From assembly GCF_003057965.1 (NCBI RefSeq), contig NZ_CP020921.1, positions 1,662,916 through 1,726,915 of the forward strand: a DNA stretch of 64,000 nucleotides, read 5' to 3'. Each line of letters starts with the position of its first letter. The stretch's first letter is position 1. The translations under genes were made by a program, and so were the position numbers. This document shows positions 1-64,000 of this stretch, piece by piece. The notes under the pieces are model-generated. The model saw nothing but the letters and a program-made list of their open reading frames with translations, made no database searches and was not told where the DNA came from. This DNA is from Thermodesulfobium acidiphilum. GTDB lineage: Bacteria > Thermodesulfobiota > Thermodesulfobiia > Thermodesulfobiales > Thermodesulfobiaceae.

Positions 1-117
1 GAATATACAAATTCAAGAACATTTAACATAGTAGCATGGCTCACAACTATTGTATTAATAGTCCTAACTTTACTCATGATAATCACCTCTATCTTTCCAG
101 GCTTACTACCATCATAA
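1..117 (+). CDS. 3' end of probable Nramp-family divalent metal transporter (partial)
   Basis: Frame 1 reads EYTNSRTFNIVAWLTTIVLIVLTLLMIITSIFPGLLPS*, resembling the last TM helix of Nramp/MntH-like proteins. Confidence 0.6.
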   Translation, partial: EYTNSRTFNIVAWLTTIVLIVLTLLMIITSIFPGLLPS

Positions 118-121
118 ATTT

Positions 122-157
122 ATTGCCCAGAGTACAAGTGAGAGTTCTCTGGGCAAT
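122..157. terminator. Inverted repeat / likely bidirectional terminator
   Basis: ATTGCCCAGAG...CTCTGGGCAAT stem between convergent genes. Confidence 0.7.
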
Positions 158-168
158 TTACACTTTTT

Positions 169-1113
169 TTAAATTTTAATTGGGTCTAAACTTCTTATTA
201 ACTCAAGATCCCTTTCTATATCCTCGCCTGGTCTGGTAAGATAACCACCTATCATTAAAGCATTAGCAGCTGAGTTTAGCGCTAATTTCTGATATTTTCC
301 AAGAACGCTCTCTCTACCTGCACATAGTCTAATAGTAGCGTAAGGGAGAATAATTCTAAATATTGCAAGAGTTTTTAAGACTTCTGATTTATCGAGAACT
401 CTAACATTTTCAAGGGGAGTCCCTTTTATAGGAATCAATATATTGAAGGGAACTGATCTTATCCCAAGATCTTTAAGGATAATGGCAAATTCTACTCTTT
501 GTTCAAAAGTCTCACCTAAGCCTACTATGCCTCCAACACAAGGAATCAAACCCACCCTCTTTACAGCTTCAATAGTCTCAATCCTTTCATCATAAGAGTG
601 AGTGCTGCAGATATTGCCAAAAAAACTCCTTGAACTCTCAAGGTTATGATGATATGTAGAAACTCCTACATCCTTCAATCTAATTAGATCTCTTTCTCTA
701 ATTATTCCTAAAGACGCACACAGTTCAATATCTACCTCTTTTTTAAGCCTTTCAAAGATAGACAACAACTCATCCATATCAGCTTTGGACGGGCCTCTAC
801 CACTTGAAACAAGAGAAAACCTCTTTGAACCATAATTTTTCATCAATTTTGCCTTGAAAATTACTTCCTCAACACTAACTTTTTTAAATTCTATACCTGT
901 ATTAAAATGAGAAGATTGAGCACAAAAGGAACAATTTTCAGTACATCTACCAGTTTTATAACTTATTATTGAACACAATTCAAAAGATGAAGAATATTTA
1001 TCCTTTATTCTTTTTGCAATCATGAGTAAACGATCTGTATCAAGATTTAAGAGACCATATACAGCAGATTCGTTTAATCTATTTTCTGGGTTAAAACTTT
1101 CTAAATCGATCAT
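169..1113 (-). CDS. bioB: Biotin synthase (radical SAM)
   Basis: CTENCSFCAQS motif, YHHNLES, IRLCAGRE, ANALMIGGYLT; GGAGG RBS precedes ATG at 1113. Confidence 0.95.
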   Translation of the reverse strand: MIDLESFNPENRLNESAVYGLLNLDTDRLLMIAKRIKDKYSSSFELCSIISYKTGRCTENCSFCAQSSHFNTGIEFKKVSVEEVIFKAKLMKNYGSKRFSLVSSGRGPSKADMDELLSIFERLKKEVDIELCASLGIIRERDLIRLKDVGVSTYHHNLESSRSFFGNICSTHSYDERIETIEAVKRVGLIPCVGGIVGLGETFEQRVEFAIILKDLGIRSVPFNILIPIKGTPLENVRVLDKSEVLKTLAIFRIILPYATIRLCAGRESVLGKYQKLALNSAANALMIGGYLTRPGEDIERDLELIRSLDPIKI

Positions 1114-1230
1114 CAAAAACCTCCAAAACATTCTTAAATAATCTCATAAATTTTATCAATAAATTTCAAGTAAGCAAAGTTTTTATGTTAGAATTAGATT
1201 AATTATTATTTAAAAAGGAGCAAAATAATT

Positions 1231-2121
1231 TTGGAAAGTTCTGAAAGCATAAAAAAAATTTACAATTTTAAAGAAACAGATAGAGATAATCTTAAGTCTC
1301 TATGTGCTGCAGCAAAGCAAAACGCTGATAATTTTATAGAGAACCTATATAACTTTCTTATTACTTTTCCAGATTATTATAAATTTTTGGGTAAGCTGGA
1401 AGTTAGAAAAAGACATGAAGAAAAGTTTAAAGTTTGGTTTACAGATCTATTCTGTGGGGAATATGACGAAAGCTACATTATAAGAATCCAAAAAATCGGA
1501 CAAGTTCACGCCGATATGGGGTTACCTACCCATTACGTCAGCGCTACAATAAGCTTTATAAGAAACTATATTCACAAAAGAATACTTCTCTCCTGTCCGA
1601 ACGAGGAAGAGAGGAGAAGTTGTAGAGAATCTGTTGACAAGATATTAGACATAAATCTTGATATCTTAACCAGTTCCTATGTAGACGAAAATAAGATTTA
1701 TATTGCTCAAACAAATATAGAAAGCAAGATAGTAAGAATAAGTTCAAAGATATCCTATTACTTTGACATTGCCCTTGTATTAGCTCTTGTATTTACAAGC
1801 TTTATGATATTTGTCTTGTTTTTATCAGATATTTATAACTTTTTAAGAAGCACTTCATCTTTTGAAAGCAGCGTAATAAACATACTTGGTGCTATGCTTA
1901 TAATCTGGACTATCAGAGAACTTTTAGAAGAAGAGTTAAAAAGATTAAAGGGCAAAAAGTTTGCACTAAACATATTTATAAGCCTTGCTATGGCAGCCAT
2001 GCTTAGGAAAATATTGATATTTTCACTTGAACCTCATAACTCTACAGAAGTAATAGTACTCGGATTTCTTGTATTGATACTTGGCATAGTATATTGGCTT
2101 ATGAATAAGAGCGCTATTTAG
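1231..2121 (+). CDS. Protoglobin/globin-sensor domain fused to PsiE-like 4-TM membrane domain
   Basis: N-half globin-like (WFTDLFCGEYD, KIGQVHADMGL with proximal His); C-half four hydrophobic helices with MLIIWTIRELL and AMLRKILI. Confidence 0.8.
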   Translation: MESSESIKKIYNFKETDRDNLKSLCAAAKQNADNFIENLYNFLITFPDYYKFLGKLEVRKRHEEKFKVWFTDLFCGEYDESYIIRIQKIGQVHADMGLPTHYVSATISFIRNYIHKRILLSCPNEEERRSCRESVDKILDINLDILTSSYVDENKIYIAQTNIESKIVRISSKISYYFDIALVLALVFTSFMIFVLFLSDIYNFLRSTSSFESSVINILGAMLIIWTIRELLEEELKRLKGKKFALNIFISLAMAAMLRKILIFSLEPHNSTEVIVLGFLVLILGIVYWLMNKSAI

Positions 2122-2305
2122 TTTTAGTTATTTCTGATTCACAAATCATTTTATCTATTTCGCATGCTTTCTGGAATTTTTTCAGATATTTACTTGCTGA
2201 ATAAAAATCTATAAAAATTAATGAAAACCAACATTTATTTAAAAAAATAACAATATTCACATATTGTGATAAAATAATATATAAACTAGTCAGGAGGCAA
2301 TTAAA

Positions 2306-3055
2306 TTGAAAGAGATTACGTATAAGATTCATCCAATAGTCTTGGGAAGCAAAAGCTTTGACAAGAGTATGATGACATATCAGTTTAACTATGGCAAACC
2401 ATTTGTAATACCTATTTATAGCTGGTATTTAGAAGGGAGTAACAAAAACATCCTTATTGATACTGGTGAATTTATGCCCTTAAAGTCAAAAGACAGAGTT
2501 GATGCCCTGGGAGCAAAAATATATTCTTTTGAAGAAGGGCTTTCGAAGTATAATCTTACTCCAGAAGACATAGACATAGTAATTCATACTCATCTACATA
2601 ACGACCACTGTGAAAACGATTCAAAGTGTAAAAACGCAATATTCTACGTACACGAAAATGAGCTAAAGCAGATTCACAATCCTCATCCTTTAGATTATAG
2701 ATATGTAGAAGACTTTATCTTAGATATAGAGGAAAATAAACAGATTGTTTCTCTGAAAGACGATACCGATATCATGCCTGGCATAAAAATGATCTACACC
2801 CCTGCACATTCACCCGGCGGCATGTCTGTATTAATAAATACCGAAAAGGGTAAAGCCCTAATAACAGGCTTTTGCGTAATAGACGAAAACTTTAATCCAC
2901 CACCACAAGTATTAGGAATGGGAATGGAAGTAATCCCACCAGGAACTTTGATTAATTCATATGAAGCATACGATATTTTATTAAAAGTTAAAGAGATGGC
3001 TGACATTATAATTCCACTGCATGAACCAAGATTTGCAAAAGTAGAAACCATTTAG
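2306..3055 (+). CDS. MBL-fold metallohydrolase, N-acyl homoserine lactonase family
   Basis: LIDTG, HTHLHNDH (HxHxDH), TPAHSPG, PLHEP; AGGAGG RBS before TTG. Confidence 0.85.
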   Translation: MKEITYKIHPIVLGSKSFDKSMMTYQFNYGKPFVIPIYSWYLEGSNKNILIDTGEFMPLKSKDRVDALGAKIYSFEEGLSKYNLTPEDIDIVIHTHLHNDHCENDSKCKNAIFYVHENELKQIHNPHPLDYRYVEDFILDIEENKQIVSLKDDTDIMPGIKMIYTPAHSPGGMSVLINTEKGKALITGFCVIDENFNPPPQVLGMGMEVIPPGTLINSYEAYDILLKVKEMADIIIPLHEPRFAKVETI

Positions 3056-3172
3056 ACATATCTATAAGAATATTTTTAAACAGGCAATTAATCTTCATAT
3101 TATACTTCTAATAAAATTTAAAATAACTTTTTCTTTCAACTTATCTCTGAGAGACGGTATTTTTTAACTTTC

Positions 3173-3847
3173 TTATATTAAGAGCATATAATTATATCTT
3201 TTGAGCCAGTTTTCATGCTTTTTATAATCTGGCATTAGCATCCTTACTTTTATCCAGAAATTCTTACCGTGATTTTTTTCTTTAAGGTGTGCAAGCTCAT
3301 GAACAACAACATAGTCTATCACAGAAATCGGAGCCATTATAAGTCTATATGAAAAGTTTAAGTTTCCATTTGAAGAACAAGAACCCCATCTTTTTTGCGC
3401 ATTTGTGATATTAATTTTACTATATTTTAAATTGCTTTTTTGCGCATACCATTTGACTCTTTCAGAAATTATATTAAATGCCTCTTTTTTATACCAATCA
3501 ATAAAAACTCCCCTTGCTTTATCTAAAAAACTCCTCGACAAATAAAAATTATCTTCAAGTTTAAGAGGAATATCTTGGTTATCCACTATATAAAGCTTAT
3601 AATACTTGCCAAGATATAGAAACCCTTCCCCATTAACAAATTCCTTTTTTAAAACTTTAAGATCCCTTGCCTCTATCTCCTTTTTTTTATTCTCAATCCA
3701 ATTTGAATGCTTCTGAATAACTTCCCAAATTCTCTTTTCGTCTATACCAAAAGGTGCTTTGACTATTAACGTAGCATTATCTGTAATCTGGAGTGCTATT
3801 GTCTTTCTTTTTGAACGAATTATCTTCTCAAGCTTTATGTCTTCCAT
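3173..3847 (-). CDS. YgjP/DUF45 family (M48/SprT-like) zinc metallopeptidase-like protein
   Basis: RSKRKTI, RWGSCS, DYVVVHELAH (HExxH), NHGKNFW; likely start MEDIKLE. Confidence 0.9.
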   Translation of the reverse strand: MEDIKLEKIIRSKRKTIALQITDNATLIVKAPFGIDEKRIWEVIQKHSNWIENKKKEIEARDLKVLKKEFVNGEGFLYLGKYYKLYIVDNQDIPLKLEDNFYLSRSFLDKARGVFIDWYKKEAFNIISERVKWYAQKSNLKYSKINITNAQKRWGSCSSNGNLNFSYRLIMAPISVIDYVVVHELAHLKEKNHGKNFWIKVRMLMPDYKKHENWLKRYNYMLLI

Positions 3848-3895
3848 AATATCACTTCCTATAATTATGATAAGCAAATTCTGATAATATTTGTG

Positions 3896-4015
3896 CTATT
3901 TCGTTTCTTTTGTTATATATAACTTGCCAAACATTTTCACGATAGTAAGGAATTCTATAAAGTATGGGATCAAAACCAAAGATAACATAACTTCTATATA
4001 CGTCGACAAACTCAT
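3896..4015 (-). CDS. Putative 39-aa hydrophobic small protein (not in ORF track)
   Basis: AGGGG RBS then MSLSTYIEVMLSLVLIPYFIEFLTIVKMFGKLYITKETK*. Confidence 0.3.
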   Translation of the reverse strand: MSLSTYIEVMLSLVLIPYFIEFLTIVKMFGKLYITKETK

Positions 4016-4097
4016 CTTATCAGCCCCTAATATTTTTATATATTCTACTATTAAATTGAACACCAATTAAATTTTACTAAGAATTCTAAACTTAGAT

Positions 4098-4307
4098 TAA
4101 TCCCTCAGCTTATTAATAGAATGCACTTATCCTTCTGTCAAAATTTAGTATTTTATATTAAATTTCTTATTAAATATTTGGGATTAAATAACCCTTTATA
4201 TCTTTAAAGTCTTCCCTGTAGGCATCTTTAGAAATTTTCTTAATCAGTTCAGATTCAATTAAAAATTTCTTAGCAAACTTTTCATTAAAATCTTGATCCA
4301 CAGGCAT
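4098..4307 (-). pseudogene. Degenerate gene remnant, possibly N-terminus of type I restriction subunit HsdR
   Basis: GAGAGG RBS, MPVDQDFNEKFAKKFLIE...REDFKDIKGYLIPNI* (stop at 4170), then stops/frameshift and LTEG*VHSINKLRD; lies upstream of a YgjP gene. Confidence 0.35.
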
Positions 4308-4419
4308 TTTATAATTTACCTCTCAAGACAAAAAATAATAAATGACAATGCATTATATACGAAGTACAGCACAAAACTTAATTTCTATAATATTAAACAT
4401 ATACATGCTATTCGCAACG

Positions 4420-5514
4420 TTAAAATGCACTACCAAATTTCTTTTTAGCAATAATAATTTTTGAACCTAGTGTATCTCCAAATTTAGAAAGATATGAATA
4501 AAATCCAAATTCATCTTCTTCTACAATTCTTTCAATCGAAAAATATTTCTCAAGCAAATCCAGATAGTCTTCGTAGCTAAAATCTTCAGCAAAACTATAA
4601 ATCTTACTACCTTTTTGTACTCCTTCAAAAGCTGAAAGATTCCACTCTACATCCAGAAGATAATCCCTCGAACCTTCTCCTCTATGATAAAAAGCATGTT
4701 TTGTAATAAAAAGCCCCCCTTCTTTCAAACTTGAATTTATCTTCGGAACAAGATTTGGATTTTTTCCGCCTGGATTATAAGAAAAAAATACAATATCATA
4801 GCCATTACCAATATCATCTTTAAAAAGATTACCTGAAATAACATTTATCCTCTTTGCCTTAAACTTTTTAATATAATCCTCTGTATCCTTGATAACATCA
4901 GGAAAATCAAAGATATATGCTTCCAAATCTTTATTCAATCTTGTAAAAGCAATAGAACAAAGCCCGTGCCCTCCTCCCAGATCAAGAAGTTTTTTTGCTT
5001 TTCTGAATTCAGGAAATTTTTCAATGATTCTAACTGTTTTTTGAAGCTCCCCGCATAAAATCTCTGACGCAAGCGAATGTATAAGGTTGTCTTGAAAACA
5101 ATTTTCCTCAAGTATCTTTATAGGACCATTTTCCAAAACATTGGTCAGTCTCCTCCATAACTCAAAACCATTTTTTATGTTTTTTAATACTTCTTTTTGA
5201 TAGAAAAAAGAGTTGCTTTTTAGATAATAGCTGCTTAATTGAGTATTTTTAAAGGATTCATCTTCTTTTTTTATAAAACCGAGATTAGCCAGAATTTCAC
5301 ACATATTTTTCAAAATCACATAATTTATTCCTATCTCACTTGATAGTTCATCAGCACTTTTTAGACTATCTAAATGATCAAATAAACTTATTTCAAGAGC
5401 TGCATCAAGAATACAAAGTTCCTTAAATTTCCTTGAGCAATCACTCAAAAAGTTACGTAACGCTTCAGCACTTATTGAGGGTTCATTAAAAAAAATACCA
5501 TTATCTTTTAACAT
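4420..5514 (-). CDS. SAM-dependent O-methyltransferase family protein with N-terminal dimerisation/wHTH domain
   Basis: LDAALEISLFDHL, LLDLGGGHG motif I, IFDFP, GNLFKDDIGNGYDIV; AGGAGG RBS. Confidence 0.85.
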   Translation of the reverse strand: MLKDNGIFFNEPSISAEALRNFLSDCSRKFKELCILDAALEISLFDHLDSLKSADELSSEIGINYVILKNMCEILANLGFIKKEDESFKNTQLSSYYLKSNSFFYQKEVLKNIKNGFELWRRLTNVLENGPIKILEENCFQDNLIHSLASEILCGELQKTVRIIEKFPEFRKAKKLLDLGGGHGLCSIAFTRLNKDLEAYIFDFPDVIKDTEDYIKKFKAKRINVISGNLFKDDIGNGYDIVFFSYNPGGKNPNLVPKINSSLKEGGLFITKHAFYHRGEGSRDYLLDVEWNLSAFEGVQKGSKIYSFAEDFSYEDYLDLLEKYFSIERIVEEDEFGFYSYLSKFGDTLGSKIIIAKKKFGSAF

Positions 5515-5562
5515 TTAAACCTCCTATTAATTTTAATTGTCGGATGTTATTTATTTAAAGGA

Positions 5563-5598
5563 GTCGCAATCCCTTATTCTTCAGGGAATTCTTCTAAC
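5563..5598 (-). CRISPR. Solitary 36-nt CRISPR repeat (type III-like); no array
   Basis: Minus strand GTTAGAAGAATTCCCTGAAGAATAAGGGATTGCGAC: GTT start, TCCCT/AGGGA stem, 8-nt 3' handle-like ATTGCGAC; adjacent to cas6 and a CARF gene. Confidence 0.85.
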
Positions 5599-6379
5599 TT
5601 TTAAAAATCTTCTCAAACGGTTTTGCGAGATAATTTGCCTCTTTTATTAGATCATCCTCTTTTTCTAAATTTTTTAGCAAGTCATCCGTATACTTATTAA
5701 TATTTATATCCTGAGCCAGGTTTAAAGAAGACGAAATAGACTCAAAATTGCCCGCTATTGTTTGCAAAATTTTTGGCTTTATAGAACTATTGTTTCTATA
5801 TGCCCCTGCGTGAATTTTTCTTACAAAATCTCTTGCATCCTTTGAAAATATTCCAGTTTTAACAAAAAATCCTGAAAAGTTTATCCAGCTTAAGATATCC
5901 AGAACTTCTCCAAGGTTAATTATGGGACTTTTTTCTTTGTCTTTGTCATATAAGCCATAATACAGACCACCCAGGTCGATGCCCCTTATATTTCTCAAAA
6001 ACTCAATTGTCAAAAAAACATAAAATGGTATAAGTCTGTAAGAGTGTGTGATGTCAAAAGAAATTTGATTCATAGATTCTGTACAATCGATAACCTTGTC
6101 CCAGATTTCCCACCTTTCATTTTCTGTAAGCCCTTCTGGAATATCTCTATCCTCTACCTTCACGCATAAATCGTTTGCTTCTTTTTTAAACTGTTCAAAA
6201 TGTTTATTTCTTGACTCTTTTGTAACAAGCAATATAATTTTCTCTATATTAGCAAGATTAGCTATAGCTATAGGGGCATACTTTGTAGAAAATACCTTTT
6301 CATCATCGCCATTCATAAAATACTTTGTAACCTTATAGTCCCCTACACCCAAAAAACTTATTAAAACGTTCCCCACCAT
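5594..6379 (-). pseudogene. CRISPR-associated CARF protein Csx1/Csm6-like (TM1812/TIGR02221 type), 3'-truncated
   Basis: LISFLGVGDY, IPEG, FDITHSYRLIP (DxTHG-like), LYYG; only 261 aa, no RxxxxH HEPN motif; stop codon lies within the CRISPR repeat. Confidence 0.8.
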
Positions 6380-6414
6380 TTATGCACTCCTTAAAAATAG
6401 TATTAAATTAAAAT

Positions 6415-7350
6415 TTACAAAATAGTTAAAAGGTATCTCCCAAATCCAAAACTTGTGTTTCTTCCTATAGAAATCTCTTTTGCGCTGTCAATTAGAGAAA
6501 TCAAACTGTTAGGCACATTAGAAAAAGTTATATCACCAACCAATCCCATATGGTTAATTAGTCTCTGTTGCCTACCAGAAAATCTTTTCAAATTTTCTAA
6601 ATATGTATTATTTTCTAAAATTTTTACCTCAAGTGATTCGTTTATGCATTTCTTTATAAAACTTGATTCAAAAGATGGATATCCATAGAAGAACTCAAGC
6701 AATGAAACTCTTCTCAACAAATTTCTTATCAATATATGAAATTGAAGAAGAGAAACTGTTTTTCCTTCAAATCTAAGAGACAAAGGAGACAAGAAATCAA
6801 TTTTTAAATTTTTAAAACCATTGTTTTCTGACGAATATATCCTATCAAGGCTTAACAATGATGGGTTTTTAGCAAATGAATTAATTGTTTTATGTTCCTG
6901 GTCGAATAACTCACCATTTACATCCCTTACACTAACCACTTCGAATCTTGCCCTATCTTTACCAAGGCCAATTTCTCCTAACTTGATAAACGTATAAACA
7001 AAAAATGGTAAATTTTCAATACTGTCACCCATCAAAACTAACTCAAAATCAAAAAGATCCTCTTTATCAAAAGATGTTTCATAATTTTGAGAAAATATAA
7101 TAAAGGGATGGGGGATATATGGATATTTAGTCATTTTCATTGCGCCCTGAGGCCTTGGGCTATCAAATATTTTTCTATAAATACAACTCTCATTTAATAT
7201 GCATTCGCTACAATCCAACGCCTTTTGAACGCAGGCAATACTTTTGAAAATACTCCCAAATCCCCCTCTTAGCGTTATGCTTTTGTATTTCGGCAGTGAT
7301 GTAAAATCACGAAGCTTAAGCGTTATTTTAAATTTTTTAAATTTTAACAT
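6415..7350 (-). CDS. cas6: CRISPR pre-crRNA processing endoribonuclease Cas6 (RAMP)
   Basis: TLRGGFG, Cys cluster CxxxxxxCxxCxxxxxC, PHPF, GLGKDR, C-terminal G-rich loop IGRNTSFGFGRY. Confidence 0.92.
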   Translation of the reverse strand: MLKFKKFKITLKLRDFTSLPKYKSITLRGGFGSIFKSIACVQKALDCSECILNESCIYRKIFDSPRPQGAMKMTKYPYIPHPFIIFSQNYETSFDKEDLFDFELVLMGDSIENLPFFVYTFIKLGEIGLGKDRARFEVVSVRDVNGELFDQEHKTINSFAKNPSLLSLDRIYSSENNGFKNLKIDFLSPLSLRFEGKTVSLLQFHILIRNLLRRVSLLEFFYGYPSFESSFIKKCINESLEVKILENNTYLENLKRFSGRQQRLINHMGLVGDITFSNVPNSLISLIDSAKEISIGRNTSFGFGRYLLTIL

Positions 7351-7397
7351 ATGACATAGCTACCCCCTCATTAAGAAAAAAAATCTTAAATAAGTTA

Positions 7398-7425
7398 ATT
7401 TTATCAGTCTATATTCAATTGTCAA
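7398..7425 (-). promoter_or_regulatory. Sigma70-type promoter for cas6 operon
   Basis: TTGACA-N16-TAAAAT with TG extended -10 on minus strand. Confidence 0.65.
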
Positions 7426-7502
7426 GGTTCACTTTATATGCTAATTTAATATTAGATTGTATTAAAAAATTTAAAAGGAAAGATGTTGTATGAGATAAAA
7501 TT

Positions 7503-8771
7503 ATGCCCAAAGAAGATAAACAAAAATTGTTGAAGTTCTTAAAATTGATAAGTTTAGAAATGGGTATTAATTCGAAAGATAACCTTATAAGGGTTTTTGG
7601 CTCATTAGGAAGCCTTGAAAGCACGCTTAGAAAAATCAGAAAAATCAGATTAGAATCGGCAATGTCTCCTTTGATTAGCTTAAAGTCAAAAAAATATCTA
7701 TATGATTCAGATTCAGTCCTTGATGAATATTTAGTAATTATACTGTCAGGCCAGATAAAAGGAACAGAGGCAATAAGGTATGCAAAGATAATAGAATTAT
7801 TAAAAAGAGACAAACTATCCATTGGTGAGATAACCGATAAGTTAAACGATTCCTTGTGTCAAGGCAAAAGCTCTCTTTTAGAGTTAAGAACAATAAGAAA
7901 TTATCTTAAGATTTTAGTCAGCGATGGATTTGTCGAAAAAGTAAAAGACAAAAAATATATAAAATATAAACTAAAAAAGGGCTTGGAACTATTGCCAGAA
8001 CACTTATTGGTAAAACTTTATCTTTTTACTGATTTTTTTTCTAATACAGGGCTTTTGGTAACCAGAAGCTTGATATTAAAATATTTTTTAGAGAAGAGAC
8101 TTGGAACAAATAAGCTAAAAAGAATTAAAAATGTTATTTGCTACAAGCATTCAAAGCCGCTAAGGGTGTTCGACGATTTAAATGTTCTGTATATCTTAAA
8201 TTTATTAGAATGCAAAAAAGCCTGTTCGCTTGAATTAAGTTTATTGCCAAAATCCAAAAATAAGCCTTTAGAGAAGATAACAGTTATACCTCAATTTTTA
8301 CTATTTGATTATCAACTTGCAAGATGGTATTTGATTACTGATGGCGATACTAAAAGAGTATTGATTGACAGAATTTATGAGTTCAGAAAAGTTATAAGGG
8401 GATCGGATATTTTAGATAGCCATCTTGAAAAGAGATTAGATAATCTCAAGAAATCTTGGTTAGTTGAAGAAGATGCGAAAGAAAAAGAGATAATAATAAA
8501 ATTCTATTTCGACAGCAGCAAAAGTTCAAAAAATTTTATACTAAACAGAGTCAAAAAAGAAGCAATGGATGGTCAAATAGAGATTATCGATAAAAATAGT
8601 TTTATTCTTAAGATATTGACAAGAGAATTAAACGAGATAAAACCATGGATAAGGAGTTTTGGCTCAAGCGCTCAGGTATTAGAACCACGTTCTCTAAGAA
8701 ACAGTTTAATTGAGGAGTTCATTAGCCTAAAGTCTACTTACGAGTCAGTTATAAGTGAAGGCTCACTATGA
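7503..8771 (+). CDS. WYL-domain protein (wHTH-WYL-WCX)
   Basis: wHTH-like LRTIRNYLKILVSDG, WYL core ARWYLI/IDRI, WCX-like EIKPWIRSFGSSAQVLEP. Confidence 0.9.
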   Translation: MPKEDKQKLLKFLKLISLEMGINSKDNLIRVFGSLGSLESTLRKIRKIRLESAMSPLISLKSKKYLYDSDSVLDEYLVIILSGQIKGTEAIRYAKIIELLKRDKLSIGEITDKLNDSLCQGKSSLLELRTIRNYLKILVSDGFVEKVKDKKYIKYKLKKGLELLPEHLLVKLYLFTDFFSNTGLLVTRSLILKYFLEKRLGTNKLKRIKNVICYKHSKPLRVFDDLNVLYILNLLECKKACSLELSLLPKSKNKPLEKITVIPQFLLFDYQLARWYLITDGDTKRVLIDRIYEFRKVIRGSDILDSHLEKRLDNLKKSWLVEEDAKEKEIIIKFYFDSSKSSKNFILNRVKKEAMDGQIEIIDKNSFILKILTRELNEIKPWIRSFGSSAQVLEPRSLRNSLIEEFISLKSTYESVISEGSL

Positions 8772-9559
8772 TATCTAAGATATATAACCTTGAAATATTA
8801 AATAAGATAAAAGAGTTTACAAATGATGATTTTTGTAATTTAAGCAATGAAGAATTGAGATGGTTAAAATATTTAATTAACACTGATGAGTCAGGCTTTT
8901 TCTTTAATGCAGAAGACAGAAAAGAATTAAAAACTTATTTAGCTGACATAAACACATCGAGTCTACCAAAAATAATAATAAAAAATAAACCAAAGAGAAA
9001 TAGAAAGTCCTGGAGTCTTTTAGAGCCATTGTTCACAGCTATTTTTGAAGAAAAAGACTTAATTCTAAGATTTCAAATTTCTGATTCTGAACAATTTAAG
9101 GCAAAATGCTTCCCTTACAAAATAGAATTTGAATTTTACAAGGATGAATGGTACCTCTTGTGGCTAAATTTGAGCGAAGACAAGAAAAAGATGAAAACTC
9201 CATTTGCGTCTATACTTTCATTTGAAATAATAGATAGAGAAAATGAATTATTCGAAGAAGCAGAAAAAATTTTTCTTGAAGAGTATCATTTTGCCAAATT
9301 TAGGGTTGACAAACAATATCTTGACGATCTAAAAAGAATCCTATTAACGCTTATTGATTTTAAACCAATTCTTGAAAAAGACATCCAAAATAGTCTTATT
9401 TTCAAAATAAAATACAAGCCCTCAGAAGAGGGCTATCTGCTCCAAAAATTCAGACAACTTGGCAAGAGGGCGATAATACTTGAGCCAAGATTCTTAGTCG
9501 AAAAAATGCTATTTACTTACACAAAAAGCTTAGAAAGATATTCAAAGAGCCAATCATAG
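8768..9559 (+). CDS. Second WYL-domain protein, translationally coupled
   Basis: PYKIEF..KDEWYLLW, RQLGKRAIILEP; ATGA overlap with upstream gene. Confidence 0.85.
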   Translation: MISKIYNLEILNKIKEFTNDDFCNLSNEELRWLKYLINTDESGFFFNAEDRKELKTYLADINTSSLPKIIIKNKPKRNRKSWSLLEPLFTAIFEEKDLILRFQISDSEQFKAKCFPYKIEFEFYKDEWYLLWLNLSEDKKKMKTPFASILSFEIIDRENELFEEAEKIFLEEYHFAKFRVDKQYLDDLKRILLTLIDFKPILEKDIQNSLIFKIKYKPSEEGYLLQKFRQLGKRAIILEPRFLVEKMLFTYTKSLERYSKSQS

Positions 9560-9575
9560 CTCTTGCAATAAAGAT

Positions 9576-9998
9576 CTATTTATTTCCCATAAATTGGTCT
9601 TTTGACCACTTTCCTTGATAAACTACATTTCCATTTTTGTCATAATATGTGCCATATCCATCTCTATAAAAATCTACAAAGTCGCCTACATACTTTGTGC
9701 CTTCAAACCAGGTGTATGTGCCCTTGCCCGACATCTTTCCCTCAACCATAGTGCCTTCATACTTGTCGCCTGGTTGTCCGTCCTGGTACCAGATCATTAC
9801 TCCTTGGCCGCTTGCATAGCCATTTGAATCAATTCCCCCAGTCCAGACGGGAACTTGATTTTGCTCAGGATAGGCATCCCAGACCTTTCCGTTGTTAGTC
9901 TGCACATAGACACCATTAGCAAAAGACAAAGCGCTGAAAATAAATAAAATACTGAAAACAATAGAAAACAAAATAGAAAATCTAACTAATTTACCCAC
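9576..9998 (-). CDS. Secreted MORN-repeat protein
   Basis: Signal peptide; repeats YEGTMVEGKMSGKGTYTW, YVGDFVDFYRDGYGTYY, YQGKW; AGGAGG RBS before GTG. Confidence 0.85.
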   Translation of the reverse strand: MGKLVRFSILFSIVFSILFIFSALSFANGVYVQTNNGKVWDAYPEQNQVPVWTGGIDSNGYASGQGVMIWYQDGQPGDKYEGTMVEGKMSGKGTYTWFEGTKYVGDFVDFYRDGYGTYYDKNGNVVYQGKWSKDQFMGNK

Positions 9999-10074
9999 TT
10001 TACCCTCCTCCTAAGATGATTAAACTTATTAAGTTTGATCAATATGTTAGCATAAAAAAAGATATTGTTATAAT

Positions 10075-10107
10075 AAAAAAACCCTCCTTCAGGTGACAGG
10101 AGGGTTT
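10075..10107 (-). terminator. Rho-independent terminator of traT
   Basis: AAACCCTCCT...AGGAGGGTTT stem followed by T-run on minus strand. Confidence 0.8.
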
Positions 10108-10125
10108 GAAAGATTTTTCTTAGTG

Positions 10126-10863
10126 TTATGGGAGCAAATTAGCTATTGCGTGAGCTAACTGCTGTCTTAATACTGGCTCTACATCGTCAAATTTTATATT
10201 TGTACCAGATGCTTCAGATACTACTCTATCTCTGTATATCGCCCAATCTTTAATACTAGAATTGCTTGAGGTCTCTGTAGTAGCAGTTCCCTGAGCTGCG
10301 TTGGTAGTAGTCTCTGTCTGTGTGCCTGGCTGCCTTTGTTCAAGTTGCACGTCTACCACCATCATATACTTATCAGAGTTAATAGAATTCCCGATAGCAG
10401 CTCCAGCAAGTGCTCCAATCACTCCACCCGCAATAGTTCCAGTATATTTCCCACTTGGATTAAAAGCTGAGCCTATAAGAGCTCCACCAAATCCCCCTGC
10501 AAGAGCCCCTTCAGCAGTGTAATCTTTCGTTTCTTTACCAATATAAAGAACATTTGACATCAGCATAAAATTGGCATCATCAGGATTATCAGTGATCTTA
10601 TATCCCTCATTAGTTAATTCAGTAACTAACTCCTTCCTAAAGTCCAAACCAGTTGCAGTAGACGTATTCCTTACGCTCACATATACTATCCTTTTATCTG
10701 GTGAAACTGGTTGCAAAAAGATACTTGAGCTCATCTTGGTGCTAAGAGAAATTTTACCTGCTGTAAGGCCACTAGAATCTGCCTTTGCTATACCAGCAAA
10801 GCAAAATGAAATAAGTAAAAATAAAACCAGCAAACTACTAAACTTTCCAATATTAAATTTCAT
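10126..10863 (-). CDS. traT: TraT-family complement-resistance/surface-exclusion protein
   Basis: TKMSSSIFLQPV..KRIVYVSVRNTS, GYKITDNPDDANFML, glycine-zipper GALAGGFGGALIG, YMMVVDVQL. Confidence 0.85.
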   Translation of the reverse strand: MKFNIGKFSSLLVLFLLISFCFAGIAKADSSGLTAGKISLSTKMSSSIFLQPVSPDKRIVYVSVRNTSTATGLDFRKELVTELTNEGYKITDNPDDANFMLMSNVLYIGKETKDYTAEGALAGGFGGALIGSAFNPSGKYTGTIAGGVIGALAGAAIGNSINSDKYMMVVDVQLEQRQPGTQTETTTNAAQGTATTETSSNSSIKDWAIYRDRVVSEASGTNIKFDDVEPVLRQQLAHAIANLLP

Positions 10864-10910
10864 TTAATTCCTCCAAATTTCCGACATAAAGACTCTCTCA
10901 CCTAAAGATA

Positions 10911-10938
10911 ATTATACAGTCTCAATGACATGTGTCAA
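10911..10938 (-). promoter_or_regulatory. Consensus sigma70 promoter of traT with overlapping palindrome
   Basis: TTGACA-N16-TATAAT; TGACA-NN-TGTCA overlaps -35. Confidence 0.75.
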
Positions 10939-11221
10939 TAAAATACATTTTAATAACTATGCTTATATGAAATGTTTATAAACCAGATATCTCAAGAGTT
11001 TCGTAACAACTCTCTAAAGTTTGCTCTAATATAAGCAAGCTCTATATTTAAATATATATTCTATTTCTAAGGCAAAAAAGCCTGAACAAATATTTGACAG
11101 CTCTTTTAAAAATAAAACCCTATATCAGTAATATCTTTAACTTAACATTACAAAATTTGATTTAGTTTATAATAATAACTAAAAGCAGTTAATTCAATTA
11201 CTTTTGATCCAGGAGAAAAAA

Positions 11222-11941
11222 GTGGAAAAACCTTGTTTAGAAAAAGACTTTATAAGCGATAGTTACTCAGAATTAACGCCTAGTTTAGAAAATTATCTTC
11301 GAACCATATATGACATAAACCAGTCAAAAGGCATTGCCAGAGTAAGAGACCTTGCAAAGCAGCTTAGAGTAAAAACGCCTTCTGCAGTAGCAGCAATTGA
11401 ATCCTTAAAGAACAAGGGTCTGGTAACTCAAGAAAGATATGGACATATAGAGCTTACAAATAAAGGAAGAATTCTCGCACAAAATCTTTCAAGAAGAAAA
11501 AATACAATAGTTAACTTTTTAGTCCGAATCCTAAGAATTGAGAAAAATCTGGCTGAACAGGATGCCTGTCTCTTAGAACATGATTTTAGCCAAAGCACAT
11601 TTAGAAAAATGGAAAAGATGATAGCTTTCATAGAAATGTTGGAAGAAAAGCACCCAGAAATTTTTAAAGAATTTAAGAAATTTATATTTGATAGCGACGA
11701 AAAATATGAAGCAAATGAACCAAAAAGTTTAGTTGAACTTAAAGACGATGAAGAAGCAATCATAGTTCATATTAATCTCGATCAGATTAGCAAAGAAAAG
11801 CTTGCTATACTTGGTCTAAAAAAAGGCTCAAAAATAAAAAGAATTCAATCCTACAAAGATATAATTAACTTTCAGATTGAAGATAGTTTTATAGCATTAT
11901 CTCTAAATGAGTGTAAACACATTTATTGCAAGACAGTATAA
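11222..11941 (+). CDS. DtxR/MntR family metal-dependent repressor with C-terminal FeoA-like domain
   Basis: LTPSLENYLRTIY, ARVRDLAK, LTNKGR, DACLLEH; AGGAG RBS favours GTG at 11222. Confidence 0.92.
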   Translation: MEKPCLEKDFISDSYSELTPSLENYLRTIYDINQSKGIARVRDLAKQLRVKTPSAVAAIESLKNKGLVTQERYGHIELTNKGRILAQNLSRRKNTIVNFLVRILRIEKNLAEQDACLLEHDFSQSTFRKMEKMIAFIEMLEEKHPEIFKEFKKFIFDSDEKYEANEPKSLVELKDDEEAIIVHINLDQISKEKLAILGLKKGSKIKRIQSYKDIINFQIEDSFIALSLNECKHIYCKTV

Positions 11942-11947
11942 AAAAAT

Positions 11948-11977
11948 AGCCGCAAGTTTTTCACAATCCTTGCGGCT
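11948..11977. terminator. Likely bidirectional terminator
   Basis: AGCCGCAAG...CTTGCGGCT between convergent dtxR-like gene and nuoN. Confidence 0.75.
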
Positions 11978-11995
11978 TGATTTTAGGTTTAATAT

Positions 11996-13372
11996 TTAAT
12001 GAATAAATATTGAGGGCAAAGTCCCCAATACTATTACCAATATCGAAAGACTAAGAACAAGCCCTTTGGTAAAGTCACTTGAAACAACTTCTGTTTCTAC
12101 ATCCGGTTCTTTCATGTACATATTCATTACAATCCTAAGATAGTAAAACGCACTTGTTATAGTCATCAAAACAGCAACAATTACCAGTGATGTAAAGCCA
12201 GCGTTCACAGCTGCCAAAAAAAGCTGAAATTTTGCAATAAAGCCTACTGTTGGTGGAATTCCTGCAAGGGAGAACATAAATATCATCATTATTCCAGCAA
12301 GATACGGATATCTTTTTGCAAGTCCATTGTAAGTAGACATGTCATCACCATTCTTCAACATAAATACTACACCAAATGCTCCAAGATTCATAATTGCATA
12401 CGCAATCAAGTATGTAAGAATTGCGCTTAGCCCCTCTTGAGTCCCAACAATTATCCCAAGAAGCATATAGCCTACGTGTGATACAGACGAAAATGCTAGC
12501 ATTCTCTTTACATTCTCCTGTGAAAGTGCTAAGAGATTACCGCCTACCATTGTAAGTATGGACAAAACAATAAGCACTGTTTTCGGCTCAACCCAGATTG
12601 GTACCAAACTTCCAATAAAAAATCTACCAAAAGCCAACAATAAAGCAGTCTTCGGAGCTGTAGCAAGAAATGCAGTTATTGGAGTTGGTGCCCCTTGATA
12701 GGTATCCGGAGTCCAAGCATGAAAGGGTATTACAGAAGACTTGAAACTAAAGGTTATAATCACTGCTATAACACCTACTATAAACATAGGATCCGTTAAA
12801 ACTTTGGCATAGGATAAAGACTTTGCTATATTGTAAAAATCTGTAGTACCCGTAGCGCCATAAATGAGCGCTATTCCATATAGCAAAATAGCAGTTGCAA
12901 CCGTTCCCATTAGATAATATTTAAGCCCTGCCTCACTTGAAAGTTTGTCCTTCCTATAAAAAGAACATAGTATATAAAGAGACAAAGACAAGGTCTCAAG
13001 GCCTAAATACAATATTATCAAGTCTCTTGAGCCTATCATAAAAAGCATCCCTACCACAGAAGTTAGTATAAGCGTTAAAAACTCTCCGTAACTGGTAGTG
13101 GGTATTGCAACGTCATCTATTGAAATCAGTATTACATAAATAGCTATCAAAATAATGATCCAGCTACCCAAAACGTCAATTGAATCTACTGAAAAAGATG
13201 AATTAAATATCGAAGCGCGCAAAGAGTACTTCCAGACCCCAGTTATTAAGAGCCCTAATATTGCAAGAATTGAAAAGGTTCTTCTATTTTTTATAAAAAG
13301 GGCTGAAAGAAAAATAAATATTGAACACGCAATCAAAAACAGTTCAGGAGCAATAACTTTAAACATCATCAT
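11996..13372 (-). CDS. nuoN: NADH-quinone oxidoreductase subunit N
   Basis: SSEAGLKYY, FKSSVIPFHAWTPDTYQGAP, KRMLAFSS, SLAGIPP. Confidence 0.93.
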   Translation of the reverse strand: MMMFKVIAPELFLIACSIFIFLSALFIKNRRTFSILAILGLLITGVWKYSLRASIFNSSFSVDSIDVLGSWIIILIAIYVILISIDDVAIPTTSYGEFLTLILTSVVGMLFMIGSRDLIILYLGLETLSLSLYILCSFYRKDKLSSEAGLKYYLMGTVATAILLYGIALIYGATGTTDFYNIAKSLSYAKVLTDPMFIVGVIAVIITFSFKSSVIPFHAWTPDTYQGAPTPITAFLATAPKTALLLAFGRFFIGSLVPIWVEPKTVLIVLSILTMVGGNLLALSQENVKRMLAFSSVSHVGYMLLGIIVGTQEGLSAILTYLIAYAIMNLGAFGVVFMLKNGDDMSTYNGLAKRYPYLAGIMMIFMFSLAGIPPTVGFIAKFQLFLAAVNAGFTSLVIVAVLMTITSAFYYLRIVMNMYMKEPDVETEVVSSDFTKGLVLSLSILVIVLGTLPSIFIH

Positions 13373-14877
13373 CTTAACCACCCCACTAAGGGTAAAGTAG
13401 TGTGAGCTATCATAGAAGAACTAAATTTTGTAGCTATCAAATGCGATACAGAAGATTGCATATAAGAGGTAAATACACCTGGCTGAAAACCTATATATAG
13501 TACCAGCAAAAGCAGTGGAACCAATGTCAATATTTCTCTTGGTCCAAGATCATATATCAAATCCTTAATTTTTTCGTTCAAGTTACCATATGCAACCCTA
13601 TAGTAAAGCCATATCATATAAGTTGTTCCAAGAATTATCCCCAAAACTGCAAAAGCTCCTAGCGGTATAAATCTAAGAAATGCGCCACAAAGAATCAAAA
13701 ACTCCCCCATAAACGAGTTAGTTCCAGGGAGCCCAATTGCAGCAAGAGTAAAAAATGTATAAAACAAAATAAATATAGGCAAGGTAGGCTTTAAGCCACC
13801 ATAGTCAGCGATCTGTCTTGTATGGGTTCTTTCATAAATCATACCAACCAGGCAAAACAAAGCACCCGTTACAATTCCGTGATTTATCATCTGCAAAATC
13901 CCGCCAAGCATCCCTATTTGAGTAAGTGTAAATAAGCCAAGAGTTACAAATCCCATATGAGAAACAGAGGAATATGCAATAAGCCTTTTAAGATCTGTCT
14001 GTTTTAGCGTTACAAATGCACCGTATACGATAGCTACTACTGATAAAACCTGAAGCAAACTCAAAAACATCATAGTAGCCTCAGGAAAAAATGGCATAGA
14101 AAATCTTAGGAATCCATATGCTCCAAGTTTAAGCAATACGCCAGCAAGTATTACGCTTCCTGCTGTGGGGGCTTCAGTATGAGCATCCGGTAGCCATGTG
14201 TGAAGAGGAAACATAGGAACCTTCACAGCAAAAGCAAGAGTAAAGGCAATAAACAAAAATATTTGCATGTTTAATGGCAGATTGAGCTTCATTAATTCAA
14301 GGATGTCAAACGTATGCCCACCTGTAAAATATAATACCAAGATGGATACAAGCATCAACACAGAGCCAGCAAAAGTAAATAAAACAAATTTAATTGATGC
14401 ATAAACTCTGTTCGGGCCACCCCAAACTCCAATTAGTAAAAACATCGGGATAAGCATAGCCTCCCAAAAAGCATAGAAAAGTAAAAGATCCAGAGATACG
14501 AAAACCCCAATCATTGAAGTTTCCATAAGAAGAATCATTATAAAAAACTCTTTTACCTTTTTGTCTATTGCTTTCCAGGAAACACTTACGCTTATTACAG
14601 TAATAAGAGTCGACAACAAAACAAACAAAACTGATATCCCATCTACACCTACAGCATACTTTGCGTTTATAAATGGTATCCAGGGATAAACCTCTACAAA
14701 TTGCATAGCGTGAGAATTCTTATCAAACAAAAACCAAAGGGGAAGAGAGATGAAAAAGTCTATCAACGCTACCAGCATTGCAGTTGATTTTATGAGCGTT
14801 GGATTTTTCATAAACAATATAAGAATGGCACCAATAACAGGTATTAAAAGAATAAGAGACAATATAGGAAAGTTCAT
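13369..14877 (-). CDS. nuoM: NADH-quinone oxidoreductase subunit M
   Basis: GVDGIS, FWEAMLIPM, VKVPMFPLHTWLPDAH, KRLIAYSSVSHMG. Confidence 0.95.
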   Translation of the reverse strand: MNFPILSLILLIPVIGAILILFMKNPTLIKSTAMLVALIDFFISLPLWFLFDKNSHAMQFVEVYPWIPFINAKYAVGVDGISVLFVLLSTLITVISVSVSWKAIDKKVKEFFIMILLMETSMIGVFVSLDLLLFYAFWEAMLIPMFLLIGVWGGPNRVYASIKFVLFTFAGSVLMLVSILVLYFTGGHTFDILELMKLNLPLNMQIFLFIAFTLAFAVKVPMFPLHTWLPDAHTEAPTAGSVILAGVLLKLGAYGFLRFSMPFFPEATMMFLSLLQVLSVVAIVYGAFVTLKQTDLKRLIAYSSVSHMGFVTLGLFTLTQIGMLGGILQMINHGIVTGALFCLVGMIYERTHTRQIADYGGLKPTLPIFILFYTFFTLAAIGLPGTNSFMGEFLILCGAFLRFIPLGAFAVLGIILGTTYMIWLYYRVAYGNLNEKIKDLIYDLGPREILTLVPLLLLVLYIGFQPGVFTSYMQSSVSHLIATKFSSSMIAHTTLPLVGWLR

Positions 14878-16656
14878 CTAAATCCCCCCTCTCAATAATA
14901 TAATTACACAGGCAAGAATAAGTATCCCGATAACAAACAGGATCATGTAATCCTGCAAGTTTCCTGTTTGAAGTTTTCTCAAAGTCTTGCTTACCGAATA
15001 AGTTGACCTTGCACTACCGTTTACTGTCCCGTCAACAACATATGTATCAACTCCCTTAAAAAACTTTGCAAAAGCCATCATAGGATTCAAAAATAGCCAT
15101 TCATATGCTGTATTTACTATTCTATCTTCAAATTCAACCAATACCTTCCTATCAATATACATAAATAATTGTAAACCCCTTCTATAAAACCAATCAAAAT
15201 CAAGATTTATAGCCCTCATTTCTGGCGGATAGATACCTGATAACATAAGTAAGGTGAATGCAAGGGCAGAAAATCCTAATAATTCAACCATCTCCATCAC
15301 ATGATTTGGAGCATACGGGATATAGTGAACTGGGTATGGAAGTATGGAATAAAGTGCCCATGGGTAAACCCCTATTGCTATACAAAGGAATGCAGCTATT
15401 CCCATAGCAAGTAGCATATGAAATGGTGCTTCTTTAGGTCTCAAGCCTGAATCATGTGAAAAAAATGCAAAAAATGGGATCTTAATACCAGAGTGATGGA
15501 AAACACCAGCAGAAGCAAACAAAAGCAAAAACCACGCAATAGTAAGACCTTGATGTGCAGATGCCGCAACTATCATAGACTTGCTTACGAAGCCACTCGT
15601 TAGAGGAACACCGGATATGGATGCTGCCCCAACAATACAAAAAGTTAAAGTCCATGGCATTGTCCTAAATAAACCGCCTAATTCAGTAGCCTTTATCTTT
15701 CCTGTCTGTTTCAAAACTGCACCCATAGACATAAATAGAAGCGCCTTATACAGTATGTGGGCAAACGCATGAGCTACAGTTCCATTCAGAGAAAGTTCAG
15801 TTCCTATCCCTATTCCGGTTACCATAAATCCAACCTGGTTAATTAGAGAGTAAGAAAGAACTTTTCTCATATCGTTTTCAATGACTGCAAAGAATATTGG
15901 AAAAGCTGTCATTATTACACCTGCAATAATTAATATTTCTGTTCCTGGAAAAGCTCTTGCAAGAGTATAAACTGCAGATTTTGTTGTAAATGCACTGAGC
16001 ACCACAGTACCAGCATAGCTTGCCTGTGGATAAGCATCTGGAAGCCATGTGTGTAAAAGTGGAAATACCGCATTTATACCAAACCCAATCAAAATGAGCA
16101 AAGATGCTAAATTCGTTAAGCCCAGATAATTAAATGCAATTGAACCTGTTTGATGAAAATGAAGAAGTATCCCACCCAATAAAAAAACTCCGCCTGTTAC
16201 ATGCATCAAAAGATATCTAAATGAAGCCTTTAGAGAATCCTCTCTCCCGCCTATTGCCACCAGGTAAGACGTGGACAAAGCCTTTATTTCCCAAAAGAAA
16301 AACAACGAAAAATAATCCCCAGCAAATACCACTCCCAGAGCAGCAGCCTCTGTCAAAAGTGCTGCTACGTGATGACGATAATCATCAAGTCCATAGGCAT
16401 AAATAGAGTTTAGCAAACTTATAATACAAAATATTAACCCAAAAACATATGAAAGTTGATCTATTCTTACTGGAGCTAGATCAAGTCCAATAAAGTGTAT
16501 GTTATAAACAAAGCCTTTTGGCAATATGAAGGCATTAAATAAAGCTACAGCCGGAACAATAATTATCCACCACTTCAAGACTTTGCCCCTAAGAAAAAGC
16601 GCAAAAAACGAACCGATCAAAAATATCAAAAATGGTGGTATGAAGCTAATTGTCAT
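14878..16656 (-). CDS. NuoL-position antiporter-like subunit (Mrp-type core with NuoL-type C-terminal lateral helix)
   Basis: PLLHTWLPDAYP, AFTTKSAVY, RKVLSYSLINQVG core; C-terminus VDTYVVDGTVNG...LRKLQTGNLQDY typical of NuoL. Confidence 0.85.
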   Translation of the reverse strand: MTISFIPPFLIFLIGSFFALFLRGKVLKWWIIIVPAVALFNAFILPKGFVYNIHFIGLDLAPVRIDQLSYVFGLIFCIISLLNSIYAYGLDDYRHHVAALLTEAAALGVVFAGDYFSLFFFWEIKALSTSYLVAIGGREDSLKASFRYLLMHVTGGVFLLGGILLHFHQTGSIAFNYLGLTNLASLLILIGFGINAVFPLLHTWLPDAYPQASYAGTVVLSAFTTKSAVYTLARAFPGTEILIIAGVIMTAFPIFFAVIENDMRKVLSYSLINQVGFMVTGIGIGTELSLNGTVAHAFAHILYKALLFMSMGAVLKQTGKIKATELGGLFRTMPWTLTFCIVGAASISGVPLTSGFVSKSMIVAASAHQGLTIAWFLLLFASAGVFHHSGIKIPFFAFFSHDSGLRPKEAPFHMLLAMGIAAFLCIAIGVYPWALYSILPYPVHYIPYAPNHVMEMVELLGFSALAFTLLMLSGIYPPEMRAINLDFDWFYRRGLQLFMYIDRKVLVEFEDRIVNTAYEWLFLNPMMAFAKFFKGVDTYVVDGTVNGSARSTYSVSKTLRKLQTGNLQDYMILFVIGILILACVIILLRGGI

Positions 16657-16891
16657 AATAATCCTCCTTGCGTTTTACAATCGGCCTTAGAATATACTTT
16701 GCTGCAAGAACCAATACTACACATGCAACAAAACCATAAACAGAGAAAAAGGAGGGAAATTCTTCAAAGCCGTATTCTGCCTTTTTGGGAACTATCAGAT
16801 CAAGAATCGTGACCACTGTCAGGAATGAAAACAAAACAATAAGCGTAATTTTTAAACTCTCTGGCTTTTCAAAAAATTTATATGGGTTCAA
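16646..16891 (-). CDS. Small 2-TM protein of Mrp-like antiporter clusters
   Basis: FFSVYGFVACVVLVLAAK..LRPIVKRKEDYYD; GGGAGG RBS. Confidence 0.75.
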   Translation of the reverse strand: MNPYKFFEKPESLKITLIVLFSFLTVVTILDLIVPKKAEYGFEEFPSFFSVYGFVACVVLVLAAKYILRPIVKRKEDYYDN

Positions 16892-16913
16892 CTCTTTGCC
16901 TCCCTTCTTTTAA

Positions 16914-17066
16914 TTATTGGTGTGAAACTATTCTATAATTTCCATTCAATAAAATGTAGCTAAGATACAACACACCTATAATAAACGCTATCGCAAAAAT
17001 AAGTGGAAAACCCGGTTTAGGATCGTGCTTTAACTCCATTAAAGGCTCTTCGTGATCTTCTTTCAT
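16914..17066 (-). CDS. 50-aa single-TM protein within nuo-like operon (not in ORF track)
   Basis: AAGGAGG RBS then MKEDHEEPLMELKHDPKPGFPLIFAIAFIIGVLYLSYILLNGNYRIVSHQ*. Confidence 0.75.
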   Translation of the reverse strand: MKEDHEEPLMELKHDPKPGFPLIFAIAFIIGVLYLSYILLNGNYRIVSHQ

Positions 17067-17107
17067 AAAACCCTCCTTAGAATTAAAACTCATAAATTTA
17101 ATTTATC

Positions 17108-18586
17108 TTAAAACCCAGCAAGAACCATTCTTGCAAGATGTAAAAATATGCCAGGAAACCATCCTAACAAAATACTAATGACAGCAGTTATAAGCAATGG
17201 CACAGCCATAAATGGATTTTCTATAATGTTTTTCGTATAGTGATGTGAGTGAGCATCAACTTTTTCCTTTTCAAAAAAAGCCTTATAAGCAACAGGCAAG
17301 AAATATCCAGCATTCAATACTGTGCTAAGCAGGAATACAAATAAAAGAATTGTAGAATGCATCTCCATAGTTCCGTTTAAAAGAAACCATTTTGAAATAA
17401 ACCCGCCCGACGAGGGAATCCCTATCATGCTCAGAGACCCTATAAAAAATGCAGCCATTGTTATAGGCATTCTCTTCGCAAGACCGCTTAGCTGGCTAAC
17501 CTCTGTCTTGTGTGAACAAACAATTATAGAACCTGCACAGAAAAATAATGTAATCTTAGCAAAAGCATGGGTAGTAATATGAAAAATAGCGCCCATAATT
17601 GCGCTAGGCGTTAGCATAAAAGCACCCAAAAGGATATATGATAGCTGGCTTATTGTCGAGTATGCAAGTCTTGCTTTCAAATTATCTCTTGTAAGAGCTA
17701 TGATAGAAGCAACAGTAATAGTAAATGCTGCCATAAAAATAGCTACATCTCTTCCCCATAAAGTAGCTAGAGTCTGTGCACCAAATATAAAAAGCGTAAC
17801 CCTAAGTACTGTGAAGACGCCTGTCTTTACAACTGCCACAGCGTGCAAAAGCGCACTAACAGGGGTTGGAGCTACCATTGCAGCAGGCAACCATCCGTGT
17901 AACGGCATGATTGCACACTTTGCAAAACCATATATAAACATTAGATATAAAATTGAAAGTAAAACTTTCTGGGCAATAGCTGCTTGAGGAAAGATACCAC
18001 CGTAGTGGAATTCTAAGGTACCTGCAAGATTATATGTTATAACAATTGCAGCAACCAAAAGAAGCTTAGCAGCACCCAAAAGATATATAACATATTTTCT
18101 CGAACCTCTTTTTGCTTCTTCGTCAGTCCCATGACCGACTAATGGATATGTTGCAAGAGTAAGTGCCTCGTAAAAAAGAAACATAGAAAATAAATTGGCA
18201 GAAAACGCTACGCCCATTGTGGTAGAAAGGGCCACTGCAAAAAATGAAAAATATCTTGTTTGATTAAGTTCTTTATGACCTCGCATATAACCAATAGAAT
18301 AAAAAGTTGTCAATATCCACAAGAAAGATGCGCCCACAGCAAACAAAAACCCTAATGCGTCAACCCTAAAAGAGAATGAAATTCCGGGCAATAGTTGGAA
18401 TAAAGTAAAATGATAATCTTTTCCTTGTAAAACTGACGGTAAGAGAGACAAAACAAGCAAAAACATTATTACGCTTGCAAGTACCGACCAAAACTCTCTT
18501 AAATTTTTATTTCTTTCACCACTATAAAAAATTAGCGGGATTGCAAGTAAAGGCGTTAATATTATTATCAGAGGTAAATATTCCAT
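17108..18586 (-). CDS. MrpD-like monovalent cation/H+ antiporter subunit
   Basis: FYEALTLATYPLV, KCAIMPLHGWLPAAMVAPTPVSALLHAVAVVKTG, KARLAYSTISQLSY. Confidence 0.9.
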   Translation of the reverse strand: MEYLPLIIILTPLLAIPLIFYSGERNKNLREFWSVLASVIMFLLVLSLLPSVLQGKDYHFTLFQLLPGISFSFRVDALGFLFAVGASFLWILTTFYSIGYMRGHKELNQTRYFSFFAVALSTTMGVAFSANLFSMFLFYEALTLATYPLVGHGTDEEAKRGSRKYVIYLLGAAKLLLVAAIVITYNLAGTLEFHYGGIFPQAAIAQKVLLSILYLMFIYGFAKCAIMPLHGWLPAAMVAPTPVSALLHAVAVVKTGVFTVLRVTLFIFGAQTLATLWGRDVAIFMAAFTITVASIIALTRDNLKARLAYSTISQLSYILLGAFMLTPSAIMGAIFHITTHAFAKITLFFCAGSIIVCSHKTEVSQLSGLAKRMPITMAAFFIGSLSMIGIPSSGGFISKWFLLNGTMEMHSTILLFVFLLSTVLNAGYFLPVAYKAFFEKEKVDAHSHHYTKNIIENPFMAVPLLITAVISILLGWFPGIFLHLARMVLAGF

Positions 18587-18589
18587 ACT

Positions 18590-18892
18590 CTAACCTCTCA
18601 TATCCTTGAATAGATCTATCTTTACAGTCTTCTTAAGCCTATAAGCATTTATTAAAAGTGCAAGACCAGTAGCCATTCCTGCTCCTGCATTGGCAATAAT
18701 CAAAAGGGCAATAACCTGCCCCATAAAATCTTGCATATAGTGGCTCAAGGAAATTAGCGTTATGTTTACAGCATTTAACATAAGTTCTACACAAAGCAGC
18801 ATCATAATAATGCTTCTCCTTGTCATAAATCCAATTAAACCTATTGCAAAAATACTGGCAGCAAGTATCAGATATGCATTTAATGGCACCAT
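18590..18892 (-). CDS. nuoK: NADH-quinone oxidoreductase subunit K
   Basis: RRSIIMMLLCVELMLNAVN, 100 aa, 3 TM. Confidence 0.93.
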   Translation of the reverse strand: MVPLNAYLILAASIFAIGLIGFMTRRSIIMMLLCVELMLNAVNITLISLSHYMQDFMGQVIALLIIANAGAGMATGLALLINAYRLKKTVKIDLFKDMRG

Positions 18893-19408
18893 CTACTCAT
18901 CACTCCTTTTTCCGGCTAGGACGATAGCGGCAATCATTGGGACAAAAAGCACTACGCCCATAATAATAAGCGGCAAATTAGCCTCAGAATAAAAAACCTG
19001 TCCCAAAAGCTTAGCGTCTGAGACCTTGTTTACCAAATCTATAGAAAATTTTCCTGTAGTGTTCAAATACGACGCCTGAAGTACAATTGCTAACACGCCT
19101 AAAACACAGAAAACAAGGAACGCCTTTGGGATTGACAAAGAGCTTACATCGCTAAGGTGATCTTCGTGTTTTACGTTTAAAAGCATAATCACAAAAATTA
19201 GCATTACAAGGATTGCTCCAGCGTATACTATCATCTGAATCATAGCAAAGAATTCAGCATTCAAAAAAAGATATATGCCTGAGATGTGAACAAACAAAAG
19301 AAGTGTCCACAAAACTGCATGTATATAATTTTTTCTGGTGATTACAATCAAAGATATAATTATAGAAGCCAAGGCAAAGTATGAAAAAAACAAAACTGGT
19401 ATGTTCAT
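18893..19408 (-). CDS. nuoJ: NADH-quinone oxidoreductase subunit J
   Basis: LNAEFFAMIQMIVYAGAILV..FVIMLL. Confidence 0.93.
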   Translation of the reverse strand: MNIPVLFFSYFALASIIISLIVITRKNYIHAVLWTLLLFVHISGIYLFLNAEFFAMIQMIVYAGAILVMLIFVIMLLNVKHEDHLSDVSSLSIPKAFLVFCVLGVLAIVLQASYLNTTGKFSIDLVNKVSDAKLLGQVFYSEANLPLIIMGVVLFVPMIAAIVLAGKRSDE

Positions 19409-20406
19409 GGTAAGAACACCTTCTTTATAATCATAATAATAAACAAGTTTGTTAGGCTAAGGGGCAATAGAAACTTCCAACCAATCTTAAGTAACTGATC
19501 GAATCTGTATCTTGGCACAGTACCTCTCACCCATATATAGAAGAACATAAAGAAATAAACTTTGAGCAAAAACCAGACTATGCCTGGCACCAAGTTTAAA
19601 AATGGAAGCAAAGAAGTTAAAAAGGGAGGAAGCGTCCAACCGCCCAGGAAACAGATGGTTAGCATTGATGACATAACGTACATTGCAGAATATTCTGCCA
19701 GGAAAAATAGCCCCCATCTAAAGCCAGAATACTCAGTCAGGTATCCTGCAACCAACTCTGTTTCAGCTTCAGGCAAATCAAAAGGAGTTCTATTGGTCTC
19801 TGCAAAAGCACAAACAAGAAAAACAAAAAAACCAATTATTTGAGGAAATATGAACATTCCCCAGGGCAACTTCTCTTGGGCATAAACAATATCAGAAAGA
19901 TTAAGAGAACCAGACATAATCAAGACTGCAAGGAGCGCAACGCCCATGGGTATTTCATAACTTATTATTTGGGCGCTGGATCTAAGAGAACCTAAAAATG
20001 CATATTTCGAATTGGAAGAGTATCCAGCAATAATTATTCCGTATACTCCAAGAGATCCCATAGCCAGAATAAGAAGCAAGCCTACATTTATATTTGCCAG
20101 TACCCAACCTGCTGCATATGGAATGACTGAAAAAGATGTCATTACACAGGTAACCACTATTACAGGAGCAATTGTAAACAAAACTTTATCGGCTCCAAAT
20201 GGAATATTGTCTTCCTTAAAAAAGAGTTTTATAAGATCTGCAAACGGTTGAAACAGGCCTAAAGGACCAACTTCAGTAGGTCCAAGCCTTGCTTGAATAT
20301 GTCCCAAAATTTTTCTTTCAAAATATACTGCATAAGCAACGTGTAGTAACAAAACCCCCAAAACTATCGCAACTTTGACAATTAAAATAACAACATCTAA
20401 CAGCAT
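19405..20406 (-). CDS. nuoH: NADH-quinone oxidoreductase subunit H
   Basis: ERKILGHIQARLGP, AETNRTPFDLPEAE, PRYRFDQ. Confidence 0.96.
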   Translation of the reverse strand: MLLDVVILIVKVAIVLGVLLLHVAYAVYFERKILGHIQARLGPTEVGPLGLFQPFADLIKLFFKEDNIPFGADKVLFTIAPVIVVTCVMTSFSVIPYAAGWVLANINVGLLLILAMGSLGVYGIIIAGYSSNSKYAFLGSLRSSAQIISYEIPMGVALLAVLIMSGSLNLSDIVYAQEKLPWGMFIFPQIIGFFVFLVCAFAETNRTPFDLPEAETELVAGYLTEYSGFRWGLFFLAEYSAMYVMSSMLTICFLGGWTLPPFLTSLLPFLNLVPGIVWFLLKVYFFMFFYIWVRGTVPRYRFDQLLKIGWKFLLPLSLTNLFIIMIIKKVFLP

Positions 20407-20408
20407 AT

Positions 20409-20945
20409 CTACCCTCCTCTCCTGACTTCGTATTTAGAGAGGTCCTGAATTTTCTTGAGAAGCTTTTCGTGATCTTCCCAAACCCCTATACCCTTAAGAG
20501 GGTAATCTTTCCTTAGTGGATGCCCAACCCAATTGTCTGGCATAAAAATTCTCCTTAGATTAGGGTGGCCTCTAAATTTTATACCAAACATATCATAGCA
20601 CTCACATTCGTGCCAATTTGCCCCCTTAAAGATACAGGTTACACTGTTTACTTCCATGTCATCTTCTGGAACCTGAATCTTCACCCTGATCCTATGTTTA
20701 AATTTAATAGAATATAGGTTATAAACTACTTCATATCTAACATCCCTTAATTTATAATAATCCACCCCGCACAAGTCGGCTAAGTGATCAAATTTTAAAT
20801 TTTCGTGTCCTTTTAAAAAAAGAATGACTTCAGTATTATCATCTTTTGGAACATTAATGCTGAGCTGACCAAAATTAATTTCTTCAGATAACACCCTTTC
20901 TTTAAATTCTTCTTTCACTATCTTTAAAATCTCTTCTACAGTCAT
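20409..20945 (-). CDS. nuoC: NADH-quinone oxidoreductase subunit C
   Basis: [34 protein letters not shown]. Confidence 0.95.
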
Positions 20946-21334
20946 TGCCTCTTCCTCCTATGATACATATCGAATGCACCCTTCTTCCAGTCATAAATAT
21001 AGCCGGCAATAAGTATTGCTATAAATATCAGTACACTAATCATGGCTACAGAAGAAATGTCGTCAAAATTTATTGCCCAGGGATAAAGAAATGCAATTTC
21101 AACGTCAAATACAACAAATAGCATAGCAATAACGTAAAATTTTACTGAAAATCTCTCACCCGTTTCTCCTATCGGATCGTTTCCTGATTCGTATGGTATC
21201 AACGATTCAGAATATCTTCTCTTTAATCTAAAAAAACTTCCAAAAACCAAGATCCCAACTGCAAAAAGAAAAGCAGCTATCATCATAAATAAGACTGGTA
21301 AGTATCCTGTAGGAACATATGAACCCGGCGTCAT
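20942..21334 (-). CDS. nuoA: NADH-quinone oxidoreductase subunit A
   Basis: [32 protein letters not shown]. Confidence 0.95.
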
Positions 21335-21909
21335 GATGCAATCTCCTCATTCTTTTTCTTAATTTCGATTGGTTTCTCATTTCTCTTTTGGGGGGTAAGC
21401 ATCTTTTCTGGCATTCCAGGTGGCCTCCAAAACTTGTTGAAATAAAATTCTCCAGGATAATTAGCTAAAAACTCATCCCAATTAGAAAGAAGTTTTTCCT
21501 TGTTAAACAATAGATCAGACCTTTTATCCCCAAGATATTCGTATTCTTCAGTTAGAACAAGTGCATTTACCGGACAAACCTCCACGCAATAGCCACAATA
21601 AATACATCTGGTGGCATCTATAGAATATTCTTTTAATACTCTTGCGTTATTTTCATCTTTGCCCACTTCAATCTTTATGCAATTTGATGGACAGACAGTT
21701 TTACACCTCAAGCACATAATACAGCGCTCTTTGAGTTTATCCGGATCTCTTACGAGAGCTTGTCTGCCTCTAAAACCTGGAAATGGTTGTCTCTTTACAT
21801 GTGGATAAAGCCTAGTAACAGGTTTTTTCAGCATAGTTCTAAAAGTTACAGAAAGACCCCTGAACCATTCTACTAAAAGTACATCTCTAATTAATTTTTG
21901 TATCCTCAT
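21331..21909 (-). CDS. nuoI: NADH-quinone oxidoreductase subunit I
   Basis: FRGR, two CxxCxxCxxxCP ferredoxin motifs. Confidence 0.93.
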   Translation of the reverse strand: MRIQKLIRDVLLVEWFRGLSVTFRTMLKKPVTRLYPHVKRQPFPGFRGRQALVRDPDKLKERCIMCLRCKTVCPSNCIKIEVGKDENNARVLKEYSIDATRCIYCGYCVEVCPVNALVLTEEYEYLGDKRSDLLFNKEKLLSNWDEFLANYPGEFYFNKFWRPPGMPEKMLTPQKRNEKPIEIKKKNEEIAS

Positions 21910-23165
21910 TTATCCGACTCCCCTAATACAATATCAATAGAACCTATAATTGCGATAATATCTGCTACCATGTGTCCGATGGACAAAACTGGCATTGCAG
22001 AAATGTGGACAAAAGAAGGAGTTCTAAGCCTTAATCTGTATGGTTTCCCGGAACCATCGCTTACAACATAAATGCCAAGTTCACCCTTTGGCACCTCTAC
22101 TGCACTATACAAATCACCAGTATTTATCATCTTTCTTTCTTTTGAGAGAGTAATAAAAGCACTTGCAACGCTTCCAACTGCTTCAATCTGTCTTGGCGGC
22201 GTTGGAATTACTAAATCTGGAGTATCGTCGCTAACTGTCTCCCCATCTGGGAGTTGATCTAAAAGTTGTTTTATTATCTCATTAGACTGTCTTAACTCTT
22301 CCATCCTGCAAAGATATCTATCGTAAACGTCTCCATTTTTACCTGTTGGAACATAAAATTTTACAAAAGGATACGCATCATAAGGTTGATCCCTTCTAAG
22401 GTCATAATCGACTCCTGAACCTCTAAGACAAGGACCGGTAAGACCCCAGTTAAGAGCGTCTTCGGCTGAAATTTGTGCAATGCCAATAGTTCTCTCCATC
22501 CATATAGGGTTCTTGGTAAGAAGCGTCTCGTATTCTTGTATCTTTGAAGGAAATACTTTTGTGAATTCTCGCAAACTTTGAACGAATTCAGGGCTAATAT
22601 CGCATCTTACCCCACCAATCCTCGCAAAATTTGTAAGAAGCCTCGCACCCACAGTCATTTCAAAGAGATCCAAAAGCCATTCTCTTTCCCTAAAGCAATA
22701 GGTAAAGATCGTCATTGCTCCTATATCGAGTGCATGAGTAGCAAGCCATAAAAGATGACTACATATCCTTGACATCTCACAGAATATAGTTCTTATAAAT
22801 TTCGCCCTAATAGGAGCTTCAATCCCAAACAGTTTCTCAATAGCAATAGCATAAGCGGTGTTGTTGGCAGGGCTTGATATATAATCTAATCTGTCCGTAA
22901 GAGGAAGTGCTTGAGCATAGGTCTTAGATTCCATTAACTTTTCTATCCCTCTGTGTAAATAACCTATATGAGGTTCCATACCAACTATTTCTTCTCCATC
23001 AAGTCTAAGCACTAATCTAAGCACACCGTGAGTTGCAGGGTGCTGAGGACCCATGTTCAGAATCATTTCTTTCGTATCGAGATTATCCTCAATTTCTGGA
23101 AGCATACAAACGTTTTGATCAGTCAAAATCTGTTCTTTAATATCTTTTATCTCCATGCTCCCCAT
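21906..23165 (-). CDS. nuoD: NADH-quinone oxidoreductase subunit D
   Basis: [37 protein letters not shown]; no Ni-binding CxxC. Confidence 0.96.
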
Positions 23166-23683
23166 ACCATCCTTTCCTTCTTTATCTTCTGCTGGAGATA
23201 TAAAAGAGCATGTAACAGCGCTTCAGGTCTTGGAGGACATCCAGGAAGATACACGTCAACAGGAACAATCTGGTCTACTCCCTGCAAAACTGAATAGGTA
23301 TTAAAAATTCCCCCACTATTTGCACAACTTCCCATTGATATTACATATCTTGGTTGTGGCATCTGATCATAAACTCTTCTCAAAACTGGAGCCATTTTTA
23401 GTGTTACTGTCCCAGCAACAATCATAAGATCTGCTTGTCTGGGCGATGCCCTAAACAGGATACCAAATCTGTCAAGGTCGTTATGCGGTGCACCAACAGC
23501 CATCATCTCAATAGCACAACACGCAAGGCCAAAAGTCATAGGCCAGAGGGACGATACCCTTCCCCAGTTAACAACCCAATTAATAGCCTTGTCGATGGGA
23601 GAGACAATAGTGTTTAATGCCGGAATTGCTTTTACTCCATCAGCAATTTCTATTTCTCTTTCCTTTACCTCGTTTTCGTTCAT
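23147..23683 (-). CDS. nuoB: NADH-quinone oxidoreductase subunit B
   Basis: [30 protein letters not shown]. Confidence 0.97.
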
Positions 23684-23798
23684 ATCAACCTCCTTGACAG
23701 TTACTAGAAATTAAATACACACAATAAATAGTGCAATAAATAACACTAAGTGATAAAAACTTTAAAATATTAACATTTATAATACTATCATTTTAGAA

Positions 23799-24305
23799 TT
23801 ATTTTTTCAAAGGTGATATATTCTTCGCAAATTGCTCTCTTTTAATTTGTGATGCCTCACTGGGAGATATGAATTTCAAAGCACCTGTCGTACATCCTGT
23901 AACACATGCAGGCTCTAGCCCTTGATCGATTCTATCCTTACAATAGTCACATTTCATAACCTTACCCGTCTCTGAATTCCACTGGGGCACTCCCCAGGGA
24001 CAGGCAGTAATACAGTTCTTACAACCCACGCATAAATCTTCTTTAACGTAAACAATACCATCTTTTGCTCTTTTTATCATCGCACCAGTGGGACATGCAT
24101 ATACACACCATGGTTTTTCGCAATGAAAACATGGCATAAAAACAAAGTGCATTCGGGGAACTCCTTTTACCACCTGCGGACCGGTTGGAACTATTCTGCA
24201 CAGTTTTGCACCTTCTGGAGCATTGTTCTTGGTCTTACAGTGAAGTTCACAGGCATAACAGCCTATACACCTTTTCTGATCTTGAAATATATAATACTTT
24301 CCCAC
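23799..24305 (-). CDS. 4x[4Fe-4S] electron transfer subunit (PsrB/DmsB/NrfC-like)
   Basis: CIGCYAC, CFHCEKPWCVYACP, CVGCKNCITACP, KCDYC..PACVTGC. Confidence 0.93.
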   Translation of the reverse strand: MGKYYIFQDQKRCIGCYACELHCKTKNNAPEGAKLCRIVPTGPQVVKGVPRMHFVFMPCFHCEKPWCVYACPTGAMIKRAKDGIVYVKEDLCVGCKNCITACPWGVPQWNSETGKVMKCDYCKDRIDQGLEPACVTGCTTGALKFISPSEASQIKREQFAKNISPLKK

Positions 24306-24377
24306 ATTACTCCTCCAAAAATTTTTTATTTAAAAACTACAAGCTCTTTTCTAAATAAAATAGATAATTATTAATAA

Positions 24378-26462
24378 TTATTTCACCTTCTTAACAGAAA
24401 CTGTACATTCCGTAAATGGGCAGTTTCCGCCAATTGCAACCTTTACAAGTCCCTTTTGAAGTCTTACATCAGACACTCCCTTGCCAAAAGACCTGGTTCT
24501 TAAGGGTACATCATCACCAAAGCCATGAAGCATAAAGAGTACATCAGGATGTATATATTTCGTAAGTTTTGCTTTTATATATTGCTTTTCTCCTTCATTT
24601 TCTACCTCAAGAAGATCCCCTTCTTTTATTCCAAGTTCTACTGCTCTATCTTCATGTATATATAGATGATTTTCACTCACATACTCGTTTAATAGCCTAT
24701 TGTTTAAAGTAGTTCTGCCCTGAGTGTGCAAAGCGCACTTACTGGTAACTAATCTAAACCTCCCTGGTTTCAGTTCTATTGGTTTCTCATATGGGATAAA
24801 GGAGGGAATACCTACATCTTCTAATTTTTTAGAAATGAATTCTATTTTGCCAGAAGGGGTTTTAAACTTCAAACCATCAACCCTATCCCACATTATAGGC
24901 TTATCTACCAGTTCAATGTAGCCTTTTTCATTAAAATCTTCTAATTTGTATCCAGTCCCCTCCAATTGCCAGGCAATTAGCTCTTCTATGCTATTGTAAG
25001 GAAAATATTGACCCACTCCAAGTCTGTTTGCAAGTTCTTTGAATATCCACCACCTTGGTCTGGTATCAAACCTTCTTTGAACTGCTGCCTGTCTTAGAAT
25101 GTAACCTGGCTTTGGACCATTTCTAGCTATAACATGATCCGTTCTCTCAAGATATGTATCTTCCGGCAAAATCACATCAGAGAACCAACCTGTCTCGCTG
25201 TAATTTATATCAATAGATACTAATAAATCCAATTTACTAAAAGCGTCTCTAATATAATCTGGATCTGGTAAAGAAGCAAGCGGATCGTGTCTGAATACAA
25301 TATATGCCCTTACAGGATAAGGCTCATCGGTAAGAAGCACGTGAGCTAACTCCTGAGCTAATCCCCATTGCTCGCTAAGATGGGGATATTTTGTCCCACA
25401 ACCGTCAAATCTTGGATCCTTTGGCTTTGGGACCTGAGCTAAAAGCGACTTTAGGGGCTTGCCTACAGCTTCAGGACCTTTATTAATAATTAAACCTCCC
25501 TTTGCCTCATATGCACCCAGAAGTGCATTAAGAGAACAAATAGCTCGTCTTAAATAAAAATCATTTGAGTACCACGCAGTCATCCAACCAAGGTGAAATA
25601 TTACAGATGGCTTGGCATTTCCTACATCGTGAGCTAATTTTACAATTTCGGCTGCAGGGATACCAGTCTCATTTTCAGCAAACTCAGGAGTATAGAGCTT
25701 TACAAAGTTCGAGAGTTCCTCAAAACCTACGGTCCACCTCTTAACAAAGTCAGCATCATAAAGAGAATCCTTTATAATCACGTGTATTAAGGCTAGAGCT
25801 AAAGCATAATCAGTTCCTGGGTTTATCAAAAAAAACCTATCAGCTTTTGCTGCAGTATAGTTCCACCTAACGTCAATTTGAACAAGTTTCCCACCATTTT
25901 CAATCATATCTATAACGCTTTTTGCCTCCCCCGTAACAAGAGATTCAAGCAAGTTCCTGCCAAAACTAACTAGATACTTACAATTTTTATAATCATATGT
26001 AATACCATTTCTTGCAAGACCCGCTACAGAAAGATGAGCATTGTGAATAGAATTAGAGCATGTTGCATGATGATTAAAGTAATTTGGAGATCCGATTGCA
26101 GCAAGAAAAGTTTTTTCAAATTCGGTAATTGCTCCTCCTCTATCAGACAATACAACGCTCTTCGCCCCATATTTATCAATTATATTTTTCAAATTGTCTG
26201 CTACATAGTCTAAGGCTTCGTCCCAAGAAACACTTCTCCATTTACCAGACCCTCTTTCTCCGTCACGTATTAAAGGAGTCTGAGGCCTTTCTGTATCATT
26301 TAATAGAGCTTTGCCTGCAGCTCCTCTTGGACATAAATGATACCCCCCTAAAAGATAGGGATTCCCCCAGATGTGTTCAACTTCATTTCCATTGACATCA
26401 ACCACAATAGGGCATCTTCCCGTACACATTGCACAAATACTATAAACCCTCTTGGTACCCAT
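24378..26462 (-). CDS. Molybdopterin oxidoreductase catalytic subunit (PsrA/PhsA-like), no Tat signal
   Basis: CAMCTGRC..CPRG FS0 cluster, SWDEAL, HHATC, PGTD, SDVILP, HTQGRT; GGAGG RBS before ATG 26462. Confidence 0.9.
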   Translation of the reverse strand: MGTKRVYSICAMCTGRCPIVVDVNGNEVEHIWGNPYLLGGYHLCPRGAAGKALLNDTERPQTPLIRDGERGSGKWRSVSWDEALDYVADNLKNIIDKYGAKSVVLSDRGGAITEFEKTFLAAIGSPNYFNHHATCSNSIHNAHLSVAGLARNGITYDYKNCKYLVSFGRNLLESLVTGEAKSVIDMIENGGKLVQIDVRWNYTAAKADRFFLINPGTDYALALALIHVIIKDSLYDADFVKRWTVGFEELSNFVKLYTPEFAENETGIPAAEIVKLAHDVGNAKPSVIFHLGWMTAWYSNDFYLRRAICSLNALLGAYEAKGGLIINKGPEAVGKPLKSLLAQVPKPKDPRFDGCGTKYPHLSEQWGLAQELAHVLLTDEPYPVRAYIVFRHDPLASLPDPDYIRDAFSKLDLLVSIDINYSETGWFSDVILPEDTYLERTDHVIARNGPKPGYILRQAAVQRRFDTRPRWWIFKELANRLGVGQYFPYNSIEELIAWQLEGTGYKLEDFNEKGYIELVDKPIMWDRVDGLKFKTPSGKIEFISKKLEDVGIPSFIPYEKPIELKPGRFRLVTSKCALHTQGRTTLNNRLLNEYVSENHLYIHEDRAVELGIKEGDLLEVENEGEKQYIKAKLTKYIHPDVLFMLHGFGDDVPLRTRSFGKGVSDVRLQKGLVKVAIGGNCPFTECTVSVKKVK

Positions 26463-26674
26463 AGTCTCCTCCAAAATAATTTAAGATATTATAAAACAAT
26501 TTATTTAAAATTGACAGAAAATTTAGACAATGTTTTTTCTTAAGCTATTATATATAATAAGTTACAATTATTAATTAATATATATTAATATTTAAGTGTA
26601 ACAAAAAATTACTAAAAAGTTTATAAGAATTATTTATTATCAAATTTAAAATAGTGATACGATAAGGAGTTATT

Positions 26675-27058
26675 ATGCCAGAAGCAAGTGGTAAGACATT
26701 TGAATTTAAAGACGAATCTCATATTAAAACAGATTTTCTTGAAGGTTTTAGTTTTAGCGCTGAAGAGTATATTAAGATTGAAACTAAAGAATTTAGTGCA
26801 GTCTGCCCCTTTAGTGGATTGCCAGATATTGGGCAGTTAATTATTGAATATTTCCCGGATGGAGGAATTTGTGTAGAGCTTAAGAGCTTAAAGTACTACC
26901 TCACATCATTTAGAAACGTGGGAATATATCAGGAAGCGGCCACAAAAAGAATATACGAAGATTTAAAAAAGCTTTTAAAAACCGATAGGCTAAAGGTAAC
27001 ACTTATCTATAACACGAGGGGTGGAATAAACACTTTAACAAGTATGGGAAATTTGTAA
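26675..27058 (+). CDS. queF: NADPH-dependent preQ0 reductase
   Basis: [26 protein letters not shown]. Confidence 0.93.
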
Positions 27059-27194
27059 ACAAAAACAATAAATAAAACAAATAATATAATAAATTATTCT
27101 AATTTTAACAATAAATTTAAGCAAAAAAATAGGACTGCTCAAGTGTTAAAATAGACTTTAAATTAGAAATTTTTAATTTTGGAAGGGGCTAAAA

Positions 27195-29369
27195 ATGAAC
27201 ATTATTCAGAATTTGATTCAAAATTGGTCCGTGAGAAAAAAACTTCTTTCAATTACTTTGCTCAGCTTTTTAATCTTTGGGCTAACACTTATAACCCTTA
27301 CTTCATTTCAATTTTTTGATAATGGGCACAAAAATGTCAAAGAAAAGCTTCACTACGCAATGGATGCATCAAATGAACTTTTAAAAAGCTATATGTTAAG
27401 TTCAAAAAATATGGCAAAACTTCTTTCGGATAGAGAAAGCGTGATAAAGGGCGTAGAAACAAAAAATTTTGACTTATTAAAAACCGTACTTGTTCCTTAC
27501 ATAAAAGAATATAAAGATTTATATATAGTTGTCACTGACAACAAGGGAAATGTAATAATCAGAGCGCACTCTTTAAATACTCCAACAGGTGATTCCATAG
27601 CAAATCAACTAAATATCCAAAAGGCAATTAAAGGAGAAAATACCGTTGGTATTGAAGAAGGGAAGATAGTCAAACTTTCTATTCGTGCAGGTTCTCCAGT
27701 GAGAGACAATAGTGGCAACATCATAGGCGCTGTGAGTGCAGGTTATACGATTTTTGACTCTAACAGGCTTGCAAGCGAAATGAAAAAACTACTAAACATA
27801 GATACTACGTTTACCTTTGGCAATGAAGTAGTTACTTCAACACTTAACAAGGATTTCAAAGGTCAAAAAATTCCTCAAGACATTTATGACAGGCTAACCA
27901 GGGGCGAAAGCTTTATTCAGAGGTTCAATTTTCTTGGTCATGATTATTATAACGTGCTAGTTCCTCTTAAAAACTCAGACAACAAAGTTGTAGGTTCTTA
28001 TATTCTTTCATATCCGCCTTCTCTTATTGACGGTCCTATTTACAACTCTTTAATAATACAAATAATTACGATTATTATTTGTCTCTTAATCGGTCTTTTG
28101 ATAATTGGTATAGGAATAGAATTTATCTTGATTAGACCACTTTCAAGAGCAAAGTCTGATATTGACTGTCTTTCCACAGGAGATCTGTGTTCTGATATAA
28201 GCGTCTCATCTAAGGATGAAATAGGCCAAATTGCTCAGGCATCTTTAAAACTTAGGGATAATTTCTCTGAAATATTACACGATATAAAAGACGTTTTAAA
28301 CGATCTGTCGCAGGCCTCAAACAAATTATCAAACCTCTCTTCTGATGCCAGATATGCCTCAAGCGAAAGCGCAAACTATGCAGAAAAAACTGCTCAAAAT
28401 TCTGAAGAATTGAGCCAAACGTTAGAAAAATTAAATAATCACGTAAATATTTTGCTTGGCGCTATAGAATCAATTGCAAAAGGCGCTGAAGACCAAGCAA
28501 ATTCAGCTTCAAGCGTAGCTGAAAAAATGGGCAAAATTTCAGAAAACGCTCAAATTCTGCTCAAGATTACTAAAGGAGTAGGATCTCTTGCAACAGAAGC
28601 TGAAGAGAAATCAAAAATGGGATCTTTACTAATAGAACAAAACGATTCTTCATCCTTACAAATTTTAAACTCTGTTGAAGACCTTTCAAAGACTATTCTA
28701 TCTCTCTCAGAGAGATCAAACGATATAGTAAAAATAGTAGATATCATATCCCAAATTTCCGAGCAAACAAATCTCTTGGCCTTAAATGCTGCAATTGAAG
28801 CAGCAAGAGCTGGCGATGCAGGAAGAGGTTTTGCAGTAGTAGCAGATGAAGTAAGAAAGCTAGCCGAAGAATCTCAAAGAGCAGCTAAAAATATTGGAGA
28901 ACTGATAGAACAAACCAGAAAAGAGACGACGTTGGCTTCAGATGCAATGAAGGCCACCCTCGAAGAGGTAAAAAAGGGTAGAAATATAACTAAAGATTCA
29001 AAAGAAGCGTTTGAACAGATAAGCCAAAATATCGAAAGGTTGCTTAAAGAAATACAATCGGCTCAAAGCAACGTAGCCAAAGTTGAAGAAGATATTAGAA
29101 GTATAGAAACCAATATCAGTAACCTTGCGGCCCTTTCACAAGAATATACCGCTAGCACTCAAGAAATGAACGCCTCCACAGCGGAGCTAAAAAAAGATAT
29201 AGATGGTCTCTCAGAGATTGCAAAGGAAGGTTCAATTGCAGCCAGTGAAGAATCCGCTCTTGCAAAGGAGTTGAGTTCTATGATGGGAGATGTAGAAAGC
29301 ATTTCAAAGAAATTAAACACTAACGTAGAAAAACTAACCGAAAAAACCTCAAAATTTAAAATATTTTAA
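27195..29369 (+). CDS. Methyl-accepting chemotaxis protein (Cache-TM-HAMP-MCP)
   Basis: Two TMs, [44 protein letters not shown]. Confidence 0.97.
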
Positions 29370-29390
29370 AATATAATTAACTAATTTTTT

Positions 29391-29450
29391 AAAAAACCAT
29401 TGCCTAGCAGTACCTAAGTATTAAGAACAGACGTTGGGCAATGGTTTTTT
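29391..29450 (+). terminator. Long-stem terminator after MCP
   Basis: AAAAAACCATTGCC...GGCAATGGTTTTTT. Confidence 0.75.
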
Positions 29451-29525
29451 GTATATTTTTATTATTAGAAAATTTCGTATAAAATAAGTTATTATTTAAA
29501 CATTCAAATTATTAAGGAGGTTCTA

Positions 29526-30086
29526 ATGAGCATACTTGAAATCATAAAATCAAGAAGGTCTGTTAGAAAATATAAAGATAAAAATGTAGAACCAGAAAAG
29601 ATAGATCGTCTAATAGAAGCTGCTATATGGGCTCCAAGCGCTATGAATTCCCAACCATGGGCTTTTACAGTAATTCAAGATCGATCAACTCTAAAAGTTT
29701 TATCAGATAATTCAAAAAAATTTCTTATTGAAAATATGAATAAGTTTAAGGTCCTTGAAAAGTATAAATCTATGTTAGAAAAGGATGACTACAATATTTT
29801 TTATAATGCACCAGCTTTAATAACTATTTATGCCAAAAGTTATGGCCTATATCCCAAAGAGGATTGCGCACTTGCAGCAGAAAACCTTATGCTTGAAGCT
29901 CACGCTATTGGCCTTGGAACCTGCTGGATAGGATTTGCAAGAGAGTATATGGATCTGGAAGAAACAAAAACAAAGTTCAATGTGCCCTTAGACTATAGCG
30001 TTGTAGCGCCTATAATTGTAGGATATCCGGAAATATTACCAGCTCATGGTACAAGAAATAGTCCTATAATACTTTATAGAAAATAA
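29526..30086 (+). CDS. Nitroreductase family protein
   Basis: RRSVRKY, APSAMNSQPW, GLGTCWIG. Confidence 0.93.
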   Translation: MSILEIIKSRRSVRKYKDKNVEPEKIDRLIEAAIWAPSAMNSQPWAFTVIQDRSTLKVLSDNSKKFLIENMNKFKVLEKYKSMLEKDDYNIFYNAPALITIYAKSYGLYPKEDCALAAENLMLEAHAIGLGTCWIGFAREYMDLEETKTKFNVPLDYSVVAPIIVGYPEILPAHGTRNSPIILYRK

Positions 30087-30104
30087 AAATTAAGGAGGAA
30101 AGAT

Positions 30105-31280
30105 ATGAACTGTAAGTTAGCAGATTCACTATACGATATTGGAGCATTAGACTGGGAGATAAGAGATTTTCATGGAGTATATACTCCGCAGGGCAGCAAG
30201 TACAATTCATTTCTTCTCCTAGACGAAAAGATTGCCATTATAGATAGCGTAAAAGAGTGCTACGGCAAAGAAGCAATATGCAAAATAAAAGAAATAATAA
30301 AAGAAAGAGACGTAGACTATCTTGTATCTTTACACACAGAACCAGATCATGCGGGATCAATAATAGAGTATTTTAAAGAGTTCAAAAATATTAAATTAGT
30401 ATGCCTAGAAAAGAATTATGAGTTTATAAAAAATTTTTTGCCAGATCTTGACGATTCAAAAATTTTAGTCCTAAAATCTGGAGAAAGTTTGTCGCTTGGT
30501 GAAAAAACCCTAATCCTAAAATCTCTTCCAATGACCCACTGGCCTGATACCACAAGCGTTTACGTTCCAGAAAAGGGTTGGCTTTTTACTTCAGACTTCT
30601 TCGGGAGCCTTATCTCTATCTCAAGGCCATTTTACGATCAACTACAGTCAGACATATATCCTTTTATAAGAGACTATTTTGCTTTCTTAATGAGACCATT
30701 TGAATCGCTTACAAAAAAGGCTCTTGACTACTATAAATCCCTTAATCCTACCATGATACTGCCTGCACACGGGCCGTTTTATAGAAAACCAGAAGACATA
30801 AAATATATTTTTGAGATTACTGAGAAATTAATAAACGACCCAACAGAAAACAAGGTGATAATTGTTTATACAACCATGTGGCACACAACCGAAAAGATGG
30901 CAAAACTAATTTCTGAAGGAGCAGGATGCAAAGATGATTGTGAAGTAAAGGTTTTTGACCTAAGAATAGATCCTGTTTCTGTCATTATGGGAGAAATTAT
31001 GACGTGTAAAGCCTTTGCTATAGGCTCACCAACAGTTTATAACGGAGTATTTCCGAACATATTGCCATTGCTGAGATTAATGAGGCTTCTTAGACTAAAA
31101 GGCAAAAAAGCAGTCATATTTGGCTCCTACGGTTGGTCCGGAGGTGCCGTGAAAGAAATAGAAGAAGCCATAAAGCCTCTTGGTGTAGAAGTGATAGAAA
31201 AAATTGAAACAAGATTTTCTTTAAAGCCAGAAGAGATAAAAAAGTGCCTGGAAGTTGGCAAAATGCTGTCTGAGTTATAA
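30105..31280 (+). CDS. fprA: Flavodiiron protein (FprA/A-type flavoprotein)
   Basis: HTEPDH, HWPD, SDFFG, PAHG, flavodoxin domain GSPT and FGSYGWSGGAV. Confidence 0.92.
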   Translation: MNCKLADSLYDIGALDWEIRDFHGVYTPQGSKYNSFLLLDEKIAIIDSVKECYGKEAICKIKEIIKERDVDYLVSLHTEPDHAGSIIEYFKEFKNIKLVCLEKNYEFIKNFLPDLDDSKILVLKSGESLSLGEKTLILKSLPMTHWPDTTSVYVPEKGWLFTSDFFGSLISISRPFYDQLQSDIYPFIRDYFAFLMRPFESLTKKALDYYKSLNPTMILPAHGPFYRKPEDIKYIFEITEKLINDPTENKVIIVYTTMWHTTEKMAKLISEGAGCKDDCEVKVFDLRIDPVSVIMGEIMTCKAFAIGSPTVYNGVFPNILPLLRLMRLLRLKGKKAVIFGSYGWSGGAVKEIEEAIKPLGVEVIEKIETRFSLKPEEIKKCLEVGKMLSEL

Positions 31281-31282
31281 CC

Positions 31283-32905
31283 ATGAAAAGAACACAGAGA
31301 AAAATAGAATTATACGATACAACTTTAAGAGACGGTGCTCAACGGGAAGGAATATCTCTAACTCTAGAGGACAAATTAAAAATAGTTAAGAGATTAGATG
31401 ATTTTGGTATAGATTATATCGAAGCAGGCTGGCCAGGATCTAATCCAAAAGATGAAAAATTTTTTGAACAGGCAAGGGACTTAAAACTTAACTTTTCTAA
31501 ACTGGTTGCCTTTGGTTCAACTAGAAAGGCAAATACGTCTACAGAAAGTGATAAAAATGTAATATCACTTTTGAACGCCAATACAAATGTCATCACAATA
31601 TTTGGAAAATCCTGGGATCTTCACGTTAAAGAAGCCTTAAAAACCACTCTTGATGAAAACTTAAATATGGTCTCAGATACAATATCATATCTTAATTCAA
31701 AAGGAAAATCAGTCTTCTTCGACGCAGAACATTTTTTCGACGGCTTCAAAAATAATAAAGAGTATGCGCTTGCAGTCCTAAAAAGGGCAAAAGATGCAAA
31801 AGCAAAAAGAATAATTCTGGCAGACACAAATGGTGGCACTTTGCCAGATGAAATTAGAGAAATAATAAGAGAAGTAAAATCTTATTTAGGTAAAAATGCT
31901 ATTCTTGGGATTCACTGTCACAATGACAGCGAGCTTGCTGTAGCAAATTCAATTGTAGCTGTACAAGAAGGGATATTACAGGTTCAGGGTACAATAAATG
32001 GTTTTGGAGAAAGAGCAGGTAATGCAAATCTTTGCTCTTTAATTCCAATCTTACAGCTAAAAATGAAAATTCCTCTCTTTGAAGAGGAAAAACTAAAGGC
32101 TCTAACTCCTCTTTCTAGATTTATAGACGAGATAGCCAATATAACGCCGAATGATCATCAGCCATTTGTAGGAAAATCGGTGTTTGCTCACAAGGGAGGC
32201 ATACATGTAAGTGCAGTACTATCAAATCCTAAGACTTACGAACACATAGATCCCGAATTAATTGGGAACAAAAGAAGGGTAGTAATTTCTGAACTTTCAG
32301 GCACCAGCAACATAATATTCAAGGCAAAGGAAATGGGAATAGATTTAAACAAAAACAGACCTGAAACAAGAAAGATATTATCAACTATTAAAGAACTTGA
32401 AAACCAAGGATATCAATTTGAAGCAGCTGAGGCGTCTTTTGAGATACTCTTGTGGAAGGGCCTTTGCAAAACTGATGAATTATTCGATCTTATATATTGG
32501 AAAACAACAGTAGAATATAATGAAAGGCTAAAGGAAATTTATGCAGAAGCAGTAATAAAGTTAATTGTGGAAGGCAAAATTAGCCACAGCGTCGGGGATG
32601 GAAACGGACCAGTTAATGCAATGGACAAGGCCCTTAGATCAGCTTTATCTAATCATTTTCCATCTCTTGAAAAGATACACCTATCTGATTATAGAGTCCG
32701 AGTTCTCGGAGGAAGTTCTGGCACTGGAGCAGGGGTAAGAGTTTTAATAGATCATACAGACTCAGAAGAAACCTGGACAACGCTTGGAGTATCAAGCAAT
32801 GTTATTGAAGCAAGCTACATTGCTCTGGTAGACGGCATAGAGTATGGATTGAGAAAGGAAAAGATAAGAAAGGACCTAAAAGAAATATCTAAAAAATTCC
32901 AATGA
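31283..32905 (+). CDS. cimA: Citramalate synthase (LeuA-like)
   Basis: YDTTLRDGAQREG, GWPGSNPKD, FDAEHFFDG, HCHND, FAHKGGIHV. Confidence 0.9.
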   Translation: MKRTQRKIELYDTTLRDGAQREGISLTLEDKLKIVKRLDDFGIDYIEAGWPGSNPKDEKFFEQARDLKLNFSKLVAFGSTRKANTSTESDKNVISLLNANTNVITIFGKSWDLHVKEALKTTLDENLNMVSDTISYLNSKGKSVFFDAEHFFDGFKNNKEYALAVLKRAKDAKAKRIILADTNGGTLPDEIREIIREVKSYLGKNAILGIHCHNDSELAVANSIVAVQEGILQVQGTINGFGERAGNANLCSLIPILQLKMKIPLFEEEKLKALTPLSRFIDEIANITPNDHQPFVGKSVFAHKGGIHVSAVLSNPKTYEHIDPELIGNKRRVVISELSGTSNIIFKAKEMGIDLNKNRPETRKILSTIKELENQGYQFEAAEASFEILLWKGLCKTDELFDLIYWKTTVEYNERLKEIYAEAVIKLIVEGKISHSVGDGNGPVNAMDKALRSALSNHFPSLEKIHLSDYRVRVLGGSSGTGAGVRVLIDHTDSEETWTTLGVSSNVIEASYIALVDGIEYGLRKEKIRKDLKEISKKFQ

Positions 32906-33447
32906 AAAATAGATTTTTGTTTTTCTCTACTATTGGAGAACTCTTTCTTCTTGCTGTAAGCGTTTTTATTTTGAAAAAATTCCAACAGATGCCAGATTTT
33001 TACATTGATTCACTAGGAATTTACACCTCTGTGTTAGTCGGGGTTCTGGTTTTTTTATTGGGTTTTTATATTTCAAAAGTTTTTTTGTTTGCAAAAAGAA
33101 TAGACCAAGTGTTATACATCAATGTATTTAAACAAGCCAGCATTTTAGAAATGTTTTACATATCAGTTCTTAGCGCCTTTTCTGAAGAGATGTTTTTCAG
33201 GGGTCTAATGCAGGAGTTTCTTGGGATATATGCAGCGTCTATTTTCTTTGGGATACTACATACCCCTGAAATAAGTATTAAAGGTTTGTTTTATGCAATT
33301 TACATTTCTTTTATCGGCTTCATTTTAGGAGTGCTCTATACCCAACAGAGCAGTATACTTGCCCCAATGATCGCCCACTTTATAATAAACTTCTTAGGAA
33401 TCATCCATTTAACTCTTTATAACAAGTTTTTAAAAGGGAAAGACTAA
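32902..33447 (+). CDS. CPBP (CAAX/Abi) family intramembrane metalloprotease
   Basis: EEMFFRG, FGILH, AHFIIN. Confidence 0.9.
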   Translation: MKNRFLFFSTIGELFLLAVSVFILKKFQQMPDFYIDSLGIYTSVLVGVLVFLLGFYISKVFLFAKRIDQVLYINVFKQASILEMFYISVLSAFSEEMFFRGLMQEFLGIYAASIFFGILHTPEISIKGLFYAIYISFIGFILGVLYTQQSSILAPMIAHFIINFLGIIHLTLYNKFLKGKD

Positions 33448-33509
33448 TTTCTATCTTCATGTTAGAAATTATTAAAAAGGCAAAGGTAGTTTAATTAAAA
33501 TATATAAAC

Positions 33510-33536
33510 AATTCTTATAAAAGGTTTATAAGAATT
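33510..33536. promoter_or_regulatory. Perfect 12-3-12 palindrome, candidate operator
   Basis: AATTCTTATAAA-AGG-TTTATAAGAATT. Confidence 0.55.
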
Positions 33537-33572
33537 TATTCAAAATTCAAAATTTTTTGATATAATACTTTC

Positions 33573-33628
33573 TGGGTTCCCCCCACAGCACGGCCATGAA
33601 GGTAAGACTTACTTCATGGCCTCTTTCA
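33573..33628 (+). ncRNA. Candidate C-rich small RNA
   Basis: TGaTATAAT at 33558-33566, then GGGTTCCCCCCACAGCAC and hairpin GGCCATGAAG...CTTCATGGCC with pyrimidine tail; GC-rich island in an AT-rich intergenic region. Confidence 0.55.
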
Positions 33629-33639
33629 TTGTAAGAAAT

Positions 33640-34695
33640 TTATAAAATCCTTAATAATCCTAATATTATCTCTACGAATATTAAGACAACAATTGTAATT
33701 TCCAAAAAGTTTGCAATCTTTTGAAAAAAGTCTTCACGTAAAAGCTGATATATGTCTGAAAGAGTCTTAAGATTTCTCTCTAGAGAATTTTCCCACTCTG
33801 ACACGTGAAGCTTCAATCCTAGAGATTTATAAATTCTTGCAAGATATAAATCTCCTATCAACTTTAGAGCATTATCTAGCCTTTCTCTATTAAGTGAAAC
33901 ATTTAAGAAGAAAAGGCTTATTTCTTTTATTGGCGGAAGAAAAATTGATTTTTTCTCAATTATTGATTCGAAGTAGTCCAAACTTTTATCAAGTATTCTA
34001 TCTAACGCTCTAATTTGAGCTAATTCAACCTGACTAAATTCAATAATCTCTAAAATATCTTCATAGTCAGCATCGATAACAAAAGAAGCATTGTAATCTA
34101 TGATAACCATATCAAATTCATAGTAACTAAGAACTATCTGAGTAGCTTCATCTATTTCCATCTGAGAAAGATTTTCCTTTTCCATTCTAAGTATATGCGC
34201 TAGAGTTTCTCTATTTTTTTTAAGAAATTCATAAGGTTTAGAATTAATCTCATCAGTTTGAAATACTATGTAGTCTTCATAAATTAGTTCGTCAAAAGGC
34301 TTTTTTAGAGTCTTGGCCAAATAATTTTTAAGTTCAGATACATAACTTAAAACTTTTTCTTCAAGATTGCTATCAAAGAGATCTGAAGAAATATGCTTTA
34401 AATTCACGAATTCAGTCTTACCGTTCCACAAAAGCGAGATTGACACTGCTCCAAAATCAAAAATTTTAAGATTTATATTTGATGGATAAAAATCATCAAT
34501 GATGTCAAAGTCAAAAGGGATATCTAAATTTACAGTAATAGGGGGAGTTTCATATTGAAGCCTTTTGGGAGTGGATTTCGATCTCCTAAAATTAACCCTT
34601 TTTGAAGCATTAAGAAGATTTTGCGCAAGCGCAAGGTTTATTTCTTCAGCTATGTAAAAAGAATAGATTGAAAATATTTTTCCCCTGAATTCCAT
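33640..34695 (-). CDS. Conserved hypothetical protein, RMD1/DUF155-like with C-terminal TM
   Basis: IFDFGAVS, IGDLYLARIY, LEITIVVLIFVEI. Confidence 0.65.
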   Translation of the reverse strand: MEFRGKIFSIYSFYIAEEINLALAQNLLNASKRVNFRRSKSTPKRLQYETPPITVNLDIPFDFDIIDDFYPSNINLKIFDFGAVSISLLWNGKTEFVNLKHISSDLFDSNLEEKVLSYVSELKNYLAKTLKKPFDELIYEDYIVFQTDEINSKPYEFLKKNRETLAHILRMEKENLSQMEIDEATQIVLSYYEFDMVIIDYNASFVIDADYEDILEIIEFSQVELAQIRALDRILDKSLDYFESIIEKKSIFLPPIKEISLFFLNVSLNRERLDNALKLIGDLYLARIYKSLGLKLHVSEWENSLERNLKTLSDIYQLLREDFFQKIANFLEITIVVLIFVEIILGLLRIL

Positions 34696-34787
34696 GATCT
34701 GATTTTACTACTAAAATTAAACAAAACAAATATGAAAATAAATTTTATTAAATTCGAAAAACAAAGAAAAAATATATCGTTAAAATT

Positions 34788-35204
34788 TTAATTGACAACC
34801 TCAAAATTCTTTACATCAATTTCGTTATAAAAAGTATATTTTCCAACCTGCTTGATATTATAGTATCTTCCACTTAATTTCAAAATATCATTATTTTTTA
34901 TTGGAAGCCATCCAAAAGAAAAGCAATTATAAAAGTTACCATTCTTTGTCTTTATCTTAAAAGTGGTATACTTATTTCCCATTCTTGATGTTCTAAACTT
35001 TACATCATATACCCTCCCCTTAACTTTAATATTTCTGAATTCTTCTAAACGTTTAGTATTTTCATAAGTATTTTTGGGATAATTATTGTACTTTTGGTAA
35101 AAATTAGTTCTATCATTACTAAAACTTCTATAAAAGAACAAGCCTACCAAAAGAAATAAGATAGTCAGTATCCAAAAAATTCTTTTATTTTTTAAAAAAG
35201 GCAT
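34788..35204 (-). CDS. Membrane-anchored OB-fold-like hypothetical protein
   Basis: N-terminal TM; IKVKGRV..SRMGNKYTTF..FYNEIDV. Confidence 0.6.
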   Translation of the reverse strand: MPFLKNKRIFWILTILFLLVGLFFYRSFSNDRTNFYQKYNNYPKNTYENTKRLEEFRNIKVKGRVYDVKFRTSRMGNKYTTFKIKTKNGNFYNCFSFGWLPIKNNDILKLSGRYYNIKQVGKYTFYNEIDVKNFEVVN

Positions 35205-35424
35205 TTAATTTCCCCCAAATATTTTTTAAAATATAATTCTAAAGTTTCGTTTTATTTTAATGCCAAAAGAAAGATACACCGCTTAATGTAAGAATAACAC
35301 AAATAATATTATTATTTTTTTAGATTCTTTTAAAAATTATAGACAGGAGTCTAATTCAATTTTAATTTGAAAAAAGTATATTTTCTTGTTAAAATATAAT
35401 AACTGAAAAGTAGGAGAAATTGTC

Positions 35425-35973
35425 TTGAAATATATATTTTTTATCGTGTTGTTAATCGGAATCTTAGCTTTATCTGGATGCGGCCAAAGGGTTGAACAAA
35501 AGGAAACTATAAGAAACGAAAGTGAAAATCAACTAATAGGCAAATTAGCTCCAAACTTCAAACTTAAGGATATGGCTGGTTTTGAAGTAAATTTATCGCA
35601 GTATAGAGGAAAACCATTATTACTGGTTTTTTGGGCAACATGGTGTCCACATTGCAGAGTAGAGATGCCGCAAATCAACAAATTATATAAATCATTTAAA
35701 GAAGATGTGCTGGTATTTGGAATTAATGAAGAAGACGAAGAAAGTAGAATTTTGAAGTTTATGAGCGATTATCCTTTATCGTTTCCTATACTTCCCGACA
35801 AAAACGGTGAAGTGGCAAGATTATATAAAGTTAATTCAATTCCTGCAGTATTTTTTATAGATCCGTCAGGAGTTATAAGGAATGTCGATGTTGGCGAAAC
35901 AAGTATAACTACTATTGAAAATTGGTTAAAACCATATGTAAAGGAGGTAAGATCAAATGGGAGATCAAATTAA
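35425..35973 (+). CDS. TlpA/ResA-family thiol-disulfide oxidoreductase lipoprotein
   Basis: Lipobox LSGC, APNFKL, FWATWCPHC. Confidence 0.92.
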   Translation: MKYIFFIVLLIGILALSGCGQRVEQKETIRNESENQLIGKLAPNFKLKDMAGFEVNLSQYRGKPLLLVFWATWCPHCRVEMPQINKLYKSFKEDVLVFGINEEDEESRILKFMSDYPLSFPILPDKNGEVARLYKVNSIPAVFFIDPSGVIRNVDVGETSITTIENWLKPYVKEVRSNGRSN

Positions 35974-36811
35974 AACCTTCTTACTACTTGGATTGCTAAG
36001 CGTTATTTTGATTAGTATGGGAGGCTTAATAGGCGGAAAGGGTGGCCTTTTAATAGCTTTTTTAATCGCATTAAGTATGAACTTTATCTCTTACTGGTTT
36101 TCTGACAAAATTGTTTTAAAAATGACTGGTGCCAGAGAAGTCTCAAGGGATGAAGCACCAATACTTCACGATATTGTCGAAGAACTTGCATACAGAGCAA
36201 ATATCCCAAAACCAAAAGTATATATTACCAATGACCCTTCGCCTAATGCCTTTGCAACTGGCAGGGATCCTGAACACTCAGCAGTAGCAGTAACCAGTGG
36301 CATACTAAAAATTCTTGATGCAAGGGAATTAAAAGGCGTTTTAGGACACGAAATTGGACACATAAAGCACAGAGATATCTTAATATCCAGTCTGGCAGCT
36401 GTACTGGCTTCTACAATAACCTTTGTAGCAGATATGGCACGATGGGCAATGTTTTTTGGCATTGATAGAGAAAGAGATGATAACAATAATCCTATAGCTC
36501 TTGTAGGAAGCATATTAATGCTAATACTTGCCCCAATCGCAGCTATGCTCATTCAATTTGCTATTTCAAGATCTAGAGAATTTCTTGCTGATGAAGAGGG
36601 AGCAAAGCTCTCACGCGATCCTGATGCTTTAGCCGATGCATTAGAAAAATTACATAGAGGAGTAGAATTAATCCCATCAGATGTCTCTCCTGCTCTCTCT
36701 CATATGTATATAGTAAATCCTTTAAAAGGTGATTTTATTGCTAACCTGTTCAGTACTCACCCCCCTTTTGAAGAGAGAATAAGAAGGCTAAGAAATATGA
36801 GAATTTACTAG
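35957..36811 (+). CDS. htpX: Zinc metalloprotease HtpX
   Basis: [28 protein letters not shown]. Confidence 0.96.
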
Positions 36812-36854
36812 TTTTTATAATTTAAAGCTAATATCTTATTTAAGGAGATTAATT

Positions 36855-37421
36855 TTGGATCAGGAAAAAATAAAAAAAGCAGTTTACGATATATTGATAG
36901 CAATTGGGGAGGATCCAAACAGAGAAGGGTTGAAGGACACGCCTGAGAGAATAGCAAGGATGTATGAGGAAATATTTTCAGGTATAAACGAAGACCCACT
37001 TTCAGTGCTCAACGTTGAATATCACGAAAATACTGATGAAATGGTATTAATAAAAGATATACCATTTTATTCAATATGTGAACACCATCTTATTCCTTTT
37101 ATTGGCAGGGCTCACGTCGCCTATCTTCCAAAAGACGGCAGGGTTGTAGGGCTTTCTAAAATTGCAAGAGTTGTAGATATACTATCAAAAAAGCCTCAAC
37201 TTCAAGAAAGGTTAACATCAGACATTGCCAAAACAATAATGAAAGGGCTTAACCCTTTAGGAGTAGCAGTCGTAGTAGAAGCCGAACATCTTTGCATGAG
37301 CATGAGAGGAATAAAAAAACCAGGACACACTACTGTTACTTCTGCTTTAAGAGGCGCATTTAAGGCCTCTTCTTCAACGAGATCTGAAGTGCTTAGCCTG
37401 ATCTTCGGGAGACTTATATGA
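36855..37421 (+). CDS. folE: GTP cyclohydrolase I
   Basis: [31 protein letters not shown]. Confidence 0.97.
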
Positions 37422-38257
37422 TATTTAAAGCACGTAACAAAAGTTTTGATTTGAAAAAAACTATTATCTTTGGGATTTTAAACGTAACACCTGATTCATT
37501 TTATGACGGCGGCAGGTGGTTTAACCCTGATAATGCAATAAAAAGAGCCTTCGAAATGATTGAAGAAGGTGCAGATATAATTGATTTAGGCGGAGAATCT
37601 ACAAGACCTTTTACAGATCCTACACCGTTAGATGTAGAATTAGAGAGAATCCTGCCCGTTTTAAAAGAACTGGTCAAAAATAATATAAGCGTTTCGGTTG
37701 ACACTTACAAACCAGAAGTAGCGAAAATTGCTCTAGAAGAAGGTGCTATTGTAATCAATGATGTCTTTGGTCTCAGATCTAAAGGTATGCTAGAGATAAT
37801 TTCTACATTTAATCCTAAGCCTGGCATAATCATAATGCACATGAAAAAAAACCCTAAAGAGATGCAGGTTAATCCTGAGTATAACAATATCTTTAGCGAA
37901 ATCTCAGAATTTTTACACACTCAAGCAAAAAAGGCTATAAAAGCTGGTTTTACAAAAGAGAACATACTTTTAGATGTTGGCCTTGGCTTTGGAAAAAGTT
38001 TTGAGGATAATTTAAAACTATGTTCAAATTACGAAAGGTTTTTAGAAGACAATTTTCTCCACATCATAGGTCCTTCCAGAAAAAGTTTTACGGGACTTGT
38101 TTCAAATGGCGTTCCTACTGAGGATAGACTACCAGCAACTATTAGCTTATCTAGTATATGTGTTTACAAAGGGGTACATGCACTTAGAGTTCACGATGTA
38201 AAGGAAATAAGACTTGCTTGTGATATGGCTGAAGAAATGAGAAAAATATCTATTTAA
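37418..38257 (+). CDS. folP: Dihydropteroate synthase
   Basis: [33 protein letters not shown]. Confidence 0.96.
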
Positions 38258-38763
38258 TGCCATTTGCCTATTTATCTCTTGGATCGAATATTGGGTATAG
38301 AAAGGAGTATTTTAAGAAAGCAATAAAGTTTTTAAGAAAAAGCTGTTGTGAGGTTGTAACCATTTCACACACATACACTACAGATCCTCTAGAAATTACC
38401 AATCAACCATACTTTACAAACTGTTTAATAATAGTTAAAACAAAGCTGTCACCTATGTCACTCCTTTATTTGTGCAAACATATAGAAAAGGAAATAGGCA
38501 GGTTTAAGACATTCAGATATGGTCCGAGAGTTATTGACATTGATATATTAAGTTATAATTATTGTATGGGAAATACTGATATGATAAAAACATTAAATTT
38601 TTCTTATAGCATAGTGAGCAAAGAGTTGACCATTCCACACCCAAAGAATGTGGAAAGGGGTTATATTAATGTTTTATTTAATGATGTTCTAGGAAATCCT
38701 TATAAGAAATTACAAGGAGTAAATAGAGGGGATAAAATTGGCCACAGAGCTAGTAGAAGTTAA
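38257..38763 (+). CDS. folK: HPPK (2-amino-4-hydroxy-6-hydroxymethyldihydropteridine diphosphokinase)
   Basis: LSLGSNIG, RYGPRVIDIDIL, LTIPHP. Confidence 0.93.
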   Translation: MPFAYLSLGSNIGYRKEYFKKAIKFLRKSCCEVVTISHTYTTDPLEITNQPYFTNCLIIVKTKLSPMSLLYLCKHIEKEIGRFKTFRYGPRVIDIDILSYNYCMGNTDMIKTLNFSYSIVSKELTIPHPKNVERGYINVLFNDVLGNPYKKLQGVNRGDKIGHRASRS

Positions 38764-39238
38764 AGTTTTGGGTGTAACAATTGATCCTACCAATAATCAA
38801 ACTGTTGTAATATTAAAAGAAATTGACTCAGACAGGGTTTTGCCAATTTGGGTAGGACCGTTTGAAGCCGGAGCAATTGCTATGGCGATAGAAGGGATAA
38901 AACCACCAAGACCCATAGCTTACGATCTTATGAGCGATATCTTACAAATATTTGATTTAAACGTAGTAAAGGTAATTATAGAATCTTTAAAAGATGGTGT
39001 CTTTTATGCTCAGATAGTAATTTCTCAAAATGACAGGGAAGAATATTTAGATTGTAGACCATCAGATTCTATTGCAATTGCAGTGAGACTGCTTGCCCCC
39101 ATATACGTCAAAAGAGACCTTTTTGAATCTTCATCAGTAAGCTTTATAAAGAAAGAAATAAATGACGAGGAGGAAGAAACAAAAAAATTTAAAGATTTCA
39201 TAAAAAATCTAAAACCTTCCGATTTCAAATGGCATTAA
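38738..39238 (+). CDS. Bifunctional nuclease family protein (DUF151)
   Basis: LPIWVGPFEA, PPRP, DCRPSDSIAIA. Confidence 0.92.
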   Translation: MATELVEVKVLGVTIDPTNNQTVVILKEIDSDRVLPIWVGPFEAGAIAMAIEGIKPPRPIAYDLMSDILQIFDLNVVKVIIESLKDGVFYAQIVISQNDREEYLDCRPSDSIAIAVRLLAPIYVKRDLFESSSVSFIKKEINDEEEETKKFKDFIKNLKPSDFKWH

Positions 39239-42200
39239 AATGCGTTAAATATGCCATTGTAAGTGCTGTTATATTATGTATATTATGTTTGATCCTTTTC
39301 TTGAACACTGATAATATAAAGAGGACTTTTATATATCCTACTATAAGTTCAAATTTACCAGAAGGAACAAACTTCCAATCAGCCGACATCGGTTTAAACA
39401 AAATTATAATTCATAACGTAAATATTAACGATGACTTTAAAGCAAAAAAGGTTTATATAAGTTTTTCTATTTCACTGATGCCTTTTAAAATAGTCCCAAC
39501 TGAAGTTAAAATATACGATGCTTCATTGAATGTAATATTTACTAAAGATAAAGGTTTTTCTTTACCTGAGGATGTTTTAAAAGCACTTACCCCAAAGGAG
39601 GGGACTCCACCTGCTAATTTTATATTAGATTTTTATAACTCTACATTGGTTATTAAAAACAGCTCGATAATACTTCCTATAAATGCAATTGGTTTTGTTG
39701 AAAATAATTCATTAAATCTTAAAACAGTTTCAAATTCAAATTATGGGGATATAAATTGTACAGTAAAAATTGATCCTGATAAAAAAGAATTCATATTCGA
39801 TGCTCACAACGTAGAAGCTAAAGAACTGTTACAGTTTATTAACCTTGATAAAAGAGTAACAATAAAATCGGGTAAAATTTCAGCAAAGGGTAGCTTTATA
39901 TTAGAAAAAGATATCCCATTGACAAACATCTACATCTCTTCAGAAAACTTAACAACAGAAGCAAACAATCATGTTTTTGCTGGTCCTATTAATCTATATA
40001 TCAACTATCCTAATTTAAATTTAAATTATTTTTCAAAGGAATCTGATTTTGGACCAATAAAAATAAGCCTCATATACAATTTAGAATCTGATGGCACTGC
40101 TCAAATATTTTTGCCTGAATACCCTTTAAAAGAGCTTGACTGTACTGTAAGCGCCTACTTATATACAAATAGCATTAACTCACCATATTTTTATGGTAGG
40201 TTTAATGCTAATAATATGTCATTTAATAATATTGAGTTAAAGGATGTAAGTGGTGAAATCAACACAGACGGATATTCTTCGCATGGCACACTGGAGGCCA
40301 CACTCTATGATTATCCAATATCCGGAGGATATGCCATTAGTGGCGACAAATTCGCATTTGTAGGTAATTATAGAAATATTAACTTTACCCTTCACAAAAT
40401 AAACAACCTGGCACAAGTCCAGGGCGATTTTTTATTCAATTATAGGCAGATTCCTTTTAACTCGATTATTAACTTATCAAAAAATCCTATAGACTTTTCA
40501 GGAACAATAGGATCGGGAAATCTTTCAGGAAGTATTGTAAAAAACACACTTTTATCAAAGGTAGAGTTAAATCTTAAAGACTTTCTTGACATAGAAAGCG
40601 GCCATGCAAAACTCAATATAAATTATTCTTCAAACACTGGTTTAAATTCAAAGGTTAACTTTGCAATGCTAACAAGATATGGGGCTTACTTGAAGGGAAT
40701 AGGATCTGTTTCAGCCAGAAATCTTAGCAACATGGAATTCGACTTTTCTTTATTTTCTGGCACAAATGAAGCCAATATAAAAGGCAATCAGAATAAATTT
40801 ATCGCAAGTGGTAAGGATATTTCTATTGACGCATTATATCAACTATCTCCTTTTACATTTGAAGAGGGAAGGTTAATTAAAAAACCAAATTTAAATTTTT
40901 TATACAACATTGGAACAATAAGAGGCTTTCCACGACCCCCCTCAAACAAAATCCTGTATCAGGTATATTCAATAGATTTAAACAATGGTACTACAATACT
41001 CTCGCCTGAATCATATCTCTCATTTTATCAAAGTATTATAAAAAGCATAAAACCCTATCAACCACCTGTTTATCTAAAAGGCACTACATCATTTGAGATA
41101 AGTTACGACAATGGAAATTGGAAGGGAGAAACAAGTATAAAAAATTTTTATTCAAATTTTTATTCATTTTCCAAAGCAAAAGTAAGATTTCATGGCAATA
41201 ACAATGAATTTTTTATTGACTATGCTGATATCTACAAGGACTCTGGAGAATTAAGTTTTTCAGGCTTTATAACTCCTGTTTTAAATATTAGTGGAAGAAC
41301 AAAGAATTATCCGATAGAATTTGAAGGTTTTAATTTACTAGCCGACTCTACATTTAATTTCTATCATTCAGAATCGTCAACTAAAGGTGCAATAAATCTT
41401 AATTCTAATAACATCTCTTACAACGGGAAAAGTGGCGGAAAACTATCTATGGATGTTTCTTTAAATTATCCTTTTCTAAAAGTAAACAATCTCTCACTTG
41501 AACACGATGGGCACACAGCAACTCTTAAAGGTACGCTCCCCATGAACAAAAAAGCACTCAAAAGTAATGAGACCACTGACTTAAAGCTTTCAATATCAAA
41601 TTCAAGCATTGCCTTGCTTTCCTTTTTGTTGCCAAAAAATATGTCTATAAAATCAAGTGAAGGAAGTATAGATCTTAAGGTATCTGGCAGTTTTGATTCA
41701 CCAACTCTTAGTGGGAACGCCAACATACCTAATATGACAATACTTGTAAACAATCAAGAGATTAAATTAAAAGATTTCAATGCAAAGCTTACTGGCGATG
41801 AAATAAATCTAGCAGGATATCTTATTGAAAACGGTGGCATTGCAAGTTTAGAGGGTCATATAAACGGCACATCAAAAAATCTTGATATAACTATTTTAGG
41901 GAAGAACTTTAATGCAAATTTTGGAAAAACTTATAATGGTTTAGCAGATTTTTATTTAAATCTAGGTGGAAGTATTTTTGACCCGGTCTTAAAAGGTAAT
42001 ATTAATTTAATAAAGGGCCATATGGGTTTTCCAAACAACAGTGCCTCTGTTTTACCAAATATTAAATTGAATCTTAACATAAATATTGGACGAGATGTTG
42101 ATCTTCGAAATGATTTTTATACCCTATATCCTTCTGGAAGTGTCAAAGTAGAAGGTACTTTAAACAACCCGATTATATTCGCAGATCTAAACATCAATTC

Positions 42201-42765
42201 AGGGAGAATTTCTGTTTTTGATCAACCATTCCAAATTACAAGAGGTAATATTAAATATACGCCTCTTGCTCACACTGTAAATATTTTGGCCCAAAGCAGC
42301 ATATCAGAATACAAGGTATATCTTACGGTAAGCGGACAATTAGAGAATCCAAAGCTTTCCTTCTCGTCAGTTCCAGAATTAAGCGAATCCCAGATAATAG
42401 CATTAATTGGTACCGGCAAAAACCCGGTTACTTATGCCTCAACTGTAGCAGCAATGTCGCCAATAACCGCCGTATCACAAGCTCAGGGAATATTATTTGA
42501 ACCTATAAAACAGGCATTAGGATTATCCCGATTATCCTTTGGGATGTCTGTTGATGGCAAACCAGAAATCACAGTTTCAAAATCCTGGAATAAAAAAATT
42601 TCAACCTCTGTTACCTACACGCTTGGGACAAAACCTCAGGCCACCTATCAAGCTGATCTACAACTCTCAAAAGCTACATCCCTTGTTATAAGGAATTCGA
42701 TAACAGACAACATATCGTTCAATAGAGGCACCTTTGTGGGTTTATATTACAGATTTAGATTTTAA
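39229..42765 (+). CDS. TamB/AsmA-like translocation and assembly protein
   Basis: N-terminal anchor, beta-rich body, GTLNNP, FSSVPELSESQIIALI, C-terminal YRFRF. Confidence 0.75.
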   Translation: MALKCVKYAIVSAVILCILCLILFLNTDNIKRTFIYPTISSNLPEGTNFQSADIGLNKIIIHNVNINDDFKAKKVYISFSISLMPFKIVPTEVKIYDASLNVIFTKDKGFSLPEDVLKALTPKEGTPPANFILDFYNSTLVIKNSSIILPINAIGFVENNSLNLKTVSNSNYGDINCTVKIDPDKKEFIFDAHNVEAKELLQFINLDKRVTIKSGKISAKGSFILEKDIPLTNIYISSENLTTEANNHVFAGPINLYINYPNLNLNYFSKESDFGPIKISLIYNLESDGTAQIFLPEYPLKELDCTVSAYLYTNSINSPYFYGRFNANNMSFNNIELKDVSGEINTDGYSSHGTLEATLYDYPISGGYAISGDKFAFVGNYRNINFTLHKINNLAQVQGDFLFNYRQIPFNSIINLSKNPIDFSGTIGSGNLSGSIVKNTLLSKVELNLKDFLDIESGHAKLNINYSSNTGLNSKVNFAMLTRYGAYLKGIGSVSARNLSNMEFDFSLFSGTNEANIKGNQNKFIASGKDISIDALYQLSPFTFEEGRLIKKPNLNFLYNIGTIRGFPRPPSNKILYQVYSIDLNNGTTILSPESYLSFYQSIIKSIKPYQPPVYLKGTTSFEISYDNGNWKGETSIKNFYSNFYSFSKAKVRFHGNNNEFFIDYADIYKDSGELSFSGFITPVLNISGRTKNYPIEFEGFNLLADSTFNFYHSESSTKGAINLNSNNISYNGKSGGKLSMDVSLNYPFLKVNNLSLEHDGHTATLKGTLPMNKKALKSNETTDLKLSISNSSIALLSFLLPKNMSIKSSEGSIDLKVSGSFDSPTLSGNANIPNMTILVNNQEIKLKDFNAKLTGDEINLAGYLIENGGIASLEGHINGTSKNLDITILGKNFNANFGKTYNGLADFYLNLGGSIFDPVLKGNINLIKGHMGFPNNSASVLPNIKLNLNINIGRDVDLRNDFYTLYPSGSVKVEGTLNNPIIFADLNINSGRISVFDQPFQITRGNIKYTPLAHTVNILAQSSISEYKVYLTVSGQLENPKLSFSSVPELSESQIIALIGTGKNPVTYASTVAAMSPITAVSQAQGILFEPIKQALGLSRLSFGMSVDGKPEITVSKSWNKKISTSVTYTLGTKPQATYQADLQLSKATSLVIRNSITDNISFNRGTFVGLYYRFRF

Positions 42766-42859
42766 AACTTTACAGAAACTTGAGATAATTTAATTTATCC
42801 CTTAAGCCCATAAATAACCTTCTAAAACCACGAAAGGTTAGATGATTAATATGAACTGA

Positions 42860-44554
42860 TTATAAATTCGAAGATTTTAATGTTTCAACAAGTAACTTTA
42901 ACCCCAATAAAAATACTAACACAAAGCCCAAAACTCCAGGCAAAGGATATCCAAATATTTTAAGGGTAGTTTGAAATTGAAAAAGCATTGATGAACCTAT
43001 CACTAAAGATGCAATTATAATAGCAAGGCTAAGACGGTTTCCTACTTTATCCATATGATTAATAAGACTTTCCAATCCCCTATGATCTAAGTTAATCGTA
43101 ATATTGTCATCTTTAAGCTTTAAAAAGATTTCTCTTAAGTTAGAAGGTAATTCCTTGAAAAGTGAGGCTGTATCTTCAAGGATGAAAGAAAATTCTTTAG
43201 AAATTCTGGAAAGATTAATATTTTTTAATATGAGATTTTTAATATGAGATTTTAGATACTCTATCATGTTAAACTCTGGATAAAGCACTCTACCAATTCC
43301 TTCATGAATTACTAAAGTTCTCAACATTAATACTAGATATGTAGGAAAACGAATTTTATACTTTCTAATTATGTCTAAAAATTCTTCAATCAACGTCCCT
43401 ACTTTAAGATCTTTCAAAGGAACTTCATAATATCGTTCTAAAAAATCAAACAAATCAATTCTAAAGTTTATTATATCTTTTGGTGCTGGGGCCATATTAA
43501 GGTTTAAGATAGCTTTTATTAACAAATCTACATCTTTATCTAAAATAGCTTTTAAAATATTGATAAGCCAATCTACAATAGTATCATCAAGAATACCCAC
43601 CATTCCAAAATCTACAAAAGCCATTACATTATTATTTAGAAGGAATATATTCCCAGGATGAGGATCCGCATGAAAAAAATGGCATTCAAAAATCTCTCTA
43701 AGGATAAAATGAGCGCCGTTAAGAGCAACGCATTTTTTGTCCACATTTAAATCGGGAAAGCTATCTATTTCAGAAAGTTTATAACCTTTTATGTATTCCA
43801 TTGTCAAAACCTTTGGTGCAGACAAATCCCAGTAAACTTTCGGAAAATAAATTGTTTGATCGTTTTTAAAACACTTCCTAAATCGCTCAATATTGCGTCC
43901 TTCTCTAATAAAATCTAATTCTTTACGAATTGTTTTAGCAAATTCATCGACAATTCTATCAGGTTCATAATAACCGATTTCTGGAAAGTGTTTTTTTAAT
44001 AAAAAAGCAAAGTCATATAAAATTTTGATATCTGCTTCAATAATCTTTTCTATCCCTGGTCTTTGAACTTTAACGGCCACTTCCTCTTTACTGTTAGTTA
44101 CGGCTTTGTGCACCTGGGCCAAAGAACCTGCAGCTATGGGTACTTCATCAAAAGAAGTGAACATTTCTTCAAGGGGCCTTTTAAACTGATTTTCTATGAC
44201 TTCTCTAACCTTTACAAAAGAAAATGGGGGAACATTATCTTGTAATTTGCTTAATTCCTCTATAAATTGATGAGGGAGAAGGTCCGGTCTACAGCTTAAT
44301 ATTTGACCAAATTTTATAAAAGTAGGCCCTAGTTCCTCTAAAGCTAGGCGCACTCTTTCTGGTGTAGAAAGACGCTCTATACCTGCTTTTTCCTTTTTGG
44401 CAGCTCCCTTTTGCCAGAAAATAAAAAGCTTAAATCTTAGACGTTCTTCAACTTTATCAAGAACATCCTCGAAGCCATAGCGAATTAAAATTGAAAATAT
44501 CGTTAAATATCGTTTTAGTTCCCTATAATTTCTTCCTATTTTTAGTAGTAACAC
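42860..44554 (-). CDS. UbiB/ABC1/AarF family kinase-like protein
   Basis: LGPTFIKFGQ, AAGSLAQVH, VAVKVQRP, FHADPHPGN, DFGMVG. Confidence 0.95.
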   Translation of the reverse strand: MLLLKIGRNYRELKRYLTIFSILIRYGFEDVLDKVEERLRFKLFIFWQKGAAKKEKAGIERLSTPERVRLALEELGPTFIKFGQILSCRPDLLPHQFIEELSKLQDNVPPFSFVKVREVIENQFKRPLEEMFTSFDEVPIAAGSLAQVHKAVTNSKEEVAVKVQRPGIEKIIEADIKILYDFAFLLKKHFPEIGYYEPDRIVDEFAKTIRKELDFIREGRNIERFRKCFKNDQTIYFPKVYWDLSAPKVLTMEYIKGYKLSEIDSFPDLNVDKKCVALNGAHFILREIFECHFFHADPHPGNIFLLNNNVMAFVDFGMVGILDDTIVDWLINILKAILDKDVDLLIKAILNLNMAPAPKDIINFRIDLFDFLERYYEVPLKDLKVGTLIEEFLDIIRKYKIRFPTYLVLMLRTLVIHEGIGRVLYPEFNMIEYLKSHIKNLILKNINLSRISKEFSFILEDTASLFKELPSNLREIFLKLKDDNITINLDHRGLESLINHMDKVGNRLSLAIIIASLVIGSSMLFQFQTTLKIFGYPLPGVLGFVLVFLLGLKLLVETLKSSNL

Positions 44555-44569
44555 AGATTAATAATTATT

Positions 44570-44860
44570 TTAAGAATTTTTCTTTTCTATTTCATCAAGT
44601 CTCTTTAAAATTTTATCCATATCATCTTTAGTAGGTAAACCCATTTCAGATATAGTTTTTTTAACTGTTTCAGATACTTTTTGTGTCAACTCTTTTTCTT
44701 GCTTATCTATATGTTTAAGAAGTTTATCCACTACCTTATACTTTTCTTCTTTTGCAATCTCACCTCTCTTAACCAATTCATCAACCAATTTCTCAGCTCT
44801 TTCTCTAGTAATATCCATCACACCAAGCCCCATCAACAAAGCTTTGTTAATTAAATCCAT
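44570..44860 (-). CDS. Phasin/PhaF-like small coiled-coil protein
   Basis: GLG..TRERAEKLVDELVKRGE, GLPTKDD. Confidence 0.8.
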   Translation of the reverse strand: MDLINKALLMGLGVMDITRERAEKLVDELVKRGEIAKEEKYKVVDKLLKHIDKQEKELTQKVSETVKKTISEMGLPTKDDMDKILKRLDEIEKKNS

Positions 44861-45049
44861 CCCTTTTACCTCCTTAAATAAAACTAGTAGAATTAACTAA
44901 AGTCACTTTAATTATCAATTTTACTACCAGTATATTAATTTTAAATAAGACCTATAATAGGTTTAAAAATATAAAATAAATAGTATGTTTCTATTACATT
45001 GTTTATTAATAAATCATATATTTGTGGCTACTTCATGTTAGAATATTAT

Positions 45050-45314
<265 letters not shown>

Positions 45315-45367
45315 CTAAATAATACTTAATACTTATTTTTAATTTTAATATTTCGAGAAAGGATGTT

Positions 45368-45760
45368 ATGCTAATAGCAGATGACTGGTGTTTTGCTTGT
45401 GGAAAAGCTAACCCACTAGGGCTTCGTCTTGAAATATCTCAAGACGAGGAAAGCGTGCTCACAACCTTTCAATTTCAAAAAAGCCATCAAGGATGGAATA
45501 ATATTGTACACGGTGGAATAATATCGACGATTTTAGATGAATTGAGCACCTGGGCAGCTGTTAGATTAGGATACAAGGTAGTAACAGCTCAGCTAACGGT
45601 AAAATTTAAAAAACCTATTTATATAGGTACCAATGTAATGGTGTCTGCTAGAGTGACTGAAGACAAGGGACGTCTAATTTATGCCCAATCTCAAATAGAA
45701 AGTATCGACAAAACCATATTATATGCTACTGGGTTGGCTACTTTATCAATTATAAGATGA
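45368..45760 (+). CDS. PaaI family hotdog thioesterase
   Basis: CFACGKANPLGL, HGGIISTILDE. Confidence 0.92.
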   Translation: MLIADDWCFACGKANPLGLRLEISQDEESVLTTFQFQKSHQGWNNIVHGGIISTILDELSTWAAVRLGYKVVTAQLTVKFKKPIYIGTNVMVSARVTEDKGRLIYAQSQIESIDKTILYATGLATLSIIR

Positions 45761-46203
45761 GCAGTTTTTCCCCTATAATAGAAAACAGAAAAGCACGATT
45801 TGAATACGAGATACTTGAAACTCTTGAAACTGGGATAGAGCTCAAGGGTACAGAAGTAAAGTCGCTTCGCCTTGGCAAAGCTTCTTTTTCTGGGTCGTAT
45901 TGTCAAGTTGAAAAGGGAGAGCTTTGGATATATGATTTTCACATATCCCCCTATGAACAGGGGAATATTTTTAATCTTGATCCTAAAAGAAAGAGGAAAC
46001 TTCTTGCGCACAGAGGTGAAATATTTAGGTTATATAATGCTGTAAAGCGTAAGGGACTTACATTAATACCACTAAAGCTATATTGGAAAAGAGGAATGGC
46101 AAAAGTTCAAGTTGGGCTTGCTAGGGGTAAAAAGTTATATGATAAAAGAGAGAGTATCAAAAAAAGAACAATGGAAAAGGAAAGTAGGAGAGGAGACTAC
46201 TAA
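45757..46203 (+). CDS. smpB: SsrA-binding protein
   Basis: NRKARFEY, GTEVKSLR, RKLL, GKKLYDKR. Confidence 0.97.
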   Translation: MSSFSPIIENRKARFEYEILETLETGIELKGTEVKSLRLGKASFSGSYCQVEKGELWIYDFHISPYEQGNIFNLDPKRKRKLLAHRGEIFRLYNAVKRKGLTLIPLKLYWKRGMAKVQVGLARGKKLYDKRESIKKRTMEKESRRGDY

Positions 46204-46221
46204 TTATGAAGAGGCCAAAAG

Positions 46222-47091
46222 ATGTTTAAAAGGCTTGGTTTGGCATTTGCTTTTCTTCTAGTATTAATTGTCGTTTTTTCTTTGGGATACATCTCAGCAA
46301 AACTCAAACCACCCGGAGTAAAAGTGGGTTACATCGAAATTAATGGGACAATAAACAATCAAACAAGTGAATCTGTATCATCAGCAATTAGAAAGGCCAA
46401 GCAAGATCCAAATATCAGGGGAATATTATTAAGGGTAAATAGCCCTGGCGGTTCGGTTGGCGCCAGCCAGGAAATATTTGAAACTCTAATGAATTACAAA
46501 GAAAGCACAGGAAGGCCTATCATTGTATCCATGGGAGATGTAGCTGCTTCTGGTGGTTATTACGTATCTATAGCTGGCGATAAAATTTTTGCCTTACCAT
46601 CTACTCTTACGGGTAGTATTGGGGTAATTTCCAACATATTAGACATTCACGATCTCATGAAAAAAATTGGAGTAAAAGAAGAAACGCTAAAAACAGGTGA
46701 ATACAAGGATACAGGCTCTATATTTAGATCTCTTACACCACAAGACAAAGAATATTTGATGGGGCTTATCGGAGACGCATATGGTCAATTTTTATACGAC
46801 GTTTCAACAAGACGCAATATACCAATTGATAAACTAAGAACCATTGCTGATGGCAGAGTATTTTCTGGAGCAAAAGCAAAGTCTCTTGGGTTAATAGATG
46901 AACTTGGTACGCTTAACGACACCATAGATTATATGAAAAATCTATTAGGAGCTAAAAAGATTACATTAGAAAAATTAAACAATAAAGGTATTTTAGAAGA
47001 ACTTATGGGCACTTCCTCAAAAACAGATATAGAACAAAAAAACTTTTTGATATATGCTCTATCTGTTTTAAAAAACAGTTTACTAAAATAA
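46222..47091 (+). CDS. sppA: Signal peptide peptidase SppA (36K type)
   Basis: VNSPGGS, AASGGYY, TGSIGV, ADGRVF. Confidence 0.95.
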   Translation: MFKRLGLAFAFLLVLIVVFSLGYISAKLKPPGVKVGYIEINGTINNQTSESVSSAIRKAKQDPNIRGILLRVNSPGGSVGASQEIFETLMNYKESTGRPIIVSMGDVAASGGYYVSIAGDKIFALPSTLTGSIGVISNILDIHDLMKKIGVKEETLKTGEYKDTGSIFRSLTPQDKEYLMGLIGDAYGQFLYDVSTRRNIPIDKLRTIADGRVFSGAKAKSLGLIDELGTLNDTIDYMKNLLGAKKITLEKLNNKGILEELMGTSSKTDIEQKNFLIYALSVLKNSLLK

Positions 47092-47113
47092 AAAAATTAA
47101 GTTCAGGAGGTTA

Positions 47114-47467
47114 TTGGTGTCTAAAATTGGCAATTCATCTGAAGTTAAAAGCGAAAAGATGGAAGTAGACGGTGCAAAGGGTGCAAGCATTAAATGGCTT
47201 ATAACGCCTAAAGACGGTGCACCTAATTTTTCAATGAGATTGATCATTATTGAACCAAATGGACAAAGCCCCGCTCATTCGCACGATTTTGAGCACGAGA
47301 TGTTTATATTAGAAGGAGAAGCAACTGTAGTCTCAGATAACTCAGAGACAAAAGTATCAGAGGGATCATTTATTTTTATAAAGCCAGGAGAATTTCATAC
47401 AGTTAAAAATACTGGAACAAAAGTTTGCAAGTTTCTGTGTATGATACCAAATTATTCCATAAAGTAA
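47114..47467 (+). CDS. Cupin domain protein
   Basis: HSHDFEHE, PGEFH. Confidence 0.9.
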   Translation: MVSKIGNSSEVKSEKMEVDGAKGASIKWLITPKDGAPNFSMRLIIIEPNGQSPAHSHDFEHEMFILEGEATVVSDNSETKVSEGSFIFIKPGEFHTVKNTGTKVCKFLCMIPNYSIK

Positions 47468-47477
47468 GGGTGAAATA

Positions 47478-47858
47478 ATGTTACCAAGATTAAAAAATTT
47501 AAACAAACTAGTTTTTGAAAGAAAAAATGGCATAAATAAAAAGGTTGTCTTTTCTCCAAACACAGATGGCAATCATTTTTTGTCATTACATCTATATGAG
47601 GGAGTACCAGGAGAAGAAATCAAACTCGATACAGAAGTAGGCGATGAAATAATTGTTGTAATTAATGGGAGTTTGAAAGTAAATATTAATGATATTGAAT
47701 ATCATATAAAAAAGGATATGTCTATTCTTTTACCATCAGGCAGAAGCTACCAACTTATAATCGAAGGAGGAGAACCACTAAAGGCTTTTGTAATAGGTTG
47801 TGAGCAATGTCTTCTCGCAAACGAACAAAAAAAAGAATACGAATTAATAAAAGGATAA
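47478..47858 (+). CDS. Degenerate cupin-like protein
   Basis: DEIIVVINGSL...LPSGRSY; metal-binding His absent. Confidence 0.6.
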   Translation: MLPRLKNLNKLVFERKNGINKKVVFSPNTDGNHFLSLHLYEGVPGEEIKLDTEVGDEIIVVINGSLKVNINDIEYHIKKDMSILLPSGRSYQLIIEGGEPLKAFVIGCEQCLLANEQKKEYELIKG

Positions 47859-47874
47859 GAATAGATAGAGAGAT

Positions 47875-48468
47875 ATGTTTACAGGTATTATAGAGGACGT
47901 TGGCCAAATAATTTCTTTTTCTCCACAGGGGTATGGATACAAAATAAAGATTTCTTTCAAAAAACAATTTGATGATTTAAAAATTTCTGATTCTATAGCA
48001 GTTGACGGTGTTTGCCTGACAGTAACAAAGATAAACGGTCAATCCTTTGAAGCTGATATCTCAAAAGAAACCGTTTCTGTTACTACTTTTAAGCATTTGA
48101 AAGCTGGGATGAAAGTAAACCTTGAAAGAGCAATGAAACATGACTCGAGATTCGGAGGGCATATTGTGCTGGGTCATGTAGATGGTGTAGGAAAAATTAC
48201 ATCTATCAAGAATGAAAAGTTGAATGCGATACTCACTATAGAATTTCCTCCTCCACTGAAAAAGTATATAGCCCACAAAGGTTCTATAGCTGTAAACGGA
48301 ATTAGTTTGACCATAGCTGCTGTAAAAGAAAATTCTTTTGATGTGGCACTCATACCTTTAACTATCAAGGAGACTTCTCTCTCAGATAAGAAGGTGGGCT
48401 CACCCGTCAATATTGAAGTTGACGTTATATCAAGATATATTGAAAACTTGTTAAAGTATAAGGATTAA
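47875..48468 (+). CDS. ribE: Riboflavin synthase (alpha chain)
   Basis: MFTGII, GVCLTV, VNLERA, GGHIVLGHVD. Confidence 0.96.
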   Translation: MFTGIIEDVGQIISFSPQGYGYKIKISFKKQFDDLKISDSIAVDGVCLTVTKINGQSFEADISKETVSVTTFKHLKAGMKVNLERAMKHDSRFGGHIVLGHVDGVGKITSIKNEKLNAILTIEFPPPLKKYIAHKGSIAVNGISLTIAAVKENSFDVALIPLTIKETSLSDKKVGSPVNIEVDVISRYIENLLKYKD

Positions 48469-49122
48469 TTGACAAAAGAAATTGATCTTATAAAAAGTTA
48501 TAGAATTTTATATGATTTTTTGGGTCCTCAAGGTTGGTGGCCAGCCGATACACCTTTGGAAGTTGCAGTTGGAGCTATTCTTACGCAAAATACCTCATGG
48601 CAAAATGTAGAAAAAGCTATCTTTAATTTAAAACAAAAAAAATTAATGAATCTAAACGCACTAGTTGAAATTAATCCAGACGAACTAGCAATGTTTATTA
48701 AACCTGCTGGATATTACAACATAAAATCCAAAAGATTAAAAAATTTTGTATCAAAAATATACAAAAATTTTAAAACAATCGAAGAAATTAAAAAATTAGA
48801 ACTCATTGAGGCAAGGAGATTTCTTCTGGGAATAAACGGGATTGGATATGAAACTGCTGACTCTATTCTTCTTTATGCTCTTGAATATCCAATATTTGTA
48901 ATTGACACGTACACTCTAAGATGGCTTGAAAGATTCAATATAAAGTTTTCTGGCAACAAAAGGGTTATTTACCACAAATCGCAGGATTTTTTTATGAAGA
49001 ACTTGCCCAATGAAACTAGGCTGTTCAAAGAATATCACGCTTTAATTGTGAAACTCGGAAAAGAATTTTGTAAGAAGAAACCAAACTGCAAAAAATGCCC
49101 CTTCTTCATCAAAGCTCAATAA
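48469..49122 (+). CDS. Endonuclease III-related HhH-GPD protein
   Basis: WWPAD, GAILTQNT, GIGYETADSILLY, CKKKPNCKKCP. Confidence 0.9.
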   Translation: MTKEIDLIKSYRILYDFLGPQGWWPADTPLEVAVGAILTQNTSWQNVEKAIFNLKQKKLMNLNALVEINPDELAMFIKPAGYYNIKSKRLKNFVSKIYKNFKTIEEIKKLELIEARRFLLGINGIGYETADSILLYALEYPIFVIDTYTLRWLERFNIKFSGNKRVIYHKSQDFFMKNLPNETRLFKEYHALIVKLGKEFCKKKPNCKKCPFFIKAQ

Positions 49123-50755
49123 TACTTTCTGTAGCCTTTGAATCTTCTCTATTTTTCAGTTTATCAGGTCTAGTATCTCTAATTAAAAGGCTAAACAAAG
49201 TGGCTACAATAAACAAAAAGAGTATCCAAAAAAAAGTAGTATTATAAGCCATTATAGCAGCGTGAAGATCAATGTAGTTGCTCAAAATAGCGAAGGTTTT
49301 GTCTGGCAAATCAGCAGGGGTTGAACCTGCATTTTGCATCAAAGCGCCACTTATATCTGCAAACCAGTTGCTTAGTATTGGAGATGTAGTAGCAGGACTA
49401 ACCAGAGAACTCTGTGTATAAAATGGGTTATTTGTAACAATATGCTCTACCATATATGCTCTGTTTATAGTGGTGGAATTTTCAAGCATTGTGGCAAAAA
49501 CTGCTATCCCAACGCTGCCACAAACAGTTCTTATAAGATTAAAAAGTCCAGATGCTCCAAACATATACTTTCTTTCAACAGTCATTAAAGCTGCAGTGCT
49601 TAAAGATACAAATATAAACGCAAATGCAATTCCCTGAATTAACTGAGGAATCAATATGTCCCAGGCATTGATATCTAGATTCATTACAGTTAGAGGATAA
49701 AAGCTAATTGCAGCCAATACTGTGGCAATAAAGATCATCTTTTTCGGCCCCAAAAAATTGTATATTCTTCCAGCAAGTGGCATAGCAAAAGCCATAGCGA
49801 GACTTCTTGGCATAAGAGCTAAACCTGATTCCATAACTGAGTAACCAAGAACGCTTTCAAATAACATTGGCAATAAAAACAAACTTCCGAAAAGTCCCAT
49901 ACCAAAAATGCCGCCAAGCATTGTAGCACTGGTAAAGGATAAATCCTTTAAAACTCTTAACTCTACAATAGGTTTATCAGTTTTTAATTCCCAAATTATA
50001 AACAATATAAGAGAGACTGCGCTGGTAATGGCAAGTTTTACTATAAAATCAGATTCAAACCACGAATTTTCCTGACCCTTTTCAAGCATTATTTGCAAGG
50101 TCGAAAGACCCACCGTCATCAACATAAGACCTACATAATCAATTTTGCCGGTGTGCCTTTCTCGATCAAGAGATTCTTTTAAAAAGAGAGAGATTAGTAT
50201 TAGATCTAATATTATAAACGGCATATTTATATAAAAGATCCAGTTCCAGCTATAGTTATCAGTTATATACCCACCAAGTGTTGGCCCAATACCTGGCCCC
50301 AAAACAACTCCCATACCAAAAACTCCCATAGCTTTACCCTGTTCTTCTGGGGGAAACGTTTCTCTAAGAATTGCCTGTGACATAGGAATTAGAGCACCAC
50401 CACCTATGCCTTGAATAACTCTAAAAAGGATCATCGATTCCATATTCCAGGCAAGACCACACAAAAAAGAACCTACTCCAAAAATAATTACGCTAAAAGT
50501 AAAAAATCTTACCTTACCAAACAAGTCGCTTAGAAAACCAATTGCAGGCATTACAACTACGTTTGACAACATGTACGCTGTTGAAACCCAGGTTATTTCA
50601 GTAACTGACGCTCCAAGAGAACCCCTCATATTTGGTAAAGCAACGTTTACAATGCTCGTGTCAAGAGCAGCTATTAACGTGCTAATCATTATTGTAAGGG
50701 TTACCATCCATTTATTTGGCAAAGTAGTATCCTTAGGCATTATTAATAATTTCAC
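49109..50755 (-). CDS. DHA2 family (EmrB/QacA) MFS efflux permease
   Basis: LDTSIVNVALP, RVIQGIGGG, GPTLGG, WIFYIN. Confidence 0.93.
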   Translation of the reverse strand: MKLLIMPKDTTLPNKWMVTLTIMISTLIAALDTSIVNVALPNMRGSLGASVTEITWVSTAYMLSNVVVMPAIGFLSDLFGKVRFFTFSVIIFGVGSFLCGLAWNMESMILFRVIQGIGGGALIPMSQAILRETFPPEEQGKAMGVFGMGVVLGPGIGPTLGGYITDNYSWNWIFYINMPFIILDLILISLFLKESLDRERHTGKIDYVGLMLMTVGLSTLQIMLEKGQENSWFESDFIVKLAITSAVSLILFIIWELKTDKPIVELRVLKDLSFTSATMLGGIFGMGLFGSLFLLPMLFESVLGYSVMESGLALMPRSLAMAFAMPLAGRIYNFLGPKKMIFIATVLAAISFYPLTVMNLDINAWDILIPQLIQGIAFAFIFVSLSTAALMTVERKYMFGASGLFNLIRTVCGSVGIAVFATMLENSTTINRAYMVEHIVTNNPFYTQSSLVSPATTSPILSNWFADISGALMQNAGSTPADLPDKTFAILSNYIDLHAAIMAYNTTFFWILFLFIVATLFSLLIRDTRPDKLKNREDSKATESIIEL

Positions 50756-50861
50756 ATCCTCAGAATTGAATAAAGTAGATACATAAATAAATTAAAGTTT
50801 ATTTAAATCCCAGAAAGAAAGTTTTAATCTAACCTATTAAGTTTATAAAAGAATATGCCAA

Positions 50862-51947
50862 CTAAAATCCTGTATCGACATAAGGATTTACTGAAAGCCC
50901 AGGATAAAGAGGATGTTTCGGATCATATGGGCTATCAATTGCTATCCTTACGGGTACCCTCTGAACAACTTTGACGAAGTTTCCTGTGGCATTTTCCGGA
51001 GGCAAAAGGCTAAATACTGCTCCAGTTCCTGGTTGGAAGCTTTCAACGTGTCCCTCAAACTTAATTCCAGGATACGCATCAACATATATGTCCACCTTTT
51101 GACCTACTCTCATCTTATCAAGTTGAGTTTCTTTAAAGTTTGCAGTAACCCATAAGTCATTTTTCTTTACCAAAATAAATAAAGTTTGTCCGGGTACAGC
51201 ATAATTTCCTACTTCTGCAAACTTTTTTGCGATATAACCATCTTCTGGCGCATAAATTTTCGTTCTTTTAACATTAATAAGAGCCTGATCTAGATTCGCT
51301 TTAGCTTCTTTAATAGCATATAAAGCTGTAACTTTTTGTGCTCTAATGGTATCTAGAGCTGCCTTTGCCCGAGTAACGGCTTTTTGAGCAGCTTTCATAG
51401 CAGCTACAGCCGTCTTTTCCTTGGTAAGATAGGTATCATAAACATCAGCAGAAACTGCATTTTGTTTATATAAGTCTTCATACCTCACCCTCTCTTTTTG
51501 CGCAAGTTCCGCCTGTGCCTCAGCTGATGAATAATTATCCATTGCTTGTTGCAGCGCCGCCTCAGCTTGTTTTTCAGAACTTTCAAGCTCATTGATAGTT
51601 GCTTTAGCTTTATTAAGTGCAGCCTCATTTAGATTAAGAGCATTTGTATAATCAGAGGTTTCAATTTCAGCGATAACCTGGCCCTTTTTTACTTCTTGGT
51701 ATCTCTCTACATTAACTGCAACAATCTTGCCCGATATCTGAGGTGAGATATAAATATACGTACCCTCAATATATGCATCGTCTGTGCTCTGGTGAGTAAG
51801 AGAATAAACTATTTTTTGATAAGCAAAGGGAGAAAGTAAAGCGAGCACAACTAAAATAAATATAAGGAAACCTTTTTTAGAAGGCTTTTTTGGTTGTAGG
51901 AGTTTAAATTTAGTCCTGACATTATTTTCTTTAGGTTGGTCTGACAT
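50862..51947 (-). CDS. HlyD/EmrA family periplasmic adaptor
   Basis: STDDAY, ANFKETQL, FSLLPPENATGNFVKVVQRVPVRI. Confidence 0.94.
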   Translation of the reverse strand: MSDQPKENNVRTKFKLLQPKKPSKKGFLIFILVVLALLSPFAYQKIVYSLTHQSTDDAYIEGTYIYISPQISGKIVAVNVERYQEVKKGQVIAEIETSDYTNALNLNEAALNKAKATINELESSEKQAEAALQQAMDNYSSAEAQAELAQKERVRYEDLYKQNAVSADVYDTYLTKEKTAVAAMKAAQKAVTRAKAALDTIRAQKVTALYAIKEAKANLDQALINVKRTKIYAPEDGYIAKKFAEVGNYAVPGQTLFILVKKNDLWVTANFKETQLDKMRVGQKVDIYVDAYPGIKFEGHVESFQPGTGAVFSLLPPENATGNFVKVVQRVPVRIAIDSPYDPKHPLYPGLSVNPYVDTGF

Positions 51948-51983
51948 AATTCCTCCTAAATAGTTTCTTATTGATAAAGTATT

Positions 51984-52012
51984 ATTTTAGTAAATACTGA
52001 CCAATCAGTCAA
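51984..52012 (-). promoter_or_regulatory. emrA-like promoter with overlapping palindromic operator
   Basis: TTGACT-N17-TAAAAT; TGAC-N6-GTCA at 51998-52011. Confidence 0.65.
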
Positions 52013-52208
52013 CCACATAATTCTATGCAAAAATAGCCTAACTTCAAGGGTACAATTATTGATGTATCTAAAACGTTTTATTGATAGTTTGTTTCTATAA
52101 ATAACTAAATTTTTTGAAAACAAAAAGAATTCTAATGAAAAAAGATATTTACAATGTCTTTAAAGTGATATAATTATATTTAGTAAATAATTTAAGGAGG
52201 CGTTTGAC

Positions 52209-52625
52209 ATGGATCGGAAGTCTGTTTTGGTAGCCTTTAAGAACTTTAAGGGAGATAGATCCGTTTTGAAAGAGGCTACAAGGATTGCAAGGTCAAATAA
52301 TGCTGTCGTTTATCTTCTGAACATAGTCGAGCGCTCTAGTTTCCTTGGGGTATATAACCCGGATGCAGAAGAAGAACTTCTTAAAAGGGCAGAAAGTGAG
52401 ATAGAAAAAGCGAAAGACTATCTTAAATCAGAAGGTGTCGAGGCGTTAGGACTTGTGAAATTTGGCGAAAGAAGCGAAATTATATGCGACGTTGCAAAAA
52501 AGATAAAACCAGTAAGGATTGTAATTGGAAACAGAGGGCTTAGGGGTATAAAAAGGCTTTTATTTGGCGGGGTACCAGAAAGAGTAGTAAAAACCTCTCC
52601 TTGTCCTGTATATGTTGTAGAATAG
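52209..52625 (+). CDS. Universal stress protein
   Basis: IVIGNRG..LFGGVPERVVKTSPCPVYVV. Confidence 0.93.
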   Translation: MDRKSVLVAFKNFKGDRSVLKEATRIARSNNAVVYLLNIVERSSFLGVYNPDAEEELLKRAESEIEKAKDYLKSEGVEALGLVKFGERSEIICDVAKKIKPVRIVIGNRGLRGIKRLLFGGVPERVVKTSPCPVYVVE

Positions 52626-52641
52626 CTGAAAAACAGATTTT

Positions 52642-52669
52642 ACCCCCGAAGTGAATTTCGGGGGTTTTT
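52642..52669 (+). terminator. Rho-independent terminator (between usp and alaS)
   Basis: ACCCCCGAA...TTCGGGGGT followed by T-run. Confidence 0.85.
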
Positions 52670-52673
52670 ATAT

Positions 52674-55238
52674 TTATACGGTCTTCAAAAAATCTTTCAA
52701 AGCGTTGATAGCAAAATCAAGCTTGTTGATATCTTTAATTCCACCCTGTACAACTTTGTCTCGGCCTCCAGATCCTCCACCTGTGACATTTGTAATAATC
52801 TTGGCTAATTCTTTTGCACTAATACCTTTTGACACCTTATCTGAAATTGACAATACAAAATTAGCACCTTGGTCGTTGACTGAATAAATAAATAGTATCA
52901 GGTTATCAAAATGATTTCTAGCTAAATCTACAAAAAAGAGCATATCCTCTTTAGTGCAGCCATTTAAATTTTCAGAATATAAGGAAAATTTCCCAATCTC
53001 TTCTGCAGCAAGATTGTTAGCCCTTATTCTCAAATAATTCATGGTAACTTCTTTAAGTCGTTTTTTAGTTTCATCCAGATCTTTTATGATAGAAATAGAC
53101 TTTTTCACTGGAAAACCACTTGCATCTAAAATTTTATCTATTTCATCAAGGTTTTTTCTTTTTTGTTGAAAATATTTTAAAGCTTTAATTCCAGTAAACG
53201 CTTCAATCCTTCTAACAGAACTTGCAATAGATTCTTGTTTTACAATAGCAAACATGCCAATTTCACCTGTCATTTTCACATGAGTGCCTCCACACAACTC
53301 TGAAGAAACGCTGTCAATATTTACCACTCTAACCTTAGATTTATACTTGTCCGAAAACAAGGCTATAGCACCTGATTTTATTGCATCTTCAAGATTCATC
53401 TCTTGAACTGTAACTTTATAATTTTTCATTATTATTTTATTTACAGATATTTCAATATCAGATATATCCTCATCAGACAAAGCATTCGAAAAAAAGTCAA
53501 ATCTTAATAGTTCATCCGAAACAAATGAGCCTCTTTGGCTAACAGCCTCACCAAATTTCTCTCTAAGAACAGCGTGTAAAATATGAGTACAGGTATGATT
53601 GCTCGAGGACAAACTTCTTCGGTTTATATCGATTTCAGCTTCTATGGAGTCCCCAGCGCAAAAACTTCCAGATTCTACTTTCCCAAAATGAAATATTGCA
53701 TCCTTTTCCTTTTGCACATTTATAACTCTAAAGGTAGAATTTTTGGATACAATATAACCGATATCAGAAATTTGACCTCCGCTTTCCGGGTAAAAAGGGG
53801 TCTTATCCAAAACAATATATCCTTCTTCACCGAAAGAAAGGCTCCTTACTTCGTTATTACTTTTGTATATACCCAATATTTTTGAACCAGTCTTAAAATT
53901 ATCATAGCCAACAAATTCTGTAGTAAGAGATGTGGTTATAACCTCGTTTACAAACTGTGACCCCTGTCTGGAAAGATTTTTTCTTTGTATCAATAATTCG
54001 TTAAATCCCTCAATATCAACGCCTACATTAAATTCTGCAGCCATTTCTTTGGTTAACTCAACAGGGAAGCCATAAGTGTCATAAAGCATGAATGCAATTT
54101 CTCCAGAAACAATGCCATCTTTTCTAATTTGGGGCACTAATTTATTGAAAATGCTTAAACCATCTTTGAGACTTTGGGAAAATTTTTCTTCTTCCGCTCT
54201 TATAGCATCTATAATATATTCTTTTTTCTCAAAAAGCTCAGGATATGAATGACGGTATATATCAGAAACAGTTGGAACTGCCTTATATATGAATGGAATC
54301 TGATACCCTGACAGGTGTGAAAGGGTAAGAGCCCTTCTCAAAAGTCTTCTAACTACGTAGCCTCTTCCCTCATTTGAAGGGAGTACTCCATCAGATATTG
54401 CAAAAACAGCGCCTCTTAGATGATCAGACATAACTCGCAATGGGATAATTCCTTTCCCTTTATATTCTATTCCAGTAATAGAAGAGATCTTTTCAATAAT
54501 AGGATATATTAAATCTGTCTCATAATTTGAATCCTTTCCTTGTAAAACTGAAGCTATCCTTTCAAGACCCATTCCGGTATCTATACCTTTTTTGCTAAGC
54601 AATGTTAAGTTAGATTCTTCATCCCTATTGTATTGCATAAAAACGAGGTTCCAAATTTCAAGGAACCTATCACAATCACAAAGTGGAGAACAATCAGATC
54701 TCTTACAACCAAAGTTTTCTCCTCTATCATAATATATTTCAGAACAAGGACCACATGGACCTACAGGCCCAGCAGACCAAAAATTATCCTTTTCACCCGA
54801 TCTATAAATCTTTTCAGCAGGTATATCTAAAGACCTCCAAATTTCATAGGACTCATCGTCATCCTTGTATATAGTTATAAAAAGTCTTTCCTTTTGTAAA
54901 TGTAAAACTTCTGTAACAAAAACCCACGCAAAAGGGATAGCCTTTTCTTTAAAGTAGTCACCAAAAGAAAAGTTACCTAACATCTCAAAGAATGTATGAT
55001 GTCTAGCAGTTTTTCCCACTTCTTCAATATCATTGGTTCTCAAACATTTTTGAGAAGTTGCCGCCCTCTTAAAAGGCGGTTCTTCTCTCCCCAAAAAATA
55101 TGGTTTAAACGGAACCATGCCTGCAATTGTAAACAAAATTGTTGGATCTTCCGGAACAAGCGAAAAGCTTGGTAAAACAGTATGACCTCTATCTTTAAAA
55201 TAATTTAAAAAAAGGCGTCTAATATCATCTGAAGTCAA
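52674..55238 (-). CDS. alaS: Alanine--tRNA ligase
   Basis: AGMVPFK, RHHTFFEMLGNFSFGDYFK, GPCGPCSE, DTGMGLER, ELCGGTH. Confidence 0.98.
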   Translation of the reverse strand: MTSDDIRRLFLNYFKDRGHTVLPSFSLVPEDPTILFTIAGMVPFKPYFLGREEPPFKRAATSQKCLRTNDIEEVGKTARHHTFFEMLGNFSFGDYFKEKAIPFAWVFVTEVLHLQKERLFITIYKDDDESYEIWRSLDIPAEKIYRSGEKDNFWSAGPVGPCGPCSEIYYDRGENFGCKRSDCSPLCDCDRFLEIWNLVFMQYNRDEESNLTLLSKKGIDTGMGLERIASVLQGKDSNYETDLIYPIIEKISSITGIEYKGKGIIPLRVMSDHLRGAVFAISDGVLPSNEGRGYVVRRLLRRALTLSHLSGYQIPFIYKAVPTVSDIYRHSYPELFEKKEYIIDAIRAEEEKFSQSLKDGLSIFNKLVPQIRKDGIVSGEIAFMLYDTYGFPVELTKEMAAEFNVGVDIEGFNELLIQRKNLSRQGSQFVNEVITTSLTTEFVGYDNFKTGSKILGIYKSNNEVRSLSFGEEGYIVLDKTPFYPESGGQISDIGYIVSKNSTFRVINVQKEKDAIFHFGKVESGSFCAGDSIEAEIDINRRSLSSSNHTCTHILHAVLREKFGEAVSQRGSFVSDELLRFDFFSNALSDEDISDIEISVNKIIMKNYKVTVQEMNLEDAIKSGAIALFSDKYKSKVRVVNIDSVSSELCGGTHVKMTGEIGMFAIVKQESIASSVRRIEAFTGIKALKYFQQKRKNLDEIDKILDASGFPVKKSISIIKDLDETKKRLKEVTMNYLRIRANNLAAEEIGKFSLYSENLNGCTKEDMLFFVDLARNHFDNLILFIYSVNDQGANFVLSISDKVSKGISAKELAKIITNVTGGGSGGRDKVVQGGIKDINKLDFAINALKDFLKTV

Positions 55239-55298
55239 TTGATAAACCTCCTACACTACAATCTAAAAAATTAATATTATATTATTATATAAACAAAA

Positions 55299-55943
55299 TT
55301 ACATAAAGCGTAAAACTTCATTAACACTTTTACGCCTTGGCGCAGCCAAATCTTTTATCGCAGGCTTACCTAGAGGTATAGTAGCAACAATTCTGTCGGC
55401 TTCTTGAATCCCAAGAATTTTGCCCATTTCCTTTCTTGCAATATTTGGTGCAGTCATCCAACAACTTCCATAACCTAATATATGTGCAGCAATTTGAAGT
55501 TGCAAAATACTTGCTGAAACGCTTTGTATTGATGCCTCATATGCAAAGGACGGTTCATCCTCTTCTACAAAATATTCGTTAATAAAGTCCATTACTGACT
55601 TATAAGGCTTCGCAATAGCAAATATTACAACGGGAGCTTCTTTGAAGAAAGTAAAATAAAAACTCGATTTTGAAATAAGTTTTATCTGTCTTGTATCTTT
55701 TTCTTTATCAAGAGTAGATGCTAGAAATTCAAGTTTTTTAAGTACTGCGTTTGCAAGTTCTTCCTTTAAAGAGTTGTCGTAAACCGCTATATATTCCCAA
55801 GGTTGAGAATTTGTAGCAGATGGGGACATAGTAGCGATATATATAATCTTTTCTATATCCTCTTTCGGGACCGGATCAGGTAAAAACTTTCTATGGGATC
55901 GACGATCTAAAAGAATGTTAATAAAGTCTTTTTGCATCATCAT
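55299..55943 (-). CDS. Nitroreductase family protein
   Basis: RRSHRKF, SPSATNSQPW, GYGSCW. Confidence 0.92.
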   Translation of the reverse strand: MMMQKDFINILLDRRSHRKFLPDPVPKEDIEKIIYIATMSPSATNSQPWEYIAVYDNSLKEELANAVLKKLEFLASTLDKEKDTRQIKLISKSSFYFTFFKEAPVVIFAIAKPYKSVMDFINEYFVEEDEPSFAYEASIQSVSASILQLQIAAHILGYGSCWMTAPNIARKEMGKILGIQEADRIVATIPLGKPAIKDLAAPRRKSVNEVLRFM

Positions 55944-56006
55944 CCTCCCTTACATAATTTTACAAAAAAGTTACTTAAAAGATACAGGTTTAAAATTTTA
56001 AAATGT

Positions 56007-56813
56007 TTATTTATCCTCTTTTTCTACGCTTTGCAAATATGCAGGATTGAAAATATGGCTTAAAAGATTTATCGGAATAGGAAGTATGGTAGTCGTATTT
56101 CTCTCTGGCGAAATATCGGCAATTGTCTGTAAAAATCTAAGTTGAATAGTTAAGGGATTTTGTGCCATAACTTCAGCAGCCTGTTTTAACTTCTCTGATG
56201 CCTGAAATTCTCCATCTGCAATAATAACCTTTGCTCTTCTGAGCCTTTCTGCTTCAGCCTGTTTGGCTATAGCTCTTTGCATCTCTTGAGGTATTTCAAC
56301 ATCTTTTAGCTCAACCACGCTTACCTTAATGCCCCATGGATTGGTTTGTTCATCTATAATTTGTTGAAGTCTGTGGTTTATAGCTTCTCTTTGTGACAAC
56401 ATTTCATCAAGTTCAGATTGACCAAGAACCGATCTTAAAGTTGTTTGCGCAATTTGGGAAGTAGCTCTTACAAAATTCTCAACCTTGAGCACTCCAAGTT
56501 CCGGATCTACTAATCTAAAATATACTACTGCATTCACTCTGACCGGAACATTATCTTTTGTAATGATCTCCTGTGGAGGAACGTCCATCGTAATAGTCCT
56601 CAGATCTACCTTTACCATTCTTTCAACAAATGGGATCAAGAGTATAAGACCAGGCCCTCTTACCCCTACAAACCTACCCAATCTAAAAACAACACCTCTT
56701 TCATACTCCTGAGTAATTCTTATAGCGCTTGGAAGAACTATTGCAGTTACAAGTATTACAAACAAAATAAAAATTAAAACTGAGCTAAAAGCAAATCTAA
56801 CAACCTCGTACAT
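56007..56813 (-). CDS. SPFH/slipin (stomatin-like) protein
   Basis: [33 protein letters not shown]. Confidence 0.95.
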
Positions 56814-56874
56814 ATTAGCCTCCTCTCAAAGCTTTTTTTAATTAATTGAAAAGTTAATTATATAACTTAAGCTT

Positions 56875-58167
56875 TTATGTCCTTTTTACTTTAAGGACAA
56901 TTCCCTCTTTACCTACTATTCTCACGGTATCACCAACCTTATAAACCTGATCATCTATTGGCTTTGCGCTCCAAAGTTCTCCATCAAAAAAAACTAAAAG
57001 TAGCTTTGCACCATCTCTCACATCTTTTACTTCAGCTTCTTTATCAATAAGATAAGAAGAATCTATAAATGGCTTTTTTCTTCTAGTTCCTAGAACAAGA
57101 TAAAAAAGTATAGCTATTAATAAACCAGTCAGTATAGCTGCTGGAATTACAACTGTAAGAACTGATGGATAGCCTAATCTCTCAGAGGGTTCAAAAATCA
57201 TGAACATTCCAAAAACTAAACTTATAATACCGCCAATAGTCAAAATACCAAAAGATGAAACAAAAATCTCCGTCACAAAAAGAATAACAGCAAATCCAAC
57301 AAAAAGTAATCCCGTAATATTAAATGGTAGATTACCAAGCGCAAAAAATGACAACACAACACATATAAAACCAATAATTCCAGGGAAGATTAACCCAGGA
57401 CTTGCCAACTCAAATATAATTCCATAAATTCCAACCATCATTAATATGCTTGCTACAGTAGGGTTTGAAATAAGATGCAAAAAATTTTCGAAAAAGGACA
57501 TTTTATAATATACAAAATTTGGCTCTAAATTAAGAACTATTTTATTGTTATCAGCTATAACTGTTCTGCCATTTGCTTGAGAAACCAAAGAATCTAAATC
57601 TTTAGCCACAATATCTATTACGCCTTCTTTAATTGCCTCTGAATCGTTTAGGCTTTGGCTATTTAATACCGCGCTTTGAGCCCAATTCTCATTTCTTCCG
57701 TGAATTTTTGCAAGGCTTCTAATATATGAAGCAGCATCTTGAGTTGCCTTTTCAAGCAAAGTTTTATCGTTTCCCCCTCCAATCATCACAGGGTGAGCAG
57801 CACCTATAGAAGTATTTGGTGACATAACAGCCAGAGAAGACGCCTCTACAATAAAAGTACCCGCCGATGCAGCTCTTGCGCCAGATGGATATACAAAGCT
57901 TGCAACAGGTACCTTTGACTTTAAAATAGATTGAACTATCTCTCTCATAGACTGATCAAGACCGCCAGGTGTATCAAGTTCTATTACTACAAGTGACATA
58001 TTTTTATTATTTGCGCTCTCAATACCACTCTTAACGTATCTTGCTATTACAGGATCTATTGCACCATTGACATGTAAAACCAATATCTCTCCTGCACAAG
58101 CCTTATTAAAAAGAGAGAAAGTAAAGAGAAACAAAAACGCTATGATTGTAAAATTAAAATATCTCAT
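56875..58167 (-). CDS. nfeD: NfeD family membrane-bound serine protease
   Basis: LDTPGGL, ARAASAG, IGAAHPV, GELWSA; upstream of slipin. Confidence 0.93.
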   Translation of the reverse strand: MRYFNFTIIAFLFLFTFSLFNKACAGEILVLHVNGAIDPVIARYVKSGIESANNKNMSLVVIELDTPGGLDQSMREIVQSILKSKVPVASFVYPSGARAASAGTFIVEASSLAVMSPNTSIGAAHPVMIGGGNDKTLLEKATQDAASYIRSLAKIHGRNENWAQSAVLNSQSLNDSEAIKEGVIDIVAKDLDSLVSQANGRTVIADNNKIVLNLEPNFVYYKMSFFENFLHLISNPTVASILMMVGIYGIIFELASPGLIFPGIIGFICVVLSFFALGNLPFNITGLLFVGFAVILFVTEIFVSSFGILTIGGIISLVFGMFMIFEPSERLGYPSVLTVVIPAAILTGLLIAILFYLVLGTRRKKPFIDSSYLIDKEAEVKDVRDGAKLLLVFFDGELWSAKPIDDQVYKVGDTVRIVGKEGIVLKVKRT

Positions 58168-58169
58168 AA

Positions 58170-59363
58170 CTAATTAACCACTATTTGAATGTGCAAGGGA
58201 CCAATTGCGTAAGTATCTTCTGCCGCAAGAATGCTAATTTTAACGCTACCCTGATAGGACAAATTTTTAATATTTCTTATCGCATTATAAAGAACAGGAT
58301 ATGATACGTTTCCAACAGTTCCAGTTAAAGGATCTGGAACAATCCCCCTTAACTTAGCAACATGATTAGTTTCCTGCAGTAAAGCGCCCAGCTTAGCAAG
58401 AAGTAAATTGCTGTCAAGATTTGGGTCTACTTCAGCAGATACTATTGTCTCGCCCTTTCTAAAAACAAGATTGTTTTCAAAAACTTGAAGAGAGGCAAGA
58501 ATATGTTTCTCACCAACCACGACATTGCCTTCAGAAAGTATCCTCACTGCAAATTGAATATTATTTTTTGCCATCAAATTAATAGAATTAATAACATTTT
58601 GCTTTGGAATAAAAAGAACAGTATCAGTATTTTGTAAACCCAATTCATTTATAAGAATAGAATTGGTTTTTTGTATAAAGTCATTTAGCTCGCTTTCACA
58701 AACTGATTTATCTCCTCCTTGTATAATTGTTTGGGCAATTATCTGATGAGCCTCAAATTGAAGTTTACCAGTTCTAAGAGATTGGATTGATGCCTTTAAC
58801 TTATCCAACAAAGCTTTTGATGAACTAATATCGTTTAATAAATTCTCCTTTTCAGAATTTAAAGAAGCAATTTTTTCATCTAGCAGAGATTTTTGATATT
58901 CCATTTCCTTTATATGAGAGAGAGCTAGCTTATTTTCTTTTTTTAAGTTTATGGTATCTAAAATTAGCTTTTGTTTTTCCCTATTAACGTTATTTAAATC
59001 AAACTTGAGATTTTTTAACTCTTTTGAACTTTTATTATATTCATGTAAAAGCCTTTCCTTTTCTTGAGTCAAATTATCTTTTTCTTTTGTAAGAACAGAA
59101 ATCTCTTCCTTTAGTGTTTGAAGGCCAAAAAGAGCTACCCTTGCATTTTGAGAAAGTGACAGCATAATAACAACAGTTATTGCAGCTATTAAAATCCCTG
59201 AACTAACAGACATAAAGGTCGCAGTATGTTTGGGCCTTAAACCAAAAACAGAAAGCTTTTTTTTACCAGCCTTTTTCCCTAATTTATCTGCAATGTAAGC
59301 AACTATCGCGCTAAGAATAAGAAGAATGGGAATAAAATAAAATCCTAATTCTAAGTGTCCCAC
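58170..59363 (-). CDS. DUF3084 domain protein
   Basis: DKLGKKAGKKKLSVFGLRPKHTA, coiled coil, DTYAIGPL. Confidence 0.85.
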   Translation of the reverse strand: MGHLELGFYFIPILLILSAIVAYIADKLGKKAGKKKLSVFGLRPKHTATFMSVSSGILIAAITVVIMLSLSQNARVALFGLQTLKEEISVLTKEKDNLTQEKERLLHEYNKSSKELKNLKFDLNNVNREKQKLILDTINLKKENKLALSHIKEMEYQKSLLDEKIASLNSEKENLLNDISSSKALLDKLKASIQSLRTGKLQFEAHQIIAQTIIQGGDKSVCESELNDFIQKTNSILINELGLQNTDTVLFIPKQNVINSINLMAKNNIQFAVRILSEGNVVVGEKHILASLQVFENNLVFRKGETIVSAEVDPNLDSNLLLAKLGALLQETNHVAKLRGIVPDPLTGTVGNVSYPVLYNAIRNIKNLSYQGSVKISILAAEDTYAIGPLHIQIVVN

Positions 59364-60448
59364 TTGACAACCATAAATATTCCAAAAATTGTAATTAGTA
59401 TATCTGCTCCGAATGAGGCTATAAAGGGAGGAAGATAATTCATATAACCCAGAGTTGTAAATAGGCTAAAAATTAGATAATAAAAAAGAACAGTAGTTAT
59501 AGCAATGCCAAAACCTATAACAGACGACTTTCTTTCGGAAGCTATGCCAAAGGCAACACCTATACAAGCAAAAGCAAAGCATGCAAATGGAAGAGAAAGT
59601 TTGTTATATAAATCAACGTACAAAGACTTATCAACAATATCTCTGGAATTTGAAAGATAGCTCAGTAATTCAAAAAAGCTCATATCTCTAGGCTTTTTTG
59701 TAGGCAAAGCCTTTACAGTTTGAGGCAAAACCCCAAGAGGAACAATTAACTTTTCGAAATCAAGTCTGCCCATAATAATGCCATCCTTAGAAAATTCATA
59801 AGACAATCCTTTTGATGCTACCCACCGGTTACCCGTAAATGAAAGTTTGCTAGAATATATCGTTCTTTTCAAGAATTCATTATCAAATTCCTGGATATAA
59901 ACGTCCTGTAAAGACATTGTAGCAGGTTTATATTCTTTTGCGAAGATTATAAATTTTGGTTGAGGGCTGTCAGGAGGTAACTTAAATAAAACATTTTGTC
60001 TTTCAGTATTAAGTTCTTTTTTTAGGTCCTTTGCAATAATATATCTGCTTTTATCTAACAAAGGATAGGCTAGTTTTTCAAATGTAAAAAAAGAGACTAT
60101 TGAAAAAAAAATGCCAATTATTATGAAAGGAAAAGAAAATTTAAGGACAGATAAACCTGCAGATCTTAGAGCCACAAGCTCCCAATTTGATGAAATCCTG
60201 GAAACTGCCATCAAGACTCCTAAAAGAGTTGCCATTGGGAAAGCAAAAGCTATAGAATAAGGCAATCCACATGCAGCAAGTTTTACACCTGTTAGAAATG
60301 ACCCTTGATTGTCAGCAACTAATTTGATGGTTCTCATTGATTCCCCTGCCAGCATCAACCCAGAAAAAGCAAGAAGACCAAAGAAAAAAAAAGGCAAAAA
60401 ATCTTTTAGTATATAAGACCAAAAAAGTTTATTTAAGAGAAGCTTCAT
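59351..60448 (-). CDS. LptF/LptG family permease
   Basis: PMATLLGVL..SRISSNWELVALRSAGLS, KLSLPFAC, LPPFIA. Confidence 0.9.
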   Translation of the reverse strand: MKLLLNKLFWSYILKDFLPFFFFGLLAFSGLMLAGESMRTIKLVADNQGSFLTGVKLAACGLPYSIAFAFPMATLLGVLMAVSRISSNWELVALRSAGLSVLKFSFPFIIIGIFFSIVSFFTFEKLAYPLLDKSRYIIAKDLKKELNTERQNVLFKLPPDSPQPKFIIFAKEYKPATMSLQDVYIQEFDNEFLKRTIYSSKLSFTGNRWVASKGLSYEFSKDGIIMGRLDFEKLIVPLGVLPQTVKALPTKKPRDMSFFELLSYLSNSRDIVDKSLYVDLYNKLSLPFACFAFACIGVAFGIASERKSSVIGFGIAITTVLFYYLIFSLFTTLGYMNYLPPFIASFGADILITIFGIFMVVKWDT

Positions 60449-61020
60449 TGCCCTGTGCTTGTATTATTTTCTAAAAAATTGTTCGTCTCTTTTTTTGAGG
60501 AGGCTTCTACATTGGCAGATTTTACGTTTGTTCCTTCAATCTTACCGGTTTTTAAATTTATAGAGAACTTATCACCTATCATTTTTGAAGAAGGAGAACC
60601 AATTGAAGCGTTTCCAATTAAAGTGGCTACATCATCAGATAAAGTTAACTCATTACACGAGAAGGAATACTGCTTATATACGCCATCTTTAACGTCAAAA
60701 GCATCCACATTAGTTTTGTTGTCTGATTTCTTCAAAATAATTTTTTTCGCTAAAAAACTCATATCTTTACCGCTTAACTTGCCATCAAAAAGATCCAGAA
60801 CAGACTTATTAGGATAATATTCTGCTTTTTCACCAGTAAACCCATAGTCCTTGTAGCTAATTACAACATTTCCTTCGGCAACCCACGTGCCTGAACCAAA
60901 ATCAAGATAGACCTGGTCTGCTTTTACATTTGGCGTCTCAGCAAGAGAAACTCCTGTGAGAAAAAATAAAGTTACAAAAAAAGCTAAAAGAAATCTTATA
61001 AAATTCAAATTTTCCTCCAA
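60445..61020 (-). CDS. LptA/OstA-like exported protein
   Basis: Signal peptide, VKADQV, AEGNVVI; upstream of lptF/G. Confidence 0.6.
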   Translation of the reverse strand: MEENLNFIRFLLAFFVTLFFLTGVSLAETPNVKADQVYLDFGSGTWVAEGNVVISYKDYGFTGEKAEYYPNKSVLDLFDGKLSGKDMSFLAKKIILKKSDNKTNVDAFDVKDGVYKQYSFSCNELTLSDDVATLIGNASIGSPSSKMIGDKFSINLKTGKIEGTNVKSANVEASSKKETNNFLENNTSTGQ

Positions 61021-61170
61021 AATTAAGTATTTTAGCTTTTAAAACTACTGTTTTTGGCTATCAACTATTACATTATATATTATAAATGAAATAAGATTAG
61101 ATTTGTTTTAAAAAGTAAAAAAACAAATCAAATAAATTATAAACATCTCCGCCTTTAAATAAATAGTTGG

Positions 61171-61221
61171 TTGACAAAAGTCGATAATTATACTAAATTT
61201 TAATTGTTAGTCAAAACTAAC
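61171..61221 (+). promoter_or_regulatory. feo promoter and DtxR/SirR-type operator
   Basis: TTGACA-N17-TAAATT, then palindrome GTTAGTCAAAACTAAC (TTAG-N6-CTAA) at 61206-61221 just before GGAGG. Confidence 0.65.
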
Positions 61222-61235
61222 TTTGGAGGAAAATT

Positions 61236-61412
61236 ATGGATTTTTTATTTATTTTATTGGTAGGCATTATTTCCTTTTTTGTGTTATATAAAATTTTTTC
61301 TAAAAGAAAAAGTATGTGTGACAGTTGCCCTAACAAAGTTTGTAAAACAAAAGATTTTAGCTGTTGCGATTTAGAAACCCTTCCCAAGGAGGAAAAAAAT
61401 GGTTCTAAATAA
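61236..61412 (+). CDS. FeoB-associated Cys-rich membrane protein, 58 aa (not in ORF track)
   Basis: GGAGG RBS; MDFLFILLVGIISFFVLYKIFSKRKSMCDSCPNKVCKTKDFSCCDLETLPKEEKNGSK*. Confidence 0.85.
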   Translation: MDFLFILLVGIISFFVLYKIFSKRKSMCDSCPNKVCKTKDFSCCDLETLPKEEKNGSK

Positions 61413-61626
61413 GGCTTTGAAGAACAAAAAATATAGAGTGATTGACATAAAATTGGACGAAAAGCTTGCAAGAAGGTTGCAAGAGTTGGGAATAGTAAAG
61501 GGTGGAAAAATTCACATGATAAGAAAGGCTCCTCTGGGAGATCCTATACACATCTGTGTAAACGGACAAAATATTTCATTAAGGGATTCGGTTTGTTCAG
61601 GCATCGTTATAGAAGAAGACAAATAG
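61399..61626 (+). CDS. feoA: Ferrous iron transport protein A
   Basis: RRLQELGI, KAPLGDPI, ISLR. Confidence 0.93.
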   Translation: MVLNKALKNKKYRVIDIKLDEKLARRLQELGIVKGGKIHMIRKAPLGDPIHICVNGQNISLRDSVCSGIVIEEDK

Positions 61627-63755
61627 ACAATTTAAGCGAAAAAACCATAAAGATTGCATTTGTAGGAAACCCTAATGTAGGCAAATCAGCTCTCATAAAT
61701 GCACTATCTGGCTCAAACCTGAAGGTTGGCAATTGGCCAGGGGTCACAGTTGAAAAAAAGGAAGCAAATATTATTATAAATAACCAGTTGTTTTCTCTGG
61801 TAGACTTGCCAGGCGCATATTCTTTAAATCCTTTCTCTTTAGAGGAAAAAATAACCAGAGATTTTTTAATTAATGAAAGGCCAGACTTAATAGTAAACGT
61901 AGTAGATAGCAACCAACTCGAAAAAAGTCTTTTTTTAACTTTCGCGTTATCAGAATTTGAGATACCTATGATAATAGCCCTAAACTTTTTTGATGAAATG
62001 ATCAAAAACAAGACAGAAATAGATCTTAAAAGGTTAAGTGATCTTTTATCAGTAGAAATAGTTCCTACATCAGGAATAAAAGGAATTGGCATAGATGAAC
62101 TTAAAAGAGCAATATACAAAACTGCAAATGAAAGAAATTTGCCAAATATTCTCTTTGAAGAAGAACTTGACAAGAGGTTTAAACGTATAAAAGAGATATT
62201 ATCTGACAGAAGAGAAAAATTAGGTTATCCCCTATCCTTTGTAGCTGCAAGGATTCTAGAAAACAACCAGCAAATGATAAGCGAATTAAGTGACAAAAAG
62301 CTTCTTGATAAAAGCGTTTTGGATTATGCCGTTGGCAACACAACATATATTGAATCAAGATATAAGCTTATATCTTCGATATGTAAAAAAATTTTAAAAA
62401 GACATAAAGATAATAATGAATTAACTCAAAAAATTGATGCAATACTTTTAAACAAATTTTTAGGTTTGCCACTATTTTTTATTATGATGTTTATAGTATT
62501 TAAACTCACCTTTGATCTGTCAAAACCATTTGTAGACTTCACCGGTTATTTTATAAATGATTACGTTGGAAAGTATACAATTTATCTCCTATGGTTTTTA
62601 CCAGATATATTTAAATCTCTTATAAAGGAAGCTATCATAGGCGGTGTAGGTTCGGTAATAAGTTTCTTCCCACTAATAGGAATTTTCTTTTTATTTATAT
62701 CAATTCTTGAAGAAAGTGGTTATATGACAAGAGCAGCTTTTCTTATTGACAAGATCATGAGTTCGATTGGATTAAGCGGCAAAGTATTTATTCCTCTTAT
62801 ACTTGGTTTTGGATGCAACGTACCTGCTATTTATGCCACAAGAGGCCTTGATTCCCAAAAGGATAGACTCCTTGCTGGCCTTATGATACCACTAATGTCT
62901 TGTTCAGCAAGACTGCCAGTATATCTTTTGTTTACTGCTGCTTTTTTCGAAAACTTCAAGGAGTTAATAATACTTGGATTATATTTCCTGGGCGCTTTTA
63001 TAGCAATAATACTTGTCATATTGTTACAAGTTTCAGTTCCCTCTTTAAAAATGGATTCTACGCCGTTTATATTAGAATTACCGCCATACAGAATCCCTCC
63101 TTTAAAATTTCTCTTAAAACTCACAGGTTTTAGAGTAAAGTCTTTCGTAAGAAAGGCTGGTTCTGTAATACTATTCACAATGATACTTGTGTGGAGCGTA
63201 AACTCTTTGCCGTACAACGCACCTAGTGGAGAAAGTTACCTTGCACAGGGTTCAAAAGCAATTTCATTTATATTTGCGCCTGCTGGCTTTGATAAATGGG
63301 AAGCAGTTGCAACTCTTTTGCCAAGCGTGGTTGCTAAAGAGGCAGTCATTGGAACTCTAGGACAAATACTCGAAGGAGAACGAGTAAGTTCGGGCTCAGT
63401 AAAAGATTCAGAAGAATACAATTTTTCAAGTGATACTTTAAAAGTAATTGTAAAATTTAAAGATTCTTTTATTGAAGCCGCATCAAATCTCTTAAATTTC
63501 TTTACAATTACATCATTTCAAGAAAAAGAAAAAAATGAAGGACTCATAAACAGGTTAAAAACTTTATTTACGCCGCTTTCAGCTCTATCCTTTATGATAT
63601 TCATTTTACTCTTTGTGCCGTGTATTGTTACTATTAGCGTCTTAATTCAAGAATATGGTATAAAGTGGACTATCTTTGAAATCTGTATATTATTGGTAAT
63701 TTCATATAGCGTTTCTACCTTAGTTTACCAAACCGGGAAATTATTTGTACGTTGA
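61593..63755 (+). CDS. feoB: Ferrous iron transport protein B (start uncertain)
   Basis: GNPNVGKS, GNWPGVTVE, DLPG, GFGCNVP, MSCSAR, ELPPY. Confidence 0.96.
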   Translation: MFRHRYRRRQIDNLSEKTIKIAFVGNPNVGKSALINALSGSNLKVGNWPGVTVEKKEANIIINNQLFSLVDLPGAYSLNPFSLEEKITRDFLINERPDLIVNVVDSNQLEKSLFLTFALSEFEIPMIIALNFFDEMIKNKTEIDLKRLSDLLSVEIVPTSGIKGIGIDELKRAIYKTANERNLPNILFEEELDKRFKRIKEILSDRREKLGYPLSFVAARILENNQQMISELSDKKLLDKSVLDYAVGNTTYIESRYKLISSICKKILKRHKDNNELTQKIDAILLNKFLGLPLFFIMMFIVFKLTFDLSKPFVDFTGYFINDYVGKYTIYLLWFLPDIFKSLIKEAIIGGVGSVISFFPLIGIFFLFISILEESGYMTRAAFLIDKIMSSIGLSGKVFIPLILGFGCNVPAIYATRGLDSQKDRLLAGLMIPLMSCSARLPVYLLFTAAFFENFKELIILGLYFLGAFIAIILVILLQVSVPSLKMDSTPFILELPPYRIPPLKFLLKLTGFRVKSFVRKAGSVILFTMILVWSVNSLPYNAPSGESYLAQGSKAISFIFAPAGFDKWEAVATLLPSVVAKEAVIGTLGQILEGERVSSGSVKDSEEYNFSSDTLKVIVKFKDSFIEAASNLLNFFTITSFQEKEKNEGLINRLKTLFTPLSALSFMIFILLFVPCIVTISVLIQEYGIKWTIFEICILLVISYSVSTLVYQTGKLFVR

Positions 63756-64000
63756 CTTTTTTTATAGTTTTCCCAAAAAAGTGGTGAGACAGCAAAAACC
63801 AAAGAATAAACTATTTTAGAACCTGATCTGGTTAATTCTTTGTATGCACTTCTTAAAGTCGCTCCTGAAGTTATAACATCATCAATTAATAGCACTCTTT
63901 CAGGACTTAATTCTGCTTTAAAACAGTCTTCAACATTAAGGCTTCTTTCACGAAAATACAAAAGATGCTGTTTTTTTGTCTCCCTTATCTTTTGAAATTT
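63725..64000 (-). CDS. comF: ComF family phosphoribosyltransferase-domain protein (3' part; continues beyond window)
   Basis: KIRETKKQ..ERSLNVEDCF, VLLIDDVITSGATL. Confidence 0.85.
   Translation of the reverse strand, partial: KFQKIRETKKQHLLYFRERSLNVEDCFKAELSPERVLLIDDVITSGATLRSAYKELTRSGSKIVYSLVFAVSPLFWENYKKSQRTNNFPVW

Follow-up and report, generated by a model that had tools for sequence, protein, structure and literature searches.

The window analysed here is a 64,000-nt stretch of the present genome (G000), in whose coordinates all positions are given; it was compared with the genomes of three other species of the genus (G001-G003). The features that lie at the locus are collected in Table 1. 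On the minus strand, a short Csx1-type reading frame ends AAG ATT TTT AAA AGT TAG and is followed by the remainder of a 36-nt repeat (5598-5563) ending in ATTGCGAC. The final sense codon of this frame, AGT, occupies 5599-5597, such that its last two bases are also the first two bases of the repeat, and the stop codon TAG (5596-5594) is formed by repeat bases 3-5. The reading given in the initial annotation, in which the repeat begins inside the last codon and donates the stop codon, was thus reproduced.

Table 1. Features at and beside the solitary repeat, in window coordinates
Feature	Position	Strand	Details
O-methyltransferase gene	4420..5514	-	PF00891 and PF08100; start lies 49 nt downstream of the repeat
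Solitary CRISPR repeat, 36 nt, complete	5563..5598	-	Identical to the G003 array repeat; adjoins the trailer flank
Truncated TM1812/Csx1-type CARF gene, 261 codons	5594..6379	-	TIGR02221 match; 260 native codons, a fusion codon (Ser) and a repeat-supplied TAG
Deletion joint	5598..5599		Identity to G003 csx1 stops and the repeat starts; sole common base is the G at 5598
cas6, intact, 311 codons	6415..7350	-	PF10040, 48.8 bits
Promoter-like site upstream of cas6	7398..7425	-	11/12 consensus matches, with TG; pattern match only
Divergent regulator with WCX (WYL-associated) domain and weak HTH match	7503..8771	+	PF25583, 36.2 bits
263-aa ORF, function unassigned	8768..9559	+	Within the 97.8%-identical block; faint WYL match, E 0.089

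At up to 3 mismatches, a single copy of the 36-mer is present in the window, where 0 copies were expected from 100 shuffles, and likewise a single copy in the whole G000 genome, which consists of one contig of 1,774,794 bases. The statement that no second repeat is present, made originally for the window, thus holds on both scales. A script that required 18-mers to be repeated at least 3 times with a spacing of 45-110 nt found no CRISPR array in this genome. In the relatives, the same sequence was observed as a regularly spaced repeat, with 50 copies in G003 (0 mismatches), 94 copies in G001 (1-2 mismatches) and 51 copies in G002 (3 mismatches). Spacers of the arrays of the genus measure 32-48 nt, giving a repeat-spacer unit of ∼77 nt. 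At least one exact copy was also present in each of 25 metagenome contigs, 23 of which are arrays, and a leader was conserved before the first repeat in all six contigs having at least 80 nt of upstream flank. At the RNA level, the repeat forms a hairpin of 5 bp (-7.4 kcal/mol, z -2.6). The lone 36-mer is a true CRISPR repeat of the type III-A array of the genus, as its array copies in the three relatives and the metagenome contigs attest, and in G000 it is not part of an array, with one repeat and no spacer left. In G001 (L049, trailer) and in three metagenome contigs (L055, L068 and L072), the terminal repeat of the array is degenerate. Perfect copies are seen as the last repeat of G003 and as the lone repeat of G000.

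The frame that ends on the repeat matched TIGR02221 (cas_TM1812) with 102.5 bits, against a cut-off of 76.25, and the match reached position 208 of the 218 in the profile. For TIGR02549 (DxTHG), a score of 18.6 bits was obtained, under the cut-off of 21, and residues 109-113 read D-I-T-H-S. Homologous frames in the three other genomes of the genus are full length at 484, 484 and 487 aa, and over residues 1-260 the stump and the 484-aa G003 protein show 100% identity. The C-terminal 224 residues, which bear the HEPN part, are absent from G000, and the R-x4-H motif R-N-L-I-A-H lies in the half of the G003 protein that G000 lacks. The full-length G003 protein itself matched a HEPN family (PF18735) only weakly, with a sub-threshold E of 0.0024. 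A C-terminal HEPN domain with R-x4-6-H, the mark of CARF-HEPN effectors of the Csx1/Csm6 kind, was not found in the stump, in keeping with the original remark that Csx1-type proteins are normally longer and carry an RxxxxH motif missing here. The family might have ended naturally at KIFKS; when this was checked, the native proteins were found to run on past that point and, given their 484-487 aa and the R-x4-H motif seen in the G003 protein, the homologues do not terminate there. On sequence grounds, the ORF at 5594-6379 is classed as a truncated gene whose nuclease part has been lost. In the G003 gene (L038:4004-5455, 484 aa), the C-terminal tail that follows R-N-L-I-A-H gave a faint Csx3-like match (PF09620, E 0.0015), also sub-cut-off. 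A search of PDB sequences with the full-length protein returned no significant match, the faint ones being to Csx3 chains only (E 0.6-0.8). The G003 csx1 product may be a CARF-HEPN-ring-nuclease fusion, with all of these matches below curated cut-offs.

The cas6 gene beside the stump and the regulator next to it had been overlooked when no cas10, csm/cmr or cas1/2 genes were first noted in the window. In the whole genome, too, Cas10, RAMP proteins and Cas1 were not found. Cas6 of G000 and G003 differs at 6 of 311 residues, and a WYL/WCX-type regulator is kept beside cas6 in all relatives. The cas6-regulator block (window 5598-9725 versus G003:C1:42673-46802) is 97.8% identical in the two genomes, with 0 differences in the 943 nt from 5598 to 6540, and the flanking chromosome is ∼79-84% identical. 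These identities suggest that the CRISPR-Cas locus was recently transferred, or underwent gene conversion, between two species of the genus. On its right, the high-identity block is bounded by a MORN-repeat ORF at 9576-9998 (140 aa; 209 aa in G003), which has several paralogues elsewhere in the G000 genome. A TraT-like lipoprotein gene at 10126-10863 (PF05818, 198.9 bits) is chromosomal. A tRNA integration site was considered and rejected, there being no tRNA gene in window positions 1-14000.

The order of the G003 locus on the transcribed strand is cas6, csx1, a Csm6-type gene (TIGR02710, on the opposite strand), cas10/csm1 (matched with 527 bits), csm2, csm3, csm4, csm5, a CRISPR-associated primase-polymerase gene (PrimPol), cas1, cas2, an 82-aa ORF, cas4, the leader and 50 repeats. 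Gene content and order in G001 are the same as in G003, and G002 has the same genes through cas1, where the stretch analysed starts. All three relatives therefore possess cas6, csx1, csm6, cas10, csm2-5, PrimPol and cas1, and in G001 and G003 cas2, cas4, the leader and the array are also present in one stretch. The PrimPol of G003 (L037:14809-16668; NF040561, 281.9 bits) is fused to TPR repeats, and the Cas4-like protein of its adaptation module (L037:12473-13159) is a PD-(D/E)XK nuclease. When all ORFs of the G003 locus were compared with the G000 genome by tblastn, only cas6, csx1 residues 1-267, and the regulator with its neighbours were recovered. Family searches of the whole G000 genome gave 0 matches for Cas1 and 0 for RAMP proteins, only sub-threshold helicase matches for the Cas3 core and, with the Cas10 model, only a 22.8-bit match to its first 155 positions in an unrelated 397-aa frame. 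Cas10/Csm1 and Csm2-5 were found in G000 neither by family searches nor by tblastn with the G003 proteins. Given that Cas10, the Csm proteins, Cas1 and spacers are missing from the genome, the remnant gives no immunity; it is dead and, taken alone, ordinary. The initial annotation had proposed deletion of a whole type III locus and had suggested a check of sister strains for the csx1-cas10-csm/cmr-array-methyltransferase arrangement. Such a locus was present in 3/3 relatives, which carry csx1, cas10, csm2-5 and arrays, and the comparison upholds the deletion. In detail, cas6 and the regulator persist beside the stump.

In the alignment, G000 and G003 agree up to ...TTTTTAAAAG, after which G000 continues as the repeat (TTAGAAG...) and G003 continues as csx1 (GATCAAAG...). 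Native csx1 also has a G at the position of the first repeat base, so the breakpoint is fixed only to within 1 nt and lies at the leader-side repeat edge or one base inside. The claim of a truncation precisely at the repeat thus holds to within one nucleotide. Identity to G003 csx1 extends to that edge, confirming that coding DNA sits at the spacer position; csx1 DNA takes up the precise place at which a spacer or the leader would terminate. A few bases past the joint, csx1 and the repeat share an 8-nt match that the deletion did not use. With a unit of ∼77 nt, the chance of a random array-side endpoint at this edge is ∼2/77. Given that window 5598-9725 aligns to G003 42673-46802 and that the G003 array occupies 26365-30166, 16,272 bp are missing relative to G003. 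The ancestral order was cas6, csx1 (CARF plus HEPN, 484 aa), csm6, cas10, csm2-5, PrimPol, cas1, cas2, cas4, leader and array, then the methyltransferase gene. This arrangement has lost ∼16 kb, beginning at csx1 codon 261 and reaching the leader-side border of a repeat. Left behind are the regulator, cas6, one repeat and a CARF-only stump for which the TAG of the repeat serves, by chance, as the stop codon. Very probably, a type III-A CRISPR-Cas locus was destroyed here by a recent deletion, and the remnant is its scar and not a working element.

On the trailer side, the flank that follows the last repeat of the array is different in all four genomes and, for this reason, the flanks cannot tell which repeat survived. 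In G000 this side (window 3064-5562) includes a YgjP-like gene at 3173-3877, whose nearest DNA match in G001 lies far away, around 446 kb. No match to the O-methyltransferase gene was found in the congeners by DNA search. The trailer side of the G003 array (G003:C1:20900-26267) holds a Fic gene, a SocA/Panacea antitoxin-like gene and an IS21-type IstA/IstB pair. An insertion-sequence cause was considered with this IS21-type pair in mind, which adjoins the G003 array, but it was rejected, as no insertion-sequence DNA is present at the G000 joint.

Two public runs, X1 and X2, contain DNA nearly identical to that of G000, and their contigs were compared with the window; the joint itself is known from the G000 assembly alone. 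Among the runs listed for this DNA, none was an RNA run. Over 1,701 bases, the X1/X2 contigs differ from G000 by 3 substitutions and 2 single-base indels (∼99.7% identity). The contig covering 5598-6500 continues for 1,079 letters past 5598 within csx1 and is unbranched at the site of the joint; the first 30 of these letters are the G003 csx1 continuation, as judged by eye. An X1 contig covering 4800-5598, that is, the methyltransferase flank and the repeat, continues for 539 letters that are unlike the window, and X2 includes a 101-letter contig with two repeats separated by a spacer. The sibling strain has a full-length csx1, plus an array beside the same methyltransferase flank. Given that the undeleted form is found in runs with ∼99.7% identity, the loss is a recent, strain-level event. 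Furthermore, because the methyltransferase flank and repeat of X1 run on into array sequence, the flank is native and the surviving repeat is in terminal position. Among the X1/X2 contigs listed, none spans 5598/5599 in the G000 form, but contigs can drop rare variants, so the lack of a bridging contig does not prove the joint absent from these runs. Further copies of the joint were sought by a protein-seeded scan of metagenome contigs, in which no relative was found, and by a scan of genome contigs, which gave only the G002 record. The 25 metagenome contigs with the exact repeat represent other lineages, their flanks showing 78-82% identity to the window, and csx1 or the methyltransferase flank was found in 0/25. 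Inside the methyltransferase ORF, the X1/X2 contigs lack one base at 4990 and carry an additional A after 5487. In G000 this ORF is uninterrupted and Pfam matches lie to either side, and the two differences represent either a frameshifted sibling copy or homopolymer-length differences.

Two rival explanations were considered. The strain might have an intact locus, ∼16 kb of which was skipped by the single-contig assembly. It is true that the joint has no independent record, that X1 and X2 both show csx1 and the array continuing, and that assemblies are often broken by CRISPR arrays. However, collapse of repeats cannot delete ∼12 kb of unique cas genes, nor can it interrupt csx1 midway, at a point where the contigs of both runs are unbranched. 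The five differences in 1.7 kb mean, moreover, that X1 and X2 are not simply the reads of G000 itself, and the genome is a single contig of 99.99% completeness in which the missing genes occur nowhere. An assembly artefact is accordingly considered highly improbable. The probability is smaller still, and close to negligible, that the standalone repeat or a domesticated CARF-only protein is functional, for example as a Cas6-cut site that shapes a cas6-stump-methyltransferase transcript or as a cyclic-oligoadenylate sponge. Such a role would suit the intact cas6 with its strong promoter-like site and the perfect, co-oriented repeat placed 49 nt before the methyltransferase start, and regulatory standalone repeats do exist in type I and type V-A loci, as reported in the accessible part of Shmakov et al. 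(bioRxiv 10.1101/2023.03.03.530964). Against it, neither an effector complex nor Cas10 remains by which a crRNA could be used or a signal made, 3/3 relatives have no repeat at this place and a full-length csx1, and the arrangement is a strain-level novelty. The same source judges type III mini-arrays to be degraded repeats. Neither the conserved position nor the cognate effector that accompanies regulatory standalone repeats and mini-arrays was found in G000.

For the deletion itself, three routes to the joint were weighed. In spacer acquisition, the first strand transfer by Cas1-Cas2 links the leader-side repeat edge to a DNA 3' end. If the leader-repeat border were broken, or a chromosomal 3' end mis-joined there, and the upstream side resected into csx1, the joint and the orientation seen would result, and repeat-repeat recombination would then shrink the leaderless array to one repeat. 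The Cas1-Cas2 joining put forward in the initial annotation would fit this geometry. The base-exact joint may thus reflect the chemistry of the adaptation integrase, an explanation that draws on general background about the enzyme and that we hold at somewhat less than an even chance. Given that the integrase is expected to act at the leader-proximal repeat and that one repeat is left, either array collapse must have followed as a second event or the integrase acted at the terminal repeat. The integrase route gains weight from the repeat-edge deletions in print for Salmonella, in the part of that report available (PMC3356390). In the literature covered, on spacer-protospacer deletions, off-target integration, single-repeat remnants and cas3 remnants, no mechanism was found for repeat-edge cas deletions. 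Alternatively, ordinary illegitimate recombination, such as a topoisomerase-mediated event or slippage on minimal homology, may have ended at the first base of the repeat by coincidence. A single G is common to both sides of the joint, a chance of ∼2/77 is not negligible when very many windows are scanned, and no spacer or PAM sign of the CRISPR machinery was seen. On the other hand, 1 nt of homology is a poor basis for slippage, the more so with the 8-nt match close by unused; a family search gave 0 Ku matches in the G000 genome, making classical end joining unlikely; and the same fixed-edge geometry recurs in the available part of the Salmonella report (PMC3356390). Overall, coincidence is regarded as rather unlikely. 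Homologous recombination between a self-acquired, sense-oriented csx1 spacer and csx1, removing all that lay between, would predict csx1 sequence up to the repeat edge without foreign bases, as seen. Spacers of 32-48 nt are on offer here, and E. coli spacers match own-system cas genes in genomes lacking those genes, as described in the available part of Touchon and Rocha (PMC2886076). Yet among 961 spacers (790 distinct; from G001-G003 and the 25 metagenome contigs), none matched the cas loci of G001-G003 or window 5599-9800 beyond 22 nt, which is no more than chance, so the self-derived csx1 spacer put forward in the initial annotation is without direct support. Consistent with this, the 193 spacers of G001-G003 gave nothing past 23-nt partial matches in the whole G000 genome and nothing at csx1, and all spacers searched against G000 at E ≤ 1e-4 gave 2 matches, neither of at least 24 nt, from which no PAM was derived. 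In the sibling, the csx1 contig is unbroken through the site, no such spacer is evident and the terminal spacer is not csx1. Three events would also be needed, namely acquisition, recombination on ∼40 bp and array collapse, and spacer recombination is judged quite improbable. If the deletion is taken as real, an integrase-linked event comes out, approximately, as the first choice at less than even probability, coincidence as a tenable second and spacer recombination as a poor third. From a single case, an integrase-linked event and a 2-in-77 coincidence cannot be told apart, and this case was selected for its exact edge.

CRISPR-Cas systems are often lost and regained, but their loss is rarely traced to the base. 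Here, the combination of a base-exact scar, a sibling strain that keeps the locus and a sister species with a DNA-identical stump makes the event closely reconstructable. A broader and more doubtful suggestion is that the leader-side repeat edge is a built-in breakpoint for the self-deletion of unrelated CRISPR-Cas types, at which Cas1-Cas2 (here with Cas4 and PrimPol) nicks the DNA or mis-joins a chromosomal 3' end, fusing the stump of an upstream cas gene to the repeat with loss of the leader, adaptation and effector genes. If so, the present scar would be the first such case outside enterobacterial type I-E loci, and integrase-driven self-excision would be a general route of CRISPR loss. 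If the match to Salmonella is not due to chance, the site of spacer integration would be a general weak point at which the adaptation enzyme destroys its own locus. The scar is thus of more interest as one data point for possible integrase-linked CRISPR loss than it is alone.

Comparison with known systems begins with the intact type III-A locus of G003 (G003:C1:26365-46802). The two genomes share the same repeat with 0 mismatches and have 97.8-100% DNA identity over cas6, the regulator and csx1 codons 1-260. Unlike G000, G003 keeps csx1 codons 261-484, csm6, cas10, csm2-5, PrimPol, cas1, cas2, cas4, the leader and 50 repeats. The nearest likeness among published scars lies in Salmonella enterica, for which Fabre et al. 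2012 (PMC3356390) describe type I-E "deletions of the Cas machinery." Among the classes visible in Table 3 of that paper, deltaA1-A10 have one common start coordinate, and the ends of deltaA1-A9 are all different and lie within cas3. As far as that source extends, the Salmonella deletions and the present scar have in common one deletion end that coincides with the outer edge of a complete direct repeat, a second end that falls at a variable point inside the cas gene farthest from the array and leaves a 5' stump co-oriented with the array, and the loss of the leader, adaptation and effector genes. The outer-edge endpoint, the co-oriented 5' stump and the lost leader and adaptation genes that characterize this type of repeat-edge deletion were all found here, and by this analysis the scar can be assigned to a known, Salmonella-like kind. 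By contrast, the Salmonella locus is of type I-E, with a cas3 stump and the rest of the array kept, whereas the locus here is of type III-A with a CARF/csx1 stump, cas6 survives upstream, a single repeat is left and no spacers are retained.

Lone repeats of another kind are described, in the accessible part of Shmakov et al. (bioRxiv 10.1101/2023.03.03.530964), for Francisella genomes negative for type V-A, in which single repeat units are left after CRISPR-cas loss. There, as here, a lone repeat marks the site of a lost CRISPR-Cas locus. The Francisella repeat adjoins a degenerate terminal repeat and is intergenic and conserved; the present repeat, unlike it, is a perfect copy joined base-exact to a cas stump and lacks conservation in relatives. 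In E. coli, arrays without cas genes hold spacers that match cas genes of their own system, according to the available part of Touchon and Rocha 2010 (PMC2886076), and the likeness to G000 lies in cas-derived sequence at the spacer position together with the absence of the cognate cas genes. The E. coli sequences, however, are true spacers between two repeats, whereas the csx1 sequence here runs uninterrupted into the remaining gene, and the search for a spacer of this kind found none. Thus, lone repeats as locus remnants (bioRxiv 10.1101/2023.03.03.530964) and repeat-edge deletions with a cas stump (PMC3356390) are, in the accessible parts of these sources, already in print. What is new here is the setting, namely a type III-A locus in a hot-spring lineage, a CARF-gene stump and an undeleted sibling on record.

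Follow-up and report, generated by a model that had tools for sequence, protein, structure and literature searches.

Our comparative analysis suggests, at about even confidence, that a signal-less molybdoenzyme (MoA) and a four-cluster iron-sulfur protein (FeSB) may form the electron-exchange module of the only complex I of Thermodesulfobium acidiphilum. The assembled complex would probably be a thiosulfate:menaquinone oxidoreductase, reversible on the proton-motive force; we infer its docking, substrate, direction and stoichiometry from comparative genomics. A preliminary description of this DNA had read MoA as feeding a complex I that lacks NuoE, NuoF and NuoG, and comparative genomics supports that reading, with nuoEFG absent, the NrfD gene separate and the linkage conserved. 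The question addressed is which electron partner serves the EFG-less complex I of sulfate reducers, sulfur reducers and sulfur disproportionators.

Gene content and order of the locus

The window, by which we mean the whole 64,000-nt stretch of T. acidiphilum DNA that was analyzed, carries on its minus strand, from 26462 to 11996, MoA, FeSB and then a complex I cluster in the order nuoB-D-I-A-C-H-J-K, an extra antiporter-like subunit, two small membrane ORFs and nuoL-M-N. Genes were assigned with Pfam and NCBIfam profiles, and the features are as follows.

26488..26517, minus strand: promoter-like site (CTGTCA, 18 nt, TATAAT) upstream of MoA; 10/12 matches, weak
24378..26462, minus strand: MoA, signal-less PhsA/PsrA-like Mo/W-bisPGD catalytic subunit, 694 aa; Pfam, NCBIfam and PDB matches
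23799..24305, minus strand: FeSB, DmsB/PsrB-type, four Cys4 motifs, 168 aa; Fer4_11, 16 Cys
23147..23683, minus strand: nuoB, cluster N2 subunit; profile match, with CCxxE, C120 and C149
21906..23165, minus strand: nuoD, quinone-reducing type without NiFe cysteines; profile match and motif inspection
21331..21909, minus strand: nuoI, 2x[4Fe-4S], expected docking partner of FeSB; profile match
20942..21334, minus strand: nuoA; profile match
20409..20945, minus strand: nuoC; profile match
19405..20406, minus strand: nuoH; profile match
18893..19408, minus strand: nuoJ; profile match
18590..18892, minus strand: nuoK; profile match
17108..18586, minus strand: extra antiporter-like subunit, MrpD/NuoL-like, 492 aa, without lateral helix; PRK08375.1-1 at 643 bits, below the cut-off of 663
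16914..17093, minus strand: 59-aa ORF with one hydrophobic stretch; kept in the genus, weakly in L103 and L106
16646..16891, minus strand: 81-aa ORF with two hydrophobic stretches; homologues between two L-like genes in L014, L103, L105, L106 and L121
14878..16656, minus strand: nuoL-type subunit, 592 aa, with C-terminal lateral-helix region; PRK12668 at 700 bits, above cut-off, and NuoL models align to the C-terminus
13369..14877, minus strand: nuoM; profile match
11996..13381, minus strand: nuoN; profile match
12006..12032, minus strand: terminator-like hairpin at the nuoN 3' end, 10 pairs and then a T-rich tail; pattern match only

The extra antiporter-like subunit and the two small membrane ORFs (16914-17093 and 16646-16891) did not figure in the preliminary description. 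Its account of the upstream end holds: MoA and FeSB are separated on the same strand by 72 nt (24306-24377) and FeSB and nuoB by 115 nt (23684-23798), and a pattern scan returned zero terminator-like sites in these two gaps. A GGAGG ribosome-binding site precedes each of MoA, FeSB and nuoB. The AT-rich 115-nt gap before nuoB also contains a promoter-like match (23810-23782, 9/12), so nuo could be transcribed separately. Over the whole scan, 53 promoter-like sites were found, while 52.8 were expected from shuffled sequence, and the site upstream of MoA is therefore weak evidence.

Properties of MoA and FeSB

Judged by its domains and alignments, MoA is a member of the Psr/Phs clade of Mo/W-bisPGD enzymes (DMSO reductase family). 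It contains the Pfam domains Molybdop_Fe4S4, Molybdopterin and Molydop_binding, and its best NCBIfam family is PhsA. Its score against this equivalog profile (NF012032) is 555.2 bits, below the curated cut-off of 694, so that it is not classed as PhsA proper and the substrate assignment is putative; the ArrA, TtrA and Fdh models score 140, 60 and 235 bits, respectively. The best structure match is Thermus PsrA (2vpw_A, 389 bits), with FdhH (1aa6_A) at 153 bits. The FS0 Cys motif is present, and C10, C13, C17 and C135 are invariant in the 24 sequences aligned. Cys135 aligns with Cys173 of PsrA (2vpw_A), which we take to be the Mo ligand.

The claim that MoA has no twin-arginine peptide was borne out: the ATG at 26462 is followed by MGTKRVYSICAMC, with no RR motif. 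An in-frame stop lies 15 codons ahead of the first cluster cysteine, and the alignment begins at position 41 of the PhsA profile and position 37 of Thermus PsrA. In FeSB, all 16 cluster cysteines are invariant among 15 nuo-linked homologues. The protein matches the B subunit of the Thermus enzyme (2vpw_B) at 85 bits and HycB (7z0s_B) at 53 bits, and belongs to a type that is always paired with a Mo subunit.

A single complex I without NuoEFG

The T. acidiphilum genome (one contig, 99.99% complete) encodes a single complex I, for which all 11 core subunits (NuoA, B, C, D, H, I, J, K, L, M and N) were found above Pfam/NCBIfam cut-offs. The reported absence of nuoEFG extends to the whole genome, where profile searches yielded zero Complex1_51K (PF01512), zero 2Fe-2S_thioredx (PF01257) and no NuoG (TIGR01973) above cut-off. 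The complex is thus of the 11-subunit kind rather than an NADH dehydrogenase and, being the only complex I of this genome, needs another redox partner. Within the nuo operon, MoA-FeSB are the only electron-input genes found.

NuoD lacks NiFe cysteines, as had been noted: its C-terminus, DIVLGESDK, is cysteine-free, and the His and Tyr motifs of what we presume to be the quinone site are kept. Its best PDB matches are mitochondrial 49-kDa subunits (424 bits), with NdhH (6hum_H) at 343 bits. The four N2 cysteines of NuoB, C55 and C56 (CCxxE), C120 and C149, do not vary among the 11 sequences compared. No NrfD gene, and hence no PsrC/NrfD anchor, lies in the cluster, in agreement with the preliminary description, which missed that the genome has an NrfD gene elsewhere. 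This single NrfD match belongs to a separate and complete TtrBCA-like cluster, where it is flanked by a TtrB-like gene and by a TtrA-like gene whose 1025-aa product bears a Tat signal. The genome also contains two group-4-hydrogenase-like clusters (568.5-575.6 kb and 956.7-963.9 kb) and dsrA (541 bits).

Recurrence of the linkage

The MoA-FeSB-nuo linkage is conserved: besides the genus itself, it was found in Nitrospirota and in Desulfobacterota, Caldimicrobium among them. Within the genus it is present in all three assessable genomes; both further genomes with enough contig have an identical 16-gene order, and a third breaks inside FeSB. No close kin of the genus were found among the 40 other genomes searched. 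Of 80 loci fetched by MoA similarity for a neighbourhood survey, six have nuo directly after FeSB (L008, L011, L012, L014, L015 and L041). In a sample of 251 Desulfobacterota genomes, 64 encode a cytoplasmic-type MoA (E <= 1e-165), and in at least 9 of these 64, which are kin and not independent events, MoA precedes a same-strand NuoD gene at a distance of 1.0-2.3 kb. Locus fetching gave two more linked cases (L116 and L121). MoA-FeSB stand directly upstream of an EFG-less nuo cluster, on the same strand, in 15 loci besides the window. In these relatives, FeSB and the first nuo gene are 7-131 nt apart or overlap, and the linkage spans two nuo gene orders, B-D-I-A-C-H and A-B-C-D-H-I. The nearest relative of the window's NuoD, at 62% identity, comes from a Nitrospirota locus (L012).

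The same clade was also approached from the side of the pump. Among the 20 best NuoD matches in the Desulfobacterota sample (>= 495 bits), 19 were examined: 11 nuo clusters are headed by MoA-FeSB, seven by a compact DmsB-type Fe-S gene (16-17 Cys) alone and one by neither. Since 18 of these 19 clusters start with a DmsB-type Fe-S gene, complex I clusters of this clade are usually headed by a four-cluster Fe-S gene.

The MoA tree separates a signal-less clade (58 rows) from a Tat-bearing clade (18 rows), each with a support of 100. All 18 Tat-clade rows have an RRxF-type motif, and their next genes are NrfD in 12 and cytochrome b in three, with neither, or a contig edge, in the remaining three. 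In the signal-less clade, NrfD follows MoA-FeSB in 0 of 58 rows; the next gene is a GltD-like NAD(P)H flavoprotein in 30 rows and nuo in seven (window included), and 15 rows have neither partner. Genes for TauE/SafE-family permeases recur upstream of nuo-linked and GltD-linked loci alike. The GltD-linked rows, those with neither partner, and the distant genes of Dissulfuribacter thermophilus (see below) indicate that the MoA-FeSB pair can work without Nuo, just as the seven sister nuo clusters with only an Fe-S gene, and one with none (L118), indicate that the pump clade can work without MoA.

Proposed mechanism

In the proposed route, cytoplasmic MoA would pass electrons through its own FS0 cluster into the four clusters of FeSB, and the NuoI clusters and N2 of NuoB would relay them in turn to the NuoD/NuoH site, where menaquinone would be reduced. 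FeSB would thereby take the place of NuoG/NuoEF in NADH-dependent complex I, and of HycB in formate hydrogenlyase. The likeliest couple is thiosulfate/(sulfite + sulfide), with sulfite released in the cytoplasm, where it could be reduced by the genome's DsrAB. By textbook values, which also underlie the H+/2e- argument, this couple is far more negative than menaquinone, so that the complex would operate near equilibrium. During thiosulfate respiration or disproportionation it would run in reverse, with electrons of menaquinol pushed up to thiosulfate by the proton-motive force acting through the four antiporter-like subunits. As a tentative extension to the clade, the EFG-less complex I may possess a DmsB-type four-cluster input socket, carrying here a cytoplasmic thiosulfate reductase. 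The resulting thiosulfate:menaquinone oxidoreductase would be reversible and have four antiporter-like subunits, in effect a complex I driven backwards by the proton-motive force.

If MoA-FeSB plugs into the pump, the route from a cytoplasmic thiosulfate or polysulfide reductase to the quinone pool would be explained. This would provide the missing connection between that pool and the cleavage of thiosulfate in the cytoplasm, both for thiosulfate respiration and for the disproportionation of sulfur compounds, and would account for the rise of Nuo proteins during disproportionation. A sulfur-compound module would also join the known complex I input modules (NADH, F420H2, ferredoxin, formate/H2). 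T. acidiphilum is a compact test case, having a small complete genome, one complex I, no NuoEFG and a genus-conserved operon.

Alternative explanations

MoA-FeSB and nuo might instead be co-regulated neighbours that share no complex, a possible but rather unlikely arrangement. MoA-FeSB would then be a soluble, cytoplasmic thiosulfate/polysulfide reductase that draws its electrons from ferredoxin or some other soluble carrier, complex I with its 11 subunits would act as a ferredoxin:menaquinone oxidoreductase, and their genes would be adjacent only because both serve sulfur-compound respiration or disproportionation. The absence of nuo from most MoA-FeSB loci fits such an arrangement, as do the distance between the PhsAB-like genes and nuo in D. 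thermophilus, the promoter-like match within the 115-nt gap, the same-clade nuo cluster preceded by neither an Fe-S nor a Mo gene (L118), and the treatment of PhsAB without PhsC as soluble in the available text of two papers (PMC13490349, PMC13047784). However, the order of MoA, FeSB and the first nuo gene is fixed, with short gaps or overlap, across two nuo orders and several phyla, the operon has no other electron-input gene, and the DmsB-type Fe-S gene that begins 18 of the 19 nearest nuo clusters examined would be puzzling if its product lay outside the pump. In another reading, FeSB alone would be the input subunit, a polyferredoxin adaptor for ferredoxin or other donors in what is mainly a ferredoxin:menaquinone pump, with MoA a facultative add-on that uses this adaptor as a side outlet or inlet. 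Seven sister clusters (L110-L115 and L117) have a four-cluster Fe-S gene without a Mo gene, preceded by housekeeping genes (PGK, TIM and a CoA-binding protein). Yet these sister proteins are shorter (137-185 aa) and resemble FeSB only distantly, scoring 85-99 bits compared to 220-290 for true FeSB, which is of the Mo-paired type, and MoA is the first gene of the window's operon; we therefore consider FeSB acting alone improbable. Chance adjacency with no functional meaning has in its favour only the general point that neighbouring genes need not interact, and it is very hard to credit for a linkage that, always in one order and with short gaps, is met again across the genus, in at least 9 of the 64 Desulfobacterota genomes with MoA, and in Nitrospirota.

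The architecture may also be as proposed while the chemistry differs, MoA acting on polysulfide or elemental sulfur, tetrathionate, arsenate, selenate or another oxyanion rather than thiosulfate. MoA scores under the PhsA cut-off, its closest match among solved structures is a polysulfide reductase that was deposited as thiosulfate reductase, and Psr and Phs are described as indistinguishable by sequence in the available text of PMC13047784. Nonetheless, we find another substrate doubtful, given that ArrA, TtrA and Fdh scores are far below that of the PhsA model, TauE/SafE permeases are linked to these loci, cytoplasmic DsrAB is on hand to take sulfite, and, in the proteomic passages available for related systems, cytoplasmic PhsAB-like enzymes are induced by thiosulfate. 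In D. thermophilus, the level of one such enzyme rises strongly during thiosulfate disproportionation (PMC13490349).

Relation to known systems

That MoA-FeSB exchanges electrons with complex I is a sound reading but not a new one, since it had already been put forward in 2016 for Thermodesulfovibrio sp. N1 (PsrAB THER_0567/0568 and Nuo THER_0569-0582; PMC5165239); in its available text the coupling is a proposal, without test or survey. As described there, Psr/Phs-family A and B genes directly precede an EFG-less complex I cluster, as in the window. Thermodesulfovibrio sp. N1 belongs to another lineage than the window's genus, and orthology with the THER cluster is drawn from the published description.

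Related observations come from the available portions of several studies. The PhsAB-like genes of D. thermophilus (DITHS69_2027/2028) are remote from its nuo genes (DITHS69_2265-2274; PMC13490349). In Desulfolithobacter dissulfuricans, PhsB-1 is GF1_30500, and the Nuo proteins GF1_30510 and GF1_30520 were detected only under thiosulfate disproportionation (PMC9751629). In Desulfurivibrio dismutans, nuo genes were upregulated in sulfur disproportionation (PMC12142623). Publications of 2025 and 2026 still give the partner of the EFG-less complex I as "some unknown electron-donating oxidoreductase" (PMC12142623), and they consider that PhsAB lacking PhsC may no longer interact with quinone (PMC13047784). 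The cytoplasmic PhsAB-like enzymes of sulfur disproportionators have, like MoA-FeSB, signal-less A and B subunits and no C subunit, and those of D. thermophilus and D. dissulfuricans are treated in these texts as soluble or of unknown partner. Our tree, built from database loci rather than the published sequences, places such enzymes in the same signal-less clade as MoA.

The nearest characterised A and B subunits are those of PsrABC (Thermus thermophilus, 2vpw-2vpz) and PhsABC (Salmonella), which share the FS0 motif and Mo-ligand Cys; unlike them, MoA has neither a Tat peptide nor an NrfD/PsrC anchor and is predicted to be cytoplasmic, not periplasmic. The plan resembles that of E. coli FHL-1 (FdhF-HycB-HycCDEFG; 7z0s/7z0t), in which a signal-less cytoplasmic Mo-bisPGD enzyme and a multi-cluster ferredoxin-like subunit join a NuoI/NuoB/NuoD-like arm. 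However, in the window the acceptor is a quinone-reducing NuoD instead of a [NiFe] hydrogenase, the membrane arm is a full NuoA/H/J/K/L/M/N set plus the extra antiporter-like subunit, and MoA falls in the Psr/Phs clade and not the Fdh clade. By its predicted subunits, the complex is thus one that works like FHL, yet is not a member of the FHL/group 4 [NiFe] hydrogenase complexes. The 11-subunit complex I, or cyanobacterial NDH-1 with ferredoxin as donor, has the same NuoABCDHIJKLMN core without NuoEFG, whereas the window's operon encodes a dedicated Mo enzyme and four-cluster subunit, lacks NdhS/O-type genes and has four antiporter-like subunits rather than three.

Organization of the gene cluster

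According to the preliminary description, a cytoplasmic molybdoenzyme (MoA) and its four-cluster Fe-S subunit (FeSB) apparently serve as the electron-exchange module of a complex I lacking NuoEFG. Annotation with Pfam and NCBIfam placed both genes at the head of a cluster of 16 tightly packed genes, running from 26462 to 11996 on the minus strand:

24378-26462, minus: MoA, 694 aa, with domains Molybdop_Fe4S4, Molybdopterin and Molydop_binding
23799-24305, minus: FeSB, 168 aa, DmsB-type, with four Cys4 motifs
following FeSB, minus: nuoB, nuoD, nuoI, nuoA, nuoC, nuoH, nuoJ and nuoK, in this order
between nuoK and the NuoL-type gene, minus: MrpD-like antiporter-type subunit, 492 aa
16914-17093 and 16646-16891, minus: small hydrophobic ORFs of 59 aa and 81 aa
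NuoL-type gene, minus: 592-aa subunit whose C-terminus aligns to the NuoL lateral-helix region
last two genes, minus: nuoM and nuoN

The gaps in front of FeSB and nuoB measure exactly 72 and 115 nt, as described previously, and a terminator-like hairpin is present in neither; a pattern scan found one at the nuoN end. A GGAGG site precedes each of MoA, FeSB and nuoB. Promoter-like sites were found 5' of MoA and, as a single 9/12 match, in the 115-nt gap before nuoB, in a scan whose total was no higher than in shuffled sequence. An Rfam scan of the window found no riboswitch before MoA; its sole match was a bacterial large SRP RNA (45049-45315, plus strand, 156 bits).

Divergent from MoA lies a gene for a chemotaxis protein of the methyl-accepting type, whose sensor domains are sCache_3_2 and sCache_3_3 (27195-29369, plus strand); this protein may be a sensor of MoA's substrate. 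A histidine kinase with the same type of sensor is encoded upstream of MoA in L012, a related locus from Nitrospirota. Beyond the nuoN end, a gene for a lipoprotein of the TraT family (199 bits to Pfam TraT; 10126-10863, minus strand) adjoins a DtxR/FeoA-type regulator gene (11204-11941).

Features of MoA, FeSB and the Nuo subunits

The best family for MoA was thiosulfate reductase PhsA, with a score of 555 bits that is below the model cut-off of 694, followed by Fdh-alpha (235 bits) and DmsA (205 bits). The reported lack of a twin-arginine (Tat) export peptide was borne out: the N-terminus reads MGTKRVYSICAMC, an in-frame stop lies 15 codons ahead of the first cluster Cys, and alignments to MoA begin at position 41 of the PhsA profile and position 37 of Thermus PsrA, past their signal peptides. 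MoA is thus predicted to be cytoplasmic. Cofactor motifs are intact. MoA retains the motif for its own Fe-S cluster (FS0), and one of its Cys aligns with Cys173 of Thermus PsrA, which we take to be the Mo-binding residue; all 16 Cys of FeSB are kept, and NuoB retains CCxxE together with two additional Cys. NuoD, read earlier as not hydrogenase-type, indeed has a cysteine-free C-terminus, and its best matches are mitochondrial 49-kDa subunits.

Complex I and NrfD genes elsewhere in the genome

The absence of nuoEFG extends from the window to the whole genome (one contig, 1.77 Mb, rated 99.99% complete), where no Complex1_51K, 2Fe-2S_thioredx or NuoG match over the cut-off was found, and no other input module is apparent. 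Since the two further NuoD-like loci in the genome are members of group-4-hydrogenase-like clusters, the window has the genome's only complex I. These clusters, with NuoB/C/D/H/I/L-like genes, are located at G000:C1:568518-575578 and 956711-963917, on the window's own contig; the former has its NuoD-like frame broken up as a pair of ORFs (574021-574896 and 574900-575118).

A membrane anchor of the NrfD/PsrC type had also been reported missing, and none is found within the MoA-FeSB-nuo cluster. The genome's single NrfD-family gene lies outside the window, between a TtrB-like gene and a gene for a 1025-aa TtrA-like protein with a Tat motif at its N-terminus (MNMNRRDFLK), so this NrfD has its own partners. 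All scores in that cluster (G000:C1:363003-368381) fall short of the equivalog cut-offs for Ttr (564 versus 1750 and 250 versus 416).

Linkage of MoA-FeSB to nuo in other genomes

The preliminary description left the conservation of this linkage to a co-occurrence survey, and the linkage was found to recur in the genus, in Desulfobacterota including Caldimicrobium, and in Nitrospirota. MoA is present in 4 of 4 genomes of the genus, at 91-100% identity; besides the window's genome, the two with a sufficient contig share its 16-gene order, and the contig of the fourth breaks inside FeSB. We then annotated 80 related loci, on one-genome-per-species contigs, with the window's proteins. In six of these, FeSB is followed directly by nuo on the same strand: two from Caldimicrobium (L008, L011) with the window's order B-D-I-A-C-H, one each from Nitrospirota (L012) and Ca. 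Desulfobia (L014), and two (L015, L041) in which the order is A-B-C-D-H-I. In nuo-linked loci, 7-131 nt separate FeSB from the nuo gene that comes first.

Within an even Desulfobacterota sample of 251 genomes, 64 had a cytoplasmic-type MoA (E ≤ 1e-165) and 160 a NuoD match (E ≤ 1e-100). Comparing coordinates by eye among the NuoD matches listed, we found at least nine genomes in which MoA shares contig and strand with NuoD and lies 1.0-2.3 kb upstream of it (G041, G072, G110, G134, G166, G227, G284, G291 and G293). Fetching 20 regions confirmed these cases and added two more, L116, whose nuo-linked MoA is more divergent (551 bits), and L121, whose contig begins with FeSB while MoA is at the end of another contig. 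The genomes in these counts are kin and not independent events; the operon-like linkage nonetheless occurs with two orders of the nuo genes and in several phyla.

Several candidates were rejected as nuo-linked. In L119 and L120 (G106:C5, G140:C3), MoA-FeSB is ~13 kb from nuo with a divergent TauE gene between; there the nuo cluster is of the NuoCD-fusion/NuoG type, and the MoA-FeSB side has a 206-aa gene of unknown function. The nuo cluster of L068 is divergent and distant, and FeSB was not found at that locus. L023 was excluded because its basis was only a 27-bit ferredoxin match.

Exchangeable partners of MoA-FeSB

For a MoA tree we used the window together with 75 of the 80 loci, leaving out five loci with a frame of < 600 residues or with X. 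The tree resolved a Tat-bearing clade (18 rows) versus a signal-less clade (58 rows), with support of 100 each. All 18 rows of the former carry an RRxF-type Tat motif, and the next gene is NrfD in 12 and cytochrome b in 3, with neither, or a contig edge, in the remaining 3. In the signal-less clade, the window and 26 loci have a stop ≤25 codons before the first Cys, too close for a signal peptide to fit; Tat motifs in two of its loci (L016, L062) are regular-expression matches that both look false.

Partners differ within the signal-less clade. The gene after FeSB encodes a GltD-like Fe-S flavoprotein in 30/58 rows and belongs to nuo in 7/58 (window included), and 15/58 have neither partner; 4/58 end at a contig edge, one row has the divergent nuo cluster of L068, and one is L023, excluded above. 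The GltD-like partner (660-770 aa, Fer4_20, Pyr_redox_2 and Fer4; for example L010:12929-14914 and L029:12656-15905) is itself followed by a gene for a 2Fe-2S/4Fe-4S protein in 9 of the 30 loci (within L009-L083), and the GltD-linked pair suggests a soluble NAD(P)H-linked form of the same enzyme. Judged from neighbouring genes across the tree, one catalytic pair has three alternative partner modules, predicted to be periplasmic quinol via NrfD, cytoplasmic NAD(P)H, or complex I. The nuo-linked rows fall in four or five places within a single subclade of 37 rows, meaning that the linkage either was ancestral in it and later lost or arose repeatedly.

One machine or two

The same question can be approached from the nuo clusters. 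Of the best 20 NuoD matches in the Desulfobacterota sample (≥ 495 bits), 19 were inspected: MoA-FeSB heads 11 of the clusters, a lone Fer4_11-type Fe-S gene (137-185 aa, 16-17 Cys) with housekeeping genes upstream heads 7, and neither heads the last. All form one clade in the NuoD tree (support 98), with the Fe-S-only clusters as their own subclade and the bare cluster nested among MoA-led clusters. Since 18 of the 19 have such an Fe-S gene at their head, alone or with MoA, clusters of this clade usually open with a gene for a four-cluster protein of the DmsB type. This position is the best, albeit indirect, indication that a protein of that sort is part of the pump. Alternatively, MoA-FeSB and nuo may be co-regulated but separate machines, a reading we consider rather unlikely. 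Counted in its favor and against coupling are the facts that most signal-less MoA-FeSB pairs are not adjacent to nuo, that part of the nuo clusters in this NuoD clade are without MoA and that, in the available part of one report, the PhsAB-like and nuo gene sets of D. thermophilus are far apart (PMC13490349). We weigh coupling of MoA-FeSB to complex I as the preferred reading on the strength of the recurrent linkage and the first-gene position.

The Fe-S-only clusters (L110-L115 and L117, regions of G110, G291, G072, G143, G235, G174 and G205) are a second NuoEFG-less nuo operon in small genomes, with the DmsB-type gene directly before nuoA and genes for PGK, TIM and a CoA-binding protein upstream. 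No catalytic partner gene is encoded in these regions.

The arrangement in the window is already known and hypothesised in print: the accessible part of Frank et al. (2016) gives the same arrangement, and proposes the coupling, for Thermodesulfovibrio sp. N1 (PMC5165239). That proposal is not taken up in the accessible parts of later papers (e.g., PMC12142623, PMC13490349, PMC9751629 and PMC13047784), and our literature search found no biochemical or other experimental study of MoA-FeSB/Nuo coupling. Added here are a complete genome in which NuoEFG is absent throughout, the sister nuo clusters headed by the Fe-S gene alone, the three-way partner exchange of MoA-FeSB, and the additional antiporter-like subunit accompanied by a pair of small membrane ORFs.

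Proposed electron path and energetics

In a coupled complex, FeSB would dock on NuoI, by analogy with HycB on HycF in formate hydrogenlyase, the model for this docking. Electrons could then pass from MoA through FS0, the four FeSB clusters, NuoI and the NuoB cluster N2 to menaquinone, or in reverse. Prediction of a complex of NuoD, NuoB, NuoI and FeSB, with an own alignment for each and FeSB as partner, gave a median of 0.54, compared with 0.00 and 0.10 when FeSB was replaced and 0.42 when NuoD was replaced, a result that counts neither way.

The standard potentials of thiosulfate/(sulfite + sulfide) and menaquinone are approximately -400 mV and -75 mV. To carry a pair of electrons from menaquinol to thiosulfate would cost about the yield of four protons at the usual proton-motive force. 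On these potentials, the cost fits complex I working in reverse, and perhaps also a fourth antiporter-like subunit. Salmonella PhsABC is reportedly powered by proton-motive force.

We infer thiosulfate as the probable substrate of MoA from its PhsA/PsrA likeness, linkage to TauE/SafE, dsrA, and published expression. Both nuo-linked and GltD-linked loci repeatedly have, upstream, TauE/SafE-family permease genes and a 206-aa gene that matches no Pfam family; the TauE homologues of the window's genome sit elsewhere in that genome, which also has dsrA (541 bits). As far as the available parts of the reports extend, the level of a PhsAB-like cytoplasmic enzyme rises strongly during thiosulfate disproportionation in Dissulfuribacter thermophilus (PMC13490349), and in Desulfolithobacter dissulfuricans PhsB-1 (GF1_30500) adjoins the Nuo proteins GF1_30510 and GF1_30520, which were detected only under thiosulfate disproportionation (PMC9751629). 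Excerpts of two further studies describe upregulation of nuo genes during sulfur disproportionation in Desulfurivibrio dismutans (PMC12142623) and a thiosulfate-induced PhsA in Desulfurella amilsii, a possible orthologue of the window's MoA, that is stated to carry a Tat signal (PMC6378623).

Four antiporter-like subunits are encoded in the complex I cluster, and the extra one, together with the two small ORFs (region 14878-18586, minus strand, which includes the NuoL-type gene), may provide an additional proton path. As a marker of pump type, the 592-aa NuoL-type subunit was too common, with homologues in 121/251 genomes (E ≤ 1e-70). An L-like gene, the 81-aa ORF and the NuoL-type gene also stand together as a triplet in the genus and in five loci (L014, L103, L105, L106 and L121).
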